From contig CP000071.1 of the NCBI GenBank assembly GCA_000002445.1, forward strand, positions 2,417,191-2,481,190: a stretch of DNA of 64,000 nt, written 5' to 3'. Of the stretch, positions 1-64,000 are shown one piece after another. The DNA is from Trypanosoma brucei (taxonomy: Eukaryota). The number at the start of each line of letters is the position of its first letter. Positions within the stretch are counted from its first letter, which is position 1. The position numbers were made by a program, and so were the translations under genes. Under the pieces are notes generated by a model, which ran no database searches, had not been told where the DNA came from, and saw nothing but the letters and a program-made list of their open reading frames with translations.

Positions 1-1692
1 AAATGTGGGAACGGGCCCAAAGATGGCACTACCATCCACAGCGGTCCCGGTGGTAGGGAAAAAAAAGGTGAAAAGGGTAATATCAAAAGTAACAACGATA
101 ATAAGGGGGGTAATATTAATGACACCAAGCAAAACTATACGGTGGGCCATGTGTTTTCTGGACTTACAACTAGGCAGCTATTCCGTGTATTACGAGTACT
201 TCGAAAGGAATGCTGGTGCAACGATGTCTCTACCGTTTACGACTTTGTCGACAAGGCTCTAAAAAATATTGCCTTTGAGGTGGAGGCTATTGGATCATGT
301 GAAGCCACTTCTCAAAAGCGCCCAATGTCAAGGCAAACAATCACCCAGCGCGTAAAAAAATCAGCGGACCTCACTCCGAAGGAGTTGCTCTCGCTGTTGA
401 GCATCGCGGGCGAACTGGGTGTTGACTTCCATGCATCACTTGCGAGGACATCGGACTTTCTCCTGGCGCCAATGGTACATTATTTGGACCGCGAGGAGTT
501 GTTACAGTTGTCTTTATTTGTTCGAAAGACACGCTGTGATTCACTAACGCTCGTACAATCGATAGCAGATGAAATTGTACGGCGTGGGGTGAATTATCCA
601 CTTTCGGTTAGTCTGAGCAAGGCGGCCCTGCGCACGGCGCTTCAGAAGCCAGTTCTGCTTTCACAACTTACCCTCACACCACTTGTTGATCATGTCATAT
701 CTTTATGCAGGACGTACGGCTGGTATATGCGAGCGTCGCAGCTGCTTGGTTGGGCGGAAGTGTTATATGATCTTTCTCGTCGCTACGCTCCATCGTCATC
801 TGTTGGCGTCAACGTACGTTCGTGTGTAGAAGCACTCGCAGCGCCGTTGCGTGCTATGCTTGAGGCGGGCGTGGTGCCGATGCCCGTCGTTTCCCGCTTC
901 ATTGAGCTCACGGTTATTCTCGGCATGCGCGCAAAGCCACATCAATATACGCAATCTATCAAACTGTGGGAGGAGCGCAATGCTGCGGCGAACGCGCGTA
1001 TAACTTTTGCGAAGAGTGTCTTGAATAAAGAGAGTGACATGTTGATTCCGATGTCGGAGCTCCTGTACGACGCAGCGGAATTGGAGGATTCTGGTGAGGT
1101 GGGCGAGGTAACCTCCCGTCCTACTGCTGAGCTGTGCAGAGCAGCGCGTCAGGTGTATGATGAGCTAATTTACTTGTTTGAGATGCAGATGATCATGCGC
1201 TCGCCGATTACACAAAAGGAGGAGGATCGGCTGAATGACACGTTTAGTCACGTCGGGTTGTACAACATTGTTGTTGGTGCCAGAGCCATGTGGCGGGTAC
1301 ATCTTCAGCCTTCTTCTTTTCCTTCAGCCAATGCCTCTTGTGTTGAGGGCGTCGTTCCATTGAGTTCGCCTCACCGTATTTCCTCTACACCGCCTCGAGC
1401 ACTACCTGTGTGGGTGGAGCGACGCATTAACGCTACCATCGAGGGCCGCATAAGGCGGGCGAATATAAGCCCCACCTCAACCGACGAGGATGTGCTCCGT
1501 TTGTTCGGGCAACGCCACTGTAACGCAGCAAAAGTGCGTCACTTCATGCAACTGCTAATGGAGGAGTCGTCGTTGGTTCTGGTTAAGCAGCAGCGTTTCG
1601 TCTGGATTTTTACGGCGGAACTGGCGCGCCGATTTGGTGGGGGACAGGAGCAGCAAATGGCGCAGAAGATGTTAGCGAAGGTATTTTGTTAG
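1..1692 (+). CDS. Hypothetical protein, probably 5'-truncated by the window edge. If not, the first ATG is at 325; the track start at 142 is a GTG.
   Basis: Frame 1 is open from nt 1 to the TAG at 1690-1692 with no stop upstream of the track start. The track start at 142 is GTG, not ATG. The Leu-rich helical-repeat content resembles FASTK/RAP-type organellar proteins, but only weakly. Confidence 0.5.
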   Translation, partial: KCGNGPKDGTTIHSGPGGREKKGEKGNIKSNNDNKGGNINDTKQNYTVGHVFSGLTTRQLFRVLRVLRKECWCNDVSTVYDFVDKALKNIAFEVEAIGSCEATSQKRPMSRQTITQRVKKSADLTPKELLSLLSIAGELGVDFHASLARTSDFLLAPMVHYLDREELLQLSLFVRKTRCDSLTLVQSIADEIVRRGVNYPLSVSLSKAALRTALQKPVLLSQLTLTPLVDHVISLCRTYGWYMRASQLLGWAEVLYDLSRRYAPSSSVGVNVRSCVEALAAPLRAMLEAGVVPMPVVSRFIELTVILGMRAKPHQYTQSIKLWEERNAAANARITFAKSVLNKESDMLIPMSELLYDAAELEDSGEVGEVTSRPTAELCRAARQVYDELIYLFEMQMIMRSPITQKEEDRLNDTFSHVGLYNIVVGARAMWRVHLQPSSFPSANASCVEGVVPLSSPHRISSTPPRALPVWVERRINATIEGRIRRANISPTSTDEDVLRLFGQRHCNAAKVRHFMQLLMEESSLVLVKQQRFVWIFTAELARRFGGGQEQQMAQKMLAKVFC

Positions 1693-2276
1693 TCCGAAAG
1701 GCTGGATGAGCAACTAAAGAGGCAAATTAAGGAGCCTCAAAGGTACTGGACCGTGGGTAATGCGTGCATAACTGGAGCTAGTTGTGCAGTTGAGGAGGGT
1801 ATTTGGTGGGATTTTGCGTGATCTATGTGTCACATCAACCACGCAGATGCGGATTGCTCCTTTTCAGTTTTGCCACTTATCTAACAAGTTAATTCGCTTT
1901 TAAGCGCATTGGTGTGTGGCAGCCGGCAGTAGGCTGAGGCCAGGTGAAACTAATCCGCGAAGTGAAGTTTGAAGTAAACATCATCGCACGAAATGATGAC
2001 TTGGGACATGGCCGCAGCTCGTTACGTACACAACATGAAGGGGAGCTGTGTGGTCCAGTTTATGCCTTCGCAGTTCCTTTTTCTCTGTTCGCAGATGTCT
2101 GCATTTACTGATTTCTGAGTTTTATGCTCGCACTGAGGGGGGTTGTTAAGCGTACTGCATGATTTCTTTTCGTCGATGTGTCACTCACACCAGTCGCGTA
2201 GTTTGCGTTATTCTGTTTGGGACACACGTTATTATTTTATTTTATTTTTTACACCAATAAAAAACATTGGGGGTAT

Positions 2277-2316
2277 ACTCTCTCTCCCTTCACTTCTCCT
2301 CATTATGTGTTTGTAG
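2277..2316 (+). promoter_or_regulatory. Putative spliced-leader acceptor: polypyrimidine tract plus AG, upstream of the 2340 CDS.
   Basis: A CT-rich tract (ctctctctcccttcacttctcct) is followed by ttgtAG at 2315-2316, 24 nt upstream of the first ATG at 2340. This is the standard kinetoplastid trans-splicing signal architecture. Confidence 0.35.
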
Positions 2317-2339
2317 GTCAAGTCAATAAAATTAGCTTG

Positions 2340-5144
2340 ATGTACCGTCTTTATCGTCGGACTGTAGGTTATCAGTCGCTACACCAGAGGTTGTCAGCGT
2401 GCCACGTTATGTGTCGCCACGTCTCTACGGATAACAGCGATGGCACAACACCACCCAAACCGCGACGCAGCGGCATCAGGCGGGTTGTCCCTTCTGATGA
2501 GGAAATGGCGGAACTGCACGATCTCGAGCAGGAGGTGGCATCCACAACTTCCTCTCGGTCGAAGCAGTCGGCGCTCTCTGGTGTCATGGTGGAACCCATG
2601 CGCTTCTCCACTTCCGGTGGCTCGGGAATGGAAGGCGATGGGGACGATTTAGGGGAGTTAGAAGCCGAAGGGGACGAAGAGGGTGTAGGAACAAATTCGT
2701 TGGCTGAAGCGGAAAACGTATACAAAAGACACAATGATGGAGGTGCGCTGGAGAAGCAGGGCTTAGCGATCCCTCCATCAGGGAAACCGACAGACCCGCT
2801 GCTGGCCAACAGGGACGATGAAGGAGAAGGGGGCGCGGTGCCTTTGTCACAGGCGGAGGAAATGACGGTGAGTCGCAGCACACTTGAACGACAAGCTTGT
2901 GTGCGCTCGCTTTCCCTAGAGGAGTTGGTGGAGGCTGTGACTCTTTACCTGCGTGCGACGAAGAACCCACGGCTGGTGTCCGCCGATGAGGAACATATCT
3001 TTTTTCCTGTTCTCATGGAGCGTCTGAATGAATTCCACGTCAGCCAGTTGCTGGATGTTGTGGAATGCCACTGGGCCCGTTCCACACTTGTGCGGTACGG
3101 TACAACCTTCAAGGATATGGTTCGTGACAGAATTGCACTTATCGCAACCGCGGCGGCAAAGAGCGCCTCCAAGCGGCCGGCGGCTGCGGGGAAGAGTGGT
3201 AATGATAACAGGGATGGTGGTGCCGTGGAGGAGGAAGCTGATGATTATGATGAACAAGGAGATGCAGTGTACGTGCACGAGGCAGAGGAGAAAACTTCAG
3301 ACCTTATCATCCTTCGTGCGGCCGAGGAAATGTCACCCGAGACGGTGCTGCGGTGCATCATTGTTATGGGCATGAGTGCTGGCCGTAGAAAGCGGGACCT
3401 GCAATTCTTTCAGGCGATGGGCATGTTTTTAGTTCACCACATTAATCACTACAAAGATCCACATGAATTGGTGCGTGTGCTCACGGCTTTTGCTCGCGCT
3501 AAGATCGTTCCACCTAAACGTTTCCTGGCGCTCTTAGGTCGGCGTTTTGCTGTGCTCAACAAACGGAAAAAGTTAGGCTCATTGCCTAGTTACCGAGCGT
3601 TCGTTAACCTTTACAAAATGGGCCACGATCAGATGAACACTTTTCGGTTTCTTGCGGACTGCATTTTGGAGACAATTGATTCCAACATTAAAGCGGAGAA
3701 GAAACGGCTGCGCTTGGCCCAACTTCAAAGCAGCTCTAACATTACCGCCGCTACGACCAACGAAAACGGTGCGACTAATGAGAGCGGATGCGGTGGCTCC
3801 ACAAGTAGTTCTAACCCAACTGTAACTAATATTACTGGCGCGGGGGATTTAAAGGCAACACACACATCTGAAGGAGCTTCCGACGTTGCATTCATCGGGG
3901 ATTTGGACCCGCATCTGCTACAGAACCTGAGAGCACGGGAGCGGTTCAAGAGGCTAACGGAACTAAAACCGTCAATGTTTACCAAGCTTCTCCTTGTTCT
4001 TGCACGCTTTGGCGCACCGCATCAACAGTACTTACGACCCACAACTGTGCCGCTCATTCTTCCCACATTGCGGGCCTTCCCACCACCGAGTTTTACACGT
4101 TTACTTCGCGCCATGTCTCTCTTCAGGACGACGGATTTGGACCTCATCGAACCTGTCATCGACTTCATGGCCGATAGCCTTGGTCCAACAAATGTTGTAC
4201 CCGCAGATGTGCTGCAAATGGTCCGCCTGGTGGCGCCGCCTGACGTACCGGTACCCCGCAACCTTGTAAAGCTCATATCGTTATGTGAGGCAGTGTACTC
4301 CAGCTCGGCCTCGTTCAGCCACTCTGATGGGAAAAGTAGCGATAGCGCTGATGCCGCTGCGTGTGCAATGACCACGTTATCCCCAATACGACCTGGGGAT
4401 ATGTGTGCCGTTGCAGTTGTTTTATTAAAGATTCAAATGAAGGACGATGTGCCACTTGAGGCGTTGGACCCACTCACCCGCTTGATGGAATTCTTTGCAG
4501 AGCGAATGTACCTTCTAATGAAGTTACATATCGTTTCATTGACGCACGTTGACGTCTTCACGGATCTTTGCCGACAGCAACAACATCCGGACGTGTCGGG
4601 GCATATTGAACGGCTTTGTGCTGAACGGCGTCGTGTAAATGATGCAGAAGGTGATGACGAATATTACAGCCAGTTGGACATTGATGTGCGCGAAACCCTT
4701 CACCGCATCCTTATCGTAAACGACTATAACACCTACGGTCAGTACCGCCCCACACCTGGCGTTCTGCAAGTGGACTTCAAGCAGGCACTAACAGAAGTTA
4801 GTGCTTTCGATGTGCTTGAGGCGGCAGACCTTTTCGCTCAAGCTTTCTCCAATGCTCTAAAGCCAGCTGTGGAACGGCATCTCAGCAGAAGTATTATCGC
4901 TAAGCTGGACGGTGGTGGGGAGGAGGTCATTACGGAGGGGAACAGCATTGTCCTTCGGCCTCCGCGCGAATTACTGCTTACGCGTGAAGATCTTGGGAAG
5001 TTTGTGTGCTTGCTTCAACGGACACCGCTGAGGCGGGTGCGGGCATCGCCAGTTGTGTGGCGATTTGTTGAAGAAAAAGCGAAGAAACTGGGGATGGATG
5101 ATGTACTGAGGGTGGTCGAGAATAAACTGGCCACAGCAGTTTAG
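2340..5144 (+). CDS. Hypothetical protein (934 aa) with a probable mitochondrial-type presequence at the N-terminus (MYRLYRRTVGYQSLHQRL...). The middle has acidic low-complexity segments and the C-terminal half has Leu-rich helical repeats.
   Basis: Long ORF ending TAG at 5142-5144. The track start at 2217 is TTG and lies inside a polyY tract. The first ATG is at 2340, directly downstream of the polyY+AG. The N-terminus is Arg/Ser/Tyr-rich and amphipathic with no acidic residues. Confidence 0.6.
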   Translation: MYRLYRRTVGYQSLHQRLSACHVMCRHVSTDNSDGTTPPKPRRSGIRRVVPSDEEMAELHDLEQEVASTTSSRSKQSALSGVMVEPMRFSTSGGSGMEGDGDDLGELEAEGDEEGVGTNSLAEAENVYKRHNDGGALEKQGLAIPPSGKPTDPLLANRDDEGEGGAVPLSQAEEMTVSRSTLERQACVRSLSLEELVEAVTLYLRATKNPRLVSADEEHIFFPVLMERLNEFHVSQLLDVVECHWARSTLVRYGTTFKDMVRDRIALIATAAAKSASKRPAAAGKSGNDNRDGGAVEEEADDYDEQGDAVYVHEAEEKTSDLIILRAAEEMSPETVLRCIIVMGMSAGRRKRDLQFFQAMGMFLVHHINHYKDPHELVRVLTAFARAKIVPPKRFLALLGRRFAVLNKRKKLGSLPSYRAFVNLYKMGHDQMNTFRFLADCILETIDSNIKAEKKRLRLAQLQSSSNITAATTNENGATNESGCGGSTSSSNPTVTNITGAGDLKATHTSEGASDVAFIGDLDPHLLQNLRARERFKRLTELKPSMFTKLLLVLARFGAPHQQYLRPTTVPLILPTLRAFPPPSFTRLLRAMSLFRTTDLDLIEPVIDFMADSLGPTNVVPADVLQMVRLVAPPDVPVPRNLVKLISLCEAVYSSSASFSHSDGKSSDSADAAACAMTTLSPIRPGDMCAVAVVLLKIQMKDDVPLEALDPLTRLMEFFAERMYLLMKLHIVSLTHVDVFTDLCRQQQHPDVSGHIERLCAERRRVNDAEGDDEYYSQLDIDVRETLHRILIVNDYNTYGQYRPTPGVLQVDFKQALTEVSAFDVLEAADLFAQAFSNALKPAVERHLSRSIIAKLDGGGEEVITEGNSIVLRPPRELLLTREDLGKFVCLLQRTPLRRVRASPVVWRFVEEKAKKLGMDDVLRVVENKLATAV

Positions 5145-5772
5145 CATGAACTCTTTTTGATACCAGAGGCTGTGATCCTCTGAGGGGAGGGGTAATTTAA
5201 TTATTCACACAAACTGCAGTGGGATGTGCCGCGAGTTGTTGTTTGGGTGAGGAGCGGCACACGGGGAGAGCAGTGGAAAAAGAAGGCAACTGCAATGAGG
5301 AAGCAAGTCAGATGTCTTTCCTGTGCTTTGGTAAGGTTTCAACAAGGCCGGAGGTCACTGTGAAACATCGTGTTATGTTTTTTTTTTTTGAGATTTGCTC
5401 ATTTGTTGCCTCGTCATTTTTTCTTTTTTGCTCGTAACACACCCCTAAAGCAGACGCTTACCGCTAAAACAACATCTCCGATGATACACACATGGTGGTC
5501 ACACAGATGAATTTCTTACCTATGCATCCAATCACAGTACCGGCTTCAGCGGGACGTGTTTTTCGTACATTCGTGCTTTGGGTACCAGCAGGGATGCATC
5601 CCGGAGTAAACTTTTAAACGGTTGTTCATCGCGCACAGTGTTTCTTTGGTATCATTGTTTCTAATGTATTTCTAATCCCTACCCGTTGTGTGTGTAGTAG
5701 TATGGGTCAAAACAGTCAAAAACTTTTGTAAAGGAAGAGAAAGGACATACATACCTTTGTTTAGGGTGCGCA

Positions 5773-7761
5773 ATGACTGCAGTTAAGGAGCCTCGGGTAG
5801 ATTTTGAACTGCACAACTCTTCCATAGCGCGTGACGACGCCTGCCTCCAGTGGCTTTTCTCACGATACCGCGCACACACATCAACTACGTTACCGTCAAG
5901 GAGTGACACCAGTGCTGCACCAACAACAAAGGGGAATGATAACATTAAAAACGCTACAGAAGCACTGTTAGTTCAATTGGAGAATGACGTTACCGCCTGC
6001 AAGGCTCTCCGCTGGGAGAAATTCAGGTACAGCTCACCAATATATGAGGCAGCATCACCAACTTACCCACTGCGAAGGGGCTCCACAATTGAAACGGTTG
6101 TTGAGGAGGTTGAAGATTCCGCTGCCACTACCGGAACAGTGGGGAAACCGCATCGCGTTCTCCGCGTAAAACTTCAGGAATCCTCTCCCAAACATGATCA
6201 TGAAGCTCGCGTCAGGAGCGTGCAGGAGGAGCCATCCCGCCACGTATTCGCTGAGATGTTGAGGAAGAAGAATAGGGAGAACCTTGTAAGGAGCATTGAA
6301 GAAGCGGAAGCCGCTCGTGGCCACAACGGACACTCGGGATGGTTGCGACCGTATTTTGGTGGTTATTTCCACATGCCGCTTCCCCGCGGCCCCACAAGGT
6401 TCCTCGTTTTCCCACAGTGGCACCACGACGTCACTGTCGCAACTGAGAAGCAGCAATGGTTTCCATACTTCCTGCGTGGGAGTTGTTATCAAAAGGTCCC
6501 ACATGCACGTGTCCCTATTGTTGGCGACGCTGTTGGCCCACTCCGCATGCCGTGGAATGACTTAGTTCTGGCTGTGTCTTTTGCGCGAGAATTCCCGAGA
6601 GAACTCTCCGAGGACTTTGGGGATCGGGTGAGGTTGTGGCGGGATGTTGATGCCATTTACTTGGATGGGCACGCCAATCAAGTGCGTACTGAGCGCCTGG
6701 TGCTCTGCAAGACACGTAGCAAGTCACCAGAAATGAGCCATCTGTCTGCAGGTGAGACTGCAGTAGTTGGCATGACAGAAGAGGCGGAGGCCGAGGGGAA
6801 GGAGACGGAGACGGAAATCATTACCACAAAACTTCGTGAGTCGGGGTTTCGTGCGTCACTGCAATTTCGCAACCCACGTTACTCACTCACCGTGAAGGGT
6901 ACCACTTGTATCCCAGAGAGGGCACCGAATCAAAGAATTACTTCATTGTTAGTGCTGGATGAGTATGACAGCTTTGTTCAGCACTTCACGTCCCCATTTT
7001 TGCGTTGGCTTTTTCCACGTGCAACGTACTGTTTGCGGTGGGCTGGTGGTCCCGGCGTGGACTTCAATAGCGATGAGCGTTCATTGACATTCTTCGGTAA
7101 ACTGTGGTCGGAGTGGTGGGTTGAGCTGCCACTCCGCGCGGACCGTTTCTTTCTTCGGCTTCGAAACAAATCATCCCTCGTGCAGCCGCTTACCGCTGGG
7201 CAGTGGAAGCAAACATTTTCGGACGTCCAAGTCAACGGAAGCCATGGGAACCACGCGGTCAGGAGCGGAGAACACTCTTTATTTTGGGCTACGCAAGGCC
7301 CGGTGTGGGATGCGGGTCTCATACGCGGATTCCGTGACATATATCCGGGTATGCACTACGCCTCGAGGTGGTATACGGTGCTCTCCATGGAATTGGGCTT
7401 CGGCGGCAAGTTGCGGGACGAATCCAAAATGCTCGTTGACGGAGCGTCTCAAACCGGTTGGAGAAAACCAGGTGGAATGATTTATGCGAACGCCTGTTTG
7501 ATGGACTCCTTCAAGAACCCACCGCGAGCATCTATGGGATTCTCCTTGACTAGCGGGCCACGTGCCAAAGAGGACGCCTTCAACACCCTTGCGCCCTCGT
7601 CCTTTGAGTGTAATTTTAACTGGTGGTTGAAGTTTGGTAGGGACGGTATGAAACTTTTGTCAGGTCTTGTTGAGGGTCAGTCGGTCGATAAAGCCGTATT
7701 GCGACCCTCGGCAACGGAGGCGTTTCACCATCTTCGCTGCGGGCTGACGTGGAACTTATGA
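5773..7761 (+). CDS. Hypothetical protein (662 aa).
   Basis: ATG-initiated 1989-nt ORF on the same strand as its neighbours. No recognisable domain by eye. Antisense ORFs overlapping it are short. Confidence 0.55.
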   Translation: MTAVKEPRVDFELHNSSIARDDACLQWLFSRYRAHTSTTLPSRSDTSAAPTTKGNDNIKNATEALLVQLENDVTACKALRWEKFRYSSPIYEAASPTYPLRRGSTIETVVEEVEDSAATTGTVGKPHRVLRVKLQESSPKHDHEARVRSVQEEPSRHVFAEMLRKKNRENLVRSIEEAEAARGHNGHSGWLRPYFGGYFHMPLPRGPTRFLVFPQWHHDVTVATEKQQWFPYFLRGSCYQKVPHARVPIVGDAVGPLRMPWNDLVLAVSFAREFPRELSEDFGDRVRLWRDVDAIYLDGHANQVRTERLVLCKTRSKSPEMSHLSAGETAVVGMTEEAEAEGKETETEIITTKLRESGFRASLQFRNPRYSLTVKGTTCIPERAPNQRITSLLVLDEYDSFVQHFTSPFLRWLFPRATYCLRWAGGPGVDFNSDERSLTFFGKLWSEWWVELPLRADRFFLRLRNKSSLVQPLTAGQWKQTFSDVQVNGSHGNHAVRSGEHSLFWATQGPVWDAGLIRGFRDIYPGMHYASRWYTVLSMELGFGGKLRDESKMLVDGASQTGWRKPGGMIYANACLMDSFKNPPRASMGFSLTSGPRAKEDAFNTLAPSSFECNFNWWLKFGRDGMKLLSGLVEGQSVDKAVLRPSATEAFHHLRCGLTWNL

Positions 7762-9081
7762 CAATCTCAGCGTATCATTTGTTTGTTTACATGCTCATTT
7801 TGTCCCCCTCTTCGTTTTTATTTTTTCCGCTCCGGCAAGACGTCTACACAGTGTATTATTACTCAAGTGTACTGCTAGGCGGAGAGAGTAAGGCTGCACG
7901 GTTGAGAGTGAGTTGGTGTGTGTTGTGTCCCCTGGCGATGGCGTCCGGTCTTCGGCAGCAACGATTTCAATGAAGACACAAAGAAAATACGAACAAGAAA
8001 AAAAAGTGTTACGCTACTTCTGTGCTGACTGCAACTCCCCATTCAGTAGTGGTGTTTTGGCTCCACACGTTATGTATTTGAGTTGCTGTTGAAGGTGCCG
8101 GGACCCAAACCGTCCTCCTATCACATCTTATTTTTAACATTCTTCCTTGGCAATTCCCTGCGTTGGTATGTCTTCCCGCGCATTTATTTCGGACCTGTTT
8201 GGGTTGGTGTCGAATTTGGTTTGGCATCAGCGGCTGTGGGGGAGGGAGAGGTACGAGTGCTAATTGGAACAGGGCGAATGACCTATGTGAAGGATACCAA
8301 AATAATGCAAAAAATAGCAGCGGTTCATGTCCCTTTCTTTTCCGGCTGTAATCCTTAGTTTCTTTTTCGGTGTATCTGCGATTAACCTTGTCTTTTTTTT
8401 TTACGCTGATTTGCACGGGCATGCTTCGCCGAGCTGTGTGTTACGTGTGCCACGTGATGGTACTGTAATTCTGTCGCAGGGGTAAACGTGCAACGAACGG
8501 AACTCTGGTGAGTATTTTCTCGTGTTTTTTTTTTCACTGGCGCGGGGGTTTTGAGTTGCCACACACCTCCTCGTCTGGCTGTTGAAGGGGAGTTGTGCCT
8601 TCAGTGTACTTTCTGCATTACGACCAACTGGTGATTGGAAATCATACATGTTTTGTTAAGAACTGCACATTTTGCACTCCTTCCCGGCCTATCATGTGGT
8701 GACACACATATACATGCATAAAGAGGGATAAACAAAGAAACTTCAACGATTCGCCTGAGCGGCCGGTATCCAATTGCCGTTTTGTTCATCTCTTTGAAAC
8801 TACGCACCATTGTTGTTGTTTTTCCCCCTCCTCTTCCCAATGGACCAAACGCGCATCGGTTCTTCACTATCGTCACGAGCAAATTCCTGGATTCACACAT
8901 ATTCCCCGTTGTGGTGTTCTCCTGTGTGAGGTGCAGCGGCGATCACCGTTCCGCATCACTTTTTTTCTGAATTTAACCCCATTGTTTTCACTTCTATCGC
9001 TGGTTTCTCAAACAATTCACAAACTTGTTTTTCGTCCTTGCAACACTTTTTAAATTAGAAAATAATAATACATACATAGGT

Positions 9082-11652
9082 ATGAATCTTGAGGTCGTGG
9101 ATGCCACGGCTGAAGCACTGCCGCTGGAGTTGCTGAATGCGGTTAACAAGGAGCTTACTGCGCAACTCTCACGCCATGAAGAAATACATGACGGACACGT
9201 TCGGGAAGTTCAGGACCAGCGGCGCCGTCTGGAGTTTGTGAAAGAACACCTGGGCAATGTGCGTGGCGAAATTGTAAATACGCAAGCCCTAGCTGACAGT
9301 AAAAAGCGCGAAATGGAGTCCGAGTTGCACATGTACCGGTTGCTGCTTCGTGAGTGCGGTAGACTCAAGCAGAGACAGACGCAAATGCAGGCGGAGCAGG
9401 CAGATGTGCAAGAGAGGCTGCAGGTCGTGCAGGACCGCTTATTCACGGAGAACCTCCGCATGGCGGAGCTGAAGAATTCTATGGCGTACAATCAGGAGGC
9501 GCTTGAGCAGTGGGACGCGGCACGCCAACAAAAGGAGTCGGATGAAGCGGCTGTTGCGCGGTATGCGAAAGATGATGCGGTAAAGTTACGCCAACTCGAC
9601 AATGCAGTTGAGCGGCATGAGGCGCAGTTGCGGGAGCGACGAAGACAACTTCAGGACGAGGTCGCAGTTATGTACAGTGTGCAGTTGGAACTTAATCGCG
9701 TGGCGACGGACTACCGGCGCCAACACAAAGAGCGCGGTGACTTAATCAATGAGTGGGAGCGCGTTGTGAAGGAGATCCGCGAGCGTGACAATTCCATCCG
9801 AGCAGCAGCCCAGCAGTACGCGGAAGGGGCTGAATGGATTGAGCAGCGGCGCGTAGCACTGAAAAAGTTGCACGATGACTACGACGCTGCGCGTGCGGAG
9901 GAGGCACTCATGCAAGCGGGCATTGAGGAGCGCGAGCACCGTGCGGAGAAGAGCCGCCAAACCCGATCATCACTGGAAACGCATGTCACTGGATTGGAGA
10001 ATGAGGTGGAAACAATACGAGAGGAACTTGGACGCTCCATAAAGGAGCGCAACAACGCCCGTATCCGTTTGGAGCAGTCAAAGGCGGCAGTGCGCGACAA
10101 AACAGCAGCTCACCAGCGTCTCACGGCTAAAAGGGATGACTTGAAAGAACAGAAGAGTAGCGTGTACAGTAAGGGAGCGGATCTTTCGACGCAGTTGGCC
10201 ACGATCGGCAGGCTCTTCAAGGAGGCGCAGGATGCTGAAAAGCAGATGGATAAGGAGACTGAAATGTTGAAGAAAGAAAATTTTACGATGAGTGAGAGGC
10301 TCAAAGAAGTGCGCCGGGAACAATCAGATCTTCTCGCGGAGATAAGTGGTGGGCAGCTGCAGGCTCAGAATCTGAGGACCAAAATCGGGCAACTCGACGG
10401 CCAGTACTTCGCGCAACAGCAGGTGCTTTACGGTGTAGAGTTTTCCGTTCAGCAGATGCAGCGGAAAGTTAACCGCGCCAAGGGTGAGCGGTCTTTGGAT
10501 GAGCGCAACAAGCTGCATGAAAAAATAGCAGCTTTGCAGAATACATTGAACGATTTAACAAAGCAGCAGCGCGCGATGGAGACTCAGGTTAAGCGTGTGC
10601 GCGAAGAAACGTGGCACGCAAATGTCGAGTTGGAACGGCTTACTTCAGAGAAGAAGGTCGCGGGGGAGAAGTTGTTGCAGCTGAGTCTAGGTTGCGACAG
10701 CTGCACTGCCGAACTGACAAAGCTTCGCAAACAACACGAAGAGAAGTTGGTGCTTGTTGACACTCAAGAGCTGCAATTACAGGATCTGAAGCGCACATTG
10801 CATCAGCGGAATGGTGAGCTCGGTACTCTCGCCGAGCGGAAGCGACAGTTAACATGTGATATCGCGGAGCGGCTTTCTGAGATTGCCGTGCATCATGATA
10901 TGATGAAGATGGAGGCTAAACTCGTAGAGGAGCAGCGGCGGCGTCTTGTGTCAGATTTGCGTGAGAGGCAAAAGGCGCTTGTCGGCCTTCGCAACCGTTA
11001 CGACGTTCAGCTCGTGCGTCTTGATCCTGAGAAGGCAAATTGGACTCCAGCGCAAGTTGTTATGGAGGCAGCGCGCGAGCGGGAGGATTTGCAATTGCGT
11101 GGTGACACCTTAGATGCCCGCGTGAGCCGAATGGAACGGGAGATGGCAAAGTTAAAGCGGACACTAGATGTCATTCGCGCGAGCAATTCGAACTACCGCC
11201 ACATGTTTGACCCCGTGCCGGAGAGTCACGACATGGTAAAAATGCGCATAGCACTCCAACAGCAGCAACGAGACTTAAAGGCAGCTGTGAGTCGACGCGT
11301 GATGGAGCTGAATGATTACCAGCAGGTAATGGAAAGCAAGGAGCAAGACCTCCGGCAGACACTGGAAAAAAAGGAGAGGGCGCGAGCTACCGTAGAAAAC
11401 CTGCAGCAAGCATGCGAGCAGGTACATGAAGGGATTATGCAAGCCCGGGAGACAGTTATTCGCTACACCCAAACCATACAGAAGGCAAGCGCCAATGTAG
11501 CACCGGAGGTTGTGGCAGATGTCGAACTCCAGGAGAACCGGGAGATGTTCAACAGTGCGTTGGGTCGTTTGCTGCAGTTGGCACAACAGCATGGTGATGA
11601 AGTTCGCCACCATGTGCAGACCTTGCTGGCCAGTCGTTTTGTAGTTGAGTAG
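9082..11652 (+). CDS. Coiled-coil protein (about 856 aa), likely a cytoskeletal or flagellar structural protein.
   Basis: The track start at 9025 is TTG and the first ATG is at 9082 (MNLEVVDATAEAL...). Sequence composition is heptad-like and rich in E/R/Q/L/K along the full length (e.g. ELGRSIKERNNARIRLEQSKAAVRDK). Confidence 0.65.
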   Translation: MNLEVVDATAEALPLELLNAVNKELTAQLSRHEEIHDGHVREVQDQRRRLEFVKEHLGNVRGEIVNTQALADSKKREMESELHMYRLLLRECGRLKQRQTQMQAEQADVQERLQVVQDRLFTENLRMAELKNSMAYNQEALEQWDAARQQKESDEAAVARYAKDDAVKLRQLDNAVERHEAQLRERRRQLQDEVAVMYSVQLELNRVATDYRRQHKERGDLINEWERVVKEIRERDNSIRAAAQQYAEGAEWIEQRRVALKKLHDDYDAARAEEALMQAGIEEREHRAEKSRQTRSSLETHVTGLENEVETIREELGRSIKERNNARIRLEQSKAAVRDKTAAHQRLTAKRDDLKEQKSSVYSKGADLSTQLATIGRLFKEAQDAEKQMDKETEMLKKENFTMSERLKEVRREQSDLLAEISGGQLQAQNLRTKIGQLDGQYFAQQQVLYGVEFSVQQMQRKVNRAKGERSLDERNKLHEKIAALQNTLNDLTKQQRAMETQVKRVREETWHANVELERLTSEKKVAGEKLLQLSLGCDSCTAELTKLRKQHEEKLVLVDTQELQLQDLKRTLHQRNGELGTLAERKRQLTCDIAERLSEIAVHHDMMKMEAKLVEEQRRRLVSDLRERQKALVGLRNRYDVQLVRLDPEKANWTPAQVVMEAAREREDLQLRGDTLDARVSRMEREMAKLKRTLDVIRASNSNYRHMFDPVPESHDMVKMRIALQQQQRDLKAAVSRRVMELNDYQQVMESKEQDLRQTLEKKERARATVENLQQACEQVHEGIMQARETVIRYTQTIQKASANVAPEVVADVELQENREMFNSALGRLLQLAQQHGDEVRHHVQTLLASRFVVE

Positions 11653-12434
11653 CATTTCGAGGGAATTGGCAAGCGGTGATTTGTCGTTCCTTGCGTATGT
11701 GGAGGAGACAAAGTAGCTTTTATGGGAAGCATCATCTATGTATATGTTGAATTGTGTGAAACTTTCTGTGTCGCCCACAACTATCGAATTGTTAGGACAG
11801 CAACTCCTGCGCATCCTACGTTGTAGTTCCTGTCAGTATCGCCACATTTGTTCTGACCTTTTCTCCCTCAGTGATGGTGATTATCTTTGTGAGGAAGAAT
11901 TGCGACAAAAAACTGTTAATCGCACGTATCTGAGTGCAACATGTATGACAGAGAGTCTGTCGTGCTGACTGGATGTAGTGAACAAACAAAGGGCGATGTG
12001 TTAGTGTTGTTTAATGCCCTCCCAGGTGGGCACGTCGCATGTGACTCGCAGCCACGTTAGCAGCTGGGGAGAGGGGCCACAGTGACTTATTGAAATCAGT
12101 TTGTCCCGTGGGGAAGTGCCGATGCAGTTTAATGAATATATAATTTCCCTTTCACAACTGTTATTTGGAAGCTAATGTGCGGCCATCCCTCTCTGCGCGG
12201 TTGATTTTCACAGGAAACTGTGCGCGCCACCGCACTTCTCAGCATGCCTAAACTTACGGGACAAAACACATTCTCCTCCGCTTGTCTTATTCCTTGTTAC
12301 AAAAACCGACTATTTTGACGTGTGTTCTCGGTCTAGCATAGTTCCACCAAACCAGCAATCATTTACTCGAAGCGTTAAGCAGAATTAAGACCATTGTTGG
12401 TAAGTTTGATCGACTGGCTCATTATCTGTAGCAC

Positions 12435-12833
12435 ATGTACTTCGAAGAGGAAGAGAATAATGATGACTACAATAAGGCTGAAGGTGATGAGTCACCACGC
12501 AGTCGAGCATCTTCAAACGTGTCAGACATGCCGATGCCTCCTCTTCCGCCCCCAACACCACCAGCCGATGTATACGGCTTAGCTACAGAGGAGATTTACA
12601 GCATCATCAAAGAATTACGGCGGCAGATTGATGACCCAACAACCCACCATGACATCAAGGCCATGCTGAAGAAGGAACCTTCCATTCTTTTGGCCGTCAC
12701 TCGGGTCCTGCATGAGTCCGGACTCCTACGACGTGGTGTTGTGAATGCACATGGACAAGTGGAGGAGCAGATTGTGCCCCTTCCTGAAGCCCCAGCCCCG
12801 CCGTTGCCAACGGGGTATAGCAGTTGGGTATAG
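12435..12833 (+). CDS. Small hypothetical protein (132 aa) with Pro-rich motifs (PPLPPPTPP, PEAPAPPLP).
   Basis: ATG start at 12435. The codon usage looks like that of the neighbouring genes. It is short, so confidence is low. Confidence 0.3.
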   Translation: MYFEEEENNDDYNKAEGDESPRSRASSNVSDMPMPPLPPPTPPADVYGLATEEIYSIIKELRRQIDDPTTHHDIKAMLKKEPSILLAVTRVLHESGLLRRGVVNAHGQVEEQIVPLPEAPAPPLPTGYSSWV

Positions 12834-13940
12834 GTGAATGTCCAAAGCTGTTGTTGCACACAAGTTAATAACATCCGCTTCGCCGTTAACACTCCGTACA
12901 CATTTCAGGCTCGTCGTGGGAATCGGACATGTAGGTTTATACGCGTGCCTGACTGTTACGCATTGCACCAACCCCCAAATTTACGTTTGGTTGACTAGGA
13001 AGTTAGGGTTGAAACTAGTAGGAAAGTAATGGCAAACACGGCTCTGCTGGAGCGAGAATATGCGCTACCACCGATGGGCGAGCTGTGCTTAGCGACCGCA
13101 AGCAGCGGCGGCGCTGCAACCGTTACGCTTCTTGCTCATAGTGTCGGTGAAAGTCTGTAACCGCGCGCTAGTGCTTTTTTGACAGAGTTGTTTCCAGGTG
13201 TGCGTTACCCTAATTATTTTTTTACGTGCTTCCTGTAGCTTAAACACCTAGCTCTTCTTCCTGATAGTCGCTACGGAGATCATGCTCTTCATCGGATGAA
13301 ATCGTCGCTGTAGTCCACTGAAAGAGGCGGCACATCAAAAGGCAGTTGCAATGAACGGCTTATATGAAACACTCTCGTTAACGCAGGGAAAAAGTTGTTG
13401 CTATAAGAATGTTTGCTACTCTACTTACTCAAATACACGGTAAGATTAGCCCAAGTTGTCAATGCCAATATCTCAGTGTCACCACCTCTTTCACGGATAC
13501 AAAACTTTCACTTCTCATATTAAGGTTTCGCAGTCGATCTCACCGCCACCAGATGTCACCAATAAGAAAATACTCCCCTAGTTCTATACATGCGCCCTAA
13601 TTTCTGCCACACATTCTACTAATTTTGTTGTTTCGTTCCTTCTCTTATCCTTATTGCTTCAGGGTTTGTGTAGGTAAAGAAGTGTCATGACGTGATGTGT
13701 ATTGGCTGCGTGTATTTGAAGCCAGACGCTGGTGAAGACTGACAGCTTATAGTCGGTAAGAACTGTTAGTTTACTATACGTGTGGGTTAACAGTAACTAT
13801 CCCCTCCTTCTGTTGCCGTTTCATGGTTCGATGGCGTAGAGAAATTAACTGTGCGTTGTTATACTGACAGTGCTTCTATTGTTGCAGTGGGATTTTGTTT
13901 TCTTGCGATGTGAGCAGCATTACACTTTGCTGCTTTCCCT

Positions 13941-13999
13941 TTTTCCAATGCACATGTTCACCTTTCGTGTTTAATTGCTTGTTATCACAATTCCAATAG
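13941..13999 (+). promoter_or_regulatory. Putative spliced-leader acceptor region (polypyrimidine tract plus AG) for the A-type AAT copy. It is repeated upstream of the second A-type copy at about 22180-22238.
   Basis: A pyrimidine-rich run (ccctttttccaatgcacatgttcacctttcgtgtttaattgcttgttatcacaattccaatAG) ends in AG at 13998-13999, 37 nt upstream of the ATG at 14036. Confidence 0.3.
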
Positions 14000-14035
14000 G
14001 TTAGGTCACATTATTCCTTGCGTAGTGGAAGTGAA

Positions 14036-15418
14036 ATGCGAGCCACCAAAAAGCATCCGAATGATGGAAAGGGAGCCACTACCGATCCATTTGTTGACGG
14101 CAGCGATCCAATTCCTTCTGAGGTCGCTGCTTTCGATCCTTTGCAGCAGGAACATGTTGATGTGGTAAAGGAAGTGAAACCCTCGCTTTTCGCCGTACTT
14201 CTTGAGAAGTTTATTCCCCATGGTGGATTGTGGTCCTGTGCCCTGAACCTGGCCTCTGCTACATTGGGTGCTGGCATTTGCTCACTGCCTGCAGGTTTCA
14301 ATTTGAGTGGGATTGTTATGTCCTGCATTTACCTTGTTTGCGTTGCGGTTGGCACGGTGTACTCTCTTAATCTTCTTGCAAAGGTTGCAGTGAAGACGGG
14401 ATCGCGTAATTACGGAGAAGCTGCCAAAGCAGTGATGGGTCCACTTGCTGGTTACTACACGGCAGCGCTTATGATAGTGATGTGTTTTGGCGGCTCCGTT
14501 GCTTACATCATCATTATTGGTATCATTTTGAAGGCTGTGCTCAATCGTGATGGTGTTCCGGAATATTTGAAATCAGAAAGTGGTAATCGGCTAATGACAT
14601 CCATGGTGTGGTTGGTGATTATCTTGCCTATGTGCATTCCCAAGCAGGTTAATTCATTGCGCCACTTATCCTTTGTGGGTGTGATGTTTATTGTGTATTT
14701 TTCATGTGTTGTTATTGGCCATTCCATTAATAAGATCATTAATGAGGGTGTCGCTGATGGCATCGTGTACATGCGCACTGGAAATAGCGCTTTAGATGGC
14801 TTATCACTATTTCTCTTCTCATTTATCTGCCAGCCGAACGCATTTGAAATATTCCGTGAGATGAAACACCGGTCGCCGCAACGCTTCACAATATATGGTA
14901 CTGTCGGCATGTCAATGTGTGCTGTGCTTTACTTCCTGGTTGGTTTATTTGGTTATTTGGAGTTTGGAGGGGATGCCATTGACACAGTGCTGTCTCTATA
15001 TGATCCAGGTGAGAATGTTGCCGTTGCAATTGCGTACATTGGGGTTGCTGCCAAGGTTTGTGTTGCCTTTGCTTTGCACATCATACCAATGCGTGATGCA
15101 CTGTACCATTGTACGGGTTGGCATGTTGATACTGTACCGTACTGGAAGCATTCCCTCATTGTGACGTCTATTACTTTAGCGGCTCTACTAATGGGACTCT
15201 TCATTCCGAAAGCATCCACTGTTTTTGGTCTCGTTGGTGCTTTCTGTGGCGGTCATATCGGACTTGTGTTGCCTCCGTTGTTCTACATGTACTCAGGTGG
15301 CTTCACGAGGGAAAAAGTTGGTAATATTGATTTCTTTGGCACTTATCTCCTTCTTTTTGTTGGTGTTGTGGCTGTTGTATTTGGCACGGTTTCAACAATA
15401 TACAACACGGTGCCGTAG
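14036..15418 (+). CDS. Amino acid transporter (Aa_trans / kinetoplastid AAT family), A-type copy 1, 460 aa.
   Basis: The track start at 14018 is TTG and the first ATG is at 14036 (MRATKKHPNDGKG...). It has a hydrophilic N-terminus followed by about 11 hydrophobic segments. Conserved motifs: FIPHGGLWSCALNLASATLGAGICSLP and MYSGGFTREKVGN. It is near-identical to the copy at 22275. Confidence 0.85.
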   Translation: MRATKKHPNDGKGATTDPFVDGSDPIPSEVAAFDPLQQEHVDVVKEVKPSLFAVLLEKFIPHGGLWSCALNLASATLGAGICSLPAGFNLSGIVMSCIYLVCVAVGTVYSLNLLAKVAVKTGSRNYGEAAKAVMGPLAGYYTAALMIVMCFGGSVAYIIIIGIILKAVLNRDGVPEYLKSESGNRLMTSMVWLVIILPMCIPKQVNSLRHLSFVGVMFIVYFSCVVIGHSINKIINEGVADGIVYMRTGNSALDGLSLFLFSFICQPNAFEIFREMKHRSPQRFTIYGTVGMSMCAVLYFLVGLFGYLEFGGDAIDTVLSLYDPGENVAVAIAYIGVAAKVCVAFALHIIPMRDALYHCTGWHVDTVPYWKHSLIVTSITLAALLMGLFIPKASTVFGLVGAFCGGHIGLVLPPLFYMYSGGFTREKVGNIDFFGTYLLLFVGVVAVVFGTVSTIYNTVP

Positions 15419-16175
15419 TATGATGATGATTTCTACGCGGGTATGTTCTTGGTGCACACATACTTTATTTTTTATCCATAGGTATTGCTTGTGTATATCC
15501 ACATGCGCAAATATATATTTATATATTTGTACCGTGTAATATTTAATGGGTTGTGATTTCTTTCATTTTCTTTGCAGTAGCAATATTTCTATGGATCTTC
15601 ATCTTTCGGTTGCTCCCACATCTTGTCAGTGATTTATCACTATTATTACATTCTTTTGTGAAAATTATATATGTCGTTTCTTTATGATAACTGAATCCAG
15701 TTATTCATTTGTCGTACTCCCTTTTGTTTCCATTTTCCCCAAAAGGAGAGAGCACACACAACGGTTGGTGTCCCTTTCCACACTTGTTGTTATTGTTATC
15801 ATTATTATCGGGCTAAACTTAGCATTATTCCTCCCCTAGTGTCACTGCTGCTGTCAACTGGGTTATTGTTGTATCTCTTCTCTTTTGTCAGTCTTAGTGA
15901 TTCAACTGTTGGAGGAAAAGATCAGGGGCAAGACGTTGTGGTAACGTGTAACGAGATCGGATATCTGTGTTTGAGTTACTGGTTCCGTTTTTTGTTTGCA
16001 GTACACATCTCTTTGTTTGTCGACTTCCTATTGACTTCCAGCACTTTGTATAGAGTTTGCTACAGATGTATTTATTATCTTCTTTCTGGTATGTCTTTCA
16101 AAATCTCTTCGTTTTCACTTGGATGTTATATTACTATCTTGAAGCGTAAGGTTCGTATCATAATACGCTACCAAT

Positions 16176-17561
16176 ATGACGAATCAATCCAGCGGGGGCA
16201 ATGACAGGGGCCGTCGTGACACGGATCCTTTTGCTCACGCTGGTGATGTAAAATTATCTTCTGACGCTATTGCACTTGATGTAACTCAGAAAGGCCAGGA
16301 TGATGTGGTAAAGGAAGTGAAACCCTCGCTTTTCGCCGTACTTCTTGAGAAGTTTATTCCCCATGGTGGATTGTGGTCCTGTGCCCTGAACCTGGCCTCT
16401 GCTACATTGGGTGCTGGCATTTGCTCACTTCCGACTGGTTTCAATTTGAGTGGGATTGTTATGTCCTGCATTTACCTTGTTTGCGTTGCGGTTGGCACGG
16501 TGTACTCTCTTAATCTTCTTGCAAAGGTTGCAGTGAAGACGGGATCGCGTAATTACGGAGAAGCTGCGCGGATGGTGATGGGTCCACTTACTGGTTACTA
16601 CGCGGCAGCGCTTATGATAGCGATGTGCTTTGGAGGTAACGTTGCTTACATCATCATTATTGGTATCATTTTGAAGGCTGTGCTCAATCGTGATAGTGTT
16701 CCGGAATATTTGAAATCAGAAAGTGGTAATCGGCTAATGACATTCATGGTGTGGTTGGTGATTATCTTGCCTATGTGCATTCCCAAGCGGGTTAATTCAT
16801 TGCGCCACTTATCCTTTGTGGGTGTGATCGCTATTGCTTATTTCGCATTTTTCATTGTTGGCCATTCCATTAATAAGATCATTAATGAGGGTGTCGCTGA
16901 TGACATCGTGTACATGCGCACTGGAAATAGCGCTTTAGATGGCTTATCACTATTTCTCTTCTCATTTATCTGCCAGTCGAACGCATTTGAAATATTCCGT
17001 GAGATGAAACACCGGTCGCCGCAACGCTTCACAATATATGGTATTGTGGGTGTTGTGATGTGTGCTGTGCTTTACTTCCTGGTTGGTTTATTTGGTTATT
17101 TGGAGTTTGGAGGGAAATCTGTTGACACAGTGCTGTCTCTATATGATCCAGGTGAGAATGTTGCCCTTGCAATTGCGTATATTGGAATTGCAATTAAAAT
17201 AACAGTTGCTCATGCTCTACACTCTATTCCCATACGTGACGGTCTGTACCATTGTGTGGGTTGGCATGTTGATACTGTACCGTATTGGAAGCATGTTGTT
17301 GTGGTTGTAACTATTAACTTTACCTCACTGATTATTGGACTCTTCATTCCGAAAGCATCCACTGTTTTTGGTCTCGTTGGTGCTTTCTGTGGTGGTCATA
17401 TCGGACTTGTGTTGCCTCCGTTGTTCTACATGTACTCAGGTGGCTTCACGAGGGAAAAAGTTGGTAATATTGATTTCTTTGGCACTTATCTCCTTCTTTT
17501 TGTTGGTGTTGTGGCTGTTGTATTTGGCACGGTAACGACCATAGCCGGTGCACTGTCTTGA
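16176..17561 (+). CDS. Amino acid transporter (AAT family), B-type copy 1, 461 aa. This is the most diverged member of the array.
   Basis: ATG at 16176 (MTNQSSGGNDRGRRDTDP...). It has the same core as the A-type copies. It carries unique substitutions (VIAIAYFAFFIVGH; GKSVDT) and a unique C-terminus (TVTTIAGALS). Confidence 0.85.
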   Translation: MTNQSSGGNDRGRRDTDPFAHAGDVKLSSDAIALDVTQKGQDDVVKEVKPSLFAVLLEKFIPHGGLWSCALNLASATLGAGICSLPTGFNLSGIVMSCIYLVCVAVGTVYSLNLLAKVAVKTGSRNYGEAARMVMGPLTGYYAAALMIAMCFGGNVAYIIIIGIILKAVLNRDSVPEYLKSESGNRLMTFMVWLVIILPMCIPKRVNSLRHLSFVGVIAIAYFAFFIVGHSINKIINEGVADDIVYMRTGNSALDGLSLFLFSFICQSNAFEIFREMKHRSPQRFTIYGIVGVVMCAVLYFLVGLFGYLEFGGKSVDTVLSLYDPGENVALAIAYIGIAIKITVAHALHSIPIRDGLYHCVGWHVDTVPYWKHVVVVVTINFTSLIIGLFIPKASTVFGLVGAFCGGHIGLVLPPLFYMYSGGFTREKVGNIDFFGTYLLLFVGVVAVVFGTVTTIAGALS

Positions 17562-19789
17562 CACATTAGATTGCAAATGGAGCGTCTATGGATGTTTAAC
17601 CTTTATGAATCCTCCTGTAGGAATTTGTGTGTGTAAATGAGAATTTCTTGATTCAATAAATAATTCTTTTGATAGAACCAAAAAAAGTAGTAATTAATTA
17701 AATGTGGTAAATATCTTTTCTTATATTTTTGTTTTCATTCCTTTGGCTGCCTGCACGGCGTCGGTAATAATTGTAATTTGTACCGGTGCTGTTGGGACAG
17801 GTTGGTAGTTTGGCCTCCAGCTCAACCTGTAAGGGTGAGGGGGAATAGCCATGGTGATGGCATTAATTTTAACTTAAGGAGAAAGGGACCAACTGAGCAT
17901 AAAGGGCAACTTTAAGGAAATATATAAGGTTTAGGCAATATATACACGCAGGTATGTCTTGGGTGTAGAAACCCATGTGACTTATTTGCGTGACGTTTTT
18001 GCTTTCATTTTTCATTTTTTTTTTTTGGAAACCCTGCGTTACCAATGGTTTTGGATATGGGATTACATGGTATTATTTTGTACGAATTTCCTTATATAAA
18101 TACACTGTCTTCTCCAATATTTTACAGCTGCCTGCCAGAGGGTGTAAGTTCTAGAAAGAAAAAAATATGTTTTATGATATCAAAGATGCTGCCTCATACA
18201 CGATCGATTTTCAGAGAGAGAGGGTAATAAATGTCACGGCTTTTATGGAATCTGTTCGCCAAAAGGGACCAGCATCTTTTTCTTTCGACTTTGAACCAGT
18301 ACAGAACCCGAGGGATGCATACCACGTGGATGGAATTCTGACAATCGAGGATGAAAACCCTAATGGTGTTTACTTTGACCGCGAACAGAAAATGGATCTG
18401 GGATCGCTGAGGCAATTGATGGTAAGTTTTGTGTTGCCTAGAAACTCAGATTTCCTAAAGGCTTTTTGAAGAGGCGAGAGAAGCAATGAATTTGGGGGCT
18501 TTAATATTTCCCTACCTATACTCCACCACAAGGGAAAAAACCAACACAACGGAGAAAGTTACACTGGAGGACGGTAACAACTACTACTACTCCTACCCTT
18601 TGTCCGCCAATGAGTTACCCGACACGGACGGGAATAGTACGACCCTTACGCGCAGAAAAGTCGACAGCAGCTCAACGTATGAGAGGAGCCTTTCAAGAGA
18701 TCTGGGAAATGTCAAATGGAAATTAAAAACATGCAACAAGGTGGTCGTCGGTGAACGACGTCAAGGTTATTCTAGCTTCTACGCACGATTCGTATATTGT
18801 GACACTGGTTTCAGAAGAAAACAAAGTAGCAAAAAGGATGTGGACACACACAACTTGGGACAAACAGAAAGGGTCCATAATCCGAAGGTTCTATGCGTTT
18901 GCAGACAAACACGGACTACCGGCTGTCGAAACGACAATCCCCTTGTTTATTGTAAGTTTGCAACTGGCAAAGAGCACCACCATACAGTACACAAGGACAC
19001 TACTATCATTACTAGCCGCAGAGCATACACCAGCGCGAATGTATTTGTAGCCGGACTATGCAGAATGACAGGGGGAAATACCATAAAACAGGCTTGACCC
19101 ATGTTGCGTTGGGAGCTCGATCTCGTATGCGACACTTTAACACTGGAGCGGGATCGAGTAGCTTTAAGACTATCCTGAATCACAGCTAGCAGATGGGGAG
19201 AAATAGCAGAGCTACAACAAGAGAATTTTGTGCTCCATCCACAAGACAAAAAAGATGATGCCATAGTGGTAAACTGAGGAGCACTCCCAAAGACATTCAA
19301 AAGCGACACACACAGAACCGCGAAGTATGTGGTGATAAGCGGAGAAGATGCAGGAAGGATCCGAAGGGTAATCAGGGAAATGGAGGGTAGTGAAAAGCTC
19401 ATAGCCATTACAACGAAGGGAATGGAAACAATATTCTGCCCATTTGGGGTGACTGCACATTCAATAAAGAGAGGGGCTTTGGCACACCCAGAGTTGGCAT
19501 TAGTGGCGTAAAAACACACGCCCTCGATTCAATATTATTAACACAATTGGGAAAGCACACAAACCCTCAGGAGCTTCCTCGAAGCACGGTAGGACGCTAT
19601 CTGTGTCTATGGACCGCCACCATCAACAAGTCGGAGTTGCGCATGACTGTGCTGATGTAAAACCCCTGAAAAGGGGAAAAACAGATTTACCATGGGATAT
19701 GCCAGATAATTCCCGCCAAGCAGGGATAGCTTTAGTAACCAGGAGTAAAACATTTTCAAGGGCATAGCATCACACGACGTTCGCAAGGA

Positions 19790-21300
19790 CCACGGGTGGC
19801 GTCTAAGGAAGAAGAGATGACATTGCCTCTTCAGGAAGTAAATGTGGGCACATTGTATTTAGAACGGGTACGAAGACGAATGAAGGAGGAGACGCGGCAA
19901 CGGTTTGAGAAGGTATGGAACTTGAAGATTGCCACAGAAGGAAAATCGAAAGAAAGAGACAGGGAGTCACATTTGCGGATTGCGGAAAAAGACGCTGTAA
20001 TCATAAAAGAAGCAGGTGTTATAAGCCAACCTTCGGATCTTCCTACAAAGGGATGGGTCATACCTTTTTCAGTTGTGGAGTAGAAGTCGGCAGGAAAAAG
20101 ACGCCGATTTATTGCTTGGTCCAAGGTAAAAAATGCCAAAAATGATTACGAGGCCGAAGTCCCGTTGGGATATATATCCCAATATCTAAGTGCAGTTTAT
20201 GATGAATCCGCAGGGTTGTTTGATTTAAAGGCTTCTTTTTTTCCGGATGAACATGCCACAAAAGACATTTGAGTGTGTCTCCGCTGTTGCACAGAAAAGT
20301 GGGGAACTCGTAGAATTGAATCAACTCCAATTGGTTAATAAATGAAGTCATGAAATTGTAAAGACATCACGAGAGTTTTGGCAGGAGATCCTGGGGCAGC
20401 GAAACCACAATATGCGGCCACCAACGAATTGAGGGCGCACACATGGATCGACAACATCCGTATCAGTAGACCACACAAAACGGTCAAGGAATGGGGGGAC
20501 CACATTGCTAAAAATATGAAAGAGTGCGGAGTAAATGTTGATGAGCAAAGAAATGGCAACACGTTACGAATTTATCGGGTTTTTATTTGAGCATGACAAA
20601 CAGACGGTTTTGTTGAATGCAAAGACAATGCGGCGGATTCGAGAATCGGCTCCACTCGAGGTAGCGACCATACAACAGATGGAGAGAGTTGTATTCTGCA
20701 TGATATATGCGGCTGGGGTTAGGGGAGAACCACTTTTTTCTTACTATACTTTCTTTTAAATGATGCGTTGGCGTTTATCTCGCCTAAATATGGGTTTGGT
20801 AAACCCCTCCGATTTGGTTTTTCTGCCAAAAAGTGTATTGAAGCTGGAGAAGCAGTGGATGAGCGAGTTGTTGAAAAATGTGCCAGTGGTTCCACCACAG
20901 GCTCAGCCCACTACGGCCACGCTGGTGACAGATGCCTCCGTGCAGGGATGGGGAGGGATGTCATTTAAAGGTACAGGAGAGATTATAATAGCAGGAGGCT
21001 CCTGGGAAACGGCACCTCATATGATATCATAAGGAGAAGTGCGAGCGATTCAATTCGCATTGTTAGCGATTCGGGGGCGTTTCGATGGGCCATTGCACAT
21101 ATGTGTGGATAACACTGCTGTAATGCATATTATGAGAAAAGGCAACACGCATTCAAGCGCCCTAGTGCGATAGGCATCTGCAAAAAACAGGATATTACGA
21201 CAAGAACGGATAAGTGCCATATGGAGCTACGTACATTCCGGGATAAATCCGGCCGATGGGGCGTCTCGAGGGTTACTTGCCATGGGGTAGGACTTAGCGA
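19790..21300 (+). mobile_element. Degenerate retrotransposon remnant (RT/RNase H-like; ingi/DIRE-like or VIPER-like). Boundaries are uncertain.
   Basis: A chain of short ORFs interrupted by frame shifts and stops (19796-20083, 20378-20590, 20535-20759, 20760-21032) ends in a clear RNase H signature. It sits in a block (17562-21822) that is absent from the other array units. Confidence 0.5.
20760..21290 (+). pseudogene. RNase H domain remnant of a retroelement pol, disrupted by two in-frame stops.
   Basis: One frame reads ...LVTDASVQGWGGM..GGSWETAPHMIS*GEVRAIQFALLAIRGRFDGPLHICVDNTAVMHIMRKGNTHSSALVR*ASAKNRILRQERISAIWSYVHSGINPADGASRGLLAMG*. This matches the RNase H motifs (TDAS/GxG; E..A.L.A; DN..V; H.G...AD.LA). 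The stops are TAA at 21030-21032 and TAG at 21171-21173. Confidence 0.6.
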
Positions 21301-22274
21301 AGGAAAGCGCGGGAGGCGGGATGAGAACGCTTTCAGCTCTTCCACATAGTTAGTAAATTATCGTTTAAGATCATAGTTTGTGTAGGATGATGAGGAACGC
21401 TTACTGTTTCTTCAGCATGATAGTTATTTCCTATATATATATTTCTATGAAGTAAAGGGAAGGTGAACACAAAGCTATTCGGTTTTCAGTTGAAAAAATA
21501 AATGTATTGTATTAAGGTTCTTTTCGGATACTGTGATGACGTATGTTTTTCCCTCCTTGTGCTAAATTTCTTTTTCGCTGGTATTCCTCTTTCCATAGAT
21601 TCGTGGCTTCCTACCGTTTGGAACGATTACGGACCCCTACACACAATAAGTAAATTTCTTATATATTTCCTTTATATATTTCCTTTATATATATTCTTTA
21701 TATATTTGTTTTTGATTTCTTTGGAGTTTTTAAGTCTATTTCTCGTTTGTTTTTTTGTATTCCTGTCTCGCATTTGCCATGTTGTCATTATGTCTGTAAC
21801 CGAGATTGTCGTCGAGTGATGCCTATACATGCGCCCTAATTTCTGCCACACATTCTACTAATTTTGTTGTTTCGTTCCTTCTCTTATCCTTATTGCTTCA
21901 GGGTTTGTGTAGGTAAAGAAGTGCCATGACGTGATGTGTATTGGCTGCGTGTATTTGAAGCCAGACGCTGGTGAAGACTGACAGCTTATAGTCGGTAAGA
22001 ACTGTTAGTTTACTATACGTGTGGGTTAACAGTAACCATCCCCTCCTTCTGTTGCCGTTTCATGGTTCGATGGCGTAGAGAAATTAACTGTGCGTTGTTA
22101 TACTGACAGTGCTTCTATTGTTGCAGTGGGATTTTGTTTTCTTGCGATGTGAGCAGCATTACACTTTGCTGCTTTCCCTTTTTCCAATGCACATGTTCAC
22201 CTTTCGTGTTTAATTGCTTGTTATCACAATTCCAATAGGTTAGGTCACATTATTCCTTGCGTAGTGGAAGTGAG

Positions 22275-23657
22275 ATGCGAGCCACCAAAAAGCATCCGAA
22301 TGATGGAAAGGGAGCCACTACCGATCCATTTGTTGACGGCAGCGATCCAATTCCTTCTGAGGTCGCTGCTTTCGATCCTTCGCAGCAGGAGCATGTTGAT
22401 GTGGTAAAGGAAGTGAAACCCTCGCTTTTCACCGTACTTCTTGAGAAGTTTATTCCCCATGGTGGATTGTGGTCCTGTGCCCTGAACCTGGCCTCTGCTA
22501 CATTGGGTGCTGGCATTTGCTCACTGCCTGCAGGTTTCAATTTGAGTGGGATTGTTATGTCCTGCATTTACCTTGTTTGCGTTGCGGTTGGCACGGTGTA
22601 CTCTCTTAATCTTCTTGCAAAGGTTGCAGTGAAGACGGGATCGCGTAATTACGGAGAAGCTGCCAAAGCAGTGATGGGTCCACTTGCTGGTTACTACACG
22701 GCAGCGCTTATGATAGTGATGTGCTTTGGCGGCTCCGTTGCTTACATCATCATTATTGGTATCATTTTGAAGGCTGTGCTCAATCGTGATGGTGTTCCGG
22801 AATATTTGAAATCAGAGAGTGGTAATCGGCTAATGACATCCATGGTGTGGTTGGTGATTATCTTGCCTATGTGCATTCCCAAGCAGGTTAATTCATTGCG
22901 CCACTTATCCTTTGTGGGTGTGATGTTTATTGTGTATTTTTCATGTGTTGTTATTGGCCATTCCATTAATAAGATCATTAATGAGGGTGTCGCTGATGGC
23001 ATCGTGTACATGCGCACTGGAAATAGCGCTTTAGATGGCTTATCACTATTTCTCTTCTCATTTATCTGCCAGCCGAACGCATTTGAAATATTCCGTGAGA
23101 TGAAACACCGGTCGCCGCAACGCTTCACAATATATGGTACTGTCGGCATGTCAATGTGTGCTGTGCTTTACTTCCTGGTTGGTTTATTTGGTTATTTGGA
23201 GTTTGGAGGGGATGCCATTGACACAGTGCTGTCTCTATATGATCCAGGTGAGAATGTTGCCGTTGCAATTGCGTACATTGGGGTTGCTGCCAAGGTTTGT
23301 GTTGCCTTTGCTTTGCACATCATACCAATGCGTGATGCGCTGTACCATTGTACGGGTTGGCATGTTGATACTGTACCGTACTGGAAGCATTCCCTTATTG
23401 TGACGTCTATTACTTTAGCGGCTCTACTAATGGGACTCTTCATTCCGAAAGCATCCACTGTTTTTGGTCTCGTTGGTGCTTTCTGTGGTGGTCATATCGG
23501 ACTTGTGTTGCCTCCGTTGTTCTACATGTACTCAGGTGGCTTCACGAGGGAAAAAGTTGGTAATATTGATTTCTTTGGCACTTATCTCCTTCTTTTTGTT
23601 GGTGTTGTGGCTGTTGTATTTGGCACGGTTTCAACAATATACAACACGGTGCCGTAG
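22275..23657 (+). CDS. Amino acid transporter (AAT family), A-type copy 2, 460 aa.
   Basis: First ATG at 22275 (the track TTG is at 22257). It is near-identical to 14036-15418 apart from a few substitutions (L->S in DPSQQ; A->T in LFTV). Confidence 0.85.
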   Translation: MRATKKHPNDGKGATTDPFVDGSDPIPSEVAAFDPSQQEHVDVVKEVKPSLFTVLLEKFIPHGGLWSCALNLASATLGAGICSLPAGFNLSGIVMSCIYLVCVAVGTVYSLNLLAKVAVKTGSRNYGEAAKAVMGPLAGYYTAALMIVMCFGGSVAYIIIIGIILKAVLNRDGVPEYLKSESGNRLMTSMVWLVIILPMCIPKQVNSLRHLSFVGVMFIVYFSCVVIGHSINKIINEGVADGIVYMRTGNSALDGLSLFLFSFICQPNAFEIFREMKHRSPQRFTIYGTVGMSMCAVLYFLVGLFGYLEFGGDAIDTVLSLYDPGENVAVAIAYIGVAAKVCVAFALHIIPMRDALYHCTGWHVDTVPYWKHSLIVTSITLAALLMGLFIPKASTVFGLVGAFCGGHIGLVLPPLFYMYSGGFTREKVGNIDFFGTYLLLFVGVVAVVFGTVSTIYNTVP

Positions 23658-24414
23658 TATGATGATGATTTCTACGCGAGTATGTTCTTGGTGCACACAT
23701 ACTTTATTTTTTATCCATAGGTATTGCTTGTGTATATCCACATGCGCAAATATATATTTATATATTTGTACCGTGTAATATTTAATGGGTTGTGATTTCT
23801 TTCATTTTCTTTGCAGTAGCAATATTTCTATGGATCTTCATCTTTCGGTTGCTCCCACATCTTGTCAGTGATTTATCACTATTATTACATTCTTTTGTGA
23901 AAATTATATATGTCGTTTCTTTATGATAACTGAATCCAGTTATTCATTTGTCGTACTCCCTTTTGTTTCCATTTTCCCCAAAAGGAGAGAGCACACACAA
24001 CGGTTGGCGTCCCTTTCCACACTTGTTGTTATTGTTATCATTATTATCGGGGTAAACTTAGCATTATTCCTCCCCTAGTGTCACTGCTGCTGTCAACTGG
24101 GTTATTGTTGTATCTCTTCTCTTTTGTCAGTCTTAGTGATTCAACTGTTGGAGGAAAAGATCAGGGGCAAGACGTTGTGGTAACGTGTAACGAGATCGGA
24201 TATCTGTGTTTGAGTTACTGGTTCCGTTTTTTGTTTGCAGTACACATCTCTTTGTCTGTCGACTTCCTATTGACTTCCAGCACTTTGTATAGAGTTTGCT
24301 ACAGATGTATTTATTATCTTCTTTCTGGTATGTCTTTCAAAATCTCTTCGTTTTCACTTGGATGTTATATTACTATCTTGAAGCGTAAGGTTCGTATCAT
24401 AATACGCTACCAAT

Positions 24415-25800
24415 ATGACGAATCAATCCAGCGGGGGCAATGACAGGGGCCGTCGTGACACGGATCCTTTTGCTCACGCTGGTGATGTAAAATTATCTTC
24501 TGACGCTATTGCACTTGATGTAACTCAGAAAGGCCAGGATGATGTGGTAAAGGAAGTGAAACCCTCGCTTTTCACCGTACTTCTTGAGAAGTTTATTCCC
24601 CATGGTGGATTGTGGTCCTGTGCCCTGAACCTGGCCTCTGCTACATTGGGTGCTGGCATTTGCTCACTTCCGACTGGTTTCAATTTGAGTGGGATTGTTA
24701 TGTCCTGCATTTACCTTGTTTGCGTTGCGGTTGGCACGGTGTACTCTCTTAATCTTCTTGCAAAGGTTGCAGTGAAGACGGGATCGCGTAATTACGGAGA
24801 AGCTGCGCGGATGGTGATGGGTCCACTTACTGGTTACTACGCGGCAGCGCTTATGATAGCGATGTGCTTTGGAGGTAACGTTGCTTACATCATCATTATT
24901 GGTATCATTTTGAAGGCTGTGCTCAATCGTGATGGTGTTCCGGAATATTTGAAATCAGAAAGTGGTAATCGGCTAATGACATCCATGGTGTGGTTGGTGA
25001 TTATCTTGCCTATGTGCATTCCCAAGCAGGTTAATTCATTGCGCCACTTATCCTTTGTGGGTGTGATGTTTATTGTGTATTTTTCATGTGTTGTTATTGG
25101 CCATTCCATTAATAAGATCATTAATGAGGGTGTCGCTGATGGCATCGTGTACATGCGCACTGGAAATAGCGCTTTAGATGGCTTATCACTATTTCTCTTC
25201 TCATTTATCTGCCAGTCGAACGCATTTGAAATATTCCGTGAGATGAAACACCGGTCGCCGCAACGCTTCACAATATATGGTACTGTCGGCATGTCAATAT
25301 GTGCTGTGCTTTACTTCCTGGTTGGTTTATTTGGTTATTTGGAGTTTGGAGGGGATGCCATTGACACAGTGCTGTCTCTATATGATCCAGGTGAGAATGT
25401 TGCCCTTGCAATTGCGTACATTGGGGTTGCAATTAAAATAACAGTTGCTCATGCTCTACACGCTATTCCCATACGTGACGGTCTGTACCATTGTGTGGGT
25501 TGGCATGTTGATACTGTACCGTATTGGAAGCATGTTGTTGTGGTTGTAACTATTAACTTTACCTCACTGATTATTGGACTCTTCATTCCGAAAGCATCCA
25601 CTGTTTTTGGTCTCGTTGGTGCTTTCTGTGGTGGTCATATCGGACTTGTGTTGCCTCCGTTGTTCTACATGTACTCAGGTGGCTTCACGAGGGAAAAAGT
25701 TGGTAATATTGATTTCTTTGGCGCTTATCTCCTTCTTTTTGTTGGTGTTGTGGCTGTTGTATTTGGCACGGTTTCAACAATATACAACACGGTGCCGTAG
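24415..25800 (+). CDS. Amino acid transporter (AAT family), mosaic B/A/B/A copy, 461 aa.
   Basis: ATG at 24415. The N-terminus is B-type (to about 24885). The middle is A-type (MFIVYFSCVVIGH, TVGMSICAVLY, GGDAIDT; about 24930-25360). Then it is B-type again (VAIKITVAHALHAIPIRDGLYHCVGW...VVVVVTINFTSLIIG; about 25390-25580). The C-terminus and downstream sequence are A-type (TVSTIYNTVP). Confidence 0.85.
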   Translation: MTNQSSGGNDRGRRDTDPFAHAGDVKLSSDAIALDVTQKGQDDVVKEVKPSLFTVLLEKFIPHGGLWSCALNLASATLGAGICSLPTGFNLSGIVMSCIYLVCVAVGTVYSLNLLAKVAVKTGSRNYGEAARMVMGPLTGYYAAALMIAMCFGGNVAYIIIIGIILKAVLNRDGVPEYLKSESGNRLMTSMVWLVIILPMCIPKQVNSLRHLSFVGVMFIVYFSCVVIGHSINKIINEGVADGIVYMRTGNSALDGLSLFLFSFICQSNAFEIFREMKHRSPQRFTIYGTVGMSICAVLYFLVGLFGYLEFGGDAIDTVLSLYDPGENVALAIAYIGVAIKITVAHALHAIPIRDGLYHCVGWHVDTVPYWKHVVVVVTINFTSLIIGLFIPKASTVFGLVGAFCGGHIGLVLPPLFYMYSGGFTREKVGNIDFFGAYLLLFVGVVAVVFGTVSTIYNTVP

Positions 25801-26550
25801 TATGATGATGATTTCTACGCGGGTATGTTCTTGGTGTACACATACTTTATTTCTAGGTATTGCTTGTGTATATCCACATGCGCAAATATTTATTTATATA
25901 TTTGTACCGTGTAATATTTAATGGGCTGTGATTTCTTTCATTTTCTTTGCAGTAGCAATATTTCTATGGATCTTCATCTTTCAGTTGCTCCCACATCTTG
26001 TCAGTGATTTATCACTATTATTACATTCTTTTGTGAAAATTATATATGTCGTTTCTTTATGATAACTGAATCCAGTTATTCCTTTGTCGTACTCCCTTTT
26101 GTTTCCATTTTCCCCAAAAGGAGAGAGCACACACAACGGTTGGCGTCCCTTTCCACACTTGTTGTTATTGTTATCATTATTATCGGGGTAAACTTAGCAT
26201 TATTCCTCCCCTAGTGTCACTGCTGCTGTCAACTGGGTTATTGTTGTATCTCTTCTCTTTTGTCAGTCTTAGTGATTCAACTGTTGGAGGAAAAGATCAG
26301 GGGCAAGACGTTGTGGTAACGTGTAACGAGATCGGATATCTGTGTTTGAGTTACTGGTTCCGTTTTTTGTTTGCAGTACACATCTCTTTGTTTGTCGACT
26401 TCCTATTGACTTCCAGCACTTTGTATAGAGTTTGCTGCAGATGTATTTATTATCTTCTTTCTGGTATGTCTTTCAAAATCTCTTCGTTTTCACTTGGATG
26501 TTATATTACTATCTTGAAGCGTAAGGTTCGTATCATAATACGCTACCAAT

Positions 26551-27933
26551 ATGACGAATCAATCCAGCGGGGGCAATGACAGGGGCCGTCGTGACACGGA
26601 TCCTTTTGCTCACGCTGGTGATGTAAAATTATCTTCTGACGCTATTGCACTTGATGTAACTCAGAAAGGCCAGGATGATGTGGTAAAGGAAGTGAAACCC
26701 TCGCTTTTCACCGTACTTCTTGAGAAGTTTATTCCCCATGGTGGATTGTGGTCCTGTGCCCTGAACCTGGCCTCTGCTACATTGGGTGCTGGCATTTGCT
26801 CACTTCCGACTGGTTTCAATTTGAGTGGGATTGTTATGTCCTGCATTTACCTTGTTTGCGTTGCGGTTGGCACGGTGTACTCTCTTAATCTTCTTGCAAA
26901 GGTTGCAGTGAAGACGGGATCGCGTAATTACGGAGAAGCTGCGCGGATGGTGATGGGTCCACTTGCTGGCTACTACGCGGCAGCGCTTATGATAGCGATG
27001 TGCTTTGGAGGTAACGTTGCTTACATCATCATTATTGGTATCATTTTGAGAGCTCTATTTAGTCGTGATGGTGTTCCGGAATATTTGAAATCAGAGAGTG
27101 GTAATCGGCTAATGACATCCATGGTGTGGTTGGTGATTATCTTGCCTATGTGCATTCCCAAGCAGGTTAATTCATTGCGCCACTTATCCTTTGTGGGTGT
27201 GATGTTTATTGTGTATTTTTCATGTGTTGTTATTGGCCATTCCATTAATAAGATCATTAATGAGGGTGTCGCTGATGGCATCGTGTACATGCGCACTGGA
27301 AATAGCGCTTTAGATGGCTTATCACTATTTCTCTTCTCATTTATCTGCCAGTCGAACGCATTTGAAATATTCCGTGAGATGAAACACCGGTCGCCGCAAC
27401 GCTTCACAATATATGGTACTGTCGGCATGTCAATGTGTGCTGTGCTTTACTTCCTGGTTGGTTTATTTGGTTATTTGGAGTTTGGAGGGGATGCCATTGA
27501 CACAGTGCTGTCTCTATATGATCCAGGTGAGAATGTTGCCGTTGCAATTGCGTACATTGGGGTTGCTGCCAAGGTTTGTGTTGCCTTTGCTTTGCACATC
27601 ATACCAATGCGTGATGCGCTGTACCATTGTACGGGTTGGCATGTTGATACTGTACCTTACTGGAAGCATTCCCTTATTGTGACGTCTATTACTTTAGCGG
27701 CTCTACTAGTGGGACTCTTCATTCCGAAAGCATCCACTGTTTTTGGTCTCGTTGGTGCTTTCTGTGGTGGTCATATCGGACTTGTGTTGCCTCCGTTGTT
27801 CTACATGTACTCAGGTGGCTTCACGAGGGAAAAAGTTGGTAATATTGATTTCTTTGGTACTTATCTCCTTCTTTTTGTTGGTGTTGTGGCTGTTGTACTT
27901 GGTACTGGATCGGCAGTATATTATGCTGTGTAG
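26551..27933 (+). CDS. Amino acid transporter (AAT family), mosaic B/A copy with a unique C-terminus, 460 aa.
   Basis: ATG at 26551. The N-terminal third is B-type. The rest is A-type from about 27070. It has a unique cluster at 27047-27062 (RALFS instead of KAVLN) and a unique terminus (VVLGTGSAVYYAV). Confidence 0.8.
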   Translation: MTNQSSGGNDRGRRDTDPFAHAGDVKLSSDAIALDVTQKGQDDVVKEVKPSLFTVLLEKFIPHGGLWSCALNLASATLGAGICSLPTGFNLSGIVMSCIYLVCVAVGTVYSLNLLAKVAVKTGSRNYGEAARMVMGPLAGYYAAALMIAMCFGGNVAYIIIIGIILRALFSRDGVPEYLKSESGNRLMTSMVWLVIILPMCIPKQVNSLRHLSFVGVMFIVYFSCVVIGHSINKIINEGVADGIVYMRTGNSALDGLSLFLFSFICQSNAFEIFREMKHRSPQRFTIYGTVGMSMCAVLYFLVGLFGYLEFGGDAIDTVLSLYDPGENVAVAIAYIGVAAKVCVAFALHIIPMRDALYHCTGWHVDTVPYWKHSLIVTSITLAALLVGLFIPKASTVFGLVGAFCGGHIGLVLPPLFYMYSGGFTREKVGNIDFFGTYLLLFVGVVAVVLGTGSAVYYAV

Positions 27934-28398
27934 TTGTTTTTTATGTTAATCGTTGAATATTGTGGGAAGGCACTAGTTTTTTTTTCCTGGATGTTGTGGG
28001 GACACTGTTTTTTATGAGGCCAAGTAATGTTTTTCTGTTTTTTAATATTTGTTTAAAAATTTTTTCTTTGTGGTTTTTATTTTTAATTTATTTTGTTGTT
28101 GCTGATTAATTGTTTAGTGTACGCCGCTTCGTGTTGTATCCTTATTTTGCTGTACTGTTAAGTGTAGTAGCTTGCTTTTGTTGTTACGGATGAATCGGGG
28201 TTGTATCGTCGCTTTGCGGGTAACCTCCGATGATTTTTTCTTCTTCCTTCTTTGCCCCAGCTGGATGCCGTACGCGACAATCTCGAAGGGAGTTTTCCTT
28301 TATTTAGAATATAAGATATTTCCCCCCTATTATTGCTGTCGTGTCGTTGCGGGTTTTAGCTTTATCGAAGCTTAATAATGTTTGTTGCTAACGGTGGG

Positions 28399-28612
28399 GT
28401 TCTATACATGCGCCCTAATTTCTGCCACACATTCTACTAATTTTGTTGTTTCGTTCCTTCTCTTATCCTTATTGCTTCAGGGTTTGTGTAGGTAAAGAAG
28501 TGTCATGACGTGATGTGTATTGGCTGCGTGTATTTGAAGCCAGACGCTGGTGAAGACTGACAACTTATAGTCGGTGAGAACTGTTAGTTTACTATACGTG
28601 TGGGTTAACGGT
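28399..28612 (+). repeat. Partial third copy of the array upstream element U, with no gene downstream.
   Basis: About 210 nt (gttctatacatgcgccctaatttctgccacacattctac...tgggttaac) are near-identical to 13581-13800 and 21823-22040. Similarity ends abruptly at about 28612. Confidence 0.85.
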
Positions 28613-29558
28613 AATTAAAGGAATTTCTTAAAAGTTTGTGTGTTTTTTTTTGTAATGGCACGTGGCCGGAGGTTTGATGCGAAGTGGTGTCTGGGGTTGG
28701 GCGCAGCTGTTGCAAAATGAGTTACAAGTTATTTCCTTGTCTGTAATTGCGTTGATTTATACTGGAATGGTGACCTGATGCTTTTGTGAGTTTATGATGT
28801 GTTTGGATGTGCTGCGTCTGTTGTTGGATCGCTGAAGTGTAGTTCCTTTAGTGGCGACGTTGAGGTTTGATTTGTGGTTATGTGGTCTCTTTTGTAGCTT
28901 TGTGGTGTTTATGTAGTTTTTTTTCATCTTTTAGCTCTTATTTGCTTCGAGATTCAGTGGTCAGTGAAGCAGTAGTTTTCGAATTTATATCTGTAGCCTT
29001 TCTGTGTCGCTGGGGTTATTGTTTTTATAGTTGAGTTGGATGGTTGTTGTTGTTGCAAGTTTGTGATTAATTGAGTTACATGTTCTCTAGGATCTTATTG
29101 AGAGATATTTAAAGGTTAGTTCGTGCTCTTAATTTAGAGTAAATGAAGATTATGGGGATTGTCTAGTGGCTTTTCAGTGCGTCATACAGCATTTACATAA
29201 TCGGCCGTCTGCTTATCTTTTTTTTTTTTGTGTGTGTGTGGTAGAACCTAATGGAGATATTATTTTTTGCACATTGGTTTTGTGACTTTAGTTTTGGATC
29301 ATCATGCGAGGTATCCCTCCATATTTAGTTGTTTCTTATTATTGCCATTTGCTGTGTGCTTGTCCTCACATCGTTAAGCCATGGATTTGTTATCTGCCGT
29401 TGTCGATTGTGATTTTGTTGAAAGCAGGTGCGTTATTGCTTCCAATCCATTTCTCTTTTTTTCCCTCATCCGTTTCAATGACACACACGTAAGGGATACA
29501 TATTAGTCCCGTTTGTCTTACTTTTGTTCCTCCCTTCTCACCTTTGCAGCTCACTTTT

Positions 29559-32381
29559 ATGTCTCACAAGCGGGTGGCTCGGCAGCAGCTGCCGATGCCG
29601 TGTTATACATCCACGGGAATGACAGGGATATGTGCCACGTCTCCGACACCCGCAACCCTCCCACTCGATGCGCTGCAACGTATCAGTAGCTTGCGGCAGT
29701 CACTCAGTAGTGTTGTCGCGTCACAAGCGCCTTCACTGGACCGCCCCGATACGCTCAGCTTACATCTACTACAGAATAGTGGCGTGTCCAAGGAGAGTAC
29801 AGTCATGTTTTTGCTCACCTCGTCCCAGCGGCGGATGAAGGAGCTTCTGAATGAGAACCACAGACTTGAACTCCTCTGCATTAAGCAGGAAGACACCATC
29901 AAGGAAATACGAGCTGAGATGTCGATAAACAAGAGGCATCAACATGCAACTGTTGCGGATGATGTGGTCGCCGAAAAGCCTGCCACAAGTTGCGTTCGGT
30001 CCACTCCCTTTGGAGCTCGCCGAATGGGTTTGAGGGATAGAACAGACCGCGGATCTAAGAATGAAGAGCTTGAAAGCCCAGGAAGTTTCATTGGGGCGTT
30101 CCGGAGTTCATCTATCGCTGCAGAGTTGGATGATGTGGTACAGCAACTTGTGAGTACCGCCATCGCATTGTTTCCAGAGCTGGAGGTACGTATGGAGTCC
30201 GCCTGTCACAATGGCGCTGACGAGTGGAGCACCGCTCGCGACATACTTTACTTCATTGAAAGCCACCTTGAAGAGTGGAGCGGCTGCGCATCTCGAGAAA
30301 ATGTTAGCTTTAGGGAGACAAGCATGTTGCTGTCACGGGTCCTTACATGTATAGACACGGACCAGCGGGAGTGGTGTGAGTGTCTTTTCGACATCGCGTA
30401 TAGACTTCAGGCGGCTTGGAGGGGACAAAAGCACGCTATGGAAAGGAGGGATGCCCTCATCTGCAAGCTCGAGGACGATGTCAAGTCGCTCGCCACGGAG
30501 TTATCTGATGCGGTGGAGGTGCGCATGCAATGTGAGTGTCGGTGCGCGGAGTTGGAGGAGACACTTTCACGTATGATGGATAAACGTGCAGTACACGATG
30601 GCAGTGTGCAAAGCTTGCAAGAAGAGCGTAGAATAGTGCGTGATGAGGCCAATTCTCCCTTGGCGTTAGCTGACCAGGAGGGTATCACCGTTATCGAGGC
30701 CTCTGGCGTAAAGCGGGACGTGCCGGGAATGAGCGATGGGACCATGCCCAAGATGTCTGAGGATTCCCTCCGGAGAGCTGTAGTGGAGCACGATGCGGAA
30801 GCGCTGCGACTCTCGTTGGATCGCATCACCAAGGAGCGGGATGAGCTGCGGGCGCAGCTCAGAGTAGTGAATGATGCGTTAGATGAAGCGGAGCTGCGTG
30901 TGAAAGTTGTGGGGACGGAGCGGGAGATGCTTCAATCTGAAGTGGGAGAGTTAAAGTATTGCGGTGGCATGCTAACAGTCGGCTCCACGGCTGCGCCACA
31001 GCCATCGCTAAGCTCGACAAGTGAAGCAATGAGGCCGTGGTGCGGACCACTTCTTTCCCGTGGCTGTGACCATGATCTCGCTGAAGGTGGTGATGCTGCT
31101 TCGAATGTTTCTATTACCGGTCTCTTACACGTGATTAGCGATACAACCGTTGATATTTTCTCGGTGGCGCATGAGCATAGTAGTTTGAGGTCTCCAGGGC
31201 TGCTTTTCCACGTTGGCTGCGCCATTGCTCTGGACTCTGGGGCCTTCAACAACATGCCAAAACCGGATTTATCCTTAACTGCGTGGAAGCGACTACTGCT
31301 TCACTTTCAGAATGGGTTTGTGGATGTCCCCTTCCATAACGCCGATCGTGCAGCGGACAGTTTGCAGTTCTTCTATAGTCTTCTGTTCCATTCGGGAATG
31401 GTGGAGCACATGGCTGATGTGGAAATCATTGCTTCCATTACGTCTGCATTATGTGCTATGTACGTTTATGTCACTCCTTCAAGTGAGGGGTGCAGGTCAT
31501 TAGATGTTTACTCGAACAGTTGTGCTGGTGGCAGCTCGGATTCTTGTGAACCTCTGCTACTGGAACATAGCTGTAGTTATGAAACCATCTGTCGGCTGAT
31601 GGAGCGCAGCCGGTTTGACTTCGCGGCGCTTTGGGAAGCGGAGGATCGTGCACTTCTTTTCCAGACGATGAAGGCCCTTCTGCTACCACAGGTGTCGTTG
31701 TACCAACTGGAGAGTCTCATGTACACTAGTGGAATTGAGGCGGTCAGCAACATTTCTTCACGACTGCATGACCCACCGGTTCGCCATCAGCTCATTCGGT
31801 TGCTCGTTGCACTTGCCCACCATGCCTTTACTATGCGCAGTGCTTCCGTGAACAAGTACTGGGCAAATGAGAGGTTTAGTTTATACCAACACCAGATGCG
31901 CTTCAGAAATGAGTTTGGCGAGGAGAGTATTGAGGTTCCATACAATATGAGAGCGGTTGCGGAAGCGCAGTTGTTGTTGATCAGTACTACTGTACTTCCA
32001 CTGTGCGAAGCTGTGGTTGGTGTGTTTCCTAGATTGCAACCGTGCTTAGTAGCTCTTCGAGGGAATTTGCACATGTGGACATTATGTGGATCTAACGGCG
32101 GCAGCACGTCTCCCTCCTCCATCGCATCAGTCCTTGAGCAGGTGACAACACCCTCAACATCCGAAGAGAAACTTCCGCCCGGTGCCGCCAATTTCAAGCT
32201 TGTTTCATCGGAGGAAATAAAGCGTGGCTCCCTTGTGGTGGATACCGGTGGATTCATATCAATGCAGGAGGAGATATCGGCTCTTTACAAGGAGAATGCA
32301 GTGCTCCGTGACATGCTGCAGAAACTTTTTCATGAGATGGATTCGGCCCGACAACATGTGAGGGTCGTGGGGGATGAATAA
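29559..32381 (+). CDS. Hypothetical protein (about 940 aa) with coiled-coil segments.
   Basis: The track start at 29544 is TTG and the first ATG is at 29559 (MSHKRVARQQLPMP...). It is a long ORF ending TAA at 32379-32381. Coiled-coil stretches occur around aa 100-130 and 400-470. Confidence 0.55.
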   Translation: MSHKRVARQQLPMPCYTSTGMTGICATSPTPATLPLDALQRISSLRQSLSSVVASQAPSLDRPDTLSLHLLQNSGVSKESTVMFLLTSSQRRMKELLNENHRLELLCIKQEDTIKEIRAEMSINKRHQHATVADDVVAEKPATSCVRSTPFGARRMGLRDRTDRGSKNEELESPGSFIGAFRSSSIAAELDDVVQQLVSTAIALFPELEVRMESACHNGADEWSTARDILYFIESHLEEWSGCASRENVSFRETSMLLSRVLTCIDTDQREWCECLFDIAYRLQAAWRGQKHAMERRDALICKLEDDVKSLATELSDAVEVRMQCECRCAELEETLSRMMDKRAVHDGSVQSLQEERRIVRDEANSPLALADQEGITVIEASGVKRDVPGMSDGTMPKMSEDSLRRAVVEHDAEALRLSLDRITKERDELRAQLRVVNDALDEAELRVKVVGTEREMLQSEVGELKYCGGMLTVGSTAAPQPSLSSTSEAMRPWCGPLLSRGCDHDLAEGGDAASNVSITGLLHVISDTTVDIFSVAHEHSSLRSPGLLFHVGCAIALDSGAFNNMPKPDLSLTAWKRLLLHFQNGFVDVPFHNADRAADSLQFFYSLLFHSGMVEHMADVEIIASITSALCAMYVYVTPSSEGCRSLDVYSNSCAGGSSDSCEPLLLEHSCSYETICRLMERSRFDFAALWEAEDRALLFQTMKALLLPQVSLYQLESLMYTSGIEAVSNISSRLHDPPVRHQLIRLLVALAHHAFTMRSASVNKYWANERFSLYQHQMRFRNEFGEESIEVPYNMRAVAEAQLLLISTTVLPLCEAVVGVFPRLQPCLVALRGNLHMWTLCGSNGGSTSPSSIASVLEQVTTPSTSEEKLPPGAANFKLVSSEEIKRGSLVVDTGGFISMQEEISALYKENAVLRDMLQKLFHEMDSARQHVRVVGDE

Positions 32382-34495
32382 CATCTAAAGAAAGTGAGGG
32401 GGGCAAAAAAGAAAAAAAGAAAAAGAGAAACAGAAACAGAAAAAAAAAGAAATTGTTAAGTGAGAGATTCGGACCATCTACTGTCTTTCTTCCTCTACCT
32501 ACTGCGTGATTTCTCGTTTTGTTTTTGGTTTTAGTTTTGCCCTCTTCCTTCTTATTTAGCTGATGTCGTGTGAGGTGTTAATTATTTGTATAATTTGTTG
32601 TTCGGAGGCCAGCAGCCGTGTGCCAGCGGCAGATAAAAAATATATTGTTGTCGATGTTCTTGAGATTTTAGGTCAACCTGTGCGGTTCTTTCCTTCTTCC
32701 TCCGCTGCTACGCATTAGTTGTTTACCTTCTGTTTTGTGTTACTTTTCGCCATTGCGGGCCGCAGTTATGACATTTCCTTCTTGGAAACTGTATATTTGA
32801 ATCATGGAAAAGGCCTATTGCTTACTGCTTCCCGCTTGTCAGTTTTTAATTTTTATATACCTTCTTGTTCAACCTTCACGTATTTGAGTATTTGCTTTAA
32901 TTTTTTTCCTTAATTTCGTCGACAACCACGGAACCCGTGCCCTATTTTGTGCAGAAGCGAATATATATGTATGCAGATACGTACAAACGTAAGCCCAAAT
33001 ATAATTAACGATGCATGTGCCATCACTTTTGTTTGGTGTTCGCAGTTCTGCTGGTACGTTGTGCTGCTGCGCACGCGTTATCTCATAAGTTGGGCGAATA
33101 TATTCGTGTAAGTGTATCGTGCTCAAATAATTAATATCATTCATATGTTTCTTCCATATGGTGCGACCGTCAGGTGCTTCAGGTTTATATGCTTGCGTTC
33201 ACATCTACATTTGCATTCACTTGTTTGCAAATCCAAACGTTTCACCCCCTTTTCTCTACGCTGTGTATCGTTACTTTGCACCAAATACACATGCCCTGGA
33301 AAAGTAAAACAAAGGAAAGCTAAGCAAGAAGTGTCTAAGCTACGTAGAGAAATATGTTGCAGTAATGAGACAATGAACAAGATGGAGCAGCAATTAAAAA
33401 TAAATCGTGCGATTGGATTTGAAGTGAGTGCCTTAACATGCACCTCTCGTTGCGTTTAGTCTGCTGTAACTGAGCCGAACGTTTGTTTATTCTTTGCAAG
33501 CGCATCGCCAGAGAGACCTCTGATCATTTGGTGGCAATTCAATCTTTCCGTCGATTTGTCCTCTGTAGCTTTTACATTTTAATAATAATGTTGCCAATAG
33601 TGATGGCAAATATAGTTCGATGACCATTACGCGTTAGTTGTAATTATTATTCACATGTGTGTTTTCTCTTTTCACCGATGGTATGTAACACTTCATTGCG
33701 TCTGAAAAGTTGTTGTGAGAAGTACGCGTAGACGCGTGGAAATTGTTGTCATATGAGTCGCTTAAAGCTATCATATGTAGATATTTAACAGGGCGTGGTG
33801 GGAGAAGCGTCACGAATCAGATCTTCAGTTCGGTTGCACCAAAACATTTGTGTGCTGGTGTTTCCGTTTTGTTTGCTCTTTATAACGGAAACTGTAGCAT
33901 CATGGAAGCTACGGAGACTCATTGCTTTTTGCTTTTTATTAATTGTTATTTATTTGTTTACTTCATTATTAACGGTACCGATGTTAAATATAATGACGTA
34001 ACAAAACACGGAGAAGGGTGGGAGGGGCTGGCGGTTGGATGAATGAATGAATGGGAAAATGTATGAGGCGATTCATATGTTATTTGAAATATGGCAATAT
34101 TGGCTTCTTCAGGTCAGTGGTTACACATTTGGGCCATCAGTGAGTCTATGCCCTTATTTTTGTTGAACTCATTGCCTTAACTAAGAAAAAAAAAAATAAC
34201 AGAGAATATTTCTTTAAGAGTTCCCTTTTATTTGTTATTGATGCATTCTGTATTTGCGCTTTTCTTTGTCTGTGCTGATTTGGCACTAAAAGTGATGATT
34301 TTTATTTCCCCTCTCTATTTCTTTCTTCACGTATACTGTTTCAAGACAAGTAACTTCTTGGAAACTCGTTTGTTAGAGAGCGAAAACGAAAACAACCCGA
34401 GAAAACAAAACGAAAAGAGACAAGCACATACCTGAACACCATTACTATTATTATTATTATTATTGGTATTGATATTATTAGAATTGAGCAAGATA

Positions 34496-35284
34496 ATGGA
34501 ATATGAGGGGTGTGCATCGGAAGTAATAAACCATTCAGCTGTTGAAGAAACCGCCATGTTGGGAGGGATTTTGGTTCAGGAGGAGGACCCCCTTTTTGCC
34601 GTGGTTTCTCGTCTTGCTGCTGGTGAGACGTTCGCACGTGAAAATTTGTGTCAGCGATGGTACCGCGGTATTACAAAATTGAAATGGGCAGAGGAATTGC
34701 AGCGGTCAGGTATTCTTCTCGTGCAAAAGAACGCCGCGGGTGGAAGCAACCCTGAGGGCAACAAGGAACAAAAGAAGGATGAAAATGATGATGCAGATGG
34801 GGAAAATGTAGAACAGGGAGAGGAGGAGTACATCAATGCAGATGAATGCGTCGCTCGGTTGAGGCGTGAGTTCAACTTTCAACGTGTGCTGAATGTCGTC
34901 ATTTATGGTGAAGATGATGAGCGCGCGGAGATTTTAAAGGAAGAACATGATAACATTTCTCAAATTGTCATGATGATGGAGGAGTGTATGGATCGCCAGT
35001 CATTGATTGAAGAGGCTCAGTCACGAGCTGCGCTTGTTCTTGAAGTAATGAAACCCCGTATTACCAGTCGCTACAGTTACGCATGGGGAGTGAAAACGTA
35101 CTCCACTTTTAAACCCGTGAAAGCAGAAATGGATCGCCTTCGTCCCGCTGACCGACACAAACCCGCATATATGCGTAGCAAACAACCGACCTGTCGTGTG
35201 CCTTTTGAACACGCTCATTATTTACCCAATGGTGAGCAAAAAATGGTAAGGGTCAGCGAACTTAATTTCGAAAAGGGGAATTAA
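34496..35284 (+). CDS. Hypothetical protein (262 aa) with an acidic middle region.
   Basis: The track start at 34463 is TTG and the first ATG is at 34496 (MEYEGCASEV...). It is preceded by a (TTA)n-rich tract. Confidence 0.45.
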   Translation: MEYEGCASEVINHSAVEETAMLGGILVQEEDPLFAVVSRLAAGETFARENLCQRWYRGITKLKWAEELQRSGILLVQKNAAGGSNPEGNKEQKKDENDDADGENVEQGEEEYINADECVARLRREFNFQRVLNVVIYGEDDERAEILKEEHDNISQIVMMMEECMDRQSLIEEAQSRAALVLEVMKPRITSRYSYAWGVKTYSTFKPVKAEMDRLRPADRHKPAYMRSKQPTCRVPFEHAHYLPNGEQKMVRVSELNFEKGN

Positions 35285-36154
35285 AGTGATATTTGAATGC
35301 TTTTGCATTTCACTATTTTTATTTTTGTTTTGTTTTGTGTTTTTTTTTTTCATTTGGTAGTCATTTCGGGCTTATGTTTATTTATTTGTAACGCCCTGCT
35401 CATTTCGTTGAGTTTACCCCCCGTTACACTGGATTGTCGTTTCCCTTCAATTTCGTTTTTCACTCTTATTCGTCGTGTAACTTTTGCTACTTTACTAATG
35501 ATTATTCTCGCTTCAGTTTGATGCTGTCCGTAAACAATGTTTGTCATTTTTGTTATTATTGTTGTTGTTATGTTTATACGTTTAGGTTGCAATGGAAAAT
35601 GCAGCAATGATACAACCGATAGCATGTGCCTTGCAGAGTTGAGTGCCAACCATTTTTCGAGGTTCAACGCCTTCCCCCCTCTTTTTGTTACTTTCTCTCC
35701 GTTAGTATTTTGTTTCTCTCTCCCTTTTTTTAAACTGCTACGAGGTTACCATCTGCAATCGTTGTATTACTACTATATATATATATACATTTAAAATGTA
35801 CAACAGCGTAGGGAAGAAAAGAGAGAGAGGAACTAAAACAACAAAAAAAATATGTAGAGTGTATCGGAATAGAAACGAAAGAAAGAAGCACAAAAAAAGA
35901 AAAAAGAAACCCGTCGCCATATAAATGATAAAAAGGCGTAAATAAACGAACAAATAATCAAAGGGATTTGTTTATGTATTTTAATTGTCCAATTGTTTTA
36001 TTTTCCATCTCACCACCTTTAGATCCTTTTTTCTTTTTCTTTTTTTCTTCTTCTATGATATTTGTTTCATTTACTGCAGGTGAGGTTTCTGTTAGTAATT
36101 GGTGATTTCAGCCAGCGACCAACTAAATCAGACCCTAAGCTGTTATTGGACCTA

Positions 36155-37570
36155 ATGAGTAATGTCCGTGGAAATATAACCCCCGCCGTTGTTTATGCTT
36201 CCAATGAGCCGAATGCTCTTAATGCCTCGGATGATGGCATTAAAAACTATGAGGCCTACGAAGACATTCAATCAAACAATTCAGAATCTAAATTTGCTCC
36301 ATTTTCCAAACTGAGCAAAAAAATTGCCGCCGTCATTCCTCCTGGAGGGATTTTTGCCAGCGCCTTTAACATCGCGGCCACGACGTTGGGCGCCGGCATC
36401 TTTGGTTTGCCGTCAACCGCCAATGGAAGCGGACTTGTGATGGGAATATTATATCTCGTCATAATTAATTGCATGACCATATATTCCATGTATAATCTCG
36501 CCCTTGCAGCCGAACGTTCTAAAGCACTCACATATGAAGGCGTTACATTTGTGGTGTTGGGGCGCTGGGCTGCATATGCCATCGCTGCTGTTCGAGCATT
36601 TGATGGCTTTACGAGTTGTATTGCCTACGTGATTTCAGTGGGAGATATTTTCTCTTCTATTTTGAAGGGAACCGATGCACCTGAGTTCTGGAAGGGAAAT
36701 ACGGGCAACCGACTTTTGACCGCGCTTCTATGGCTCTGTTGTATGCTTCCACTTGTGATACCGCGACATGTGGATTCACTTCGTCATGTTTCCACCTGTG
36801 CCGTTACTTTCATGGTGTATTTTGTCATTGTGATTGTTGTGCACTCGTGTCTAAATGGGCTTCCGGAGAATATTAAGGATGTTAGTGTTGGAAAGAGTGA
36901 TACAGCTGCTATCATTCTCTTTAATAGCGGGAATGCAGCTGTTGAAGGATTGGGAGTATTTATGTTCTCATACACGTGCCAGGACACGGCGTATGAAATA
37001 TATATGGACATGAAGGATCGCTCCGTGCGTAAGTTCGTTATTTCATCCGCTATCGCGATGTGTATGTGTACCGTGTTGTATATACTCACCGTATTTTTCG
37101 GTTACATGGACTTTGGCCGTGATGTTACCGGTTCAATTTTGCTCATGTACGATCCCGTGAATGAACCTGCGGTGATGGTTGGTATGATTGGTGTGCTTGT
37201 GAAGCTGATCGCCTCATATGCGCTGCTCGCTATGGCGTGTCGTAATGCGTTATACAGCATTGCAGGAAAGAATGCGGATGTATTGCCCTTTTGGAAACAT
37301 TGTGCCTCAGTTGTAACCTTATCTGTAGCGGCACTGGTTTTGGGTCTCTTCATCCCAAAGGTTAATACGGTTCTTGGTTTTGCTGGTTCCATTACTGGTG
37401 GCTCACTTGGTTATATTTTCCCTTCGCTACTTCTTATGTACTCGGGTGGCTTCACATGGCAACGCGTTGGGCCTTTTCATTATCTCGTAGCGTACGGGTT
37501 GTTAATTTCAGGTGTTGTCGGCGTTGTTTTTGGTACCGGTGCCACCATTTGGGGCACAATTGTTGGCTAA
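36155..37570 (+). CDS. Amino acid transporter (AAT family), divergent paralog, 471 aa.
   Basis: The track start at 36062 is TTG and the first ATG is at 36155 (MSNVRGNITP...). Motifs: IPPGGIFASAFNIAATTLGAGIFGLP and LLLMYSGGFTWQRVGPFHY. It has about 11 hydrophobic segments. Confidence 0.8.
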   Translation: MSNVRGNITPAVVYASNEPNALNASDDGIKNYEAYEDIQSNNSESKFAPFSKLSKKIAAVIPPGGIFASAFNIAATTLGAGIFGLPSTANGSGLVMGILYLVIINCMTIYSMYNLALAAERSKALTYEGVTFVVLGRWAAYAIAAVRAFDGFTSCIAYVISVGDIFSSILKGTDAPEFWKGNTGNRLLTALLWLCCMLPLVIPRHVDSLRHVSTCAVTFMVYFVIVIVVHSCLNGLPENIKDVSVGKSDTAAIILFNSGNAAVEGLGVFMFSYTCQDTAYEIYMDMKDRSVRKFVISSAIAMCMCTVLYILTVFFGYMDFGRDVTGSILLMYDPVNEPAVMVGMIGVLVKLIASYALLAMACRNALYSIAGKNADVLPFWKHCASVVTLSVAALVLGLFIPKVNTVLGFAGSITGGSLGYIFPSLLLMYSGGFTWQRVGPFHYLVAYGLLISGVVGVVFGTGATIWGTIVG

Positions 37571-39382
37571 AACTGAGCAAAGTAAAGTAAAAAATAAAGT
37601 AATGTGAGAGATCATATAGCTCTCGGTATTTTAATTGTTGTTGTTGTTGTTTTCCCCCCTTTTCTTTTCTGATTGTAATTTTTCATCTTTGACTTCCTTT
37701 TTTTTTTTTGAGTGCAATTAAGTCGAGGCAACAGTTAAAAAACAAAACAAAACGAAAAGAAGAAATGATATGCCCGTCTATTACTAAAGAAAAACAAACT
37801 AACTAAAACTTATTAAGCACAAATGAATTAACAGGAGGAGGAGGAGGAAGAAGAGATGTTGAACGACATCAGGTTGTAATGGTTGTTTCGATCCGATGCA
37901 CTTTAAAGCAAGAAAAATTTCCCCTTTTTTTAAAAAAAAAAGAAAAAAGAAACAACAATATTCTCAAAGATCAGAAGAGAGAAAAATTAAAAAAGAAGAA
38001 GCAAAAACAACAACAACAACAACAGCAACAACGAAGTGGTGAATAGAAGAAAGAAAGAAAGAAAAAAAAACTAAAACGTCTAATTATTTATTTTATTGTG
38101 AGGCATATCGACTTTATGAAATGAAAAAATTGTTTTTCACTGTCAAAGGAATTACAAGAAAAAGAAGTAGAAGACAAGCAAAACGGTTTTTAGAACGCAT
38201 TCGACACTAGGGAAAAAGGCAAAATTAGGAAAAGTTTGGTTATTAAACTTTTTTTTTTCAGTAATAAAATACAATATAATTCTATCTTATTTTTTTTTTC
38301 AATTTTTGTTTTCCTTAACCTCATTTAGCAAGTAGTTGCAGCTACCAGTGCAAATAATGCAATTTCTTTTTTTTCTTTTTCTCTTTCTCTTTTTGTATGT
38401 GCGTGTTCTTTCCTTCTTTTTTTTTCGTTTTAATTTTTTTTTTTTACTATTTCCCCACTGCGTCACGGTATTTGCCCCGCATGAGTTCCTCTTAAACACG
38501 CCTTTATTATTCATGTGAGTGCAGGAAATATAAAAAGAGGAGGAAAAGAAAAAAAAAAGAGGAGGATTTGGGGATGAGGGCGGCAGGACTTTAACGATAT
38601 TAATATATTTATTTATGGGTCACAATTTCCTCGGCACTTCAGTACTTTCAATGCAAACAATTGTGATGACTCCACACGCATTTGTGAATAATTACTCTCC
38701 ATCCTCGAACATGCGGTGCTTCATGTTGCTAAACAGAAGCCACCAAATAATTTAAAAAAAAAGTAAAGAGTAAAAAAGGGGGAAAAAGAAACATTATTTA
38801 TTTTTCAGAGTTCTCTTTTTTATTTTTCTTCTTCTTTTTAAAGCCATCATTTCACGCTGTTAAAAAGGTAAAAAAAAAATATGCACATGGCGGTCAAAGT
38901 ACGCATTCCTCCAAGACTCAAAATGGGTGAAAGGTTAGCTTGAAACTGTGAGCTGCAGCTTCCACTGATGGAAGGAACCGCTTCAAAAAAAAAAAAGAAA
39001 AAAAGGGAGACAACCGTAACATAACGAAGGTTTCCGCACTTATATATTCCGGTGTAGGTTCAAATGCAAGTTTTTTTTTTTTGTATCCAATTGAAATAAA
39101 TGATACGGTACTTTGGACCTTTTATGCCGGCTGCGGTGTAACCCTTTATTGCATTAGTGGTGCTGACGTCCTCCACTTTGCCCTACAGAGGGAATGTCGC
39201 TTTGTTTTGTTTTGTTACACTTACCACATAACCATCATCACCGTCACCACCGGTATTTTTTGCATGCTGTCACATTATTATCATTATTATTATTATTATC
39301 ATTATTATTATTATTATTTCCGTTATTCCTTTTAATTTCTTTTTGTTTTATTGGTTGTGGAATTTTACAAGGGCCTTTGAAG

Positions 39383-39407
39383 CACACAACACACACACAC
39401 ACACACA
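39383..39407. repeat. (CA)n microsatellite in the 5' region of the AAT gene at 39427. An (ATT)n tract lies just upstream at 39266-39322.
   Basis: Direct reading gives acacacacacacacacacaca. Confidence 0.9.
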
Positions 39408-39426
39408 AGGAGCGCGTGAAGGAGTG

Positions 39427-40842
39427 ATGGACAGATCTGGCAGTCAATCCGCAGCATCAGCGGCGTCGGAACTTGCTGACAGTCGGGGTTTTGTGGGGCC
39501 AATATCGGATGCCCATGACCACGGAAATACTGACGAGAAAAATACCTCAAAAGCAAAGGATTCAAATGGTTTCTTCTCGAAGGTGAGTTTATGCATCGCC
39601 ACTGTTTTACCTCCAGGCGGCATTGCGGCGAGTGCTTTCAACATGGCCTCAACAACTCTTGGCGGCGGTATTATTGGGATGCCAGCAGCAACCAACAGCA
39701 GTGGACTTGTTATGGGATTATTTTATCTCATGCTCATTTCCTCCGTAACCGTTTTTACAATGCACAACCTTTCCATTGCAGCGGAGCGCACCAACACCCA
39801 CACGTTTGAGGAGGTGACTCGTGTGCTTCTTGGCCGTGGGGCTGCATATATTCTCGCTGCTATCCGAGCATTCCTTGGGTTTAGTGCCTGTGTTGCTTTT
39901 GTTATATCTTTGGGGGATATTATGTCTTCTATTCTAAATGGCACTAATGCACCGGATTTTTGGAAAGAAAAATCAGGTAACCGCGTCTTGACGGTAATAG
40001 TTTGGGCATGTTGTATGCTTCCACTTGTGATACCGCGACATGTGGATTCACTTCGTCATGTTTCCACCTGTGCCGTTACTTTCATGGTGTATTTTGTCAT
40101 TGTGATTGTTGTGCACTCGTGTCTAAATGGGCTTCCGGAGAATATTAAGAGCGTTAGTGTTGGAAAGAGTGATACAGCTGAAATTATCCTTTTCAACACC
40201 GGAAACAAGGCAATTGAAGGATTGGGAGTATTTATGTTTGCCTTTATTTCGCAAGTTACAGCATATGAGGTCTATGTGGACATGAAGGATCGCTCCGTGC
40301 GTAAGTTTGTTATCGCAGCCACCGTAGCCAATGCACTTTGTTTTGTTTTGTACGCTCTAACGGCCTTTTTCGGTTACATGGACTTTGGCCGTGATGTTAC
40401 CGATTCAATTTTGCTCATGTACGATCCCGTGAATGAACCCGAAATGATGGTTGCAATGGTTGGCATATTGGTGAAGTTGTGTGTATCGTATGCACTGCTT
40501 GCCATGGCACTTCGCAATTCATTGTACAGCATTGTTGGAGTAACTGCGGATAAGCTGCCTTTTTGGAAGCATTGCGTTACAGTTTTGGTCTTGTCTGGTA
40601 TTATTCTCCTTTTAGGGCTATTCATCCCAAAGATCAATACAGTATTCGGTTTTGCTGGTTCCATTACTGGTGGCTCACTTGGTTTTATTTTTCCCGCGCT
40701 GCTTGTGATGTATTCGGGTGACTTCACATGGCAGAAGGTGGGTCCTGCATATTACATTGCAACTTACTTACTTTTGGCAGGCGGCGTGTTTGTCATCGTA
40801 TTTGGCACCGGTGCCACCATTTGGGGCGCTGCTGTGGGTTGA
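39427..40842 (+). CDS. Amino acid transporter (AAT family), divergent paralog, 471 aa.
   Basis: The track start at 39343 is TTG and the first ATG is at 39427 (MDRSGSQSAASAA...). Motifs: LPPGGIAASAFNMASTTLGGGIIGMP and LLVMYSGDFTWQKVGPAYY. Its central region is nucleotide-identical to the 36155 gene over a long tract. Confidence 0.8.
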   Translation: MDRSGSQSAASAASELADSRGFVGPISDAHDHGNTDEKNTSKAKDSNGFFSKVSLCIATVLPPGGIAASAFNMASTTLGGGIIGMPAATNSSGLVMGLFYLMLISSVTVFTMHNLSIAAERTNTHTFEEVTRVLLGRGAAYILAAIRAFLGFSACVAFVISLGDIMSSILNGTNAPDFWKEKSGNRVLTVIVWACCMLPLVIPRHVDSLRHVSTCAVTFMVYFVIVIVVHSCLNGLPENIKSVSVGKSDTAEIILFNTGNKAIEGLGVFMFAFISQVTAYEVYVDMKDRSVRKFVIAATVANALCFVLYALTAFFGYMDFGRDVTDSILLMYDPVNEPEMMVAMVGILVKLCVSYALLAMALRNSLYSIVGVTADKLPFWKHCVTVLVLSGIILLLGLFIPKINTVFGFAGSITGGSLGFIFPALLVMYSGDFTWQKVGPAYYIATYLLLAGGVFVIVFGTGATIWGAAVG

Positions 40843-42898
40843 GCCAAAGCCGTACGAGCAAACCGCTTTTTATTTTTATTTTTATTATTTTTATTATTAT
40901 TTTTCGATCATCCCCTCATTTGTGTTTCCTCTGCACCGCTTATTCATTTATTTTCCTTGTTTTATTTCTTCTTCTTTTCGTATTATGACGGCTCCAGTCG
41001 ATATATGCAATGCACTGTGGTGTGTATGTAAGTTTTAAATATGATATTGTGTTAATTATATATGCTCATTTATGGTTGATATAAAAGTGATTGTAGGAAA
41101 CATAATTAATAAAATGTGGTAGTTGTTCAGTTATTTTTAACAAGATACCTTCGATCGCACGTGTACGTCCCCTCCCAAAAAAAAGTAGTGTTTCAAGACG
41201 GCTTAAATTTTGTTTGTTTGTTTGTTGATCACTTCTTTGTTTTACCGTTATTATTATTATTATTATTTTCCCTCTCGCTTTGTCGCATCTTTCAGTTTGT
41301 TGTAATTTATCTTTTTTTTTCTTATTTCGTTACTTTACCTCCTCATTTTATATTGTTTACAGACATGAAAAAAAAAGATATTATGTTTCTTGTCTGCTAA
41401 TAATAATAGAAAGGGGAGGAATAAGCTGTTATCTGCAGGTCGTCCTTTTTTATAAATTTTATAAATTTTTTCTTCCACTTACCTTTTTAAAAAAAATTTT
41501 CATTTCTTTTTCTTTCTCCTTTCAGATTTATTTTCCTTTTTATTTTATTATTTAGCAAGTGAGTGCGATTGTAAAGTTTTTACAAACGTGCGCGCACGGA
41601 TGTGTGCGTCTGGGAGTCATTCCACCTCCTTTCCGTCTGTTGCAGTTATTTTACCGCTTCACTTTTAACTTTCTTCCTTTGTTTTCCTCCCTATTTTATT
41701 TTGTTATATTTTAACTCAATTTAATTGTCTTTCCTTTTTTATCTTTTTCATTTTTTTCCATTTTATTTTGTTTCGTCTTTTCCCTCTTATTTGTTGTATT
41801 TATGATTGTTACGTATAAGTACATACACACGTGCGCATTTGTCTCAATAAATATATACATATTTGTTTATTTTTATATTTGCGGGTGCGCTTGTATATAT
41901 GTACCCCTGATTTTATTTATAGATGGCAGTGAAGGAGGGGCCAACACATTTATTTGTTTTTTTTTAAATTCCTTTTTTCTTTTATTTTTCCTTTATTTTA
42001 TTTCCTTTCTCTCTAAGTGGTAACTCCCTCTTTACTGTTTTTTTTCTTTTTTCTCTTCCTCTTCTTTTAACTGACTTTAATTGGTTACTACCACGCTTCA
42101 ACTAACACAAGACTGTTTCTTTTTATTTTTTCCTTTAATTATGTCATTACCACTCACTATGAAAATATTAATATTCCTCAGTATCTTTTCACCTCATGTC
42201 ATCTCATCTCATCATTTCTTTTTTTTTTGATTTACTTCTCTTTTAAATACTTTAAAGGAAGTTGAAGAAAAGGTTAAATATGTTCACTTAACAAATGGTC
42301 GGAACTCCGCGCGTACTGGAAAAAAAAAATTCTTTAGGAAGATGATGCGTTACGACCACCGCTGTGTAGTGTTTCCACTCTTTGAGAAACTTCTTTCCTC
42401 ACTTTTTTTTTTCCTCAGAGGATATACGCTAAAGTTTAATGATATGTTGCTGTGCCCTTAAAAAAACTCCACAAGTTCTGTTGTCAGTCTTTTTTAATAA
42501 ATATAAGAATAATAATATATGAGTTAAATGAACGTATGCCACCTTCTTGTTTCTTTTTTTTTTCTTTCCCCTTTCGTTTTTGATGTCTTTAATGCCACTT
42601 AAGTTTTGCGGTGTGTTGTCACTCAGCATATGTGTACCATCCTGAAATGCTAAAATGGTGAAATGTTAACGCACGGTTGCCGCAAATGGTGGTGATGCCG
42701 CCTTTATTAATTACATGCGGGGTGATTTGTTGCAAGCGCGCACGTGAAGTTGTCTTTTTAAACATATATTTGACTTGTGGTTATTATATTTCTGCTTTAT
42801 TTCATTATATATATATATATATATATGTATATTAGCATGTGCGACACTCTTATTTTCTATTCTCCTTATACTTTTCGTCATAAGTAACAATCAATAAA

Positions 42899-44344
42899 AT
42901 GAAGAAAGAATCCGTTCCTTCCAAATCAGAAAACACAACGGACTTGCAACCGGAAGGTGTTGATATGCCCGGTGAGCCTCTTGATGTGATCGGTCGTGCC
43001 TTTTCAAATCGTCAACCCAAACATATCGGGCAGGGACTTGCGGATGCCGTCAGAAATGTTGCGGTAGGACTTGGAGTAGGAATAAGTAGTTTTATTGCAC
43101 TTCCAATTGCTGGTGGTAAACGAGAAGGTGCCACAGGTGTTGCTAAAGGAATTGGATTTGGACTTCTCGGGCTTGCAGGTGGTGCCGCTGCCGGTTTGGT
43201 GACGGGTGCCAGACAGTTGGGTCGTGGAGTTGTCAACACAAAAGCGGCTGTTGAGGAAACCATACGAAGGGAACGGTATTGGTGCAGTATAACTGGAGGT
43301 TGGATTGAAGTACGTCTAAATGAGATGTTGGCCGACATTCCCGTAACGGATGATGACATTTATTGTAAGGCACGTGAAGAATACCGTAAAGTCAGTTCGT
43401 CATCATGGGATGGCGCGGCATCTCCATCTGGAAGTGAAGGCAACGACCCCAGTGAGGAAGGTTGTGAAGGTTCATGCGGAAAGGAAGATTACTACAGTCT
43501 AATTGGTGTAGAGAGAACAGCAACAACATCTCAAATACGTGCGGCTTTCCACCGCAAGGCATTGACGTTGCATCCAGATAAAAATACGGGCGATGCGGAG
43601 GCTACTCAGCGCTTTCAGGCCATACTGGAGGCTTATAATGTGTTGAGTAATGACGCACAGCGCTCCGAATATGATGCACGCGGATCTGTAGATATCAACG
43701 CGGGAGAAGGCGGGTTAACTTCTCCAATTGAACAGTCTCTTGGCGCCACGCAATTGGAGCCTTTCATTGGTCGCGTGGAGTGGGCGGTTCATCTCACTCC
43801 ATATGTATATTTTGACAGCGAATTAAGAAAAGAGCTGAAGAAACGGAGGGTTCTGCGTTTGGCCCAAAACCTCGTGCGGTTTGTGGATGGCGACGAGTCG
43901 ACGCTCGAATCCGTGCGACCGTTAATTATCGACGCCGTTTCCACACGAGGTGGCGCGAGACTTATGCCAGTGGTGGCGCAACAATACGCCGCGGCTGCAC
44001 GGCAGCATTTGACGAGCTCTTCCCTTTTGCGCGAAGTGGACAACTTCGGTACGTCAAAATTAGCCTTTTTAGGTGGCGTGGCGGATGCAACAGTGGCATG
44101 TTTAACGACGGCGGTTAAAGCTGCGCGGAAGCGTCTGGATGGAGATGAATTCCTTGACACAGTGTTAGCGCTGTGTGAGTGCGATGTACAGAAAAATGTT
44201 TTGCGCGCGGCCCGCCTTCTTTTTTATGATTTATCAGCATCTGCTGAGCAACGCAATACGCGGGCATATAACTTGTTGAAGCTTAGCAATATGATCAAAG
44301 ATATTTGCCTGTCATGTTCCAGTGTGGTAATTGAAGCACAATAA
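42899..44344 (+). CDS. DnaJ (J-domain) protein, 481 aa. It has an N-terminal Gly-rich hydrophobic segment and a central J-domain.
   Basis: ATG at 42899. The J-domain reads DYYSLIGVERTATTSQIRAAFHRKALTLHPDKNTGDAEATQRFQAILEAYNVLSNDAQRSEYD, with the canonical HPD tripeptide. The N-terminus (GLLGLAGGAAAGLVTGA) is a glycine-zipper-like hydrophobic segment. Confidence 0.85.
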   Translation: MKKESVPSKSENTTDLQPEGVDMPGEPLDVIGRAFSNRQPKHIGQGLADAVRNVAVGLGVGISSFIALPIAGGKREGATGVAKGIGFGLLGLAGGAAAGLVTGARQLGRGVVNTKAAVEETIRRERYWCSITGGWIEVRLNEMLADIPVTDDDIYCKAREEYRKVSSSSWDGAASPSGSEGNDPSEEGCEGSCGKEDYYSLIGVERTATTSQIRAAFHRKALTLHPDKNTGDAEATQRFQAILEAYNVLSNDAQRSEYDARGSVDINAGEGGLTSPIEQSLGATQLEPFIGRVEWAVHLTPYVYFDSELRKELKKRRVLRLAQNLVRFVDGDESTLESVRPLIIDAVSTRGGARLMPVVAQQYAAAARQHLTSSSLLREVDNFGTSKLAFLGGVADATVACLTTAVKAARKRLDGDEFLDTVLALCECDVQKNVLRAARLLFYDLSASAEQRNTRAYNLLKLSNMIKDICLSCSSVVIEAQ

Positions 44345-44868
44345 TATTCCTTATGAAATCAAAAACCAAAAAAGAGTAAAAAAAAAAGAGTTCTCTACTC
44401 ACACTCATCTCATGGGTATACCTTAAGAAACACTAGTAAAGCATCTTTCGCGCTTCCATAAACGTTTTTTAAATTCCAAACTCAAACAGAGACACAGTCA
44501 CGAACGTGCATTTACACCCATAAAGGTATGCGAATACAAATGAATATTCAAATTTATTTATGTGATGTCTATCCACATCTGTGCTGTGCCACCGTTGCTA
44601 TACGGTTGTGTTGTTAAGCAGTAGGCACCTTGGGGTGGCTGCTTGAAAGTTTATGTCATATATACAAAAATTTATTTTTCTGCTTTACCGTTTGTTTCTG
44701 ACAGTGATATTCTTTTCATGGTTTCTTCCTCCATTTACTTTTTTATTCATTCTCCGTAGCCTCACCGCGCGCCTCCCCATTTTGTGTTGGGGTCTCAGTG
44801 TAGTTGGCGCTTCCGTTTTGCTTTTCGTTTTGTTTTGATAGTTTTTTTTTAATTTAAATTTTGATTAA

Positions 44869-46179
44869 ATGAATGTACTTTCTGACATTGCTCACTCGGA
44901 TAGTAGTTTTGGTTCACCCACTGAGAGGGGTGAAATCGCGCAAAGGAAACCAGCGGATGGTAAGCGGGGAAATGATCGGCTGACTATAATGAAAGATTCG
45001 ATACGTGCGCGATCGCGTTTTCATGCGGCAGGTAACTTACGTGCAGCGAAGTTGGCGGATGATGACAGTTCATATGGGACAAAATGCAAAGGAACTCAAG
45101 CCGATGGGAACAGATCAGGAAGAGGTACCCCTCTTTTGAATAATGCTTTCTTTAATTTGTGTCCCTTTTATGAGAAGGAGGCATCTGACGGAGCTGAGCT
45201 GCAGGAACAATCAAAGCATGAAGCCGCCATTGCGAGAAATGATTTGGCAGAGGGGGATGCGGCATTTGATGTACAGTCACTCAATAGCCTCTCCGATATG
45301 CTAAATAATGATGCAAAGGAGGATTACAATCGAGTTTGTACGGTACGACGTCATCACCACGTGGAGCCGCACTTCGGTCTTCTCCCACAACGTTCGCACC
45401 GACTTTCTACGGTTTCCACTGGGAAAATTAGTAGGGACGAGAAACTTCAGGCTCACCCTGAGCGTGTTGTGGACTGTCGTTTTCTCCCAATGGAGGAAAA
45501 ATCTAGGAATTGGTTGCAGAGTTGTTCCGCAAAGGAAGCCTGCAATAGCGTGACGTTGTTGGTGAATCGTGCTGTCGACAACTTTGTTTTAAAGGAGGCG
45601 TCCATCTCCTTTGCGGAAACCGCGTCGAGTCACTCCATTCTCTCACTCGATGACGAGTTAGTTTTTCATAACCCTCTCACTTTCCCCGTGTTTAGTGAGC
45701 CTGGCGAATCCGATGATCAAAGTGAAGCACTGATGAGGTCTAACTTTGTGGCGCTGCTGCCAACATTTGAATCACAGAAGGCCTCGAGTTGTATGAGTGG
45801 AAGTGCGTTCCTACAAATAAATGGGGAACTTTTAACACCAGACGCGAGCAATGCGGTTGAGCTGGCGCCGGAGACCTCACCTGCTATACCAAAAAAGCAT
45901 CAGCGACCACCGTTGTCTGTTGAGGGAGAAGGAATGGAATTATCTTTGCAAGTTGCGCCGAGTGCGTCACTTTACTCGAATGGTGCTGACGAGTTGAATG
46001 CCAATAACAGTTGGAGCAGTTCAGCGAATTGCACGAGTTCTCTTCTTGATTCCTTAGCGGCACTCCCGTTGGAATGGAGTTTAGCCGTAATTCAACTTGT
46101 TTATCGGGAGGAATTGACGCGGAGCGCATTGGTATCAGCGGAGCGTGGCGCTCGAGCGTGCATGATATCCCTCAAGTGA
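44869..46179 (+). CDS. Hypothetical protein (436 aa), Ser/acidic-rich.
   Basis: ATG at 44869 and stop at 46177-46179. No recognisable domain. It lies on the same strand and has compatible spacing in the polycistron. Confidence 0.5.
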   Translation: MNVLSDIAHSDSSFGSPTERGEIAQRKPADGKRGNDRLTIMKDSIRARSRFHAAGNLRAAKLADDDSSYGTKCKGTQADGNRSGRGTPLLNNAFFNLCPFYEKEASDGAELQEQSKHEAAIARNDLAEGDAAFDVQSLNSLSDMLNNDAKEDYNRVCTVRRHHHVEPHFGLLPQRSHRLSTVSTGKISRDEKLQAHPERVVDCRFLPMEEKSRNWLQSCSAKEACNSVTLLVNRAVDNFVLKEASISFAETASSHSILSLDDELVFHNPLTFPVFSEPGESDDQSEALMRSNFVALLPTFESQKASSCMSGSAFLQINGELLTPDASNAVELAPETSPAIPKKHQRPPLSVEGEGMELSLQVAPSASLYSNGADELNANNSWSSSANCTSSLLDSLAALPLEWSLAVIQLVYREELTRSALVSAERGARACMISLK

Positions 46180-48202
46180 CACGGGTCTCCACTTATTGCT
46201 CAAGCGGATCCAAACAATGATATGGGGTCTTCTCCAACTTTCTCGGGTGTGAAGAGGCCGTCCACTTCGTTTACGGAACAAAATACTGTTGAATTTTTTA
46301 ATAGCCAACCTCATAATTAGTTTTCCAATGTTGATGGTGATGCTTTTCTTTTTTTTTTCCCCTCTTCTTCTTCTTCCCCGTTTTGTTTTCTTCTTTCTTT
46401 TTCTGAGGAATGGTGCAGGTGAAGCAACTTTCCTCACACCCCTATTGGATTTTTTTTTTGCGTTCTCCCTCTTTTCTGTGACGTCCGCTGTGCTGGTACG
46501 CCGCTTCTGATGTTAATGATGATCGAAGAAAGGAGCGGATTTGTTTTGCTTTGTTTTTATTTTTCCTCTCTTTCACCCTCCTCTTTTTTTTTTGTGCGTT
46601 TTCCATTTCTCTTTGGTCTTCACTAGGATCGGGAGAAATCGCTTATTGAATCTAAAATTTTTCTTTTTAGATTCGCTCCTCTGTTTATTCTCAACTTTCT
46701 CTTTAACTTTTTCCACCCGTTTTAAGCCACATTGCACCCTTATGTTTCTATTCTCCTGCACGGTTTCATTTTATATTTATTTATTAATACACATGTTTTA
46801 TTATTATTAAAATTAATATACAACGTTATAAATACTTTCTTTCCTTTTTCCCCCTTTCCCCGAGGCAATATGAAAATGTACGTATATAAGTATGCATGTA
46901 TATGTGAACGTGTGGATAAGGTATTAAATTATGTACAAAAGGAAATTGGGAGGACAGCGGATATTTTTCTTTTTTCTTTTTTGCCTTGTGTGTAATAACA
47001 ACAATGACAACAATAATAATAATAATGGTAATAACAACAATAATAATAATTATTATTGTTTGCCGATGTACGTGTAATGTTTCTATGACTTAAAAAACCG
47101 TTGCATCCTTTCAAATGTATTATGTTCCTCCTCAGTGTGGTGATATTATTAATGAAGTATCCGCAGGTTTTGACACATTCATTTCTTTCCTCCGTGCTTT
47201 CTTCTTTCTTCTTTCTTCTTCTTTCTTCTTTTTTGTTTTTTGTTTTGTGTGTGTGCTTGTGTGTATTTGTTTCGGTTTTCTTTTGTTTTGCTGATTCTGT
47301 GTTTTCATTTTTCTTCATTTTCTTCTTGGGCGTTTTGCTTTTGCTTTTGTTTTTTCTTTTTCTTTTACCTTGAGGCGCTACCACACACTTCATTTTTAAA
47401 TTCATTTATTTGTTTGTTTGTTTTTCCATTCATTTCGGTACTGTAGGCGATTTGAAGATTACCGAATGAAAGGACGGGGCCGTAATGACGGAATATTTAA
47501 AAAAAAAACAAAAAGAAGAAAAGAAAAGAGACGAAAATTAAAAGGAGGAAAAAGCGGTAAAAAGAAACAAAAAGCAAAATTAAAAGAGAGCAAAAAAAAA
47601 GAATTAAAGCGATAAATATACTCAAAACTTGTGTGTGCGTTTACGTTTTGAGGTTTCGAGCGCGTTGGTCAGTTTTCTTCTTTTCTTCTTTTCTTCCTTT
47701 TTCTTTGTTTATTTTTCTTGTGCCAACGGAGGTGTTTTCATTAGTGGTGTTTAACAAAAGAAAAGGGTTAGAGGGAGAGAAAGAGGGAAGTAGTTCAGAT
47801 TTTTGTTTTAACCCTTTCTTTTTTCTTTTTATGCAAAGGAAAGTAAAAAAAGAAAAAAAAGTCCACGAAAGGAACGAAAGGAGTAATTAAAAAAAAAAAA
47901 TGAAAAATTGCACTTCTGAGTAAATGAGGGGGAGATCACCTTTTCTTTTCTTTTTTTTTTTCGTTTTAAAATGTAGATATTTAAGTGTTTGAAATTGCGT
48001 AACCTTGCGTGCACTACCTTGTTGTATTTCCGATAATCCGCGTGATCTTTTTTTTTTGTCGCATTGAAATTTATTACCCCTTTCGTGTTTTTTTACTTTT
48101 GTTCCGCTTCGTTTTCTCCTTAACCACATGCCTCCCGCTTGATTTCTGCCATTCTTTTGGAAAGAAGGAAAGAAAGAAACAAACAAACACAAACAAACAA
48201 AG

Positions 48203-48245
<43 letters not shown>

Positions 48246-48254
48246 ATATATATG
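48203..48254. repeat. (AT)n microsatellite inside a 3 kb low-complexity intergenic region (46180-49220).
   Basis: Direct reading. Similar (TA)n/(TG)n runs occur at 42806-42826, 51929-51974 and 52148-52175. Confidence 0.9.
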
Positions 48255-49220
48255 AGTAAATAAATACAAATATTTTATGTGTTTGTGTGTTCTTTCCTCC
48301 GTTGTGACATGTGAGACTTGCCACACTAAGTTCAAGTTGGCGAGAGAACATCACGCATTAAAAAAAAGGAAAAAAAATAATGCAGGAGGAGAGGAGGGAA
48401 ATGTTGGGTGGTGAGGTGATAGTTTTTCTTTTTTCCTTTTTGGGATGGGGGAGGAGGGACAAAATAAAGAAAAAGAAGGCACATATGAAAAGGGGACATT
48501 ATATAAATTAGTCCTTTTAAAACTGAATGCAATTTGTGACGTTTGTTTTTTTGTTTGTTTGATTGTTTCGCTTTAGTTGATACGATACACGTTACTATTC
48601 TGCATGTTGCACTGCAGAGGTCATTTATATCATTTATATATTTGTTCAATTTTTTTTTGCTTCCGGATGCACTTATTGAATTCACCTTTTATTTCCCTGT
48701 TTTTTTTTTGAATTATTTATTTTGGTTTTGGGGTGCCGTTGAGGTTACTCTCACCCGTTTTCACTTCTCTTCTCATTTCTTTTAAACCAAATTTATTTCC
48801 TCTCAATTGACTGCTGTAAATAAAATAAAATAAAAGCACTCAGCAAGACAAGGCACTAGGTTAAAACAAGTCAATAAAAACAACATAACAAGGAAGGTTA
48901 TTCAAAAGAAATTCAAACTTGAATAATTATTGCAACAGGAGAAAAAAAAACGCGAATAAAGCAGTGAAGAGCAAGAGCGGGGTAATAGTTGTTGTTGCGT
49001 ATTTGTGTCTGTGTGTGTGTCTACTCCATTGAGGCCCTCAATCACACCAGTACACTGTCAACACAGAACGAGAGGGAGAAAAAAAAAGAGGTAGAAAGAG
49101 ATCAAAGAGAGGGGAAGAGAATTAAAGCGAGCGTATTAGGCTCATTTAATTACATTTTATTTGTAAGTGAAATCTCAAGAAGTTAACAGATAAACTAATT
49201 CAACAAACCAACTTAAACTT

Positions 49221-51887
49221 ATGGGTTGTGGTGGATCAAAGCCGAGGCCACAACCTCCTCAAATGCCTCCACCACCGCCACCACCAGTTGTTGCACCGCC
49301 GCCGCCGCCGCCACCACCACCACCAGAACCCGTCGCGCCGCCAACACCACCACCAAAATCTCCAACTGTTCAATCCGAAGAATCGGTGGTTGAGGAAGTT
49401 GAGGAGGTGCCATTAACTCCAAGAGCCGCACGCCTTCAGAATGTTATTGCAGCAAAGCAGTCGACTTTTATGTACAACAAATGCACCGTTACCGGTGAGG
49501 TGACACCGTTTTTTCCACCGAAAGGTCGATGTTTCCGCATCATTGATGAGGAGGGTCGCTGGTTCTTCTACAACGACACCATGAACTATGAGATGTGCGT
49601 ACAGGCCTTTTTTTCACCCGATTCGGATGTGAAGCACTGCGGGACAACAACAATAAAAAGCATAAGGAATGGATTAACTGTTATATCTGCCTTTGTATAC
49701 CCACTAGAAACGCTGGAGTTCCTTTCTGGTTCAGTGGAGTTGGGAGCCATGTATGTGTATGCGCAACAGCTTTCTAAGCGGTATTACAGCCATCTTCGTG
49801 TTTTCAGCGTGGATGGTAAGAAGGAGATGGAGACAGTTATGACGCTACCGTGGGAGGAAGTGGACGATGAAGAACTTCTAAAGCTATGTTCAGACTCTTT
49901 TATGCGTTACGCTGATGTGAAATTCCTTCCATCAACTGGTATGTTCTCACGCCTCGATATTGATGGTCGTTTCATTCAACCAGTGGAGGTGCGTCGTCCA
50001 AGCGAGTTTGCTCAATGTGACGAGGAAAATATCGATGCTGTGCGCGGTGTCGTCCTTTCCTCCTGCGTGGAGGCGGGCACGCTTGGAGATTCGTGGTTCG
50101 TAAGTGCGCTTTCCCTGCTTGCCACCGATGAGGAACGCGTCAAGGCGATGTTTGCCTCCACCACACCTGCCGAGAAGCAAATGGGCGCCTACCGTGTCCT
50201 ACTAAACAAAGACGGATGGTGGAAGAACATTCTGGTAGATGACTTTCTTCCAACAGTTGGTGGTGTGCCATGCTACGCACGGTGCATCGATGACCCCGGA
50301 GAGTTGTGGCCATCTTTGCTGCAAAAAGCTTACGCGAAATTGTATGGCTCTTATGCAAGCATCACAGGAGGCGACACACTCCTCGCCCTACAGAACTTTA
50401 CTGGAGCGCCAGTGTACCGATTCGATAAAGCATGGCGTGACGCGGCGACAGATGAGGAGAAAAAGAATGCACTCATTCAGAAGATTATGGGATACGTTGA
50501 AGCTCACAATCCCGTCATTTTGAGCGTTCCAACCGGAAAGGAGGCGAAAACCGCTGTTGCGAATGGTCTTGGAGAGGGTTACTCATACGCGCTACTGTCT
50601 GTCCACAACTTCCCTGAGGAGAACATTACGCTTCTGAAGATGTTCAACCCGTGGGAACCTGCGATGCCGTGGTCCGGTCAGTGGCGAGAAGGTAGCGACA
50701 AGTGGACCGAGCACAGCGAGATACAGTCGAGTTGCGAGCCGTGCTTCGAAGCGCATGACGGTATATTTTTCATCGAATGGTCAGAAGCTGTTGAGGTATT
50801 TAATGGTTGCGGAGTTCTGTACTTGGACGAGAAGCCGGTGTATGACTACCGTGTTGCTGGTGAATTTGACAATGAGCAGCCCAACCTTGCGCTTATGATT
50901 CGGGCAAAGGAAACCGTTGAAGTTATGTTGACTCTCTCGCAGAGGGATAAACGCGGTCTGCCTATAGAGTCGCCTGATGCAAAGCTGTCGCCTGTGTTAC
51001 TGTGTGTTTCCCGCGCCGAGCGAAAAAGGCAAGTTGTGTATCAATGCACCAGCTCTGATCCCGAAACCCCTGCAGAAGGCTTTAACTTTGTTGTGGGGCG
51101 AGACCTTGCAATGAAATGTACCTTTGAGGCCAGGGAAGCGCCATACTTTGTTATTCCTCGCATCCACCGCCGGGGAACATGCGAGGGACGCCGCAGGGGT
51201 TTCGTAATTGGCATTCGGTCCAGTACACCATTGGATGAAAAGCTTGAGATTCACTTCACCACACTTGAGCCTACGTGTCGTGTGTTGCATAACTGCATTA
51301 CATTTACAGCTAACCGAATGCCTGGTGCTGTGCGTGAGTGGCAGATAAAGACGCCTGATGCAGAACCCGCAACATACAGGGGTTGGGGTCTCTCTCCAGC
51401 GGAGGAATTCCATGAAGACGATGAAGGTGCGCTGACAAGGGAATATGTTGTGTCGCAGCCTGAAGAATCCCCAACACCTCAAAGTGAAGCACATGTAAGC
51501 GAAGAGGAGGCAAAACCAGAGGAAGAATGTCAACAGCCTTCTGATGAGAAGCCGCACGAGTTGACGGAAGAACCCGAAGCAGAGGCCGCTGCACCTGAAC
51601 CGATGGGAGAAGGAGATGTGGTGGCGGAAGCGCAACCGGAACTTGCCGTTGAGGAACTTTCGGAAGGGGATGTGGAGGCGAGAGAAGCGCCAGCACCACC
51701 GGAGGAGCCACAAGTAACCGCTGAGCCCGAGTCACCGCAGCAATCAGCGGAACCGGAACCGGAAGCTGCGCCTCCCGCCCCCACTGATGACGGTTCCGCT
51801 TCCGAAAGCTCCGATGATGGACTGGGAAGATTTGCAGCTGATCGTATCGGTGCATTTGCCTTATCGGATGATAGCGACACTGACTAG
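49221..51887 (+). CDS. Calpain-like cysteine peptidase family protein (888 aa), predicted to be catalytically inactive. It has an N-terminal dual-acylation motif, a Pro-rich N-region and an acidic Glu/Pro-rich C-terminal tail.
   Basis: The ATG at 49221 gives MGCGGSKPRP..., with Gly2 for myristoylation and Cys3 for palmitoylation. The calpain catalytic-domain region reads ...VEAGTLGDSWFVSALSLLA, with Ser where the catalytic Cys normally sits (QG.LGDCWLL). The His-box region is degenerate (GEGYSYALLSV versus GHAYS). The architecture resembles the T. brucei cytoskeleton-associated calpain-related proteins (CAP5.5/CAP5.5V type), but that assignment is from memory and not verified. Confidence 0.8.
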   Translation: MGCGGSKPRPQPPQMPPPPPPPVVAPPPPPPPPPPEPVAPPTPPPKSPTVQSEESVVEEVEEVPLTPRAARLQNVIAAKQSTFMYNKCTVTGEVTPFFPPKGRCFRIIDEEGRWFFYNDTMNYEMCVQAFFSPDSDVKHCGTTTIKSIRNGLTVISAFVYPLETLEFLSGSVELGAMYVYAQQLSKRYYSHLRVFSVDGKKEMETVMTLPWEEVDDEELLKLCSDSFMRYADVKFLPSTGMFSRLDIDGRFIQPVEVRRPSEFAQCDEENIDAVRGVVLSSCVEAGTLGDSWFVSALSLLATDEERVKAMFASTTPAEKQMGAYRVLLNKDGWWKNILVDDFLPTVGGVPCYARCIDDPGELWPSLLQKAYAKLYGSYASITGGDTLLALQNFTGAPVYRFDKAWRDAATDEEKKNALIQKIMGYVEAHNPVILSVPTGKEAKTAVANGLGEGYSYALLSVHNFPEENITLLKMFNPWEPAMPWSGQWREGSDKWTEHSEIQSSCEPCFEAHDGIFFIEWSEAVEVFNGCGVLYLDEKPVYDYRVAGEFDNEQPNLALMIRAKETVEVMLTLSQRDKRGLPIESPDAKLSPVLLCVSRAERKRQVVYQCTSSDPETPAEGFNFVVGRDLAMKCTFEAREAPYFVIPRIHRRGTCEGRRRGFVIGIRSSTPLDEKLEIHFTTLEPTCRVLHNCITFTANRMPGAVREWQIKTPDAEPATYRGWGLSPAEEFHEDDEGALTREYVVSQPEESPTPQSEAHVSEEEAKPEEECQQPSDEKPHELTEEPEAEAAAPEPMGEGDVVAEAQPELAVEELSEGDVEAREAPAPPEEPQVTAEPESPQQSAEPEPEAAPPAPTDDGSASESSDDGLGRFAADRIGAFALSDDSDTD

Positions 51888-52138
51888 TTGAGGTGGCTGA
51901 AAGGAAATAAGAGACAGAAAATGTCTACTGTGTGTGTATGTGTGTGTGTGTGCTTATATATATATATATATATGTCTGATAGTAAGTGGTTGTGGTATAT
52001 TAATTATTGGTCTGAATGGCTTTTTTTTTTCTACTTGATTTTGGTGTTGGTGTTGGTGTTTTCTTTTAAAATTATTTTTGTGGAAAGAAAAGTCGGTGGC
52101 CAAAGGTACGTCCACGTGCATAAATATGTAGCAATAAT

Positions 52139-52178
<40 letters not shown>

Positions 52179-53005
52179 GCATATCCGTGTATTTTATTGA
52201 TGCATGCCTGGTGTGTATTTATATCGGTTTGTAAATATTCATTTTCATGTCCATGTCCATGTCCATGGGAAATCGATGTTGCTATTGTTTATTATTTGAA
52301 GAGGAAGAGGAGGGGGGAAGACCGGATACGAAGTGAAAATGAATTTAATTTGGAGGATTGAGTGTAAGTTGGGGGTTATTCCTTCATATCATCCTTCATT
52401 CTTTTAACTATTCCCTTCATTTTTCATTTTCTCATTCTCAACAACAACAACAAAAAAAAAGAAAAAAAAGCAAATATTTATACTGCTACGAACATATAAA
52501 TCTATTTGTACAAATCTACGGAAGAGGCTTGGTTTGAATATTTGTGAGAAGGGAATAAATCATATATTTCTCAAATTTGATGAAAGGAAATCTTCTTTTT
52601 TCCCTTAGAAGAAAATAAAATAAAAAAAGAGAAGCAAATAGAAAGGAAAACTAAAGCGTGTACATAAAAATACGCATTCATGCATTTACATATGTATTTG
52701 TATAGCGTAATAAAATAAAAGAAGAAAAACTAAAGTAAAGCAGAGTGAAGATAAGAAAAGGTAAGATAAAATAAAAGGAATGGGCATTGATTTTCTCCCT
52801 CTTATTTGCGTTTTTTTTTTTGATGGAGAAAAAGTGTCGTTTTTTCCGTTTTTTTTTTGCCTTACTTTGTTGTGAAGCACCGGAGTTGATGGATTGGCGT
52901 GTAATTATTATTATCACTGTTATTATTATTATTATTGTCGTTGTTGTTGTTTTTGTTGTTGTCGAGTGGAGTAAAGTAATTTAGAAAAAGATGTTTTGAG
53001 GTAAG

Positions 53006-53065
53006 NNNNNNNNNNNNNNNNNNNNNNNNNNNNNNNNNNNNNNNNNNNNNNNNNNNNNNNNNNNN
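53006..53065. other. Assembly gap (a run of 60 N).
   Basis: Direct reading. It is flanked by A-rich and (AAGAAT)n low-complexity sequence, 262 nt upstream of the CRAL-TRIO gene start. Confidence 1.
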
Positions 53066-53326
53066 ATTTTTATACGTCCGTGAGCAGACAGGGAGTAGGA
53101 AAGGAAACGAAACCCCATATACGAAAAAAAAAAAATAACTGAGGAAAAGGAATAAGAATAAGAATAAGAAAAGAAAAAGAAAGGGAAGAACAAATAAAAA
53201 AAAAGATAATAATAATAGTAATAAAGGGAACAAAAAAAAAAAAAAGAAAACTGGTTCATTTTTTTACTCCAATTGCTGCATCGTTATCTTTTTCTTTCCG
53301 ATAGAAAAAAAACAAAAGAACCCAAA

Positions 53327-54169
53327 ATGACTTCCTCTTCTTTTCTAGAGGAACTTGGCCCCGTAGCGGTTTCCCATCGGAATGAGTTGGAGGAGGTGAA
53401 GCGTCAGTTGGGTATTGAAAGGAATGAATTGGACTGTTGGATTTATGCTTTTCTGGAGAACAAAAAGTTTGATATCAAAGAAACTGTGGCAAAATTGCAG
53501 CGGCGCTTTGCAATGGAAGTGAGTGAAATGGCCAAATATGAAGTAACGGAAAGCATGCGCTCGTCTCTTCGTTCCGGCATTATTCAAGCAATTGGGGAGG
53601 ATAAATGTGGTCGTACCGTATTTTACGTCACAGTCAGTAGAGATACAAGTTCAGAAGGTACTCGTGAAGAGAAGAAACGGACATTTGACTTGATAGTGAG
53701 TTATGGAACACGGTTACGAGCGGATAACAAACGGTGCCAAATGGTACTGCTCGTGAATTATGAGAACGCAAGTATGTTAAGTAACGTGGACATGTCGCTT
53801 CAGATGGATGTTGCGACGCGCGTGTCCAAATTTTTTCCAGGATGCATCAGTAAAGTCCTGCTGTGCAATATGGGCTCAATTTTGTGTACGTTTATGAAGC
53901 CGGTGTTGGGAACCATGCCGGCTTCTTTTTCCGATACCATTTCGTTATTTTCTTCAAATGATGTGACTAATGGTTCGTTACTTGAATATATCGACAAGAG
54001 CGTCCTTCCCGTACAACTTGGCGGGACAAACGACTGTGATGATCAGGTGCATTGGGACCGTTACGCGGATATTATTGAGAATTATTACCGTGATATGAGG
54101 ATCGCTATTGTGGAGCGAGGGCTAAAGGTGAAGGATTGGGAGTTGGAGTGCCTTTCTGCTAATGAATAA
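53327..54169 (+). CDS. CRAL-TRIO / SEC14-like lipid-binding domain protein (280 aa).
   Basis: The track start at 53273 is TTG and the first ATG is at 53327 (MTSSSFLEELGP...). The CRAL-TRIO N-terminal helix pattern (LDCWIYAFLENKKFDIKETVAKLQRR) fits. GEDKCGRTVFYV matches G.DkeGRPv. The C-terminal ...FMKPVLGTMPASFSDTISLF...LLEYIDKSVLPVQLGG matches the SEC14 lP..lGG end motif. Confidence 0.7.
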   Translation: MTSSSFLEELGPVAVSHRNELEEVKRQLGIERNELDCWIYAFLENKKFDIKETVAKLQRRFAMEVSEMAKYEVTESMRSSLRSGIIQAIGEDKCGRTVFYVTVSRDTSSEGTREEKKRTFDLIVSYGTRLRADNKRCQMVLLVNYENASMLSNVDMSLQMDVATRVSKFFPGCISKVLLCNMGSILCTFMKPVLGTMPASFSDTISLFSSNDVTNGSLLEYIDKSVLPVQLGGTNDCDDQVHWDRYADIIENYYRDMRIAIVERGLKVKDWELECLSANE

Positions 54170-56036
54170 ATAAATGTTGTAATGAAGGTAAATATAAATG
54201 TAATGTGTTCCATTCGCTTCTCATAGGAGGAAGAGAGAAATGGTGATATTTTTGTGTTTCTTTTCTTTTGTTTCATGAATGTGCGTAACATTTCATTTAT
54301 GCAAGGGACATTTCACGCCGACTTCTCCTCGTGTGCCACACACACACACACACACTTGTTTTTTATACACGCGTATCCCCGTGCGTTTAGTTGTGTCCAT
54401 CTTTTTTTTTTTTTATCTTGCTCCAAAAGTATTTTTATACTCCATGCGTGTGTGTCTGCATTTGTCCTTGTTTTTGTTTTTATTGTTATTTGAGTGTGCA
54501 TGTTATTGAAGACCGCATGCATCCACTTTTCATGCTCCTGCAGCACATATTTTGTGTTAGCCCTTCTGTAATATTAATAATTACGCATATTGCGTCAAAA
54601 AGGGAGCCGATTTGTTTGGTGCATTCTTTTTTTTTTGTATTTATTCATTTTTGTGCGGTTGTAGAGGCTCACTTCTGTGCAAAGGAAATTTAAAAGATGG
54701 AGGAAGTTAGTCTTTTTTTCTGTATTTCTAGTTCCACTGTTTTTGCGGTTCCATTCAACAAGAAGAGGAAAATTAAAGAAAAGATACGCCCACCTTCTAC
54801 ATGCAGGTATTTAAATTTTTTTCATTTTTCTTTCTTTTTGTTTTGCTGTTTTTTTTCTTTTTATCCCCTCTCTCTTTTCTTTTTTTTTTTCTGGCGATTA
54901 ATTTTCATGCAATTTACATGCAGTTTTTGACAATTTTTTTTTGTTGTTATGTTTTTGTTACATGTTCTTTCCTTTACTTTTTTTTTTCCATCATTTGCTT
55001 TTGGAATGCAGCGTCTTTACCACCTGCACTGCGGGGCAGATGGTTTGAAACGCTGGAAGCGAAGGAGGACAAAAACAAAACAAAACAAAACAAAACGACA
55101 AAACTCACCCACATAAACGGTTGGCTTGTTAAAATTTTATTTATAATTTTAAGTGGGTATCGAAATATGTTTCGTTATGAATAGTTCATCAACAACCATT
55201 TATTACGAGTGATTGTATTGCCGCAGGGCCTTCATCATCGCCATTTTACTAATTGTCTTTCTTCCCCCCCATTTTTTTTTTTAAAAGAAAAAGTTTTTAA
55301 AAAAATTTTCTTGTAGTTGCATGTGTGTTTGCATTTGTGTTGTTTCCCACTCCTTTTCGTTGCTTTTACATGAAGTTTTTAGTCATATCACTTGTTATTT
55401 GGGGAAATTGGGAGAGAGGTACAAAAGGCAAATGGGAATATATGAGGCGTGTACGTTTTTGTGTTTATATTATAATTGTAATAATGATAATAATTGTTGT
55501 TGTTGTTGTTCTTGTTGCGCGGTGAAACCTCATCAGATATATAATGGAGGGACGGTAAAGATTGGCAGGTGCGAGTAAGTGGTAAATGCAGGGCGAGAGG
55601 AAAATAAAAATATATTTAAAAAAAAATGATTCGGAAGGTGCATGTGTAAATAGCCTCGTTTTTAGTCATTCGCTATTACTGCTCTGAAAACGGGGGTGGA
55701 CTTCTCCCACTCGTCACCAGCTGTGTTTTTTATATATAATTTACTAACAATTGAATTTGTTTCGTCGTTTATTGTTTCATCTTCTCTTTTAATTTTTGTT
55801 ACTTGTGCCTCAAATATCGTGTTTTAGTGACTTTGCTCTACATTTAGAAGCGTTGGGGGAGGAAAGTAATACGGCAGGCAACGACGTGTTGCCACGAAAG
55901 CTTCTAAGAGGAAAAAAAGAAGGTGTGTAGGCAAAAAAAAAAAAGAAAAGAGTGTGTGTGTGAGGGAAGTGCCTTGCGCTAAGTAAGTGACTCAAAGGGG
56001 CTTTACACTGAAAAGCGCGTTAACTTTCACGCCCAT

Positions 56037-58343
56037 ATGCAGAAAAGTATACAAGATGAAGTGCGGTTTAGTTCTTCACCCCGGGTCTTAAGGTCAGCTA
56101 GTCGTGACACCCATAAGGAAATGGAGGAACTTCCTAATGCATCGTCACCTCTTCTTATGCGGCGTGTGGCATCGTTAGACGCACTTCCACCTCGACCTTC
56201 CTCGCGTCATCCCCGCAGTGAAGGCGATAGCGTTCCATCAGTGCTGAATCCCAACCGACAGCTGGAGGATTTATCGCGTGATACGCAGCTACTCAATGCA
56301 TATGGTGGTTCAGACAGCATGCCCGGTATTAATAAGATACCCGTGAAGTCATTTCAACAACATCTGCAGGGAAGGCAATTCCACTTCGCAAAGCATCGGC
56401 TTCCTCAACTCAGTAATGTTCAATCAGCTCGGAGTGTTTCGACACCTGCGCGAAAGGGACGACAGTCACCGCGGTGTCGTTACAATGCACTTCCAGCTTT
56501 ATCTTCAAGCCCACCTCGCACACGTCGTGGCGCTTCGTTTGCACGCCCATATCCCAACAAACCGGGGACGCCGCAGTCCTCTCGTGCTCCCCCCAGACGA
56601 GCCTCAGCACGGCCCATTGCATCTCCTTCTTCTCCATTGGCTGCACCGCTACATCGCGCAGATTCCGTCATCCCTGCAGCAGTTGCTGAAGATTCCTCAG
56701 CAGACGGTAAACAATCTGCGGTGGCGCGAACACGTGGCGGTCGCATACGCGTTGTTGTGCGTAAGCGGCCGTTGCCTCCGGATGAAGAGGGCTGTGATTG
56801 TGTTTCTATGGACCCACCTAATGTGAAGGTTGCGGTGCGGAAGCAGCGTGTGGACCTTACGGAGTATGCGGATGTGAATGACTTTACCTTTGATGACGCT
56901 TTCGGTGAGGATAAACACAATGAACATGTGTTCGATTCGTGTTGTAAGGAACTTCTAGAGACAACGTTGCAAGGTGGTAGTGCCTCATGTTTCGCATACG
57001 GCCAAACAGGAAGTGGCAAAACGCATACAATGCTTGGTAACAGCGGAGAGCGTGGCCTTTATATATTAGCCGCCGCCGCTATTTTTAGTTCGTTAGAGAA
57101 GGATCAGGAGGTGTATGCCTCGCTCTATGAAATTTACTGTAATTCGCTGTTTGACTTGCTCAACAATCGTTCACCCGTCGTAGTGCGTGAGGATCATAAC
57201 CGCCGTATGCATATAACAGGCCTTACGTGGCATGCCGTTACGTCGGCTGAGGAACTTCAGCTACTGATCAACAGTGGAGCTGACCGGCGGAGCACCGGAA
57301 GCACAACTGCTAATGAGCGTTCCAGCCGTTCCCACGCAGTGCTCACCATTCAGGTTAGGGATCGCGAGGACAACAGGTTCTGTGGCACGCTTAACCTTGT
57401 GGATCTAGCAGGTAGCGAACGCGCGGCCGATACCGCCACTAATGATCGTCAGACACGGCAGGAAGGTGCGGAAATTAATAAATCGTTACTCGCCCTCAAG
57501 GAGTGCATCCGTGCGTTAGACGAAAAGAAGAAGCATGTTCCCTTCCGTGGGTCGAAGTTGACGGAGATTCTACGGGACAGCTTCATTGGAAATAGTCGTA
57601 CAGTTATGATTGCCAACATATCGGCATCGTCACAAAACTACGAGCACACCCTCAACACACTGCGATATGCCTTTCGCGTGAAGGGTTTAAGTGTTGTCAA
57701 TTTTGAACCGAGTCGTGCCCGCAATGCACCGCGGCCGCTGAAACCGGTTGTTTCTGACATGAATCCCACGCAAGGAGTTCCTCAGGTAAATGCCGGCCCT
57801 TTGAAAACAACACCGGGGCGGTGGCGTTCGGTCTCATCTAATGCCTTTTTAGCTAACAGGCGTAACGTCTCCTCGGGAAACGCACTTGTACAACAGCGTA
57901 ACCATGTTACCAGCAGTCCTTTGCGTAGTAATAACACTCAGGGAGCAAATATTGCTTCGGGAGCTGGCGAGAATAATTTCGCTGTTTATGTTCGTCAAAT
58001 AGCCGGAGAAGTGGTGGGGAATATTATTCCACAGTTAAGGGCGGATGGGGGTCGTGATTCCTCGCTTCCATCAAACAGTGATTACCTGCAAGAGGAGGGC
58101 TCCGGTGTTTCTTTTAACGATGAATTGATAAGGCAGTTAGAAGATCGTGTTGTTGCAAGGATGAAATTGGATGTGATAAGGTTGGTTAGGGATACAATGC
58201 TGAGGAGGGAGCGTGCTATTTCAAAGTTGCGTAGTGAAAACACGATGTTGAGCAAACTTAATGGGGCGTTAGAAAGGCGTGCCGCGGAGTGTGCGCACTG
58301 TAGAGGGCAGAACACACGTCAAATACAACAGCAACAAAACTAG
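56037..58343 (+). CDS. Kinesin-13 family motor protein (768 aa), of the MCAK-like microtubule-depolymerising class.
   Basis: ATG at 56037. It has a central motor domain with a P-loop (FAYGQTGSGKTHTM), switch I (SSRSHAVLTIQV) and switch II (LVDLAGSER). It also has the kinesin-13 diagnostic KLTEILRDSF motif, a KVD-like neck region (IRVVVRKRPL) preceding the motor, and a C-terminal coiled coil. Confidence 0.85.
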   Translation: MQKSIQDEVRFSSSPRVLRSASRDTHKEMEELPNASSPLLMRRVASLDALPPRPSSRHPRSEGDSVPSVLNPNRQLEDLSRDTQLLNAYGGSDSMPGINKIPVKSFQQHLQGRQFHFAKHRLPQLSNVQSARSVSTPARKGRQSPRCRYNALPALSSSPPRTRRGASFARPYPNKPGTPQSSRAPPRRASARPIASPSSPLAAPLHRADSVIPAAVAEDSSADGKQSAVARTRGGRIRVVVRKRPLPPDEEGCDCVSMDPPNVKVAVRKQRVDLTEYADVNDFTFDDAFGEDKHNEHVFDSCCKELLETTLQGGSASCFAYGQTGSGKTHTMLGNSGERGLYILAAAAIFSSLEKDQEVYASLYEIYCNSLFDLLNNRSPVVVREDHNRRMHITGLTWHAVTSAEELQLLINSGADRRSTGSTTANERSSRSHAVLTIQVRDREDNRFCGTLNLVDLAGSERAADTATNDRQTRQEGAEINKSLLALKECIRALDEKKKHVPFRGSKLTEILRDSFIGNSRTVMIANISASSQNYEHTLNTLRYAFRVKGLSVVNFEPSRARNAPRPLKPVVSDMNPTQGVPQVNAGPLKTTPGRWRSVSSNAFLANRRNVSSGNALVQQRNHVTSSPLRSNNTQGANIASGAGENNFAVYVRQIAGEVVGNIIPQLRADGGRDSSLPSNSDYLQEEGSGVSFNDELIRQLEDRVVARMKLDVIRLVRDTMLRRERAISKLRSENTMLSKLNGALERRAAECAHCRGQNTRQIQQQQN

Positions 58344-61300
58344 ACACAATGCAACATCAACCGAACAGGGCACTGCGCAGCGAAGGTCAAGTGGAGACCG
58401 GTAGCTAGCAGTTTTACGTGTCAGTAACTAAAAAATATATTTATCACCGTCATTCCTTAGCTTGAAGGGGGAAAGTATGACGTTTTCATCCCCCATTTTC
58501 TGCTGTTTTTCGAGGTAAGTGCACTTCCCCTCTCTGATTTTCTTTTTCTTTTTCTTCTTTGATGTAACATTTTCTCCAACATCTTCCCACCATCCTAACA
58601 ATAATTCCAATGTCGGGATGTGTGTACGTATACTTGTATGTGTGGGGGAATGAGGAGAATGACGGGAGCGTGCGATGCGTATCATTGCACCAATTTTTTT
58701 TTTTTTTTTTGCAGTGAGGCGTGTCATGAATGGAAGTTTAAAGAGGAAAGAGGGAGTAATCCGATGGAACGTAATCAACAGTATAGATGCTGGTGGTTGT
58801 GGTTGTGGCAGTGGGTGAATTATATTCTTTTTGCATAGAACCCATTGGGCCGCTGATATATCGACTGTACAAGAGGGATATGCAAGAGGTATTTAGAGGA
58901 GGGATAGAGGGAAAGGACGAGTTGAAAAAAGAAAAAAAGAAAAATAAGGGGGAAAAATAAATAGTGAGACCAAACATTGTTTTGTTTTGTTTTTTTTACA
59001 GTTGATATTGTGGACGCAAACATATTTGCATGTGTATGGGGGTTTGTAAACCACTGCGTCAAGTTTAACGACATTTCGGGACGTTAAGGAGGAGCGATGC
59101 ATGTGTAAAAGGGAAGGAAAGAGCTGTGAAAGTGTTTTTGTTCATTTGTTTTCAAGACATTTACCACATTTTAGGGGGTGATGTCGTAGCGTATTATAAA
59201 ATGTAAATAAATAATAAAAAAAGGAAAAGGAAAAGGAAAATGGGAATGAAGGGACTGTGATGGAAAGATTATTCCTGCAGCAGAAGCTACTGGTGTCTGA
59301 TTTTAGGTGGGTACGTCCACGTGGTTTTTATTTTAACTATAGTGACGCTACCTCTCTTTCCGCTTAAGTTTTTATCTTTGCTTTTCTTTTGTACATGGCG
59401 CTGACGCTGACGCTGACAGTGACGCAAGTATGTTTTCTTTTCTTTTCTTTTTTTTCATTTCATGTTCCCACCTTGCATTATACGGAAGTGAACATGTGTC
59501 GTTACTTTTCTTTCGTATGTTCGTGCGTGCAGCCTTGTAAATACTATTCTGTTAACGCACAACACTTCCCAAACCTGAAGGAGGCGCAGCACAACAACAT
59601 AAGTCTTGTCGAGGAGTATCAACAGCTTTTATTATCACGATTGATTATAAGTTATCAACTTTTCTCGCGTATTTCTGCTCATTTATAATAATAATAATTA
59701 TTATTAACATCTCCTCACGCTCTGTCACCTCGTGTGTTTCTTTTCTCTCTTTTTTTTTCCCCTTCTTTCGAATGTTCGTTATTCTTTGGCGCACGGTTTA
59801 CCCTTCACCACCGCGGAGGTTTGTTTGGTTGTTTTTTGATCACTTTTGTTAATGCATTTGGGTGAAGGGATGTCAGTATCATTTTTGCTGCGGCTTAATT
59901 TTTTCTTGCCCCTCTCTTTTTCCCCTCAAAAAAAAAAAAAAAATAACATTAATTCTCCAACGCCGCTTCTAAAGGTGTTATCACAGTCATTTCATGTGCT
60001 TGCAACCGACCTTTTAATTGGGGGTGCGTGTTGCAGTTCCTTCTTGGGATTGCACGGCTTTATGAGGCCGAAAAGTATACTTATCCTCATTTCATTTGCA
60101 CTTAACACATGCCGCTGCTTTGCATGCATTCGTTCTTCGAAACGGTTTGTTGTGTCAGGAGTTTTTTTTTGTTTTTTTTCTTCTTCTCGTGCTTCTAATT
60201 TTCTCCTCTTTTATAATGTTACTGTACATTGAAACAATCACACGCAATCAATCCCGTCCTTTTTTTTTTCTTTCCATACCTTCCACTGCGGCTTGAGATG
60301 CTTTCATTAATTGGCGATGTTTTACCATGTATATTTTATTGCCATCTTCACTGTTTTAGCACACACTTTACTTCTCACTATCTCCTTTTTTTTTTTGTCG
60401 CTCCTCGCTTTAGTTGGAAATGGTACAAACCCCTTAAGATGTGAAATACAACTAAAAAAAATCTTTTTTTCTTTAGTGATTCATTGAATTTCTTTAGCCT
60501 AACAGGCATGCGGCTGCGCATCGCACCTTTTACCACCGCCTCCCCCACACTTATTGTTTACAGCAGTACTTCCGCCACGAAACACGCGATGTTTATTTAA
60601 TGTCTTCATTTCGACACAACATATAACTTCACATGGAAAATGGGTTAATGTTTCACTGGCTCATAATGAGGTAGCAAAGTTATGGATTATTGTACTAACA
60701 GTAAAGTTAATAAATGAAGATCCAAAAGACGACAGAAGAGGCTTGCATTTCTGTTAGGGAAATGCATGAAAATGTTCGGTTTCTTTTATTCCCTGAAGAA
60801 CAACAACTGGCGCTGCGGGCTTTACTAAAATCCAGCGAAGGATGATGTTTGATGCCGGTCGGTAAGAACATTAATGAAGGAAAGAGAAGGTGGCTTTATT
60901 ATGCGTGTACGCTCGTTAATTTTCTCTTTTTTATTTTTTATTTATCGGAGCGGGAGGTTACTTCGGGAATTTTGGCCTCTTTTTTTTTCCCCGTAATTGC
61001 AGCGGCACGAATTGATGAGCTCTCGACCACATATATGCTCTTTAAAGTGAGTGAAGCTGAGGGAAGGGGAGGGGGAGGGAGTGAGTCAAAAAAAAAAAAA
61101 AAGGAAAATTCACACCATTGTGCGAAAAGTGTGATGTTGAGAGCGGAGGGTAATGATAAGTTGTTGAGAGTTTAATTAAGGCCCCTTGTTGTCAACCCTA
61201 CACAAAATTACAAACCTCCTCTATTCCCGTAATTTTTATTTATTTACGGTATCTGTATAAAATGTACTCATTTTTATGTGCGCAATGCCGTATGTCCCAC

Positions 61301-62489
61301 AGTTACCCTTGTTTATTTTTATTTTTATATTTATCCATTTATTTTGCGTTGTTTCCCCGTTTCCTTCTTGCTGGAGGGAAGGCTCTGTCCTGTTGCTAAC
61401 AATGGCGCCGAGTAGTGCCTCTTCATGAGAACAACACAACTACCAGCAGAGGAGGGAGAATAATAATAACAAATTAATTCGCATCACTCTCTACATATAC
61501 CGCCGGTAGCAGCACTGCGGCACTTGGAGATTTGGAAGGTGACACAAATGAATAATGCCGGGTGTTAGATAAAACAACTTCCCATGTATGTAATGTGACG
61601 GAAAAGAGGCACAACATGTTGTTAATAGGATTTTGACGTTTGGAAAACGACCCACTTCCTTTTACTTGTAAAATGATGTTCTGCTTCCACTTAAATCTTT
61701 TCGTTCCGCCACCGTTACACGGTGTATACTAGCGGTGCATTATTCACTAATTACTATGAGTTCACCAACGTTGCCGCGCAAACACATTTTTATCGTTGTA
61801 GGTTTTTTTTTTGTGGGTGGGAGGCTGCAAGGTTTTCTTTTCGGGTTATGCGCGTAATTCCGGGATACCTTCAATTTTTGCCTACGCAACATCCGTTAGT
61901 GAAGTGACTGCCCCTGTCAACCTTCAGTTGCAGGTCAAAAGGCGTGACTCCGCGTAATTTACCCTCCGTTTCTTTAGCTGTGACGACAATGAAGGACACC
62001 ACTCGGTTGAAATGGAAGCATGTGTTTGTGTGAGTGCCTTTCATTTCTTCGTAACTCATGCGGCAGCGTCGACTTTTTTAAGGGCACGCAAAAAAGTATA
62101 TGGGGTTGCTCGAAAATATGAACGACATAGCGGACGGTTTCCATTATTTCCCTCTTTACAACCACTGAATCCAATAGACCAGGCCGCAACCTACTCTACA
62201 CACTGCATTAACAAAGCAGGCGTCGTTATGATTATTCAGCATGTGGGGATACGAATTGCACTGAAAGGGAGGATGGGGAGGGAGGAAGGAGACATGAACA
62301 TCATGTGACATCTTCATTTTGGGATGTTAGTTATTTATTCCTGACTGGGAGAATGCGCGAAATAACGTTGTGTGTGGTGTGGTGTGGTGGCCCACTAACT
62401 CACTAACTCACTCACTCTTCCTCCCACTTCTTATGTCTCTCGAAACTTTCTCCAAGACAATATATTTCCTCGACTAAGGTAAAATAAGC

Positions 62490-64000
62490 ATGGCTTCCGT
62501 CGGTCAGTCGACCGGATTCGGCGGATTCGCTGGCGTCATCACCGGCAGGCATATCACCACATATTCCACTGGGGGCACCATGAGGCGCCGACCACCCGCC
62601 ATCACTTTTTTTTTAATACCGCTACTGTTGGTGTTGCCACACATCGTGAGACCACTCGCTGCAAAGAAAAGCATAAAAGTAAAGGTTTATAATTTGCTTT
62701 TCACTAACCGAGCGCCGCGCCGGTCAATTGAGACTATGGGGGCCGGCCTGAACGCATCGTTTGCTGCTCGTCACTGGGCCACTGCGGAGAACGTCACCGT
62801 GGAGATCATTCCGCCACCTTCCCGTTCGGTTTCCACATTGAAGTTACTGGAAGCCGCCGCCGATCAGAATAAAGGTGAATTTTTCGTTGTAGTTGGGCCA
62901 ATGGGCGATACTCGAACGTTGGCAGTGCTTCCACTGCTGCGGCGGGAGGACTTGGTTGCATTTGCGCCTCTTACCGGATCGAGTGCTGTTCGCGGGTGGG
63001 ACCCTCACTTCTATTTTTTAACCCCCGCGCCCAACGCTGAGCTCATCGCCCTCCTCCGGTACGCGATAAACCGCCTTCGTTTGCTTCGGGTTGGATTTAT
63101 GTACCTTCAGGGTGTGCACTTCGGTGACAGGGAATATCAAGAGACCCTGAAGCTCATGACCCGTATGGGCAGAAGGTTGTGCGGGGTTTTTACCAAGATG
63201 CATGCAGCCACCGTAATGAGAGCCGATGAAGAGTTTGATTCGCTCTGGGAGGAATTTGTGATGACGCATCCGCAGGGGGTCATCGTGTTCACTCCCCCGA
63301 TCCGTGAGGCGTTGAAGTTTGTAAGGAGGGTTGCGATGGATGCCCGCACGCGTGGTGTGTACGTGTTGGCTCCTTCGGCGATGCAATTCGTTATCGGTGC
63401 AACCTGGCGCACTGCAGTGGAAGAAGCTGCGGTCCCATATATTCCCGATAGGGTTATTGTGGCTGCGCCGAACCCGCTTGCAAGCGAAACGAAATACCAC
63501 GCGGTACGGCGCTTCCAGGAGGATGCGAGGTCATACCTGCGTTATCATCCTGGCGTAACCGCGTTCAATGCTTCGGACGATTTTGATCACGATGATGCGG
63601 ATGGAGCGCTTATGGTTTCTGGATGGGTTATAGGGGAGGTGCTATCGCAAGCGCTGAGTAGCCGTACGTGGTTGGAAAGTAGGGAGGCGTTCATTAAGTC
63701 ATTGTACAACCAGCGTCGGTACGTTGTCGATGATCTCGTGTTTGGTAACTTCGGTGGTGAGTGCCATGGTATGGCGGGAGAGCGGGGTGCGTCGTGTTTA
63801 TGTAACCAAGGTGGAAATGTTGTTTACATGAATTCTTTAGGTGATGACCATCGGATGATTCCACTAAGGGACGGCATAACAGTATTCAACATTGACCAAT
63901 GTTCAACCAGTGGCGTGAAGATGCCCACCCCCCTCATTGTCGTAGTTGTACTTGTGGTAGATGATTCCGCCGCCGTAAGTGCATTTTTTTCATTGGTTAT
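62490..64000 (+). CDS. 3'-truncated ORF (more than 503 codons) not listed in the ORF track. It has a predicted signal peptide or N-terminal membrane anchor. One possibility is a receptor-type adenylate cyclase (GRESAG4-like) extracellular domain, or another large ectodomain protein.
   Basis: An ATG at 62490 follows an in-frame TAA at 62475-62477. There are no stops through the end of the window (by manual translation). The hydrophobic segment MRRRPPAITFFLIPLLLVLPHIVRPLAA comes 30 aa in, and an alternative start is at 62580. The mixed alpha/beta-looking ectodomain (IKVKVYNLLFTN..., VVVGPMGDTRTL...) is compatible with a periplasmic-binding-protein-like fold. That fold interpretation rests on recollection of trypanosome cyclase N-termini, not on a search. 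Confidence 0.45.
   Translation, partial: MASVGQSTGFGGFAGVITGRHITTYSTGGTMRRRPPAITFFLIPLLLVLPHIVRPLAAKKSIKVKVYNLLFTNRAPRRSIETMGAGLNASFAARHWATAENVTVEIIPPPSRSVSTLKLLEAAADQNKGEFFVVVGPMGDTRTLAVLPLLRREDLVAFAPLTGSSAVRGWDPHFYFLTPAPNAELIALLRYAINRLRLLRVGFMYLQGVHFGDREYQETLKLMTRMGRRLCGVFTKMHAATVMRADEEFDSLWEEFVMTHPQGVIVFTPPIREALKFVRRVAMDARTRGVYVLAPSAMQFVIGATWRTAVEEAAVPYIPDRVIVAAPNPLASETKYHAVRRFQEDARSYLRYHPGVTAFNASDDFDHDDADGALMVSGWVIGEVLSQALSSRTWLESREAFIKSLYNQRRYVVDDLVFGNFGGECHGMAGERGASCLCNQGGNVVYMNSLGDDHRMIPLRDGITVFNIDQCSTSGVKMPTPLIVVVVLVVDDSAAVSAFFSLV

What the first reader, a model, noticed from the sequence alone, without database searches (positions are those of the whole stretch)
49221..51887. Dually acylated calpain-like pseudoprotease with Pro-rich N-region and acidic EP-rich C-tail
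MGCGGS at the N-terminus is a textbook myristoylation-plus-palmitoylation signal. Thirty-plus prolines follow (PPPPPPVVAPPPPPPPPPPEPVAPPTPPP). The calpain catalytic-core homology has the active-site Cys replaced by Ser (GTLGDSWFVSAL) and no canonical His box, so the protein is almost certainly non-catalytic. The last 150 aa are Glu/Pro/Ala-rich quasi-repeats (EPEAEAAAPEP..., EPESPQQSAEPEPEAAPPAP). This matches the kinetoplastid cytoskeleton-associated calpain-related proteins. Together with the neighbouring AATs, CRAL-TRIO gene and kinesin-13, the gene order suggests the T. brucei chromosome 4/8 duplicated block that holds CAP5.5 and CAP5.5V. That link is a recollection and needs a search.
Basis: partly seen in the sequence, partly recalled or inferred. 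Interest (0 to 1): 0.5.

Follow-up and report, generated by a model that had tools for sequence, protein, structure and literature searches.

The report
Known trypanosome pseudo-calpain gene CAP5.5V

Summary
The ORF at 49221-51887 (+) is real. It encodes 888 aa and is 100% identical to T. brucei TREU927 XP_847656.1 on the 2.48-Mb chromosome 8 contig. Its 853-aa paralogue (78.7% identity) clusters with the original CAP5.5 sequence AAG48626.1 on chromosome 4, so this gene is CAP5.5V (Tb927.8.8330).

The described features hold:
- An MGCGGSK dual-acylation motif.
- A Pro-rich disordered N-region.
- A DUF1935/SMP-1 domain.
- A calpain core with Ser291-Tyr454-Asn476 in place of Cys-His-Asn.
- A calpain domain-III-like beta-sandwich.
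- A disordered acidic tail with biased composition but no true repeats.

Synteny with chromosome 4 was shown directly. Published work already covers the protein: bloodstream-specific, essential, and needed to organise the subpellicular microtubule corset. The finding is therefore already known.

One side observation may be new. Synonymous divergence between CAP5.5V and CAP5.5 falls to about 0 in the calpain core, including a 281-nt identical tract, while the tail, the UTRs and neighbouring duplicon genes are saturated. This points to chr4-chr8 gene conversion confined to the coding core.

The parts
49221..51887 (+). CAP5.5V (Tb927.8.8330) coding sequence, 888 codons plus stop
   Evidence: ORF. 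Exact match to XP_847656.1 / Q57WJ7 of T. brucei TREU927.
49221..49241 (+). N-terminal dual-acylation motif MGCGGSK: Gly2 for N-myristate, Cys3 for S-palmitate
   Evidence: Fits G-{EDRKHPFYW}-x(2)-[STAGCN]-{P}. MGC is present in all full-length homologues. Acylation was shown experimentally for the paralogue CAP5.5 and palmitoylation for T. cruzi CAP5.5 (PMC13317235); for CAP5.5V itself it is inferred.
49242..49406 (+). Pro-rich, predicted-disordered N-region (residues 8-62), including a 10-Pro run encoded by CCG/CCA triplet runs at 49296-49325
   Evidence: 66% Pro in residues 7-47. pLDDT below 50. TRF triplet runs. 17 extra residues relative to CAP5.5. P10 in TREU927 against P11 in DAL972.
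49467..49769 (+). DUF1935 / SMP-1-like beta-sandwich (kinetoplastid calpain 'domain I-K'), residues 83-183
   Evidence: Pfam PF09149 at 3.7e-26. PDB 2fe0 SMP-1 at 2.8e-14. Foldseek TM 0.76 to 2fe0.
49914..50807 (+). Calpain protease-core homology (PC1-PC2), residues 232-529, non-catalytic
   Evidence: Pfam PF00648 at 1.8e-46, covering profile positions 3-292 of 297. Calpain-5, -3, -8, -1 and -2 cores at 1e-25 to 1e-19. Foldseek TM 0.71-0.76 normalised to the core structures.
50091..50093 (+). Ser291 at the catalytic Cys position
   Evidence: Alignment to calpain-5 GQVGNCWF. This column varies across the family: S/T/H/N/K/V/C.
50580..50582 (+). Tyr454 at the catalytic His position
   Evidence: GLGEGYSYAL against GLVKGHAYAV. 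His is kept only in the two deepest homologues, P0019 and P0020.
50646..50648 (+). Asn476, the retained third triad residue
   Evidence: NPW motif aligned to calpain-5 and calpain-3. Invariant in the family.
50808..51395 (+). Calpain domain-III-like (C2-like / CBSW) beta-sandwich, residues 530-725; no Pfam hit
   Evidence: AF2 pLDDT about 90, all-beta. Full-length m-calpain structures align over 507-569 columns against about 330 for core-only entries, and the calpain-7 C2-like domain 2qfe hits.
51396..51884 (+). Acidic Glu/Ala/Pro-rich disordered C-terminal tail, residues 726-888
   Evidence: Net charge -45, pI 4.05. pLDDT about 30. No significant internal repeats. Absent from Leishmania orthologues.
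49980..50429 (+). Tract nearly identical to the chr4 paralogue CAP5.5 (450 nt, 3 differences); putative gene-conversion tract
50595..50875 (+). 281-nt tract 100% identical to the chr4 paralogue CAP5.5; putative gene-conversion tract
   Evidence: 0 of 20000 permutations reach 281 nt, mean maximum 37. Same tract within the DAL972 genome.

Best explanation
The ORF is CAP5.5V (Tb927.8.8330, also called CALP8.1), the chromosome 8, bloodstream-form paralogue of the T. brucei cytoskeleton-associated calpain-related protein CAP5.5.

Shown here:
- Exact identity to the TREU927 chr8 protein.
- The architecture: acylation motif, then a Pro-rich disordered linker, a DUF1935/SMP-1 beta-sandwich, a calpain PC1-PC2 core, a calpain domain-III-like beta-sandwich, and an acidic disordered tail.
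- Triad positions S291-Y454-N476.
- Synteny with the chr4 copy.

Taken from the literature:
- CAP5.5V is expressed in bloodstream forms under UTR control.
- It localises to the cell-body periphery and not the flagellum.
- It is essential. Depletion disorganises the subpellicular microtubule corset, mispositions organelles and causes aberrant cytokinesis.
- The paralogue CAP5.5 is both N-myristoylated and S-palmitoylated.

Inferred mechanism: Gly2-myristate and Cys3-palmitate hold the N-terminus in the inner leaflet of the plasma membrane. The roughly 55-residue Pro-rich segment acts as an extended spacer. The folded DUF1935, dead calpain core and domain III module binds the subpellicular microtubules or their cross-linking proteins as a non-enzymatic scaffold. 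The protein would thus work as a membrane-to-corset linker or organiser needed when new microtubules are inserted during the cell cycle. It is not a protease, and probably not Ca2+-regulated, because there is no EF-hand domain and the core Ca2+-site ligands are degenerate.
For: Identity:
- Exact match to XP_847656.1 on the 2,481,190-bp contig.
- The 853-aa paralogue cluster contains AAG48626.1 'CAP5.5' and XP_844545.1 on the 1,590,432-bp contig.
- 667/848 = 78.7% identity to CAP5.5, against 78.9% published for the CAP5.5V/CAP5.5 pair (PMC13317235).
- Gene IDs and stage specificity come from PMC11858757.
- Duplicon locus 71 is in PMC2212663.
- The window is collinear with DAL972 chr8 at 98%, and shares DnaJ - hyp - calpain - CRAL_TRIO with chr4.

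Architecture: Pfam, PDB sequence hits, AF2 model with pLDDT about 90 over residues 62-726, Foldseek.

Dead enzyme:
- S291 and Y454.
- 'SYN' was published for CAP5.5 (PMC4181241).
- The nucleophile column is free to vary across orthologues.

Acylation: motif conserved in all full-length homologues, with experimental data for CAP5.5 and TcCAP5.5.

Linker model and phenotypes: PMC8625193, PMC4152294, PMC7912814.

Dosage sensitivity: overexpression of Tb927.8.8330 in bloodstream forms causes rapid death (PMC9184580).
Against: - No tool here can show lipidation, localisation or microtubule binding of CAP5.5V itself.
- I found no lipidation dataset for T. brucei in the held library, and the primary CAP5.5V paper (Olego-Fernandez 2009) is not held.
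- In Leishmania, YnMyr tagging of CAP5.5 did not respond to NMT inhibition (PMC4372256), so the lipid chemistry in orthologues is not fully straightforward.
- Which part contacts microtubules is unknown. The strongly acidic tail (net -45) is an unlikely direct binder of the acidic tubulin surface.
- The literature itself says the link to microtubules is 'direct or indirect'.
- The link from accession XP_847656.1 to the ID Tb927.8.8330 rests on chromosome size, paralogue identity and gene order, not on a TriTrypDB look-up.
Confidence: 0.88

Rival explanations
1. The gene is the procyclic-form copy CAP5.5 (Tb927.4.3950) rather than CAP5.5V.
For: Same architecture and the same first seven residues, MGCGGSK.
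Against: - Only 78.7% identity to all three independent CAP5.5 sequences, including AAG48626.1.
- 888 aa against 853 aa.
- Exact match to the protein on the 2.48-Mb chr8 contig.
- The window is collinear at 98% with DAL972 chr8 (FN554971.1). The chr4 locus carries an extra calpain-like gene and an AAT gene that the window lacks.
Confidence: 0.01
2. It is an active, unconventional peptidase that uses Ser291 as nucleophile, and its essential role is proteolytic.
For: - Ser occupies the nucleophile position and Asn476 is retained.
- The protein was handled among 'released peptidases', and its overexpression kills bloodstream forms (PMC9184580).
Against: - The general-base His is replaced by Tyr454.
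- The nucleophile column is S/T/H/N/K/V/C among orthologues, so there is no selection for a nucleophile.
- Several residues at core Ca2+-ligand positions are replaced: Cys282, Pro483 and Ile515. The alignment columns are; the residue roles are from my knowledge of the mu-calpain core structure.
- Reviews conclude that these proteins lack proteolytic activity (PMC7912814, PMC4181241).
Confidence: 0.03
3. It is mainly a membrane-tethered signalling or regulatory scaffold (a pseudoenzyme that binds and sequesters partners), and the corset defects after depletion are indirect.
For: - Pseudo-proteases often keep substrate-binding clefts.
- An early proposal gave CAP5.5 a role in signal transduction beyond its structural one (PMC4181241).
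- The long disordered Pro-rich and acidic segments are typical of interaction hubs.
- Overexpression is toxic.
Against: - The family is stably detergent-resistant and cytoskeleton-associated.
- Depletion directly disorganises microtubule spacing and membrane apposition.
Confidence: 0.1
4. For the side observation: the near-zero synonymous divergence in the core comes from nucleotide-level constraint, a mutational cold spot or an assembly artefact, not from chr4-chr8 gene conversion.
For: - The TREU927 and DAL972 CAP5.5V orthologues also show 0 differences over 870 nt of the core (gene nt 985-1854) against 22 overall, which hints at a locally low substitution rate.
- Only one chr4 DNA sequence (DAL972) was available.
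Against: - dS is 0.00-0.05 in the core, above 1 in the tail of the same gene, and 1.9-4.1 in flanking duplicon genes. That is too large a contrast for codon bias.
- The tract boundaries are sharp and the permutation test gives p < 5e-5.
- The same tracts appear within one genome.
- Protein identity in the tracts holds for three independently determined CAP5.5 sequences.
Confidence: 0.2

Closest known systems
T. brucei CAP5.5 (Tb927.4.3950; AAG48626.1), the procyclic-form paralogue
   Same: Same domain order and the same MGCGGSK N-terminus. Same S-Y-N triad positions. 78.7% identity overall, reaching 94/94 and 148/150 in two core tracts. Analogous RNAi phenotype.
   Different: - On chr4, and 853 aa rather than 888 aa.
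- Its longest Pro run is 4, against 10 here, and it has 16 Pro in the N-region against 30.
- The tail is strongly diverged: 53/140 identical, dN about 0.5.
- The UTRs are unrelated.
- Opposite stage specificity.
T. cruzi, T. rangeli and Leishmania CAP5.5 orthologues (e.g. TcYC6_0107360)
   Same: DUF1935 plus calpain core plus domain III, with an MGC(C) acylation motif. 35-51% identity. TcCAP5.5 is palmitoylated and pellicular.
   Different: - Single copy.
- The nucleophile position is His or Asn in the T. cruzi clade, and Ser or Cys in leishmaniine and other members.
- Leishmania proteins end just after domain III, with no acidic tail.
- There is no long polyproline run.
Classical calpains (m-calpain/CAPN2, calpain-1, -3, -5)
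   Same: Homologous PC1-PC2 core (E 1e-25 to 1e-19, 22-25% identity) and a C2-like domain III. Asn of the triad and the NPW motif are kept.
   Different: - Cys changed to Ser and His to Tyr.
- No PEF/EF-hand domain and no small subunit.
- Several residues at core Ca2+-ligand positions are replaced.
- Has a kinetoplastid-specific DUF1935 domain, lipid anchor and disordered termini.
Leishmania SMP-1 (small myristoylated protein 1; PDB 2fe0)
   Same: The DUF1935 fold (38% identity, TM 0.76), and an N-terminal myristoylation/palmitoylation signal that targets the protein to the inner face of a surface membrane.
   Different: SMP-1 consists of this domain alone and goes to the flagellar membrane. 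CAP5.5V carries the calpain module and is excluded from the flagellum.

Membership tests
Calpain superfamily (Peptidase_C2 / MEROPS C2 homologues) | Sequence and fold homology of the PC1-PC2 protease core | tested here: met
   PF00648 at 1.8e-46, covering 290 of 297 profile positions. Calpain-5 at 2.6e-25. Foldseek TM 0.71-0.76 to the core structures.
Calpain superfamily (as active peptidases) | Cys-His-Asn catalytic triad | tested here: not met
   Ser291, Tyr454 and Asn476 at the three positions. It is a homologue but not a peptidase.
Classical calpains | C-terminal penta-EF-hand domain and intact Ca2+ sites in the core | tested here: not met
   No EF-hand domain in Pfam; the C-terminus is a disordered acidic tail. 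Positions aligned to the core Ca2+ ligands are Cys282, Glu361, Pro483, Glu490, Asp513 and Ile515 (alignment). The ligand assignment is from my own knowledge and is not tool-verified.
Classical and C2-type calpains | Domain III (C2-like / CBSW beta-sandwich) after the core | tested here: met
   Residues 530-725 are all-beta with pLDDT about 90. Full-length m-calpain aligns over 507-569 columns, and 2qfe hits. Pfam shows no sequence-level hit.
Kinetoplastid CAP5.5 group (calpain-like proteins with domain I-K) | DUF1935 domain N-terminal to the calpain core | tested here: met
   PF09149 at 3.7e-26. All 19 homologues carry PF09149 plus PF00648.
Kinetoplastid CAP5.5 group | N-terminal MGC dual-acylation motif | tested here: met
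   MGCGGSK fits the PROSITE-type pattern, with Cys3. Present in all full-length homologues.
Kinetoplastid CAP5.5 group | Actual N-myristoylation and S-palmitoylation | not testable with these tools
   Shown for CAP5.5 (Hertz-Fowler 2001, as cited) and palmitoylation for TcCAP5.5. Inferred for CAP5.5V.
CAP5.5V (Tb927.8.8330) specifically | Chromosome 8 copy of the chr4/chr8 duplicon pair, distinct from CAP5.5 | tested here: met
   Exact match to the chr8-sized contig protein. 78.7% identity to CAP5.5 sequences. Collinear with DAL972 chr8. Locus 71 in Jackson 2007. Gene IDs.
CAP5.5V specifically | Bloodstream-form-specific expression, pellicular cytoskeletal localisation, essentiality | not testable with these tools
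   From the literature only: PMC11858757, PMC4152294, PMC8625193.

The most novel reading that the evidence does not exclude
The coding core of CAP5.5V (chr8) and CAP5.5 (chr4) may be kept almost identical by recurrent interchromosomal gene conversion. The evidence is a 281-nt identical tract and a 450-nt tract with 3 differences, with dS of 0-0.05 against more than 1 in the tail and 1.9-4.1 in neighbouring duplicon genes. The conversion stops short of the polyproline N-region, the acidic tail and the UTRs.

If so, the two stage-specific isoforms share one homogenised folded module. All isoform-specific function and regulation would then sit in the disordered termini and the UTRs.

The duplicon study stated that no evidence for trans conversion was seen, and I found no report of this in the held literature. 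The primary CAP5.5V paper could not be read. The probability given covers both conditions: that the conversion is real and that it is unreported.
Probability: 0.4. Interest if true: 0.3.

Novelty: already known. Interest (0 to 1): 0.12.

Why it matters
The finding as stated adds nothing new. CAP5.5V, its acylation motif, Pro-rich region, dead triad, acidic tail, chr4/chr8 origin, stage-specific UTR control and essential morphogenetic role are all published.

It is useful mainly as a positive control, showing that the first-stage reader can recognise a kinetoplastid pseudo-calpain and its genomic context from raw sequence.

The conversion mosaic is the only part that could matter. It would tell experimenters that the folded modules of the two isoforms are interchangeable, and that domain-swap work should focus on the termini. 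It would also correct the statement that the chr4/chr8 duplicon shows no trans gene conversion.

Tried and rejected
- The look-up of encoding contigs found no record for the window protein itself or for TREU927 CAP5.5. The DNA comparisons therefore used the DAL972 chr4 and chr8 loci.
- The primary CAP5.5V paper (Olego-Fernandez 2009, PMID 19656721) is not held. Phenotypes are cited second-hand, and I cannot exclude that it already noted the identical core.
- Searches for T. brucei lipidation proteomics covering Tb927.8.8330 found only the Leishmania YnMyr study and a bioinformatic N-myristoylome.
- The tail 'quasi-repeat' idea was tested with TRF and k-mer shuffles and rejected.
- I considered whether the 805-aa T. 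b. gambiense protein is a real N-terminal truncation. It is not: the upstream DNA encodes the full MGCGGS/polyPro N-terminus in frame.
- I considered CAP5.5 as the identity and rejected it.
Full report
**Observation**

The window carries one uninterrupted ORF at 49221-51887 on the + strand, 888 codons plus stop. An in-frame stop lies 10 codons upstream of the ATG. The quoted strings are all present:
- MGCGGSK at residues 1-7.
- A Pro-rich stretch with 30 Pro in residues 1-82, 27 of them in residues 7-47, and a run of ten.
- GTLGDSWFVSAL, with Ser291.
- A C-terminal 163 residues that are 23% Glu, 15% Ala and 13% Pro, with net charge -45.

Pfam finds DUF1935 (residues 83-183, 3.7e-26) and Peptidase_C2 (residues 232-529, 1.8e-46).

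**Identity**

The protein is identical, end to end, to T. brucei brucei TREU927 XP_847656.1 / AAZ13590.1 / Q57WJ7 ('calpain, putative'), which sits on a 2,481,190-bp contig. The closest other protein is an 853-aa T. brucei sequence at 75-79% identity. The 90% cluster of that sequence contains AAG48626.1, 'cytoskeleton-associated protein CAP5.5', and TREU927 XP_844545.1, 'CAP5.5, putative', on a 1,590,432-bp contig.

The window protein is 667/848 = 78.7% identical to TREU927 CAP5.5. This matches the 78.9% published for the CAP5.5V/CAP5.5 pair (PMC13317235). The literature assigns CAP5.5V to Tb927.8.8330 (bloodstream form) and CAP5.5 to Tb927.4.3950 (procyclic form) (PMC11858757). Jackson 2007 lists this pair as locus 71 of the chr4/chr8 duplicon (PMC2212663). 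The contig sizes agree with my knowledge of chromosomes 8 and 4. The gene is therefore CAP5.5V.

**Genomic context**

All large ORFs in the window are on the + strand, as expected for a kinetoplastid polycistronic unit. Around the gene the order is: AAT genes (36062, 39343), a DnaJ protein (42899), a 436-aa hypothetical (44869), CAP5.5V, a DUF7353/CRAL_TRIO protein (53273), and an internal-motor kinesin (56037).

The T. b. gambiense chr8 locus (FN554971.1, L002) has the same order and is 98% identical to the window over 43484-56618. The chr4 locus (FN554967.1, L001) has DnaJ, a hypothetical, CAP5.5, an extra 792-aa calpain-like gene, an AAT gene and then CRAL_TRIO. The DnaJ, hypothetical and CRAL_TRIO genes match the window at 65-72% nucleotide identity.

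**Anatomy**

An AlphaFold2 model built on 19 homologues has pLDDT of about 90 for residues 62-726 and below 50 for residues 1-61 and 727-888. Foldseek against the PDB gives three results:
- Calpain protease cores at TM 0.71-0.76, normalised to the target.
- Full-length m-calpain chains aligned over 507-569 columns, against about 330 for core-only entries, plus the calpain-7 C2-like domain (2qfe). Residues 530-725, which have no Pfam hit, are therefore a calpain domain-III-type beta-sandwich.
- Leishmania SMP-1 (2fe0, TM 0.76, 38% identity) for the DUF1935 domain.

There is no EF-hand domain.

**Catalytic and Ca2+ sites**

In the HMMER alignments to calpain-5 and calpain-3:
- The catalytic Cys aligns with Ser291.
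- The His aligns with Tyr454.
- The Asn is retained as Asn476, which is invariant in the family.

This is the 'SYN' pattern published for CAP5.5 (PMC4181241).

Across orthologues the nucleophile column reads S/T/H/N/K/V/C. His survives only in the two most distant homologues, P0019 and P0020, which keep a full C-H-N triad. Catalysis was therefore lost stepwise, and the position is no longer constrained.

The columns that align with the core Ca2+ ligands of mu-calpain (D106, E185, E302, D309, D331, E333) are Cys282, Glu361, Pro483, Glu490, Asp513 and Ile515 (alignment). The ligand assignment comes from my knowledge of the mu-calpain core structure and is not tool-verified. On this reading both sites look degenerate.

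**Termini**

The N-terminus fits the PROSITE-type N-myristoylation pattern, with Cys3 available for palmitoylation. Every full-length homologue carries MGC. Myristoylation and palmitoylation were shown experimentally for CAP5.5, and palmitoylation for T. cruzi CAP5.5. For CAP5.5V itself acylation is an inference from the identical first seven residues.

Relative to CAP5.5, CAP5.5V has a 17-residue insertion that creates the polyproline run. The run is encoded by CCG/CCA triplet runs. It is P10 in TREU927 and P11 in DAL972.

The acidic tail is compositionally biased but not repetitive. It is poorly conserved even against CAP5.5, with 53/140 identical. Leishmania orthologues lack it.

**Mechanism**

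Shown here: the architecture, the dead active site and the conserved lipidation motif.

From the literature:
[quoted passage not shown] - Overexpression of Tb927.8.8330 kills bloodstream forms rapidly.

Inferred:
- The lipids anchor the N-terminus.
- The Pro-rich segment is an extended spacer.
- The folded DUF1935, pseudo-calpain and domain III module is the cytoskeleton-binding scaffold.
- The acidic tail is a dispensable or modulatory appendage rather than the microtubule-binding element.

**Side observation: mosaic divergence from CAP5.5**

Nei-Gojobori estimates, CAP5.5V against CAP5.5:

| Region (codons) | dS |
|---|---|
| 1-260 | about 0.35-0.64 |
| 281-420 | 0.02-0.05 |
| 481-540 | 0.00 |
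| 560-700 | 0.22-0.37 |
| tail | above 1 |

The syntenic neighbours are saturated: DnaJ 1.9, the hypothetical 2.7 and CRAL_TRIO 4.1.

- There is a 281-nt perfectly identical tract (window 50595-50875) and a 450-nt tract with three differences (49980-50429). None of 20000 permutations reaches 281 nt; the mean maximum is 37.
- The same tracts appear when chr8 and chr4 are both taken from DAL972.
- Protein identity in the tracts holds for three independently determined CAP5.5 sequences.
- No nucleotide similarity extends into the UTRs.

The simplest reading is interchromosomal gene conversion confined to the coding core. Jackson 2007 wrote that no evidence for trans conversion was seen in the duplicon, and I found no report of it elsewhere. 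The primary CAP5.5V paper is not held.

One caveat applies. The TREU927 and DAL972 orthologues also have no differences over 870 nt of the core, so some local rate reduction cannot be excluded.

**Verdict**

Novelty is 'already known' and interest is low. The conversion mosaic is a modest lead that may be unreported.

Noticed in passing
window 49980-50429 and 50595-50875, against L001 10001-12562: Mosaic synonymous divergence between CAP5.5V and its chr4 paralogue CAP5.5. dS is about 0-0.05 in the calpain core, including a 281-nt identical tract (permutation p < 5e-5). It is above 1 in the tail and 1.9-4.1 in neighbouring duplicon genes, and there is no UTR similarity. This looks like chr4-chr8 gene conversion limited to the coding core. 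Jackson 2007 reported no evidence for trans conversion in this duplicon.
   Followed up: yes
window 53006-53065: A run of 60 N between CAP5.5V and the CRAL_TRIO gene. The collinear T. b. gambiense chr8 sequence has about 1.33 kb of low-complexity, poly-T/GGA-rich intergenic DNA here (L002 9540-10869). The window therefore has an assembly gap or mask in the intergenic region downstream of CAP5.5V, where its stage-regulating 3' UTR is expected to lie.
   Followed up: partly
L002 5749-8418 (T. b. gambiense DAL972 chr8, FN554971.1): The public gambiense CAP5.5V model (CBH13923.1, 805 aa) starts at an internal Met. The DNA 252 nt upstream encodes the full MGCGGS/polyPro N-terminus in frame, giving 889 aa. 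The truncation is an annotation error that hides the acylation signal.
   Followed up: yes
window 49296-49325; L002 about 5820-5860: The polyproline run, encoded by CCG/CCA triplet runs, varies in length: P10 in TREU927 and P11 in DAL972. It sits in a 17-residue insertion absent from CAP5.5, whose longest Pro run is 4. The N-terminal spacer thus appears to be expanding in the bloodstream isoform.
   Followed up: partly
L001 15386-20297 (DAL972 chr4): Between CAP5.5 and CRAL_TRIO, chr4 carries a second calpain-like gene (792 aa; DUF1935 plus Peptidase_C2; no MGC start; GELGDSYF at the nucleophile site) and an AAT gene. Both are missing from the chr8 window, which indicates differential loss or gain after the duplication.
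   Followed up: partly
alignment A1: P0019, P0020, P0012, P0014 compared with the rest: The two most distant CAP5.5-like homologues (an environmental sequence and Strigomonas) keep an intact Cys-His-Asn triad. Two others keep Cys with Tyr at the His position. Trypanosoma and Leishmania members have lost both. The loss of catalysis was therefore stepwise. Leishmania orthologues also lack the acidic tail entirely.
   Followed up: partly
window 13618-27933: A dimorphic tandem array of amino acid transporter genes (466-aa and 461-aa types alternating) with a repeat offset of 8239 bp. The two 466-aa copies are 1392/1401 nt identical and the 461-aa copies 1334/1386. A third, 460-aa copy is more diverged.
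   Followed up: partly
window 9025-11652: An 875-aa ORF with a full-length match to CCDC39 (PF24161, 6.6e-75), the axonemal 96-nm ruler protein.
   Followed up: no
window 29544-32381: A 945-aa ORF whose only Pfam match is a 41-residue fragment of the cyclic-nucleotide phosphodiesterase catalytic domain (PF00233, 7.9e-09, profile positions 1-41 of 238). It may be a degenerate or highly divergent PDE-like protein.
   Followed up: no
window 50205-51074 (gene nt 985-1854), against L002: The TREU927 and DAL972 CAP5.5V orthologues show no differences over 870 nt of the core, although 22 differences occur across the gene. This is unexpectedly low. It is either a by-product of homogenisation with CAP5.5 or a sign of nucleotide-level constraint.
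   Followed up: no

What the first reader, a model, noticed from the sequence alone, without database searches (positions are those of the whole stretch)
62490..64000. Long open frame running off the window end that the ORF track misses
Manual translation from ATG 62490 gives more than 500 codons without a stop. There is a stop 13 nt upstream and a hydrophobic signal-anchor-like segment (FFLIPLLLVLPHIV) after a basic stretch (MRRRPP). The track only lists stop-terminated ORFs, so this gene is invisible there. The short antisense ORF at 63018-63500 is a shadow of it. The ectodomain-like composition and N-terminal topology fit a large surface or receptor protein. Trypanosome receptor-type adenylate cyclases have this layout, with a signal peptide and then a periplasmic-binding-protein-like domain.
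Basis: partly seen in the sequence, partly recalled or inferred. Interest (0 to 1): 0.55.

Follow-up and report, generated by a model that had tools for sequence, protein, structure and literature searches.

The report
Known trypanosome receptor adenylate cyclase gene
The open frame is real, and it is the first 503 codons of an already annotated Trypanosoma brucei surface receptor-type adenylate cyclase gene (GRESAG4 family, Tb927.8.8360) that looks unfinished only because the reference chromosome 8 sequence, and so the window, stops inside the gene.

Summary
Observation confirmed. Window 62490-64000 (+) is open for 503 codons. The other five frames have 12-30 stops each, and chance is about 3e-10. 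An in-frame TAA lies at 62475-62477. The ORF lister omits this frame only because it runs off the end.

Interpretation supported. [quoted passage not shown] This is gene Tb927.8.8360, the last gene of the chromosome 8 core, just after the CAP5.5 paralogue, a CRAL-TRIO gene and an MCAK kinesin.

The fragment holds a 30-residue N-terminal extension, a basic plus hydrophobic signal-like segment, one complete periplasmic-binding-protein (Venus flytrap) module, and the first ~25 residues of a second module. The first module matches Pfam PF25495 at E = 1.6e-52, and its predicted fold matches LivJ-type binding proteins.

Orthologues in T. b. gambiense, T. evansi and T. b. equiperdum (98% identity where compared) run to 1,240 aa. 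They add the second module, one transmembrane helix and a class III cyclase domain (1FX2, E = 1.4e-120). The antisense ORF is a shadow.

The finding is ordinary and already known. The open points are the ligand and which ATG is used.

The parts
62415..62456 (+). Polypyrimidine tracts (62415-62425, 62446-62453) followed by the first AG (62455-62456): the likely spliced-leader trans-splice acceptor of the cyclase mRNA
   Evidence: Sequence and pattern scan. Two further AGs, at 62477 and 62487, also precede ATG 62490. Use of any of these sites is inferred from the usual trypanosome rule (polypyrimidine tract, then first AG) and was not shown here.
62490..64000 (+). 5' part (503 codons plus 2 nt) of the receptor-type adenylate cyclase gene GRESAG4 / Tb927.8.8360, cut off by the end of the window and of the assembly
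   Evidence: The frame is open. The exact translation equals XP_847659.1/AAZ13593.1, 'partial'. It is 98% identical, without gaps, to the N-terminus of the 1,240-aa T. b. gambiense orthologue. The DNA is 97.6% identical and colinear with T. b. gambiense chromosome 8. The gene order matches Jackson 2007.
62490..62579 (+). 30-codon N-terminal extension (MASVGQSTGFGGFAGVITGRHITTYSTGGT) ahead of the signal-like segment; whether it is translated depends on which ATG is used
   Evidence: The deposited proteins of all three full-length orthologues and of TREU927 start at this ATG, and an M31-start version is not in the collection. The closest T. congolense relative, P0001, has an extension of similar length with no Met at the equivalent of M31. 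The model shows it as disordered, with pLDDT about 30.
62580..62663 (+). Signal-peptide-like segment, aa 31-58: basic MRRRPP, hydrophobic ITFFLIPLLLVLPHIV, then RPLAA just before the first conserved beta-strand (KKSIKVKV)
   Evidence: Hydropathy. It aligns with the hydrophobic N-terminal segments of homologues, which end just before the conserved VKV strand. It is a helix at aa 42-52 in the model. The cleavage site is inferred; no SignalP run was possible.
62670..63923 (+). First Venus-flytrap / type I periplasmic-binding-protein-like module of the ectodomain (aa ~61-478). It includes the PF25495 core (aa 183-325 = 63036-63464) and a Cys-rich conserved stretch (C425, C436, C438, C471).
   Evidence: PF25495 scores 177.7 bits, E = 1.6e-52, with a weak PF13458 match at aa 129-350. 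There are 45 invariant columns among 12 trypanosome cyclases. The AlphaFold model has alternating beta/alpha elements, pTM 0.71. Foldseek against the PDB gives 813 matches at E <= 0.001, led by LivJ/LivK-type binding proteins (target-normalised TM about 0.7) and including mGluR and taste-receptor ligand-binding domains.
63924..64000 (+). Start of the second flytrap module (PF25493); the hydrophobic LIVVVVLVV is its first strand region, not a membrane helix
   Evidence: In the 98%-identical orthologue PF25493 spans aa 479-844, E = 1e-130. The window sequence matches the family consensus PLxGxxxxxxDxxxAxxA at this point.
63018..63500 (-). Antisense 160-aa ORF: a shadow of the cyclase reading frame, not a gene
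   Evidence: It has no Pfam match even at E <= 10. It lies wholly inside the PF25495-coding stretch. The longest stop-free antisense run (170 codons) is within expectation when the sense codons are shuffled synonymously: mean 136, sd 33, and 14.6% of shuffles reach it.

Best explanation
Window 62490-64000 is the 5' 40% of Tb927.8.8360, a receptor-type adenylate cyclase of the GRESAG4/ESAG4 family in Trypanosoma brucei brucei TREU927. It is the last gene of the chromosome 8 core, and the reference assembly ends inside it.

In near-identical orthologues the full protein is 1,240 aa and a type I membrane protein. An N-terminal signal-like segment directs a ~800-residue ectodomain, made of two Venus-flytrap (type I periplasmic-binding-protein-like) modules, to the cell or flagellar surface. 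One transmembrane helix (aa 856-882) links it to a cytoplasmic class III cyclase domain (aa ~898-1103).

In characterised family members, that cyclase domain makes cAMP from ATP only when two catalytic domains dimerise. The ectodomain is thought to control dimerisation in response to an external cue. No ligand is known for any family member.

Shown here: the open frame, the identity to the deposited protein, the domain content, the fold class, and the orthologue architecture. Taken from the literature (PMC6027212): activation by dimerisation and the stress stimuli. Inferred: signal-peptide cleavage, use of ATG 62490, and an intact 3' half in strain TREU927 itself.
For: - The frame is open for 503 codons, against 12-30 stops in each other frame.
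- PF25495 matches at E = 1.6e-52.
- Homologues with an informative name are all trypanosome receptor-type cyclases, and the exhaustive search finds 155 relatives. The four full-length relatives checked (1,236-1,270 aa) carry PF25495 + PF25493 + Guanylate_cyc.
[quoted passage not shown] Its 90% cluster holds 1,240-aa orthologues.
- Identity to T. b. gambiense XP_011776202.1 is 495/503 with no gaps. That protein carries PF25493 at aa 479-844 and Guanylate_cyc at aa 898-1103, a hydrophobic peak of 3.09 at aa 856-882, and a catalytic domain matching 1FX2 at E = 1.4e-120.
- The T. b. gambiense locus is syntenic (CRAL-TRIO, kinesin, cyclase) and 97.6% identical in DNA over 11 kb.
- The neighbouring calpain is 100% identical to a TREU927 protein.
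- Jackson 2007 names Tb927.8.8360 as the cyclase at the chromosome 8 terminus, directly after Tb927.8.8330/8340/8350 (PMC2212663).
- The predicted fold matches LivJ-type binding proteins.
Against: - The 3' 60% of the gene (second flytrap module, membrane helix, cyclase domain) is not in the window, and apparently not in the TREU927 record. For this strain the full architecture rests on 98%-identical orthologues.
- No signal-peptide predictor was available. A 36-residue stretch before the hydrophobic core is long for a signal peptide.
- Of the 14 nucleotide differences from T. b. gambiense, 9 are non-synonymous and 5 synonymous. That is too few to show constraint, although Jackson 2007 reports dN/dS of about 0.24 for this paralogue pair.
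Confidence: 0.97

Rival explanations
1. Same gene, but translation starts at the second in-frame ATG (62580, M31). The protein would then begin MRRRPP followed by the hydrophobic core, like a classical signal peptide, and 62490-62579 would be 5' UTR.
For: M31 followed by RRR and a 16-residue hydrophobic core has the classical signal-peptide layout. Residues 1-36 are modelled as disordered, with pLDDT about 30. AG dinucleotides at 62506 and 62547 could serve as alternative splice acceptors between the two ATGs.
Against: The polypyrimidine tracts are followed first by AGs at 62455, 62477 and 62487. All three lie upstream of ATG 62490, which would then be the first AUG of the mRNA. All deposited orthologues start at the first ATG, and no M31-start version is deposited. 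The closest T. congolense relative has a similar ~27-residue extension with no Met at the M31-equivalent position. There is only one substitution in the 30 codons between subspecies, which is not informative either way.
Confidence: 0.25
2. A truncated or decaying pseudogene relic at the chromosome end of strain TREU927: only the ectodomain part survives, and no cyclase is made from this locus.
For: The sequence stops inside the gene at the chromosome end (PMC2212663). In T. b. gambiense the gene is followed by fragmented retrotransposon hot-spot (RHS) pseudogene pieces typical of unstable subtelomeres. The comparison with T. b. gambiense gives 9 non-synonymous against 5 synonymous differences.
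Against: There are no stops or frameshifts in 503 codons, and the alignment to the intact 1,240-codon orthologues has no gaps. Three related taxa keep a complete gene. All 45 columns invariant among the 12 aligned sequences are by definition kept in the window sequence, and family-wide conserved motifs persist to the window end. The published dN/dS is about 0.24. An assembly break at repeated RHS sequence is the simpler explanation for the truncation.
Confidence: 0.03
3. A chance open frame, or a different kind of surface or solute-binding protein with no link to cyclases.
For: None beyond the fact that the cyclase domain itself is not in the window.
Against: The chance probability is about 3e-10. 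The cyclase-specific Pfam family matches at E = 1.6e-52. The sequence is identical to the deposited GRESAG4 protein and 98% identical to full-length cyclases.
Confidence: 0.005

Closest known systems
[quoted passage not shown]
   Same: Identical over all 503 residues, with the same start codon and the same truncation point. It has the same neighbours Tb927.8.8330/8340/8350.
   Different: Nothing; this is the gene itself.
Full-length orthologues: T. b. gambiense XP_011776202.1, T. evansi AEL79570.1, T. b. equiperdum RHW71065.1 (1,240 aa each)
   Same: They belong to the same 90% cluster. For T. b. gambiense, identity is 495/503 without gaps, the locus is syntenic, and the DNA is 97.6% identical.
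   Different: They are complete. They add PF25493 (aa 479-844), a transmembrane helix (aa 856-882), a cyclase domain (aa 898-1103) and a C-terminal tail.
Chromosome 4 paralogue Tb927.4.3880, and the wider ESAG4/GRESAG4 family (GRESAG4.1 and 4.3 catalytic domains solved as 1FX2 and 1FX4)
   Same: The architecture is the same. The orthologue's catalytic domain matches 1FX2 at E = 1.4e-120. The pair arose in the chromosome 4/8 duplication (PMC2212663).
   Different: Identity to the chromosome 4 paralogue is only 48.7%, and at most about 49% to any other cyclase returned by the two homology searches. The variable ectodomain of this lineage is therefore quite diverged, which is usual for the family (PMC6027212).
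Mammalian receptor guanylyl cyclases (ANP receptor type) and bacterial LivJ/LivK type I periplasmic binding proteins
   Same: Like the ANP receptor, it has an extracellular flytrap module, one membrane helix and an intracellular class III cyclase that acts as a dimer (PMC6027212). The predicted fold of the first module superposes on LivJ/LivK-type proteins and on mGluR and taste-receptor ligand-binding domains.
   Different: Sequence identity to these structures is only 10-15%. The trypanosome enzymes have two flytrap modules in tandem, make cAMP rather than cGMP, lack a kinase-homology domain according to the Pfam results, and have no known ligand.

Membership tests
Trypanosomatid receptor-type adenylate cyclases (ESAG4/GRESAG4) | First ectodomain module of the cyclase-specific periplasmic-binding-protein-like type (Pfam PF25495) | tested here: met
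   177.7 bits against a cut-off of 27, E = 1.6e-52, covering profile positions 1-143 of 144.
Trypanosomatid receptor-type adenylate cyclases (ESAG4/GRESAG4) | N-terminal signal sequence that places the large N-terminal domain outside the cell | tested here: inconclusive
   A basic stretch plus a 16-residue hydrophobic core lies at aa 31-53 and aligns with the N-terminal hydrophobic segments of homologues. No signal-peptide predictor was available, and the start codon (M1 or M31) is unresolved.
Trypanosomatid receptor-type adenylate cyclases (ESAG4/GRESAG4) | Second flytrap module (Pfam PF25493) | tested here: inconclusive
   Only its first ~25 residues are in the window, and they fit the family consensus. 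The 98%-identical orthologue has the full module, E = 1e-130. The window fragment alone scores 20.6 bits, below the cut-off of 27.2.
Trypanosomatid receptor-type adenylate cyclases (ESAG4/GRESAG4) | Single transmembrane helix between ectodomain and catalytic domain | not testable with these tools
   It lies beyond the window and assembly end. It is present in the orthologue at aa 856-882, the highest hydropathy peak (3.09), flanked by charged residues.
Trypanosomatid receptor-type adenylate cyclases (ESAG4/GRESAG4) | Cytoplasmic class III cyclase catalytic domain | not testable with these tools
   It lies beyond the window and assembly end. The orthologue has PF00211 at E = 2.4e-39 and matches GRESAG4.1 (1FX2) at E = 1.4e-120. 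The motifs FTDIESST, KTVGDSFM and the core YYGRT-NMAARTES are kept (one Ser/Pro difference in the third motif).
Trypanosomatid receptor-type adenylate cyclases (ESAG4/GRESAG4) | Sequence identity to a deposited family member | tested here: met
   An exact match to XP_847659.1, named GRESAG 4.
Type I periplasmic binding protein / Venus flytrap fold | Two alpha/beta lobes superposable on LivJ-type binding proteins | tested here: met
   The AlphaFold model has pTM 0.71 and mean pLDDT 71.6. Foldseek gives 813 PDB matches at E <= 0.001. Top hits are Leu/Ile/Val-binding proteins with probability 1.00 and target-normalised TM of 0.67-0.75. There is also a weak PF13458 match.
Type I periplasmic binding protein / Venus flytrap fold | Binding of a small ligand in the cleft between the lobes | not testable with these tools
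   No ligand is known for any trypanosome cyclase (PMC6027212). Pocket residues were not analysed.

The most novel reading that the evidence does not exclude
The chromosome 8 cyclase may represent an old, separately kept lineage. Its ectodomain is at most about 49% identical to any other cyclase the searches returned, and its closest relative outside the brucei group is a T. congolense protein that shares the unusual ~30-residue extension before the signal segment. On this reading the first flytrap module has its own ligand specificity, and the conserved extension is translated and has a function, for example in targeting or regulation. Nothing here tests this beyond the alignment.
Probability: 0.15. 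Interest if true: 0.3.

Novelty: already known. Interest (0 to 1): 0.07.

Why it matters
It matters little as a discovery, because the gene is already annotated (Tb927.8.8360) and belongs to a well-described, roughly 80-member family.

It is useful as a check. The case also shows that ORF tracks which list only stop-terminated frames hide genes cut by the end of a sequence.

One practical point for anyone using the TREU927 reference: this cyclase is represented only by its first 503 codons, because the chromosome 8 core assembly stops inside it. Expression or proteomic mapping to this gene therefore misses 60% of it. The near-identical T. b. gambiense, T. evansi and T. b. equiperdum entries give the complete 1,240-aa protein.

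The open biological question, what the flytrap ectodomains sense, applies to the whole family and is not made more testable by this window.

Tried and rejected
1. Recovering the source contig beyond base 64000 failed. I looked up the window's kinesin, its calpain, and the database copy of the calpain in the gene-position index. TREU927 is not on record there.

2. A sequence search of the 503-aa fragment against the PDB gave only chance-level hits, E > 0.3. No ectodomain of this family appears to be solved, so I used fold comparison instead.

3. The word-index homology search and the exhaustive representative search returned only relatives of at most about 49% identity. They missed both the identical deposited protein and its 1,240-aa cluster representative. 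For a while this suggested an unsequenced species or an unannotated gene. The exact look-up corrected that. Absence from those two searches should not be read as novelty.

4. T. b. gambiense hit P0003 turned out to be a different, partial cyclase at the end of another chromosome record (FN554970.1), not the orthologue.

5. I considered a membrane-helix reading of the hydrophobic stretch at aa 482-500 and rejected it. It aligns with the first strand region of the second flytrap module, and the real membrane helix is at aa 856-882 in the orthologue.

6. A coding reading of the antisense ORF 63018-63500 was rejected.

7. No credible ORFs or tandem repeats were found in the 4.1-kb spacer 58344-62489.

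8. A full-text search found no paper other than Jackson 2007 that names Tb927.8.8360.

Full report
**Observation.** Translating window 62490-64000 on the + strand gives 503 codons without a stop. The nearest upstream in-frame stop is TAA at 62475-62477, whose last base is 13 nt before the ATG. Over the same stretch the other five frames carry 12-30 stops each. The chance of a 503-codon open frame is about 3e-10 from the region's own base composition. GC by codon position (0.58/0.45/0.56) resembles the neighbouring kinesin and calpain genes, whereas the 4.1-kb upstream spacer is flat at about 0.40. The ORF lister omits the frame only because it does not list ORFs that run off the source. The basic MRRRPP and the hydrophobic ITFFLIPLLLVLPHIV segment are at residues 31-53.

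**What it is.** Pfam places residues 183-325 in PF25495, 'Adenylate cyclase, periplasmic binding protein-like domain' (177.7 bits, E = 1.6e-52). Weaker matches go to the second cyclase ectodomain family, PF25493, and to the general PF13458. The word-index homology search returned 11 proteins. Nine are named as trypanosome receptor-type adenylate cyclases (T. brucei gambiense, T. vivax, T. cruzi, T. rangeli, T. grayi, T. conorhini); the other two (T. congolense unnamed products) and a metaclust entry carry no informative name. Identities were 38-49%. The alignment is colinear with 45 invariant columns. An exhaustive HMMER search of 1.84 billion cluster representatives found 155 relatives. The four full-length ones I checked (1,236-1,270 aa) have PF25495, PF25493 and the class III cyclase domain PF00211 in that order.

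**Identity of the gene.**
- The window is kinetoplastid. All ORFs of at least 200 aa except one antisense ORF lie on one strand, and they include a kinesin, a calpain with the kinetoplastid DUF1935, a CRAL-TRIO protein, a DnaJ protein and arrays of amino-acid transporters.
- The calpain at 49221-51887 is 100% identical to a T. brucei brucei TREU927 protein on a 2,481,190-bp contig.
- Jackson 2007 (PMC2212663) describes the chromosome 4/8 duplication. [quoted passage not shown]
- Its supplement gives the order Tb927.8.8330 (CAP5.5 paralogue), 8340 (CRAL-TRIO), 8350 (MCAK kinesin), 8360 (GRESAG 4 cyclase). This is exactly the order in the window. It also gives 48.7% identity between the cyclase and its chromosome 4 paralogue.
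[quoted passage not shown] Its accession number directly follows that of the kinesin.
- The deposited partial protein ends at the same codon as the window, and the paper places the gene at the chromosome terminus. I therefore infer that the window end is the end of the chromosome 8 record.

**What lies beyond.** The same 90% cluster holds complete 1,240-aa orthologues from T. b. gambiense, T. evansi and T. b. equiperdum.
- The T. b. gambiense protein is 495/503 identical to the fragment, without gaps.
- It continues with PF25493 (aa 479-844, E = 1e-130) and PF00211 (aa 898-1103, E = 2.4e-39).
- Its strongest hydropathy peak (3.09) is at aa 856-882, flanked by charged residues. This is the single membrane helix.
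- Its cytoplasmic part matches the solved catalytic domain of GRESAG4.1 (1FX2) at E = 1.4e-120.
- The T. b. gambiense locus (L002) has the same CRAL-TRIO, kinesin, cyclase order. It is 97.6% identical in DNA to window 53066-63998 over 11 kb, and the gene there is an uninterrupted 1,240-codon frame.

About 737 codons (2,214 nt with the stop) are therefore missing from the window. After the gene, T. b. gambiense has fragmented retrotransposon hot-spot (RHS) ORFs. This marks the start of the repetitive subtelomere and gives a plausible, though inferred, reason for the assembly break in TREU927.

**Structure of the part in the window.** An AlphaFold2 model built on the 12-sequence alignment has mean pLDDT 71.6 and pTM 0.71. 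Residues 1-36 are disordered, the hydrophobic segment forms a helix (aa 42-52), and residues ~61-470 show the alternating strand/helix pattern of an alpha/beta sandwich. Foldseek against the PDB gives 813 matches at E <= 0.001. The top hits are Leu/Ile/Val-binding and other type I periplasmic binding proteins (probability 1.00, target-normalised TM 0.67-0.75). Ligand-binding domains of metabotropic glutamate and taste receptors are also among the hits. The hydrophobic run at aa 482-490 near the window end aligns with the start of the second module in all homologues and fits the family consensus, so it is not a membrane segment. A weak similarity between aa 387-450 and aa 759-822 of the orthologue (E = 3e-4) suggests the two modules are old internal duplicates.

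**How it most likely works.** Established knowledge of the family comes from the review PMC6027212. These are type I membrane proteins with a variable ~90-kDa ectodomain holding two flytrap modules, one membrane helix and a conserved class III catalytic domain. The catalytic domain is active only as a dimer. Activity rises under acid, hypotonic or proteolytic stress, and no natural ligand is known. From the domain content shown here, the chromosome 8 gene fits this scheme. That it responds to a particular ligand is inference.

**Start codon.** ATG 62490 and ATG 62580 (M31) are in frame.
- *For the first ATG:* the polypyrimidine tracts at 62415-62425 and 62446-62453 are followed by AGs at 62455, 62477 and 62487, all upstream of it. 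All deposited orthologues use it. The closest T. congolense relative has a similar extension with no Met at the M31-equivalent position.
- *For M31:* it gives a classical signal-peptide layout, and the extension is disordered in the model.

I rate M31 use at about 0.25. It does not change what the gene is.

**Antisense ORF.** The 160-aa ORF at 63018-63500 (-) has no Pfam match. It lies inside the most conserved coding stretch. Its length is within expectation for synonymous shuffles of the sense frame: 170 stop-free codons against 136 +/- 33, with 14.6% of shuffles at least as long.

**Verdict.** The feature is an already annotated gene of a well-known family, seen as a fragment because the reference sequence ends inside it. 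Interest is low. One caution on method: the two homology searches did not return the identical deposited protein, which only the exact look-up found. Their modest identities must not be taken as evidence of novelty.

Noticed in passing
window 63999-64000; L002 11510-11511: The last two bases of the window read AT where T. b. gambiense has GT (the next codon there is GTG). The deposited partial protein ends at the same codon as the window, so the window end appears to be the end of the TREU927 chromosome 8 record.
   Followed up: partly
L002 15596-18306 (T. b. gambiense chromosome 8, downstream of the cyclase gene): Fragmented retrotransposon hot-spot (RHS) ORFs (PF24466, PF20445, PF07999, split over several frames) follow the cyclase gene. 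They mark the core-subtelomere boundary and are a likely cause of the assembly break in TREU927.
   Followed up: partly
window 29544-32381 (+): This 945-aa ORF matches only the first 41 positions of the cyclic-nucleotide phosphodiesterase catalytic profile (PF00233, 36 bits, aa 597-637). No full PDE domain or other domain was found. It may be a degenerate or very divergent PDE-like protein, in the same transcription unit as the cyclase.
   Followed up: partly
window 14018-27933 and 36062-40842 (+): There is a tandem array of five amino-acid transporter ORFs (460-466 aa; Aa_trans confirmed by Pfam for three, the other two are same-length repeat copies not scanned). Two further transporter genes of ~500 aa follow. 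This corresponds to the chromosome 8 transporter arrays discussed by Jackson 2007.
   Followed up: no
window 58344-62489: The 4.1-kb spacer between the kinesin and the cyclase has no credible ORF or tandem repeat and is about 40% GC. It is conserved with T. b. gambiense at about 97-99%. Short GT-rich (GGTGT) and CACTAACT motifs lie at 62366-62410, just before the polypyrimidine tract.
   Followed up: partly
window aa 387-450 (63648-63839) versus orthologue aa 759-822: There is weak but significant similarity between the C-terminal part of the first flytrap module and the matching part of the second (BLAST E = 3e-4; also a sub-threshold PF25493 hit on aa 375-449). This is consistent with an old internal duplication of the ectodomain module.
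   Followed up: no
tools (versus 34): Neither the word-index search nor the exhaustive representative search returned the identical deposited protein or its 1,240-aa cluster representative. The exact-sequence look-up did find them. The best identities from those two searches (46-49%) therefore understated how well known this gene is.
   Followed up: yes
window 9025-11652 (+): This 875-aa ORF matches CCDC39 (PF24161, E = 6.6e-75), an axonemal ruler protein. This is ordinary for a flagellate.
   Followed up: no
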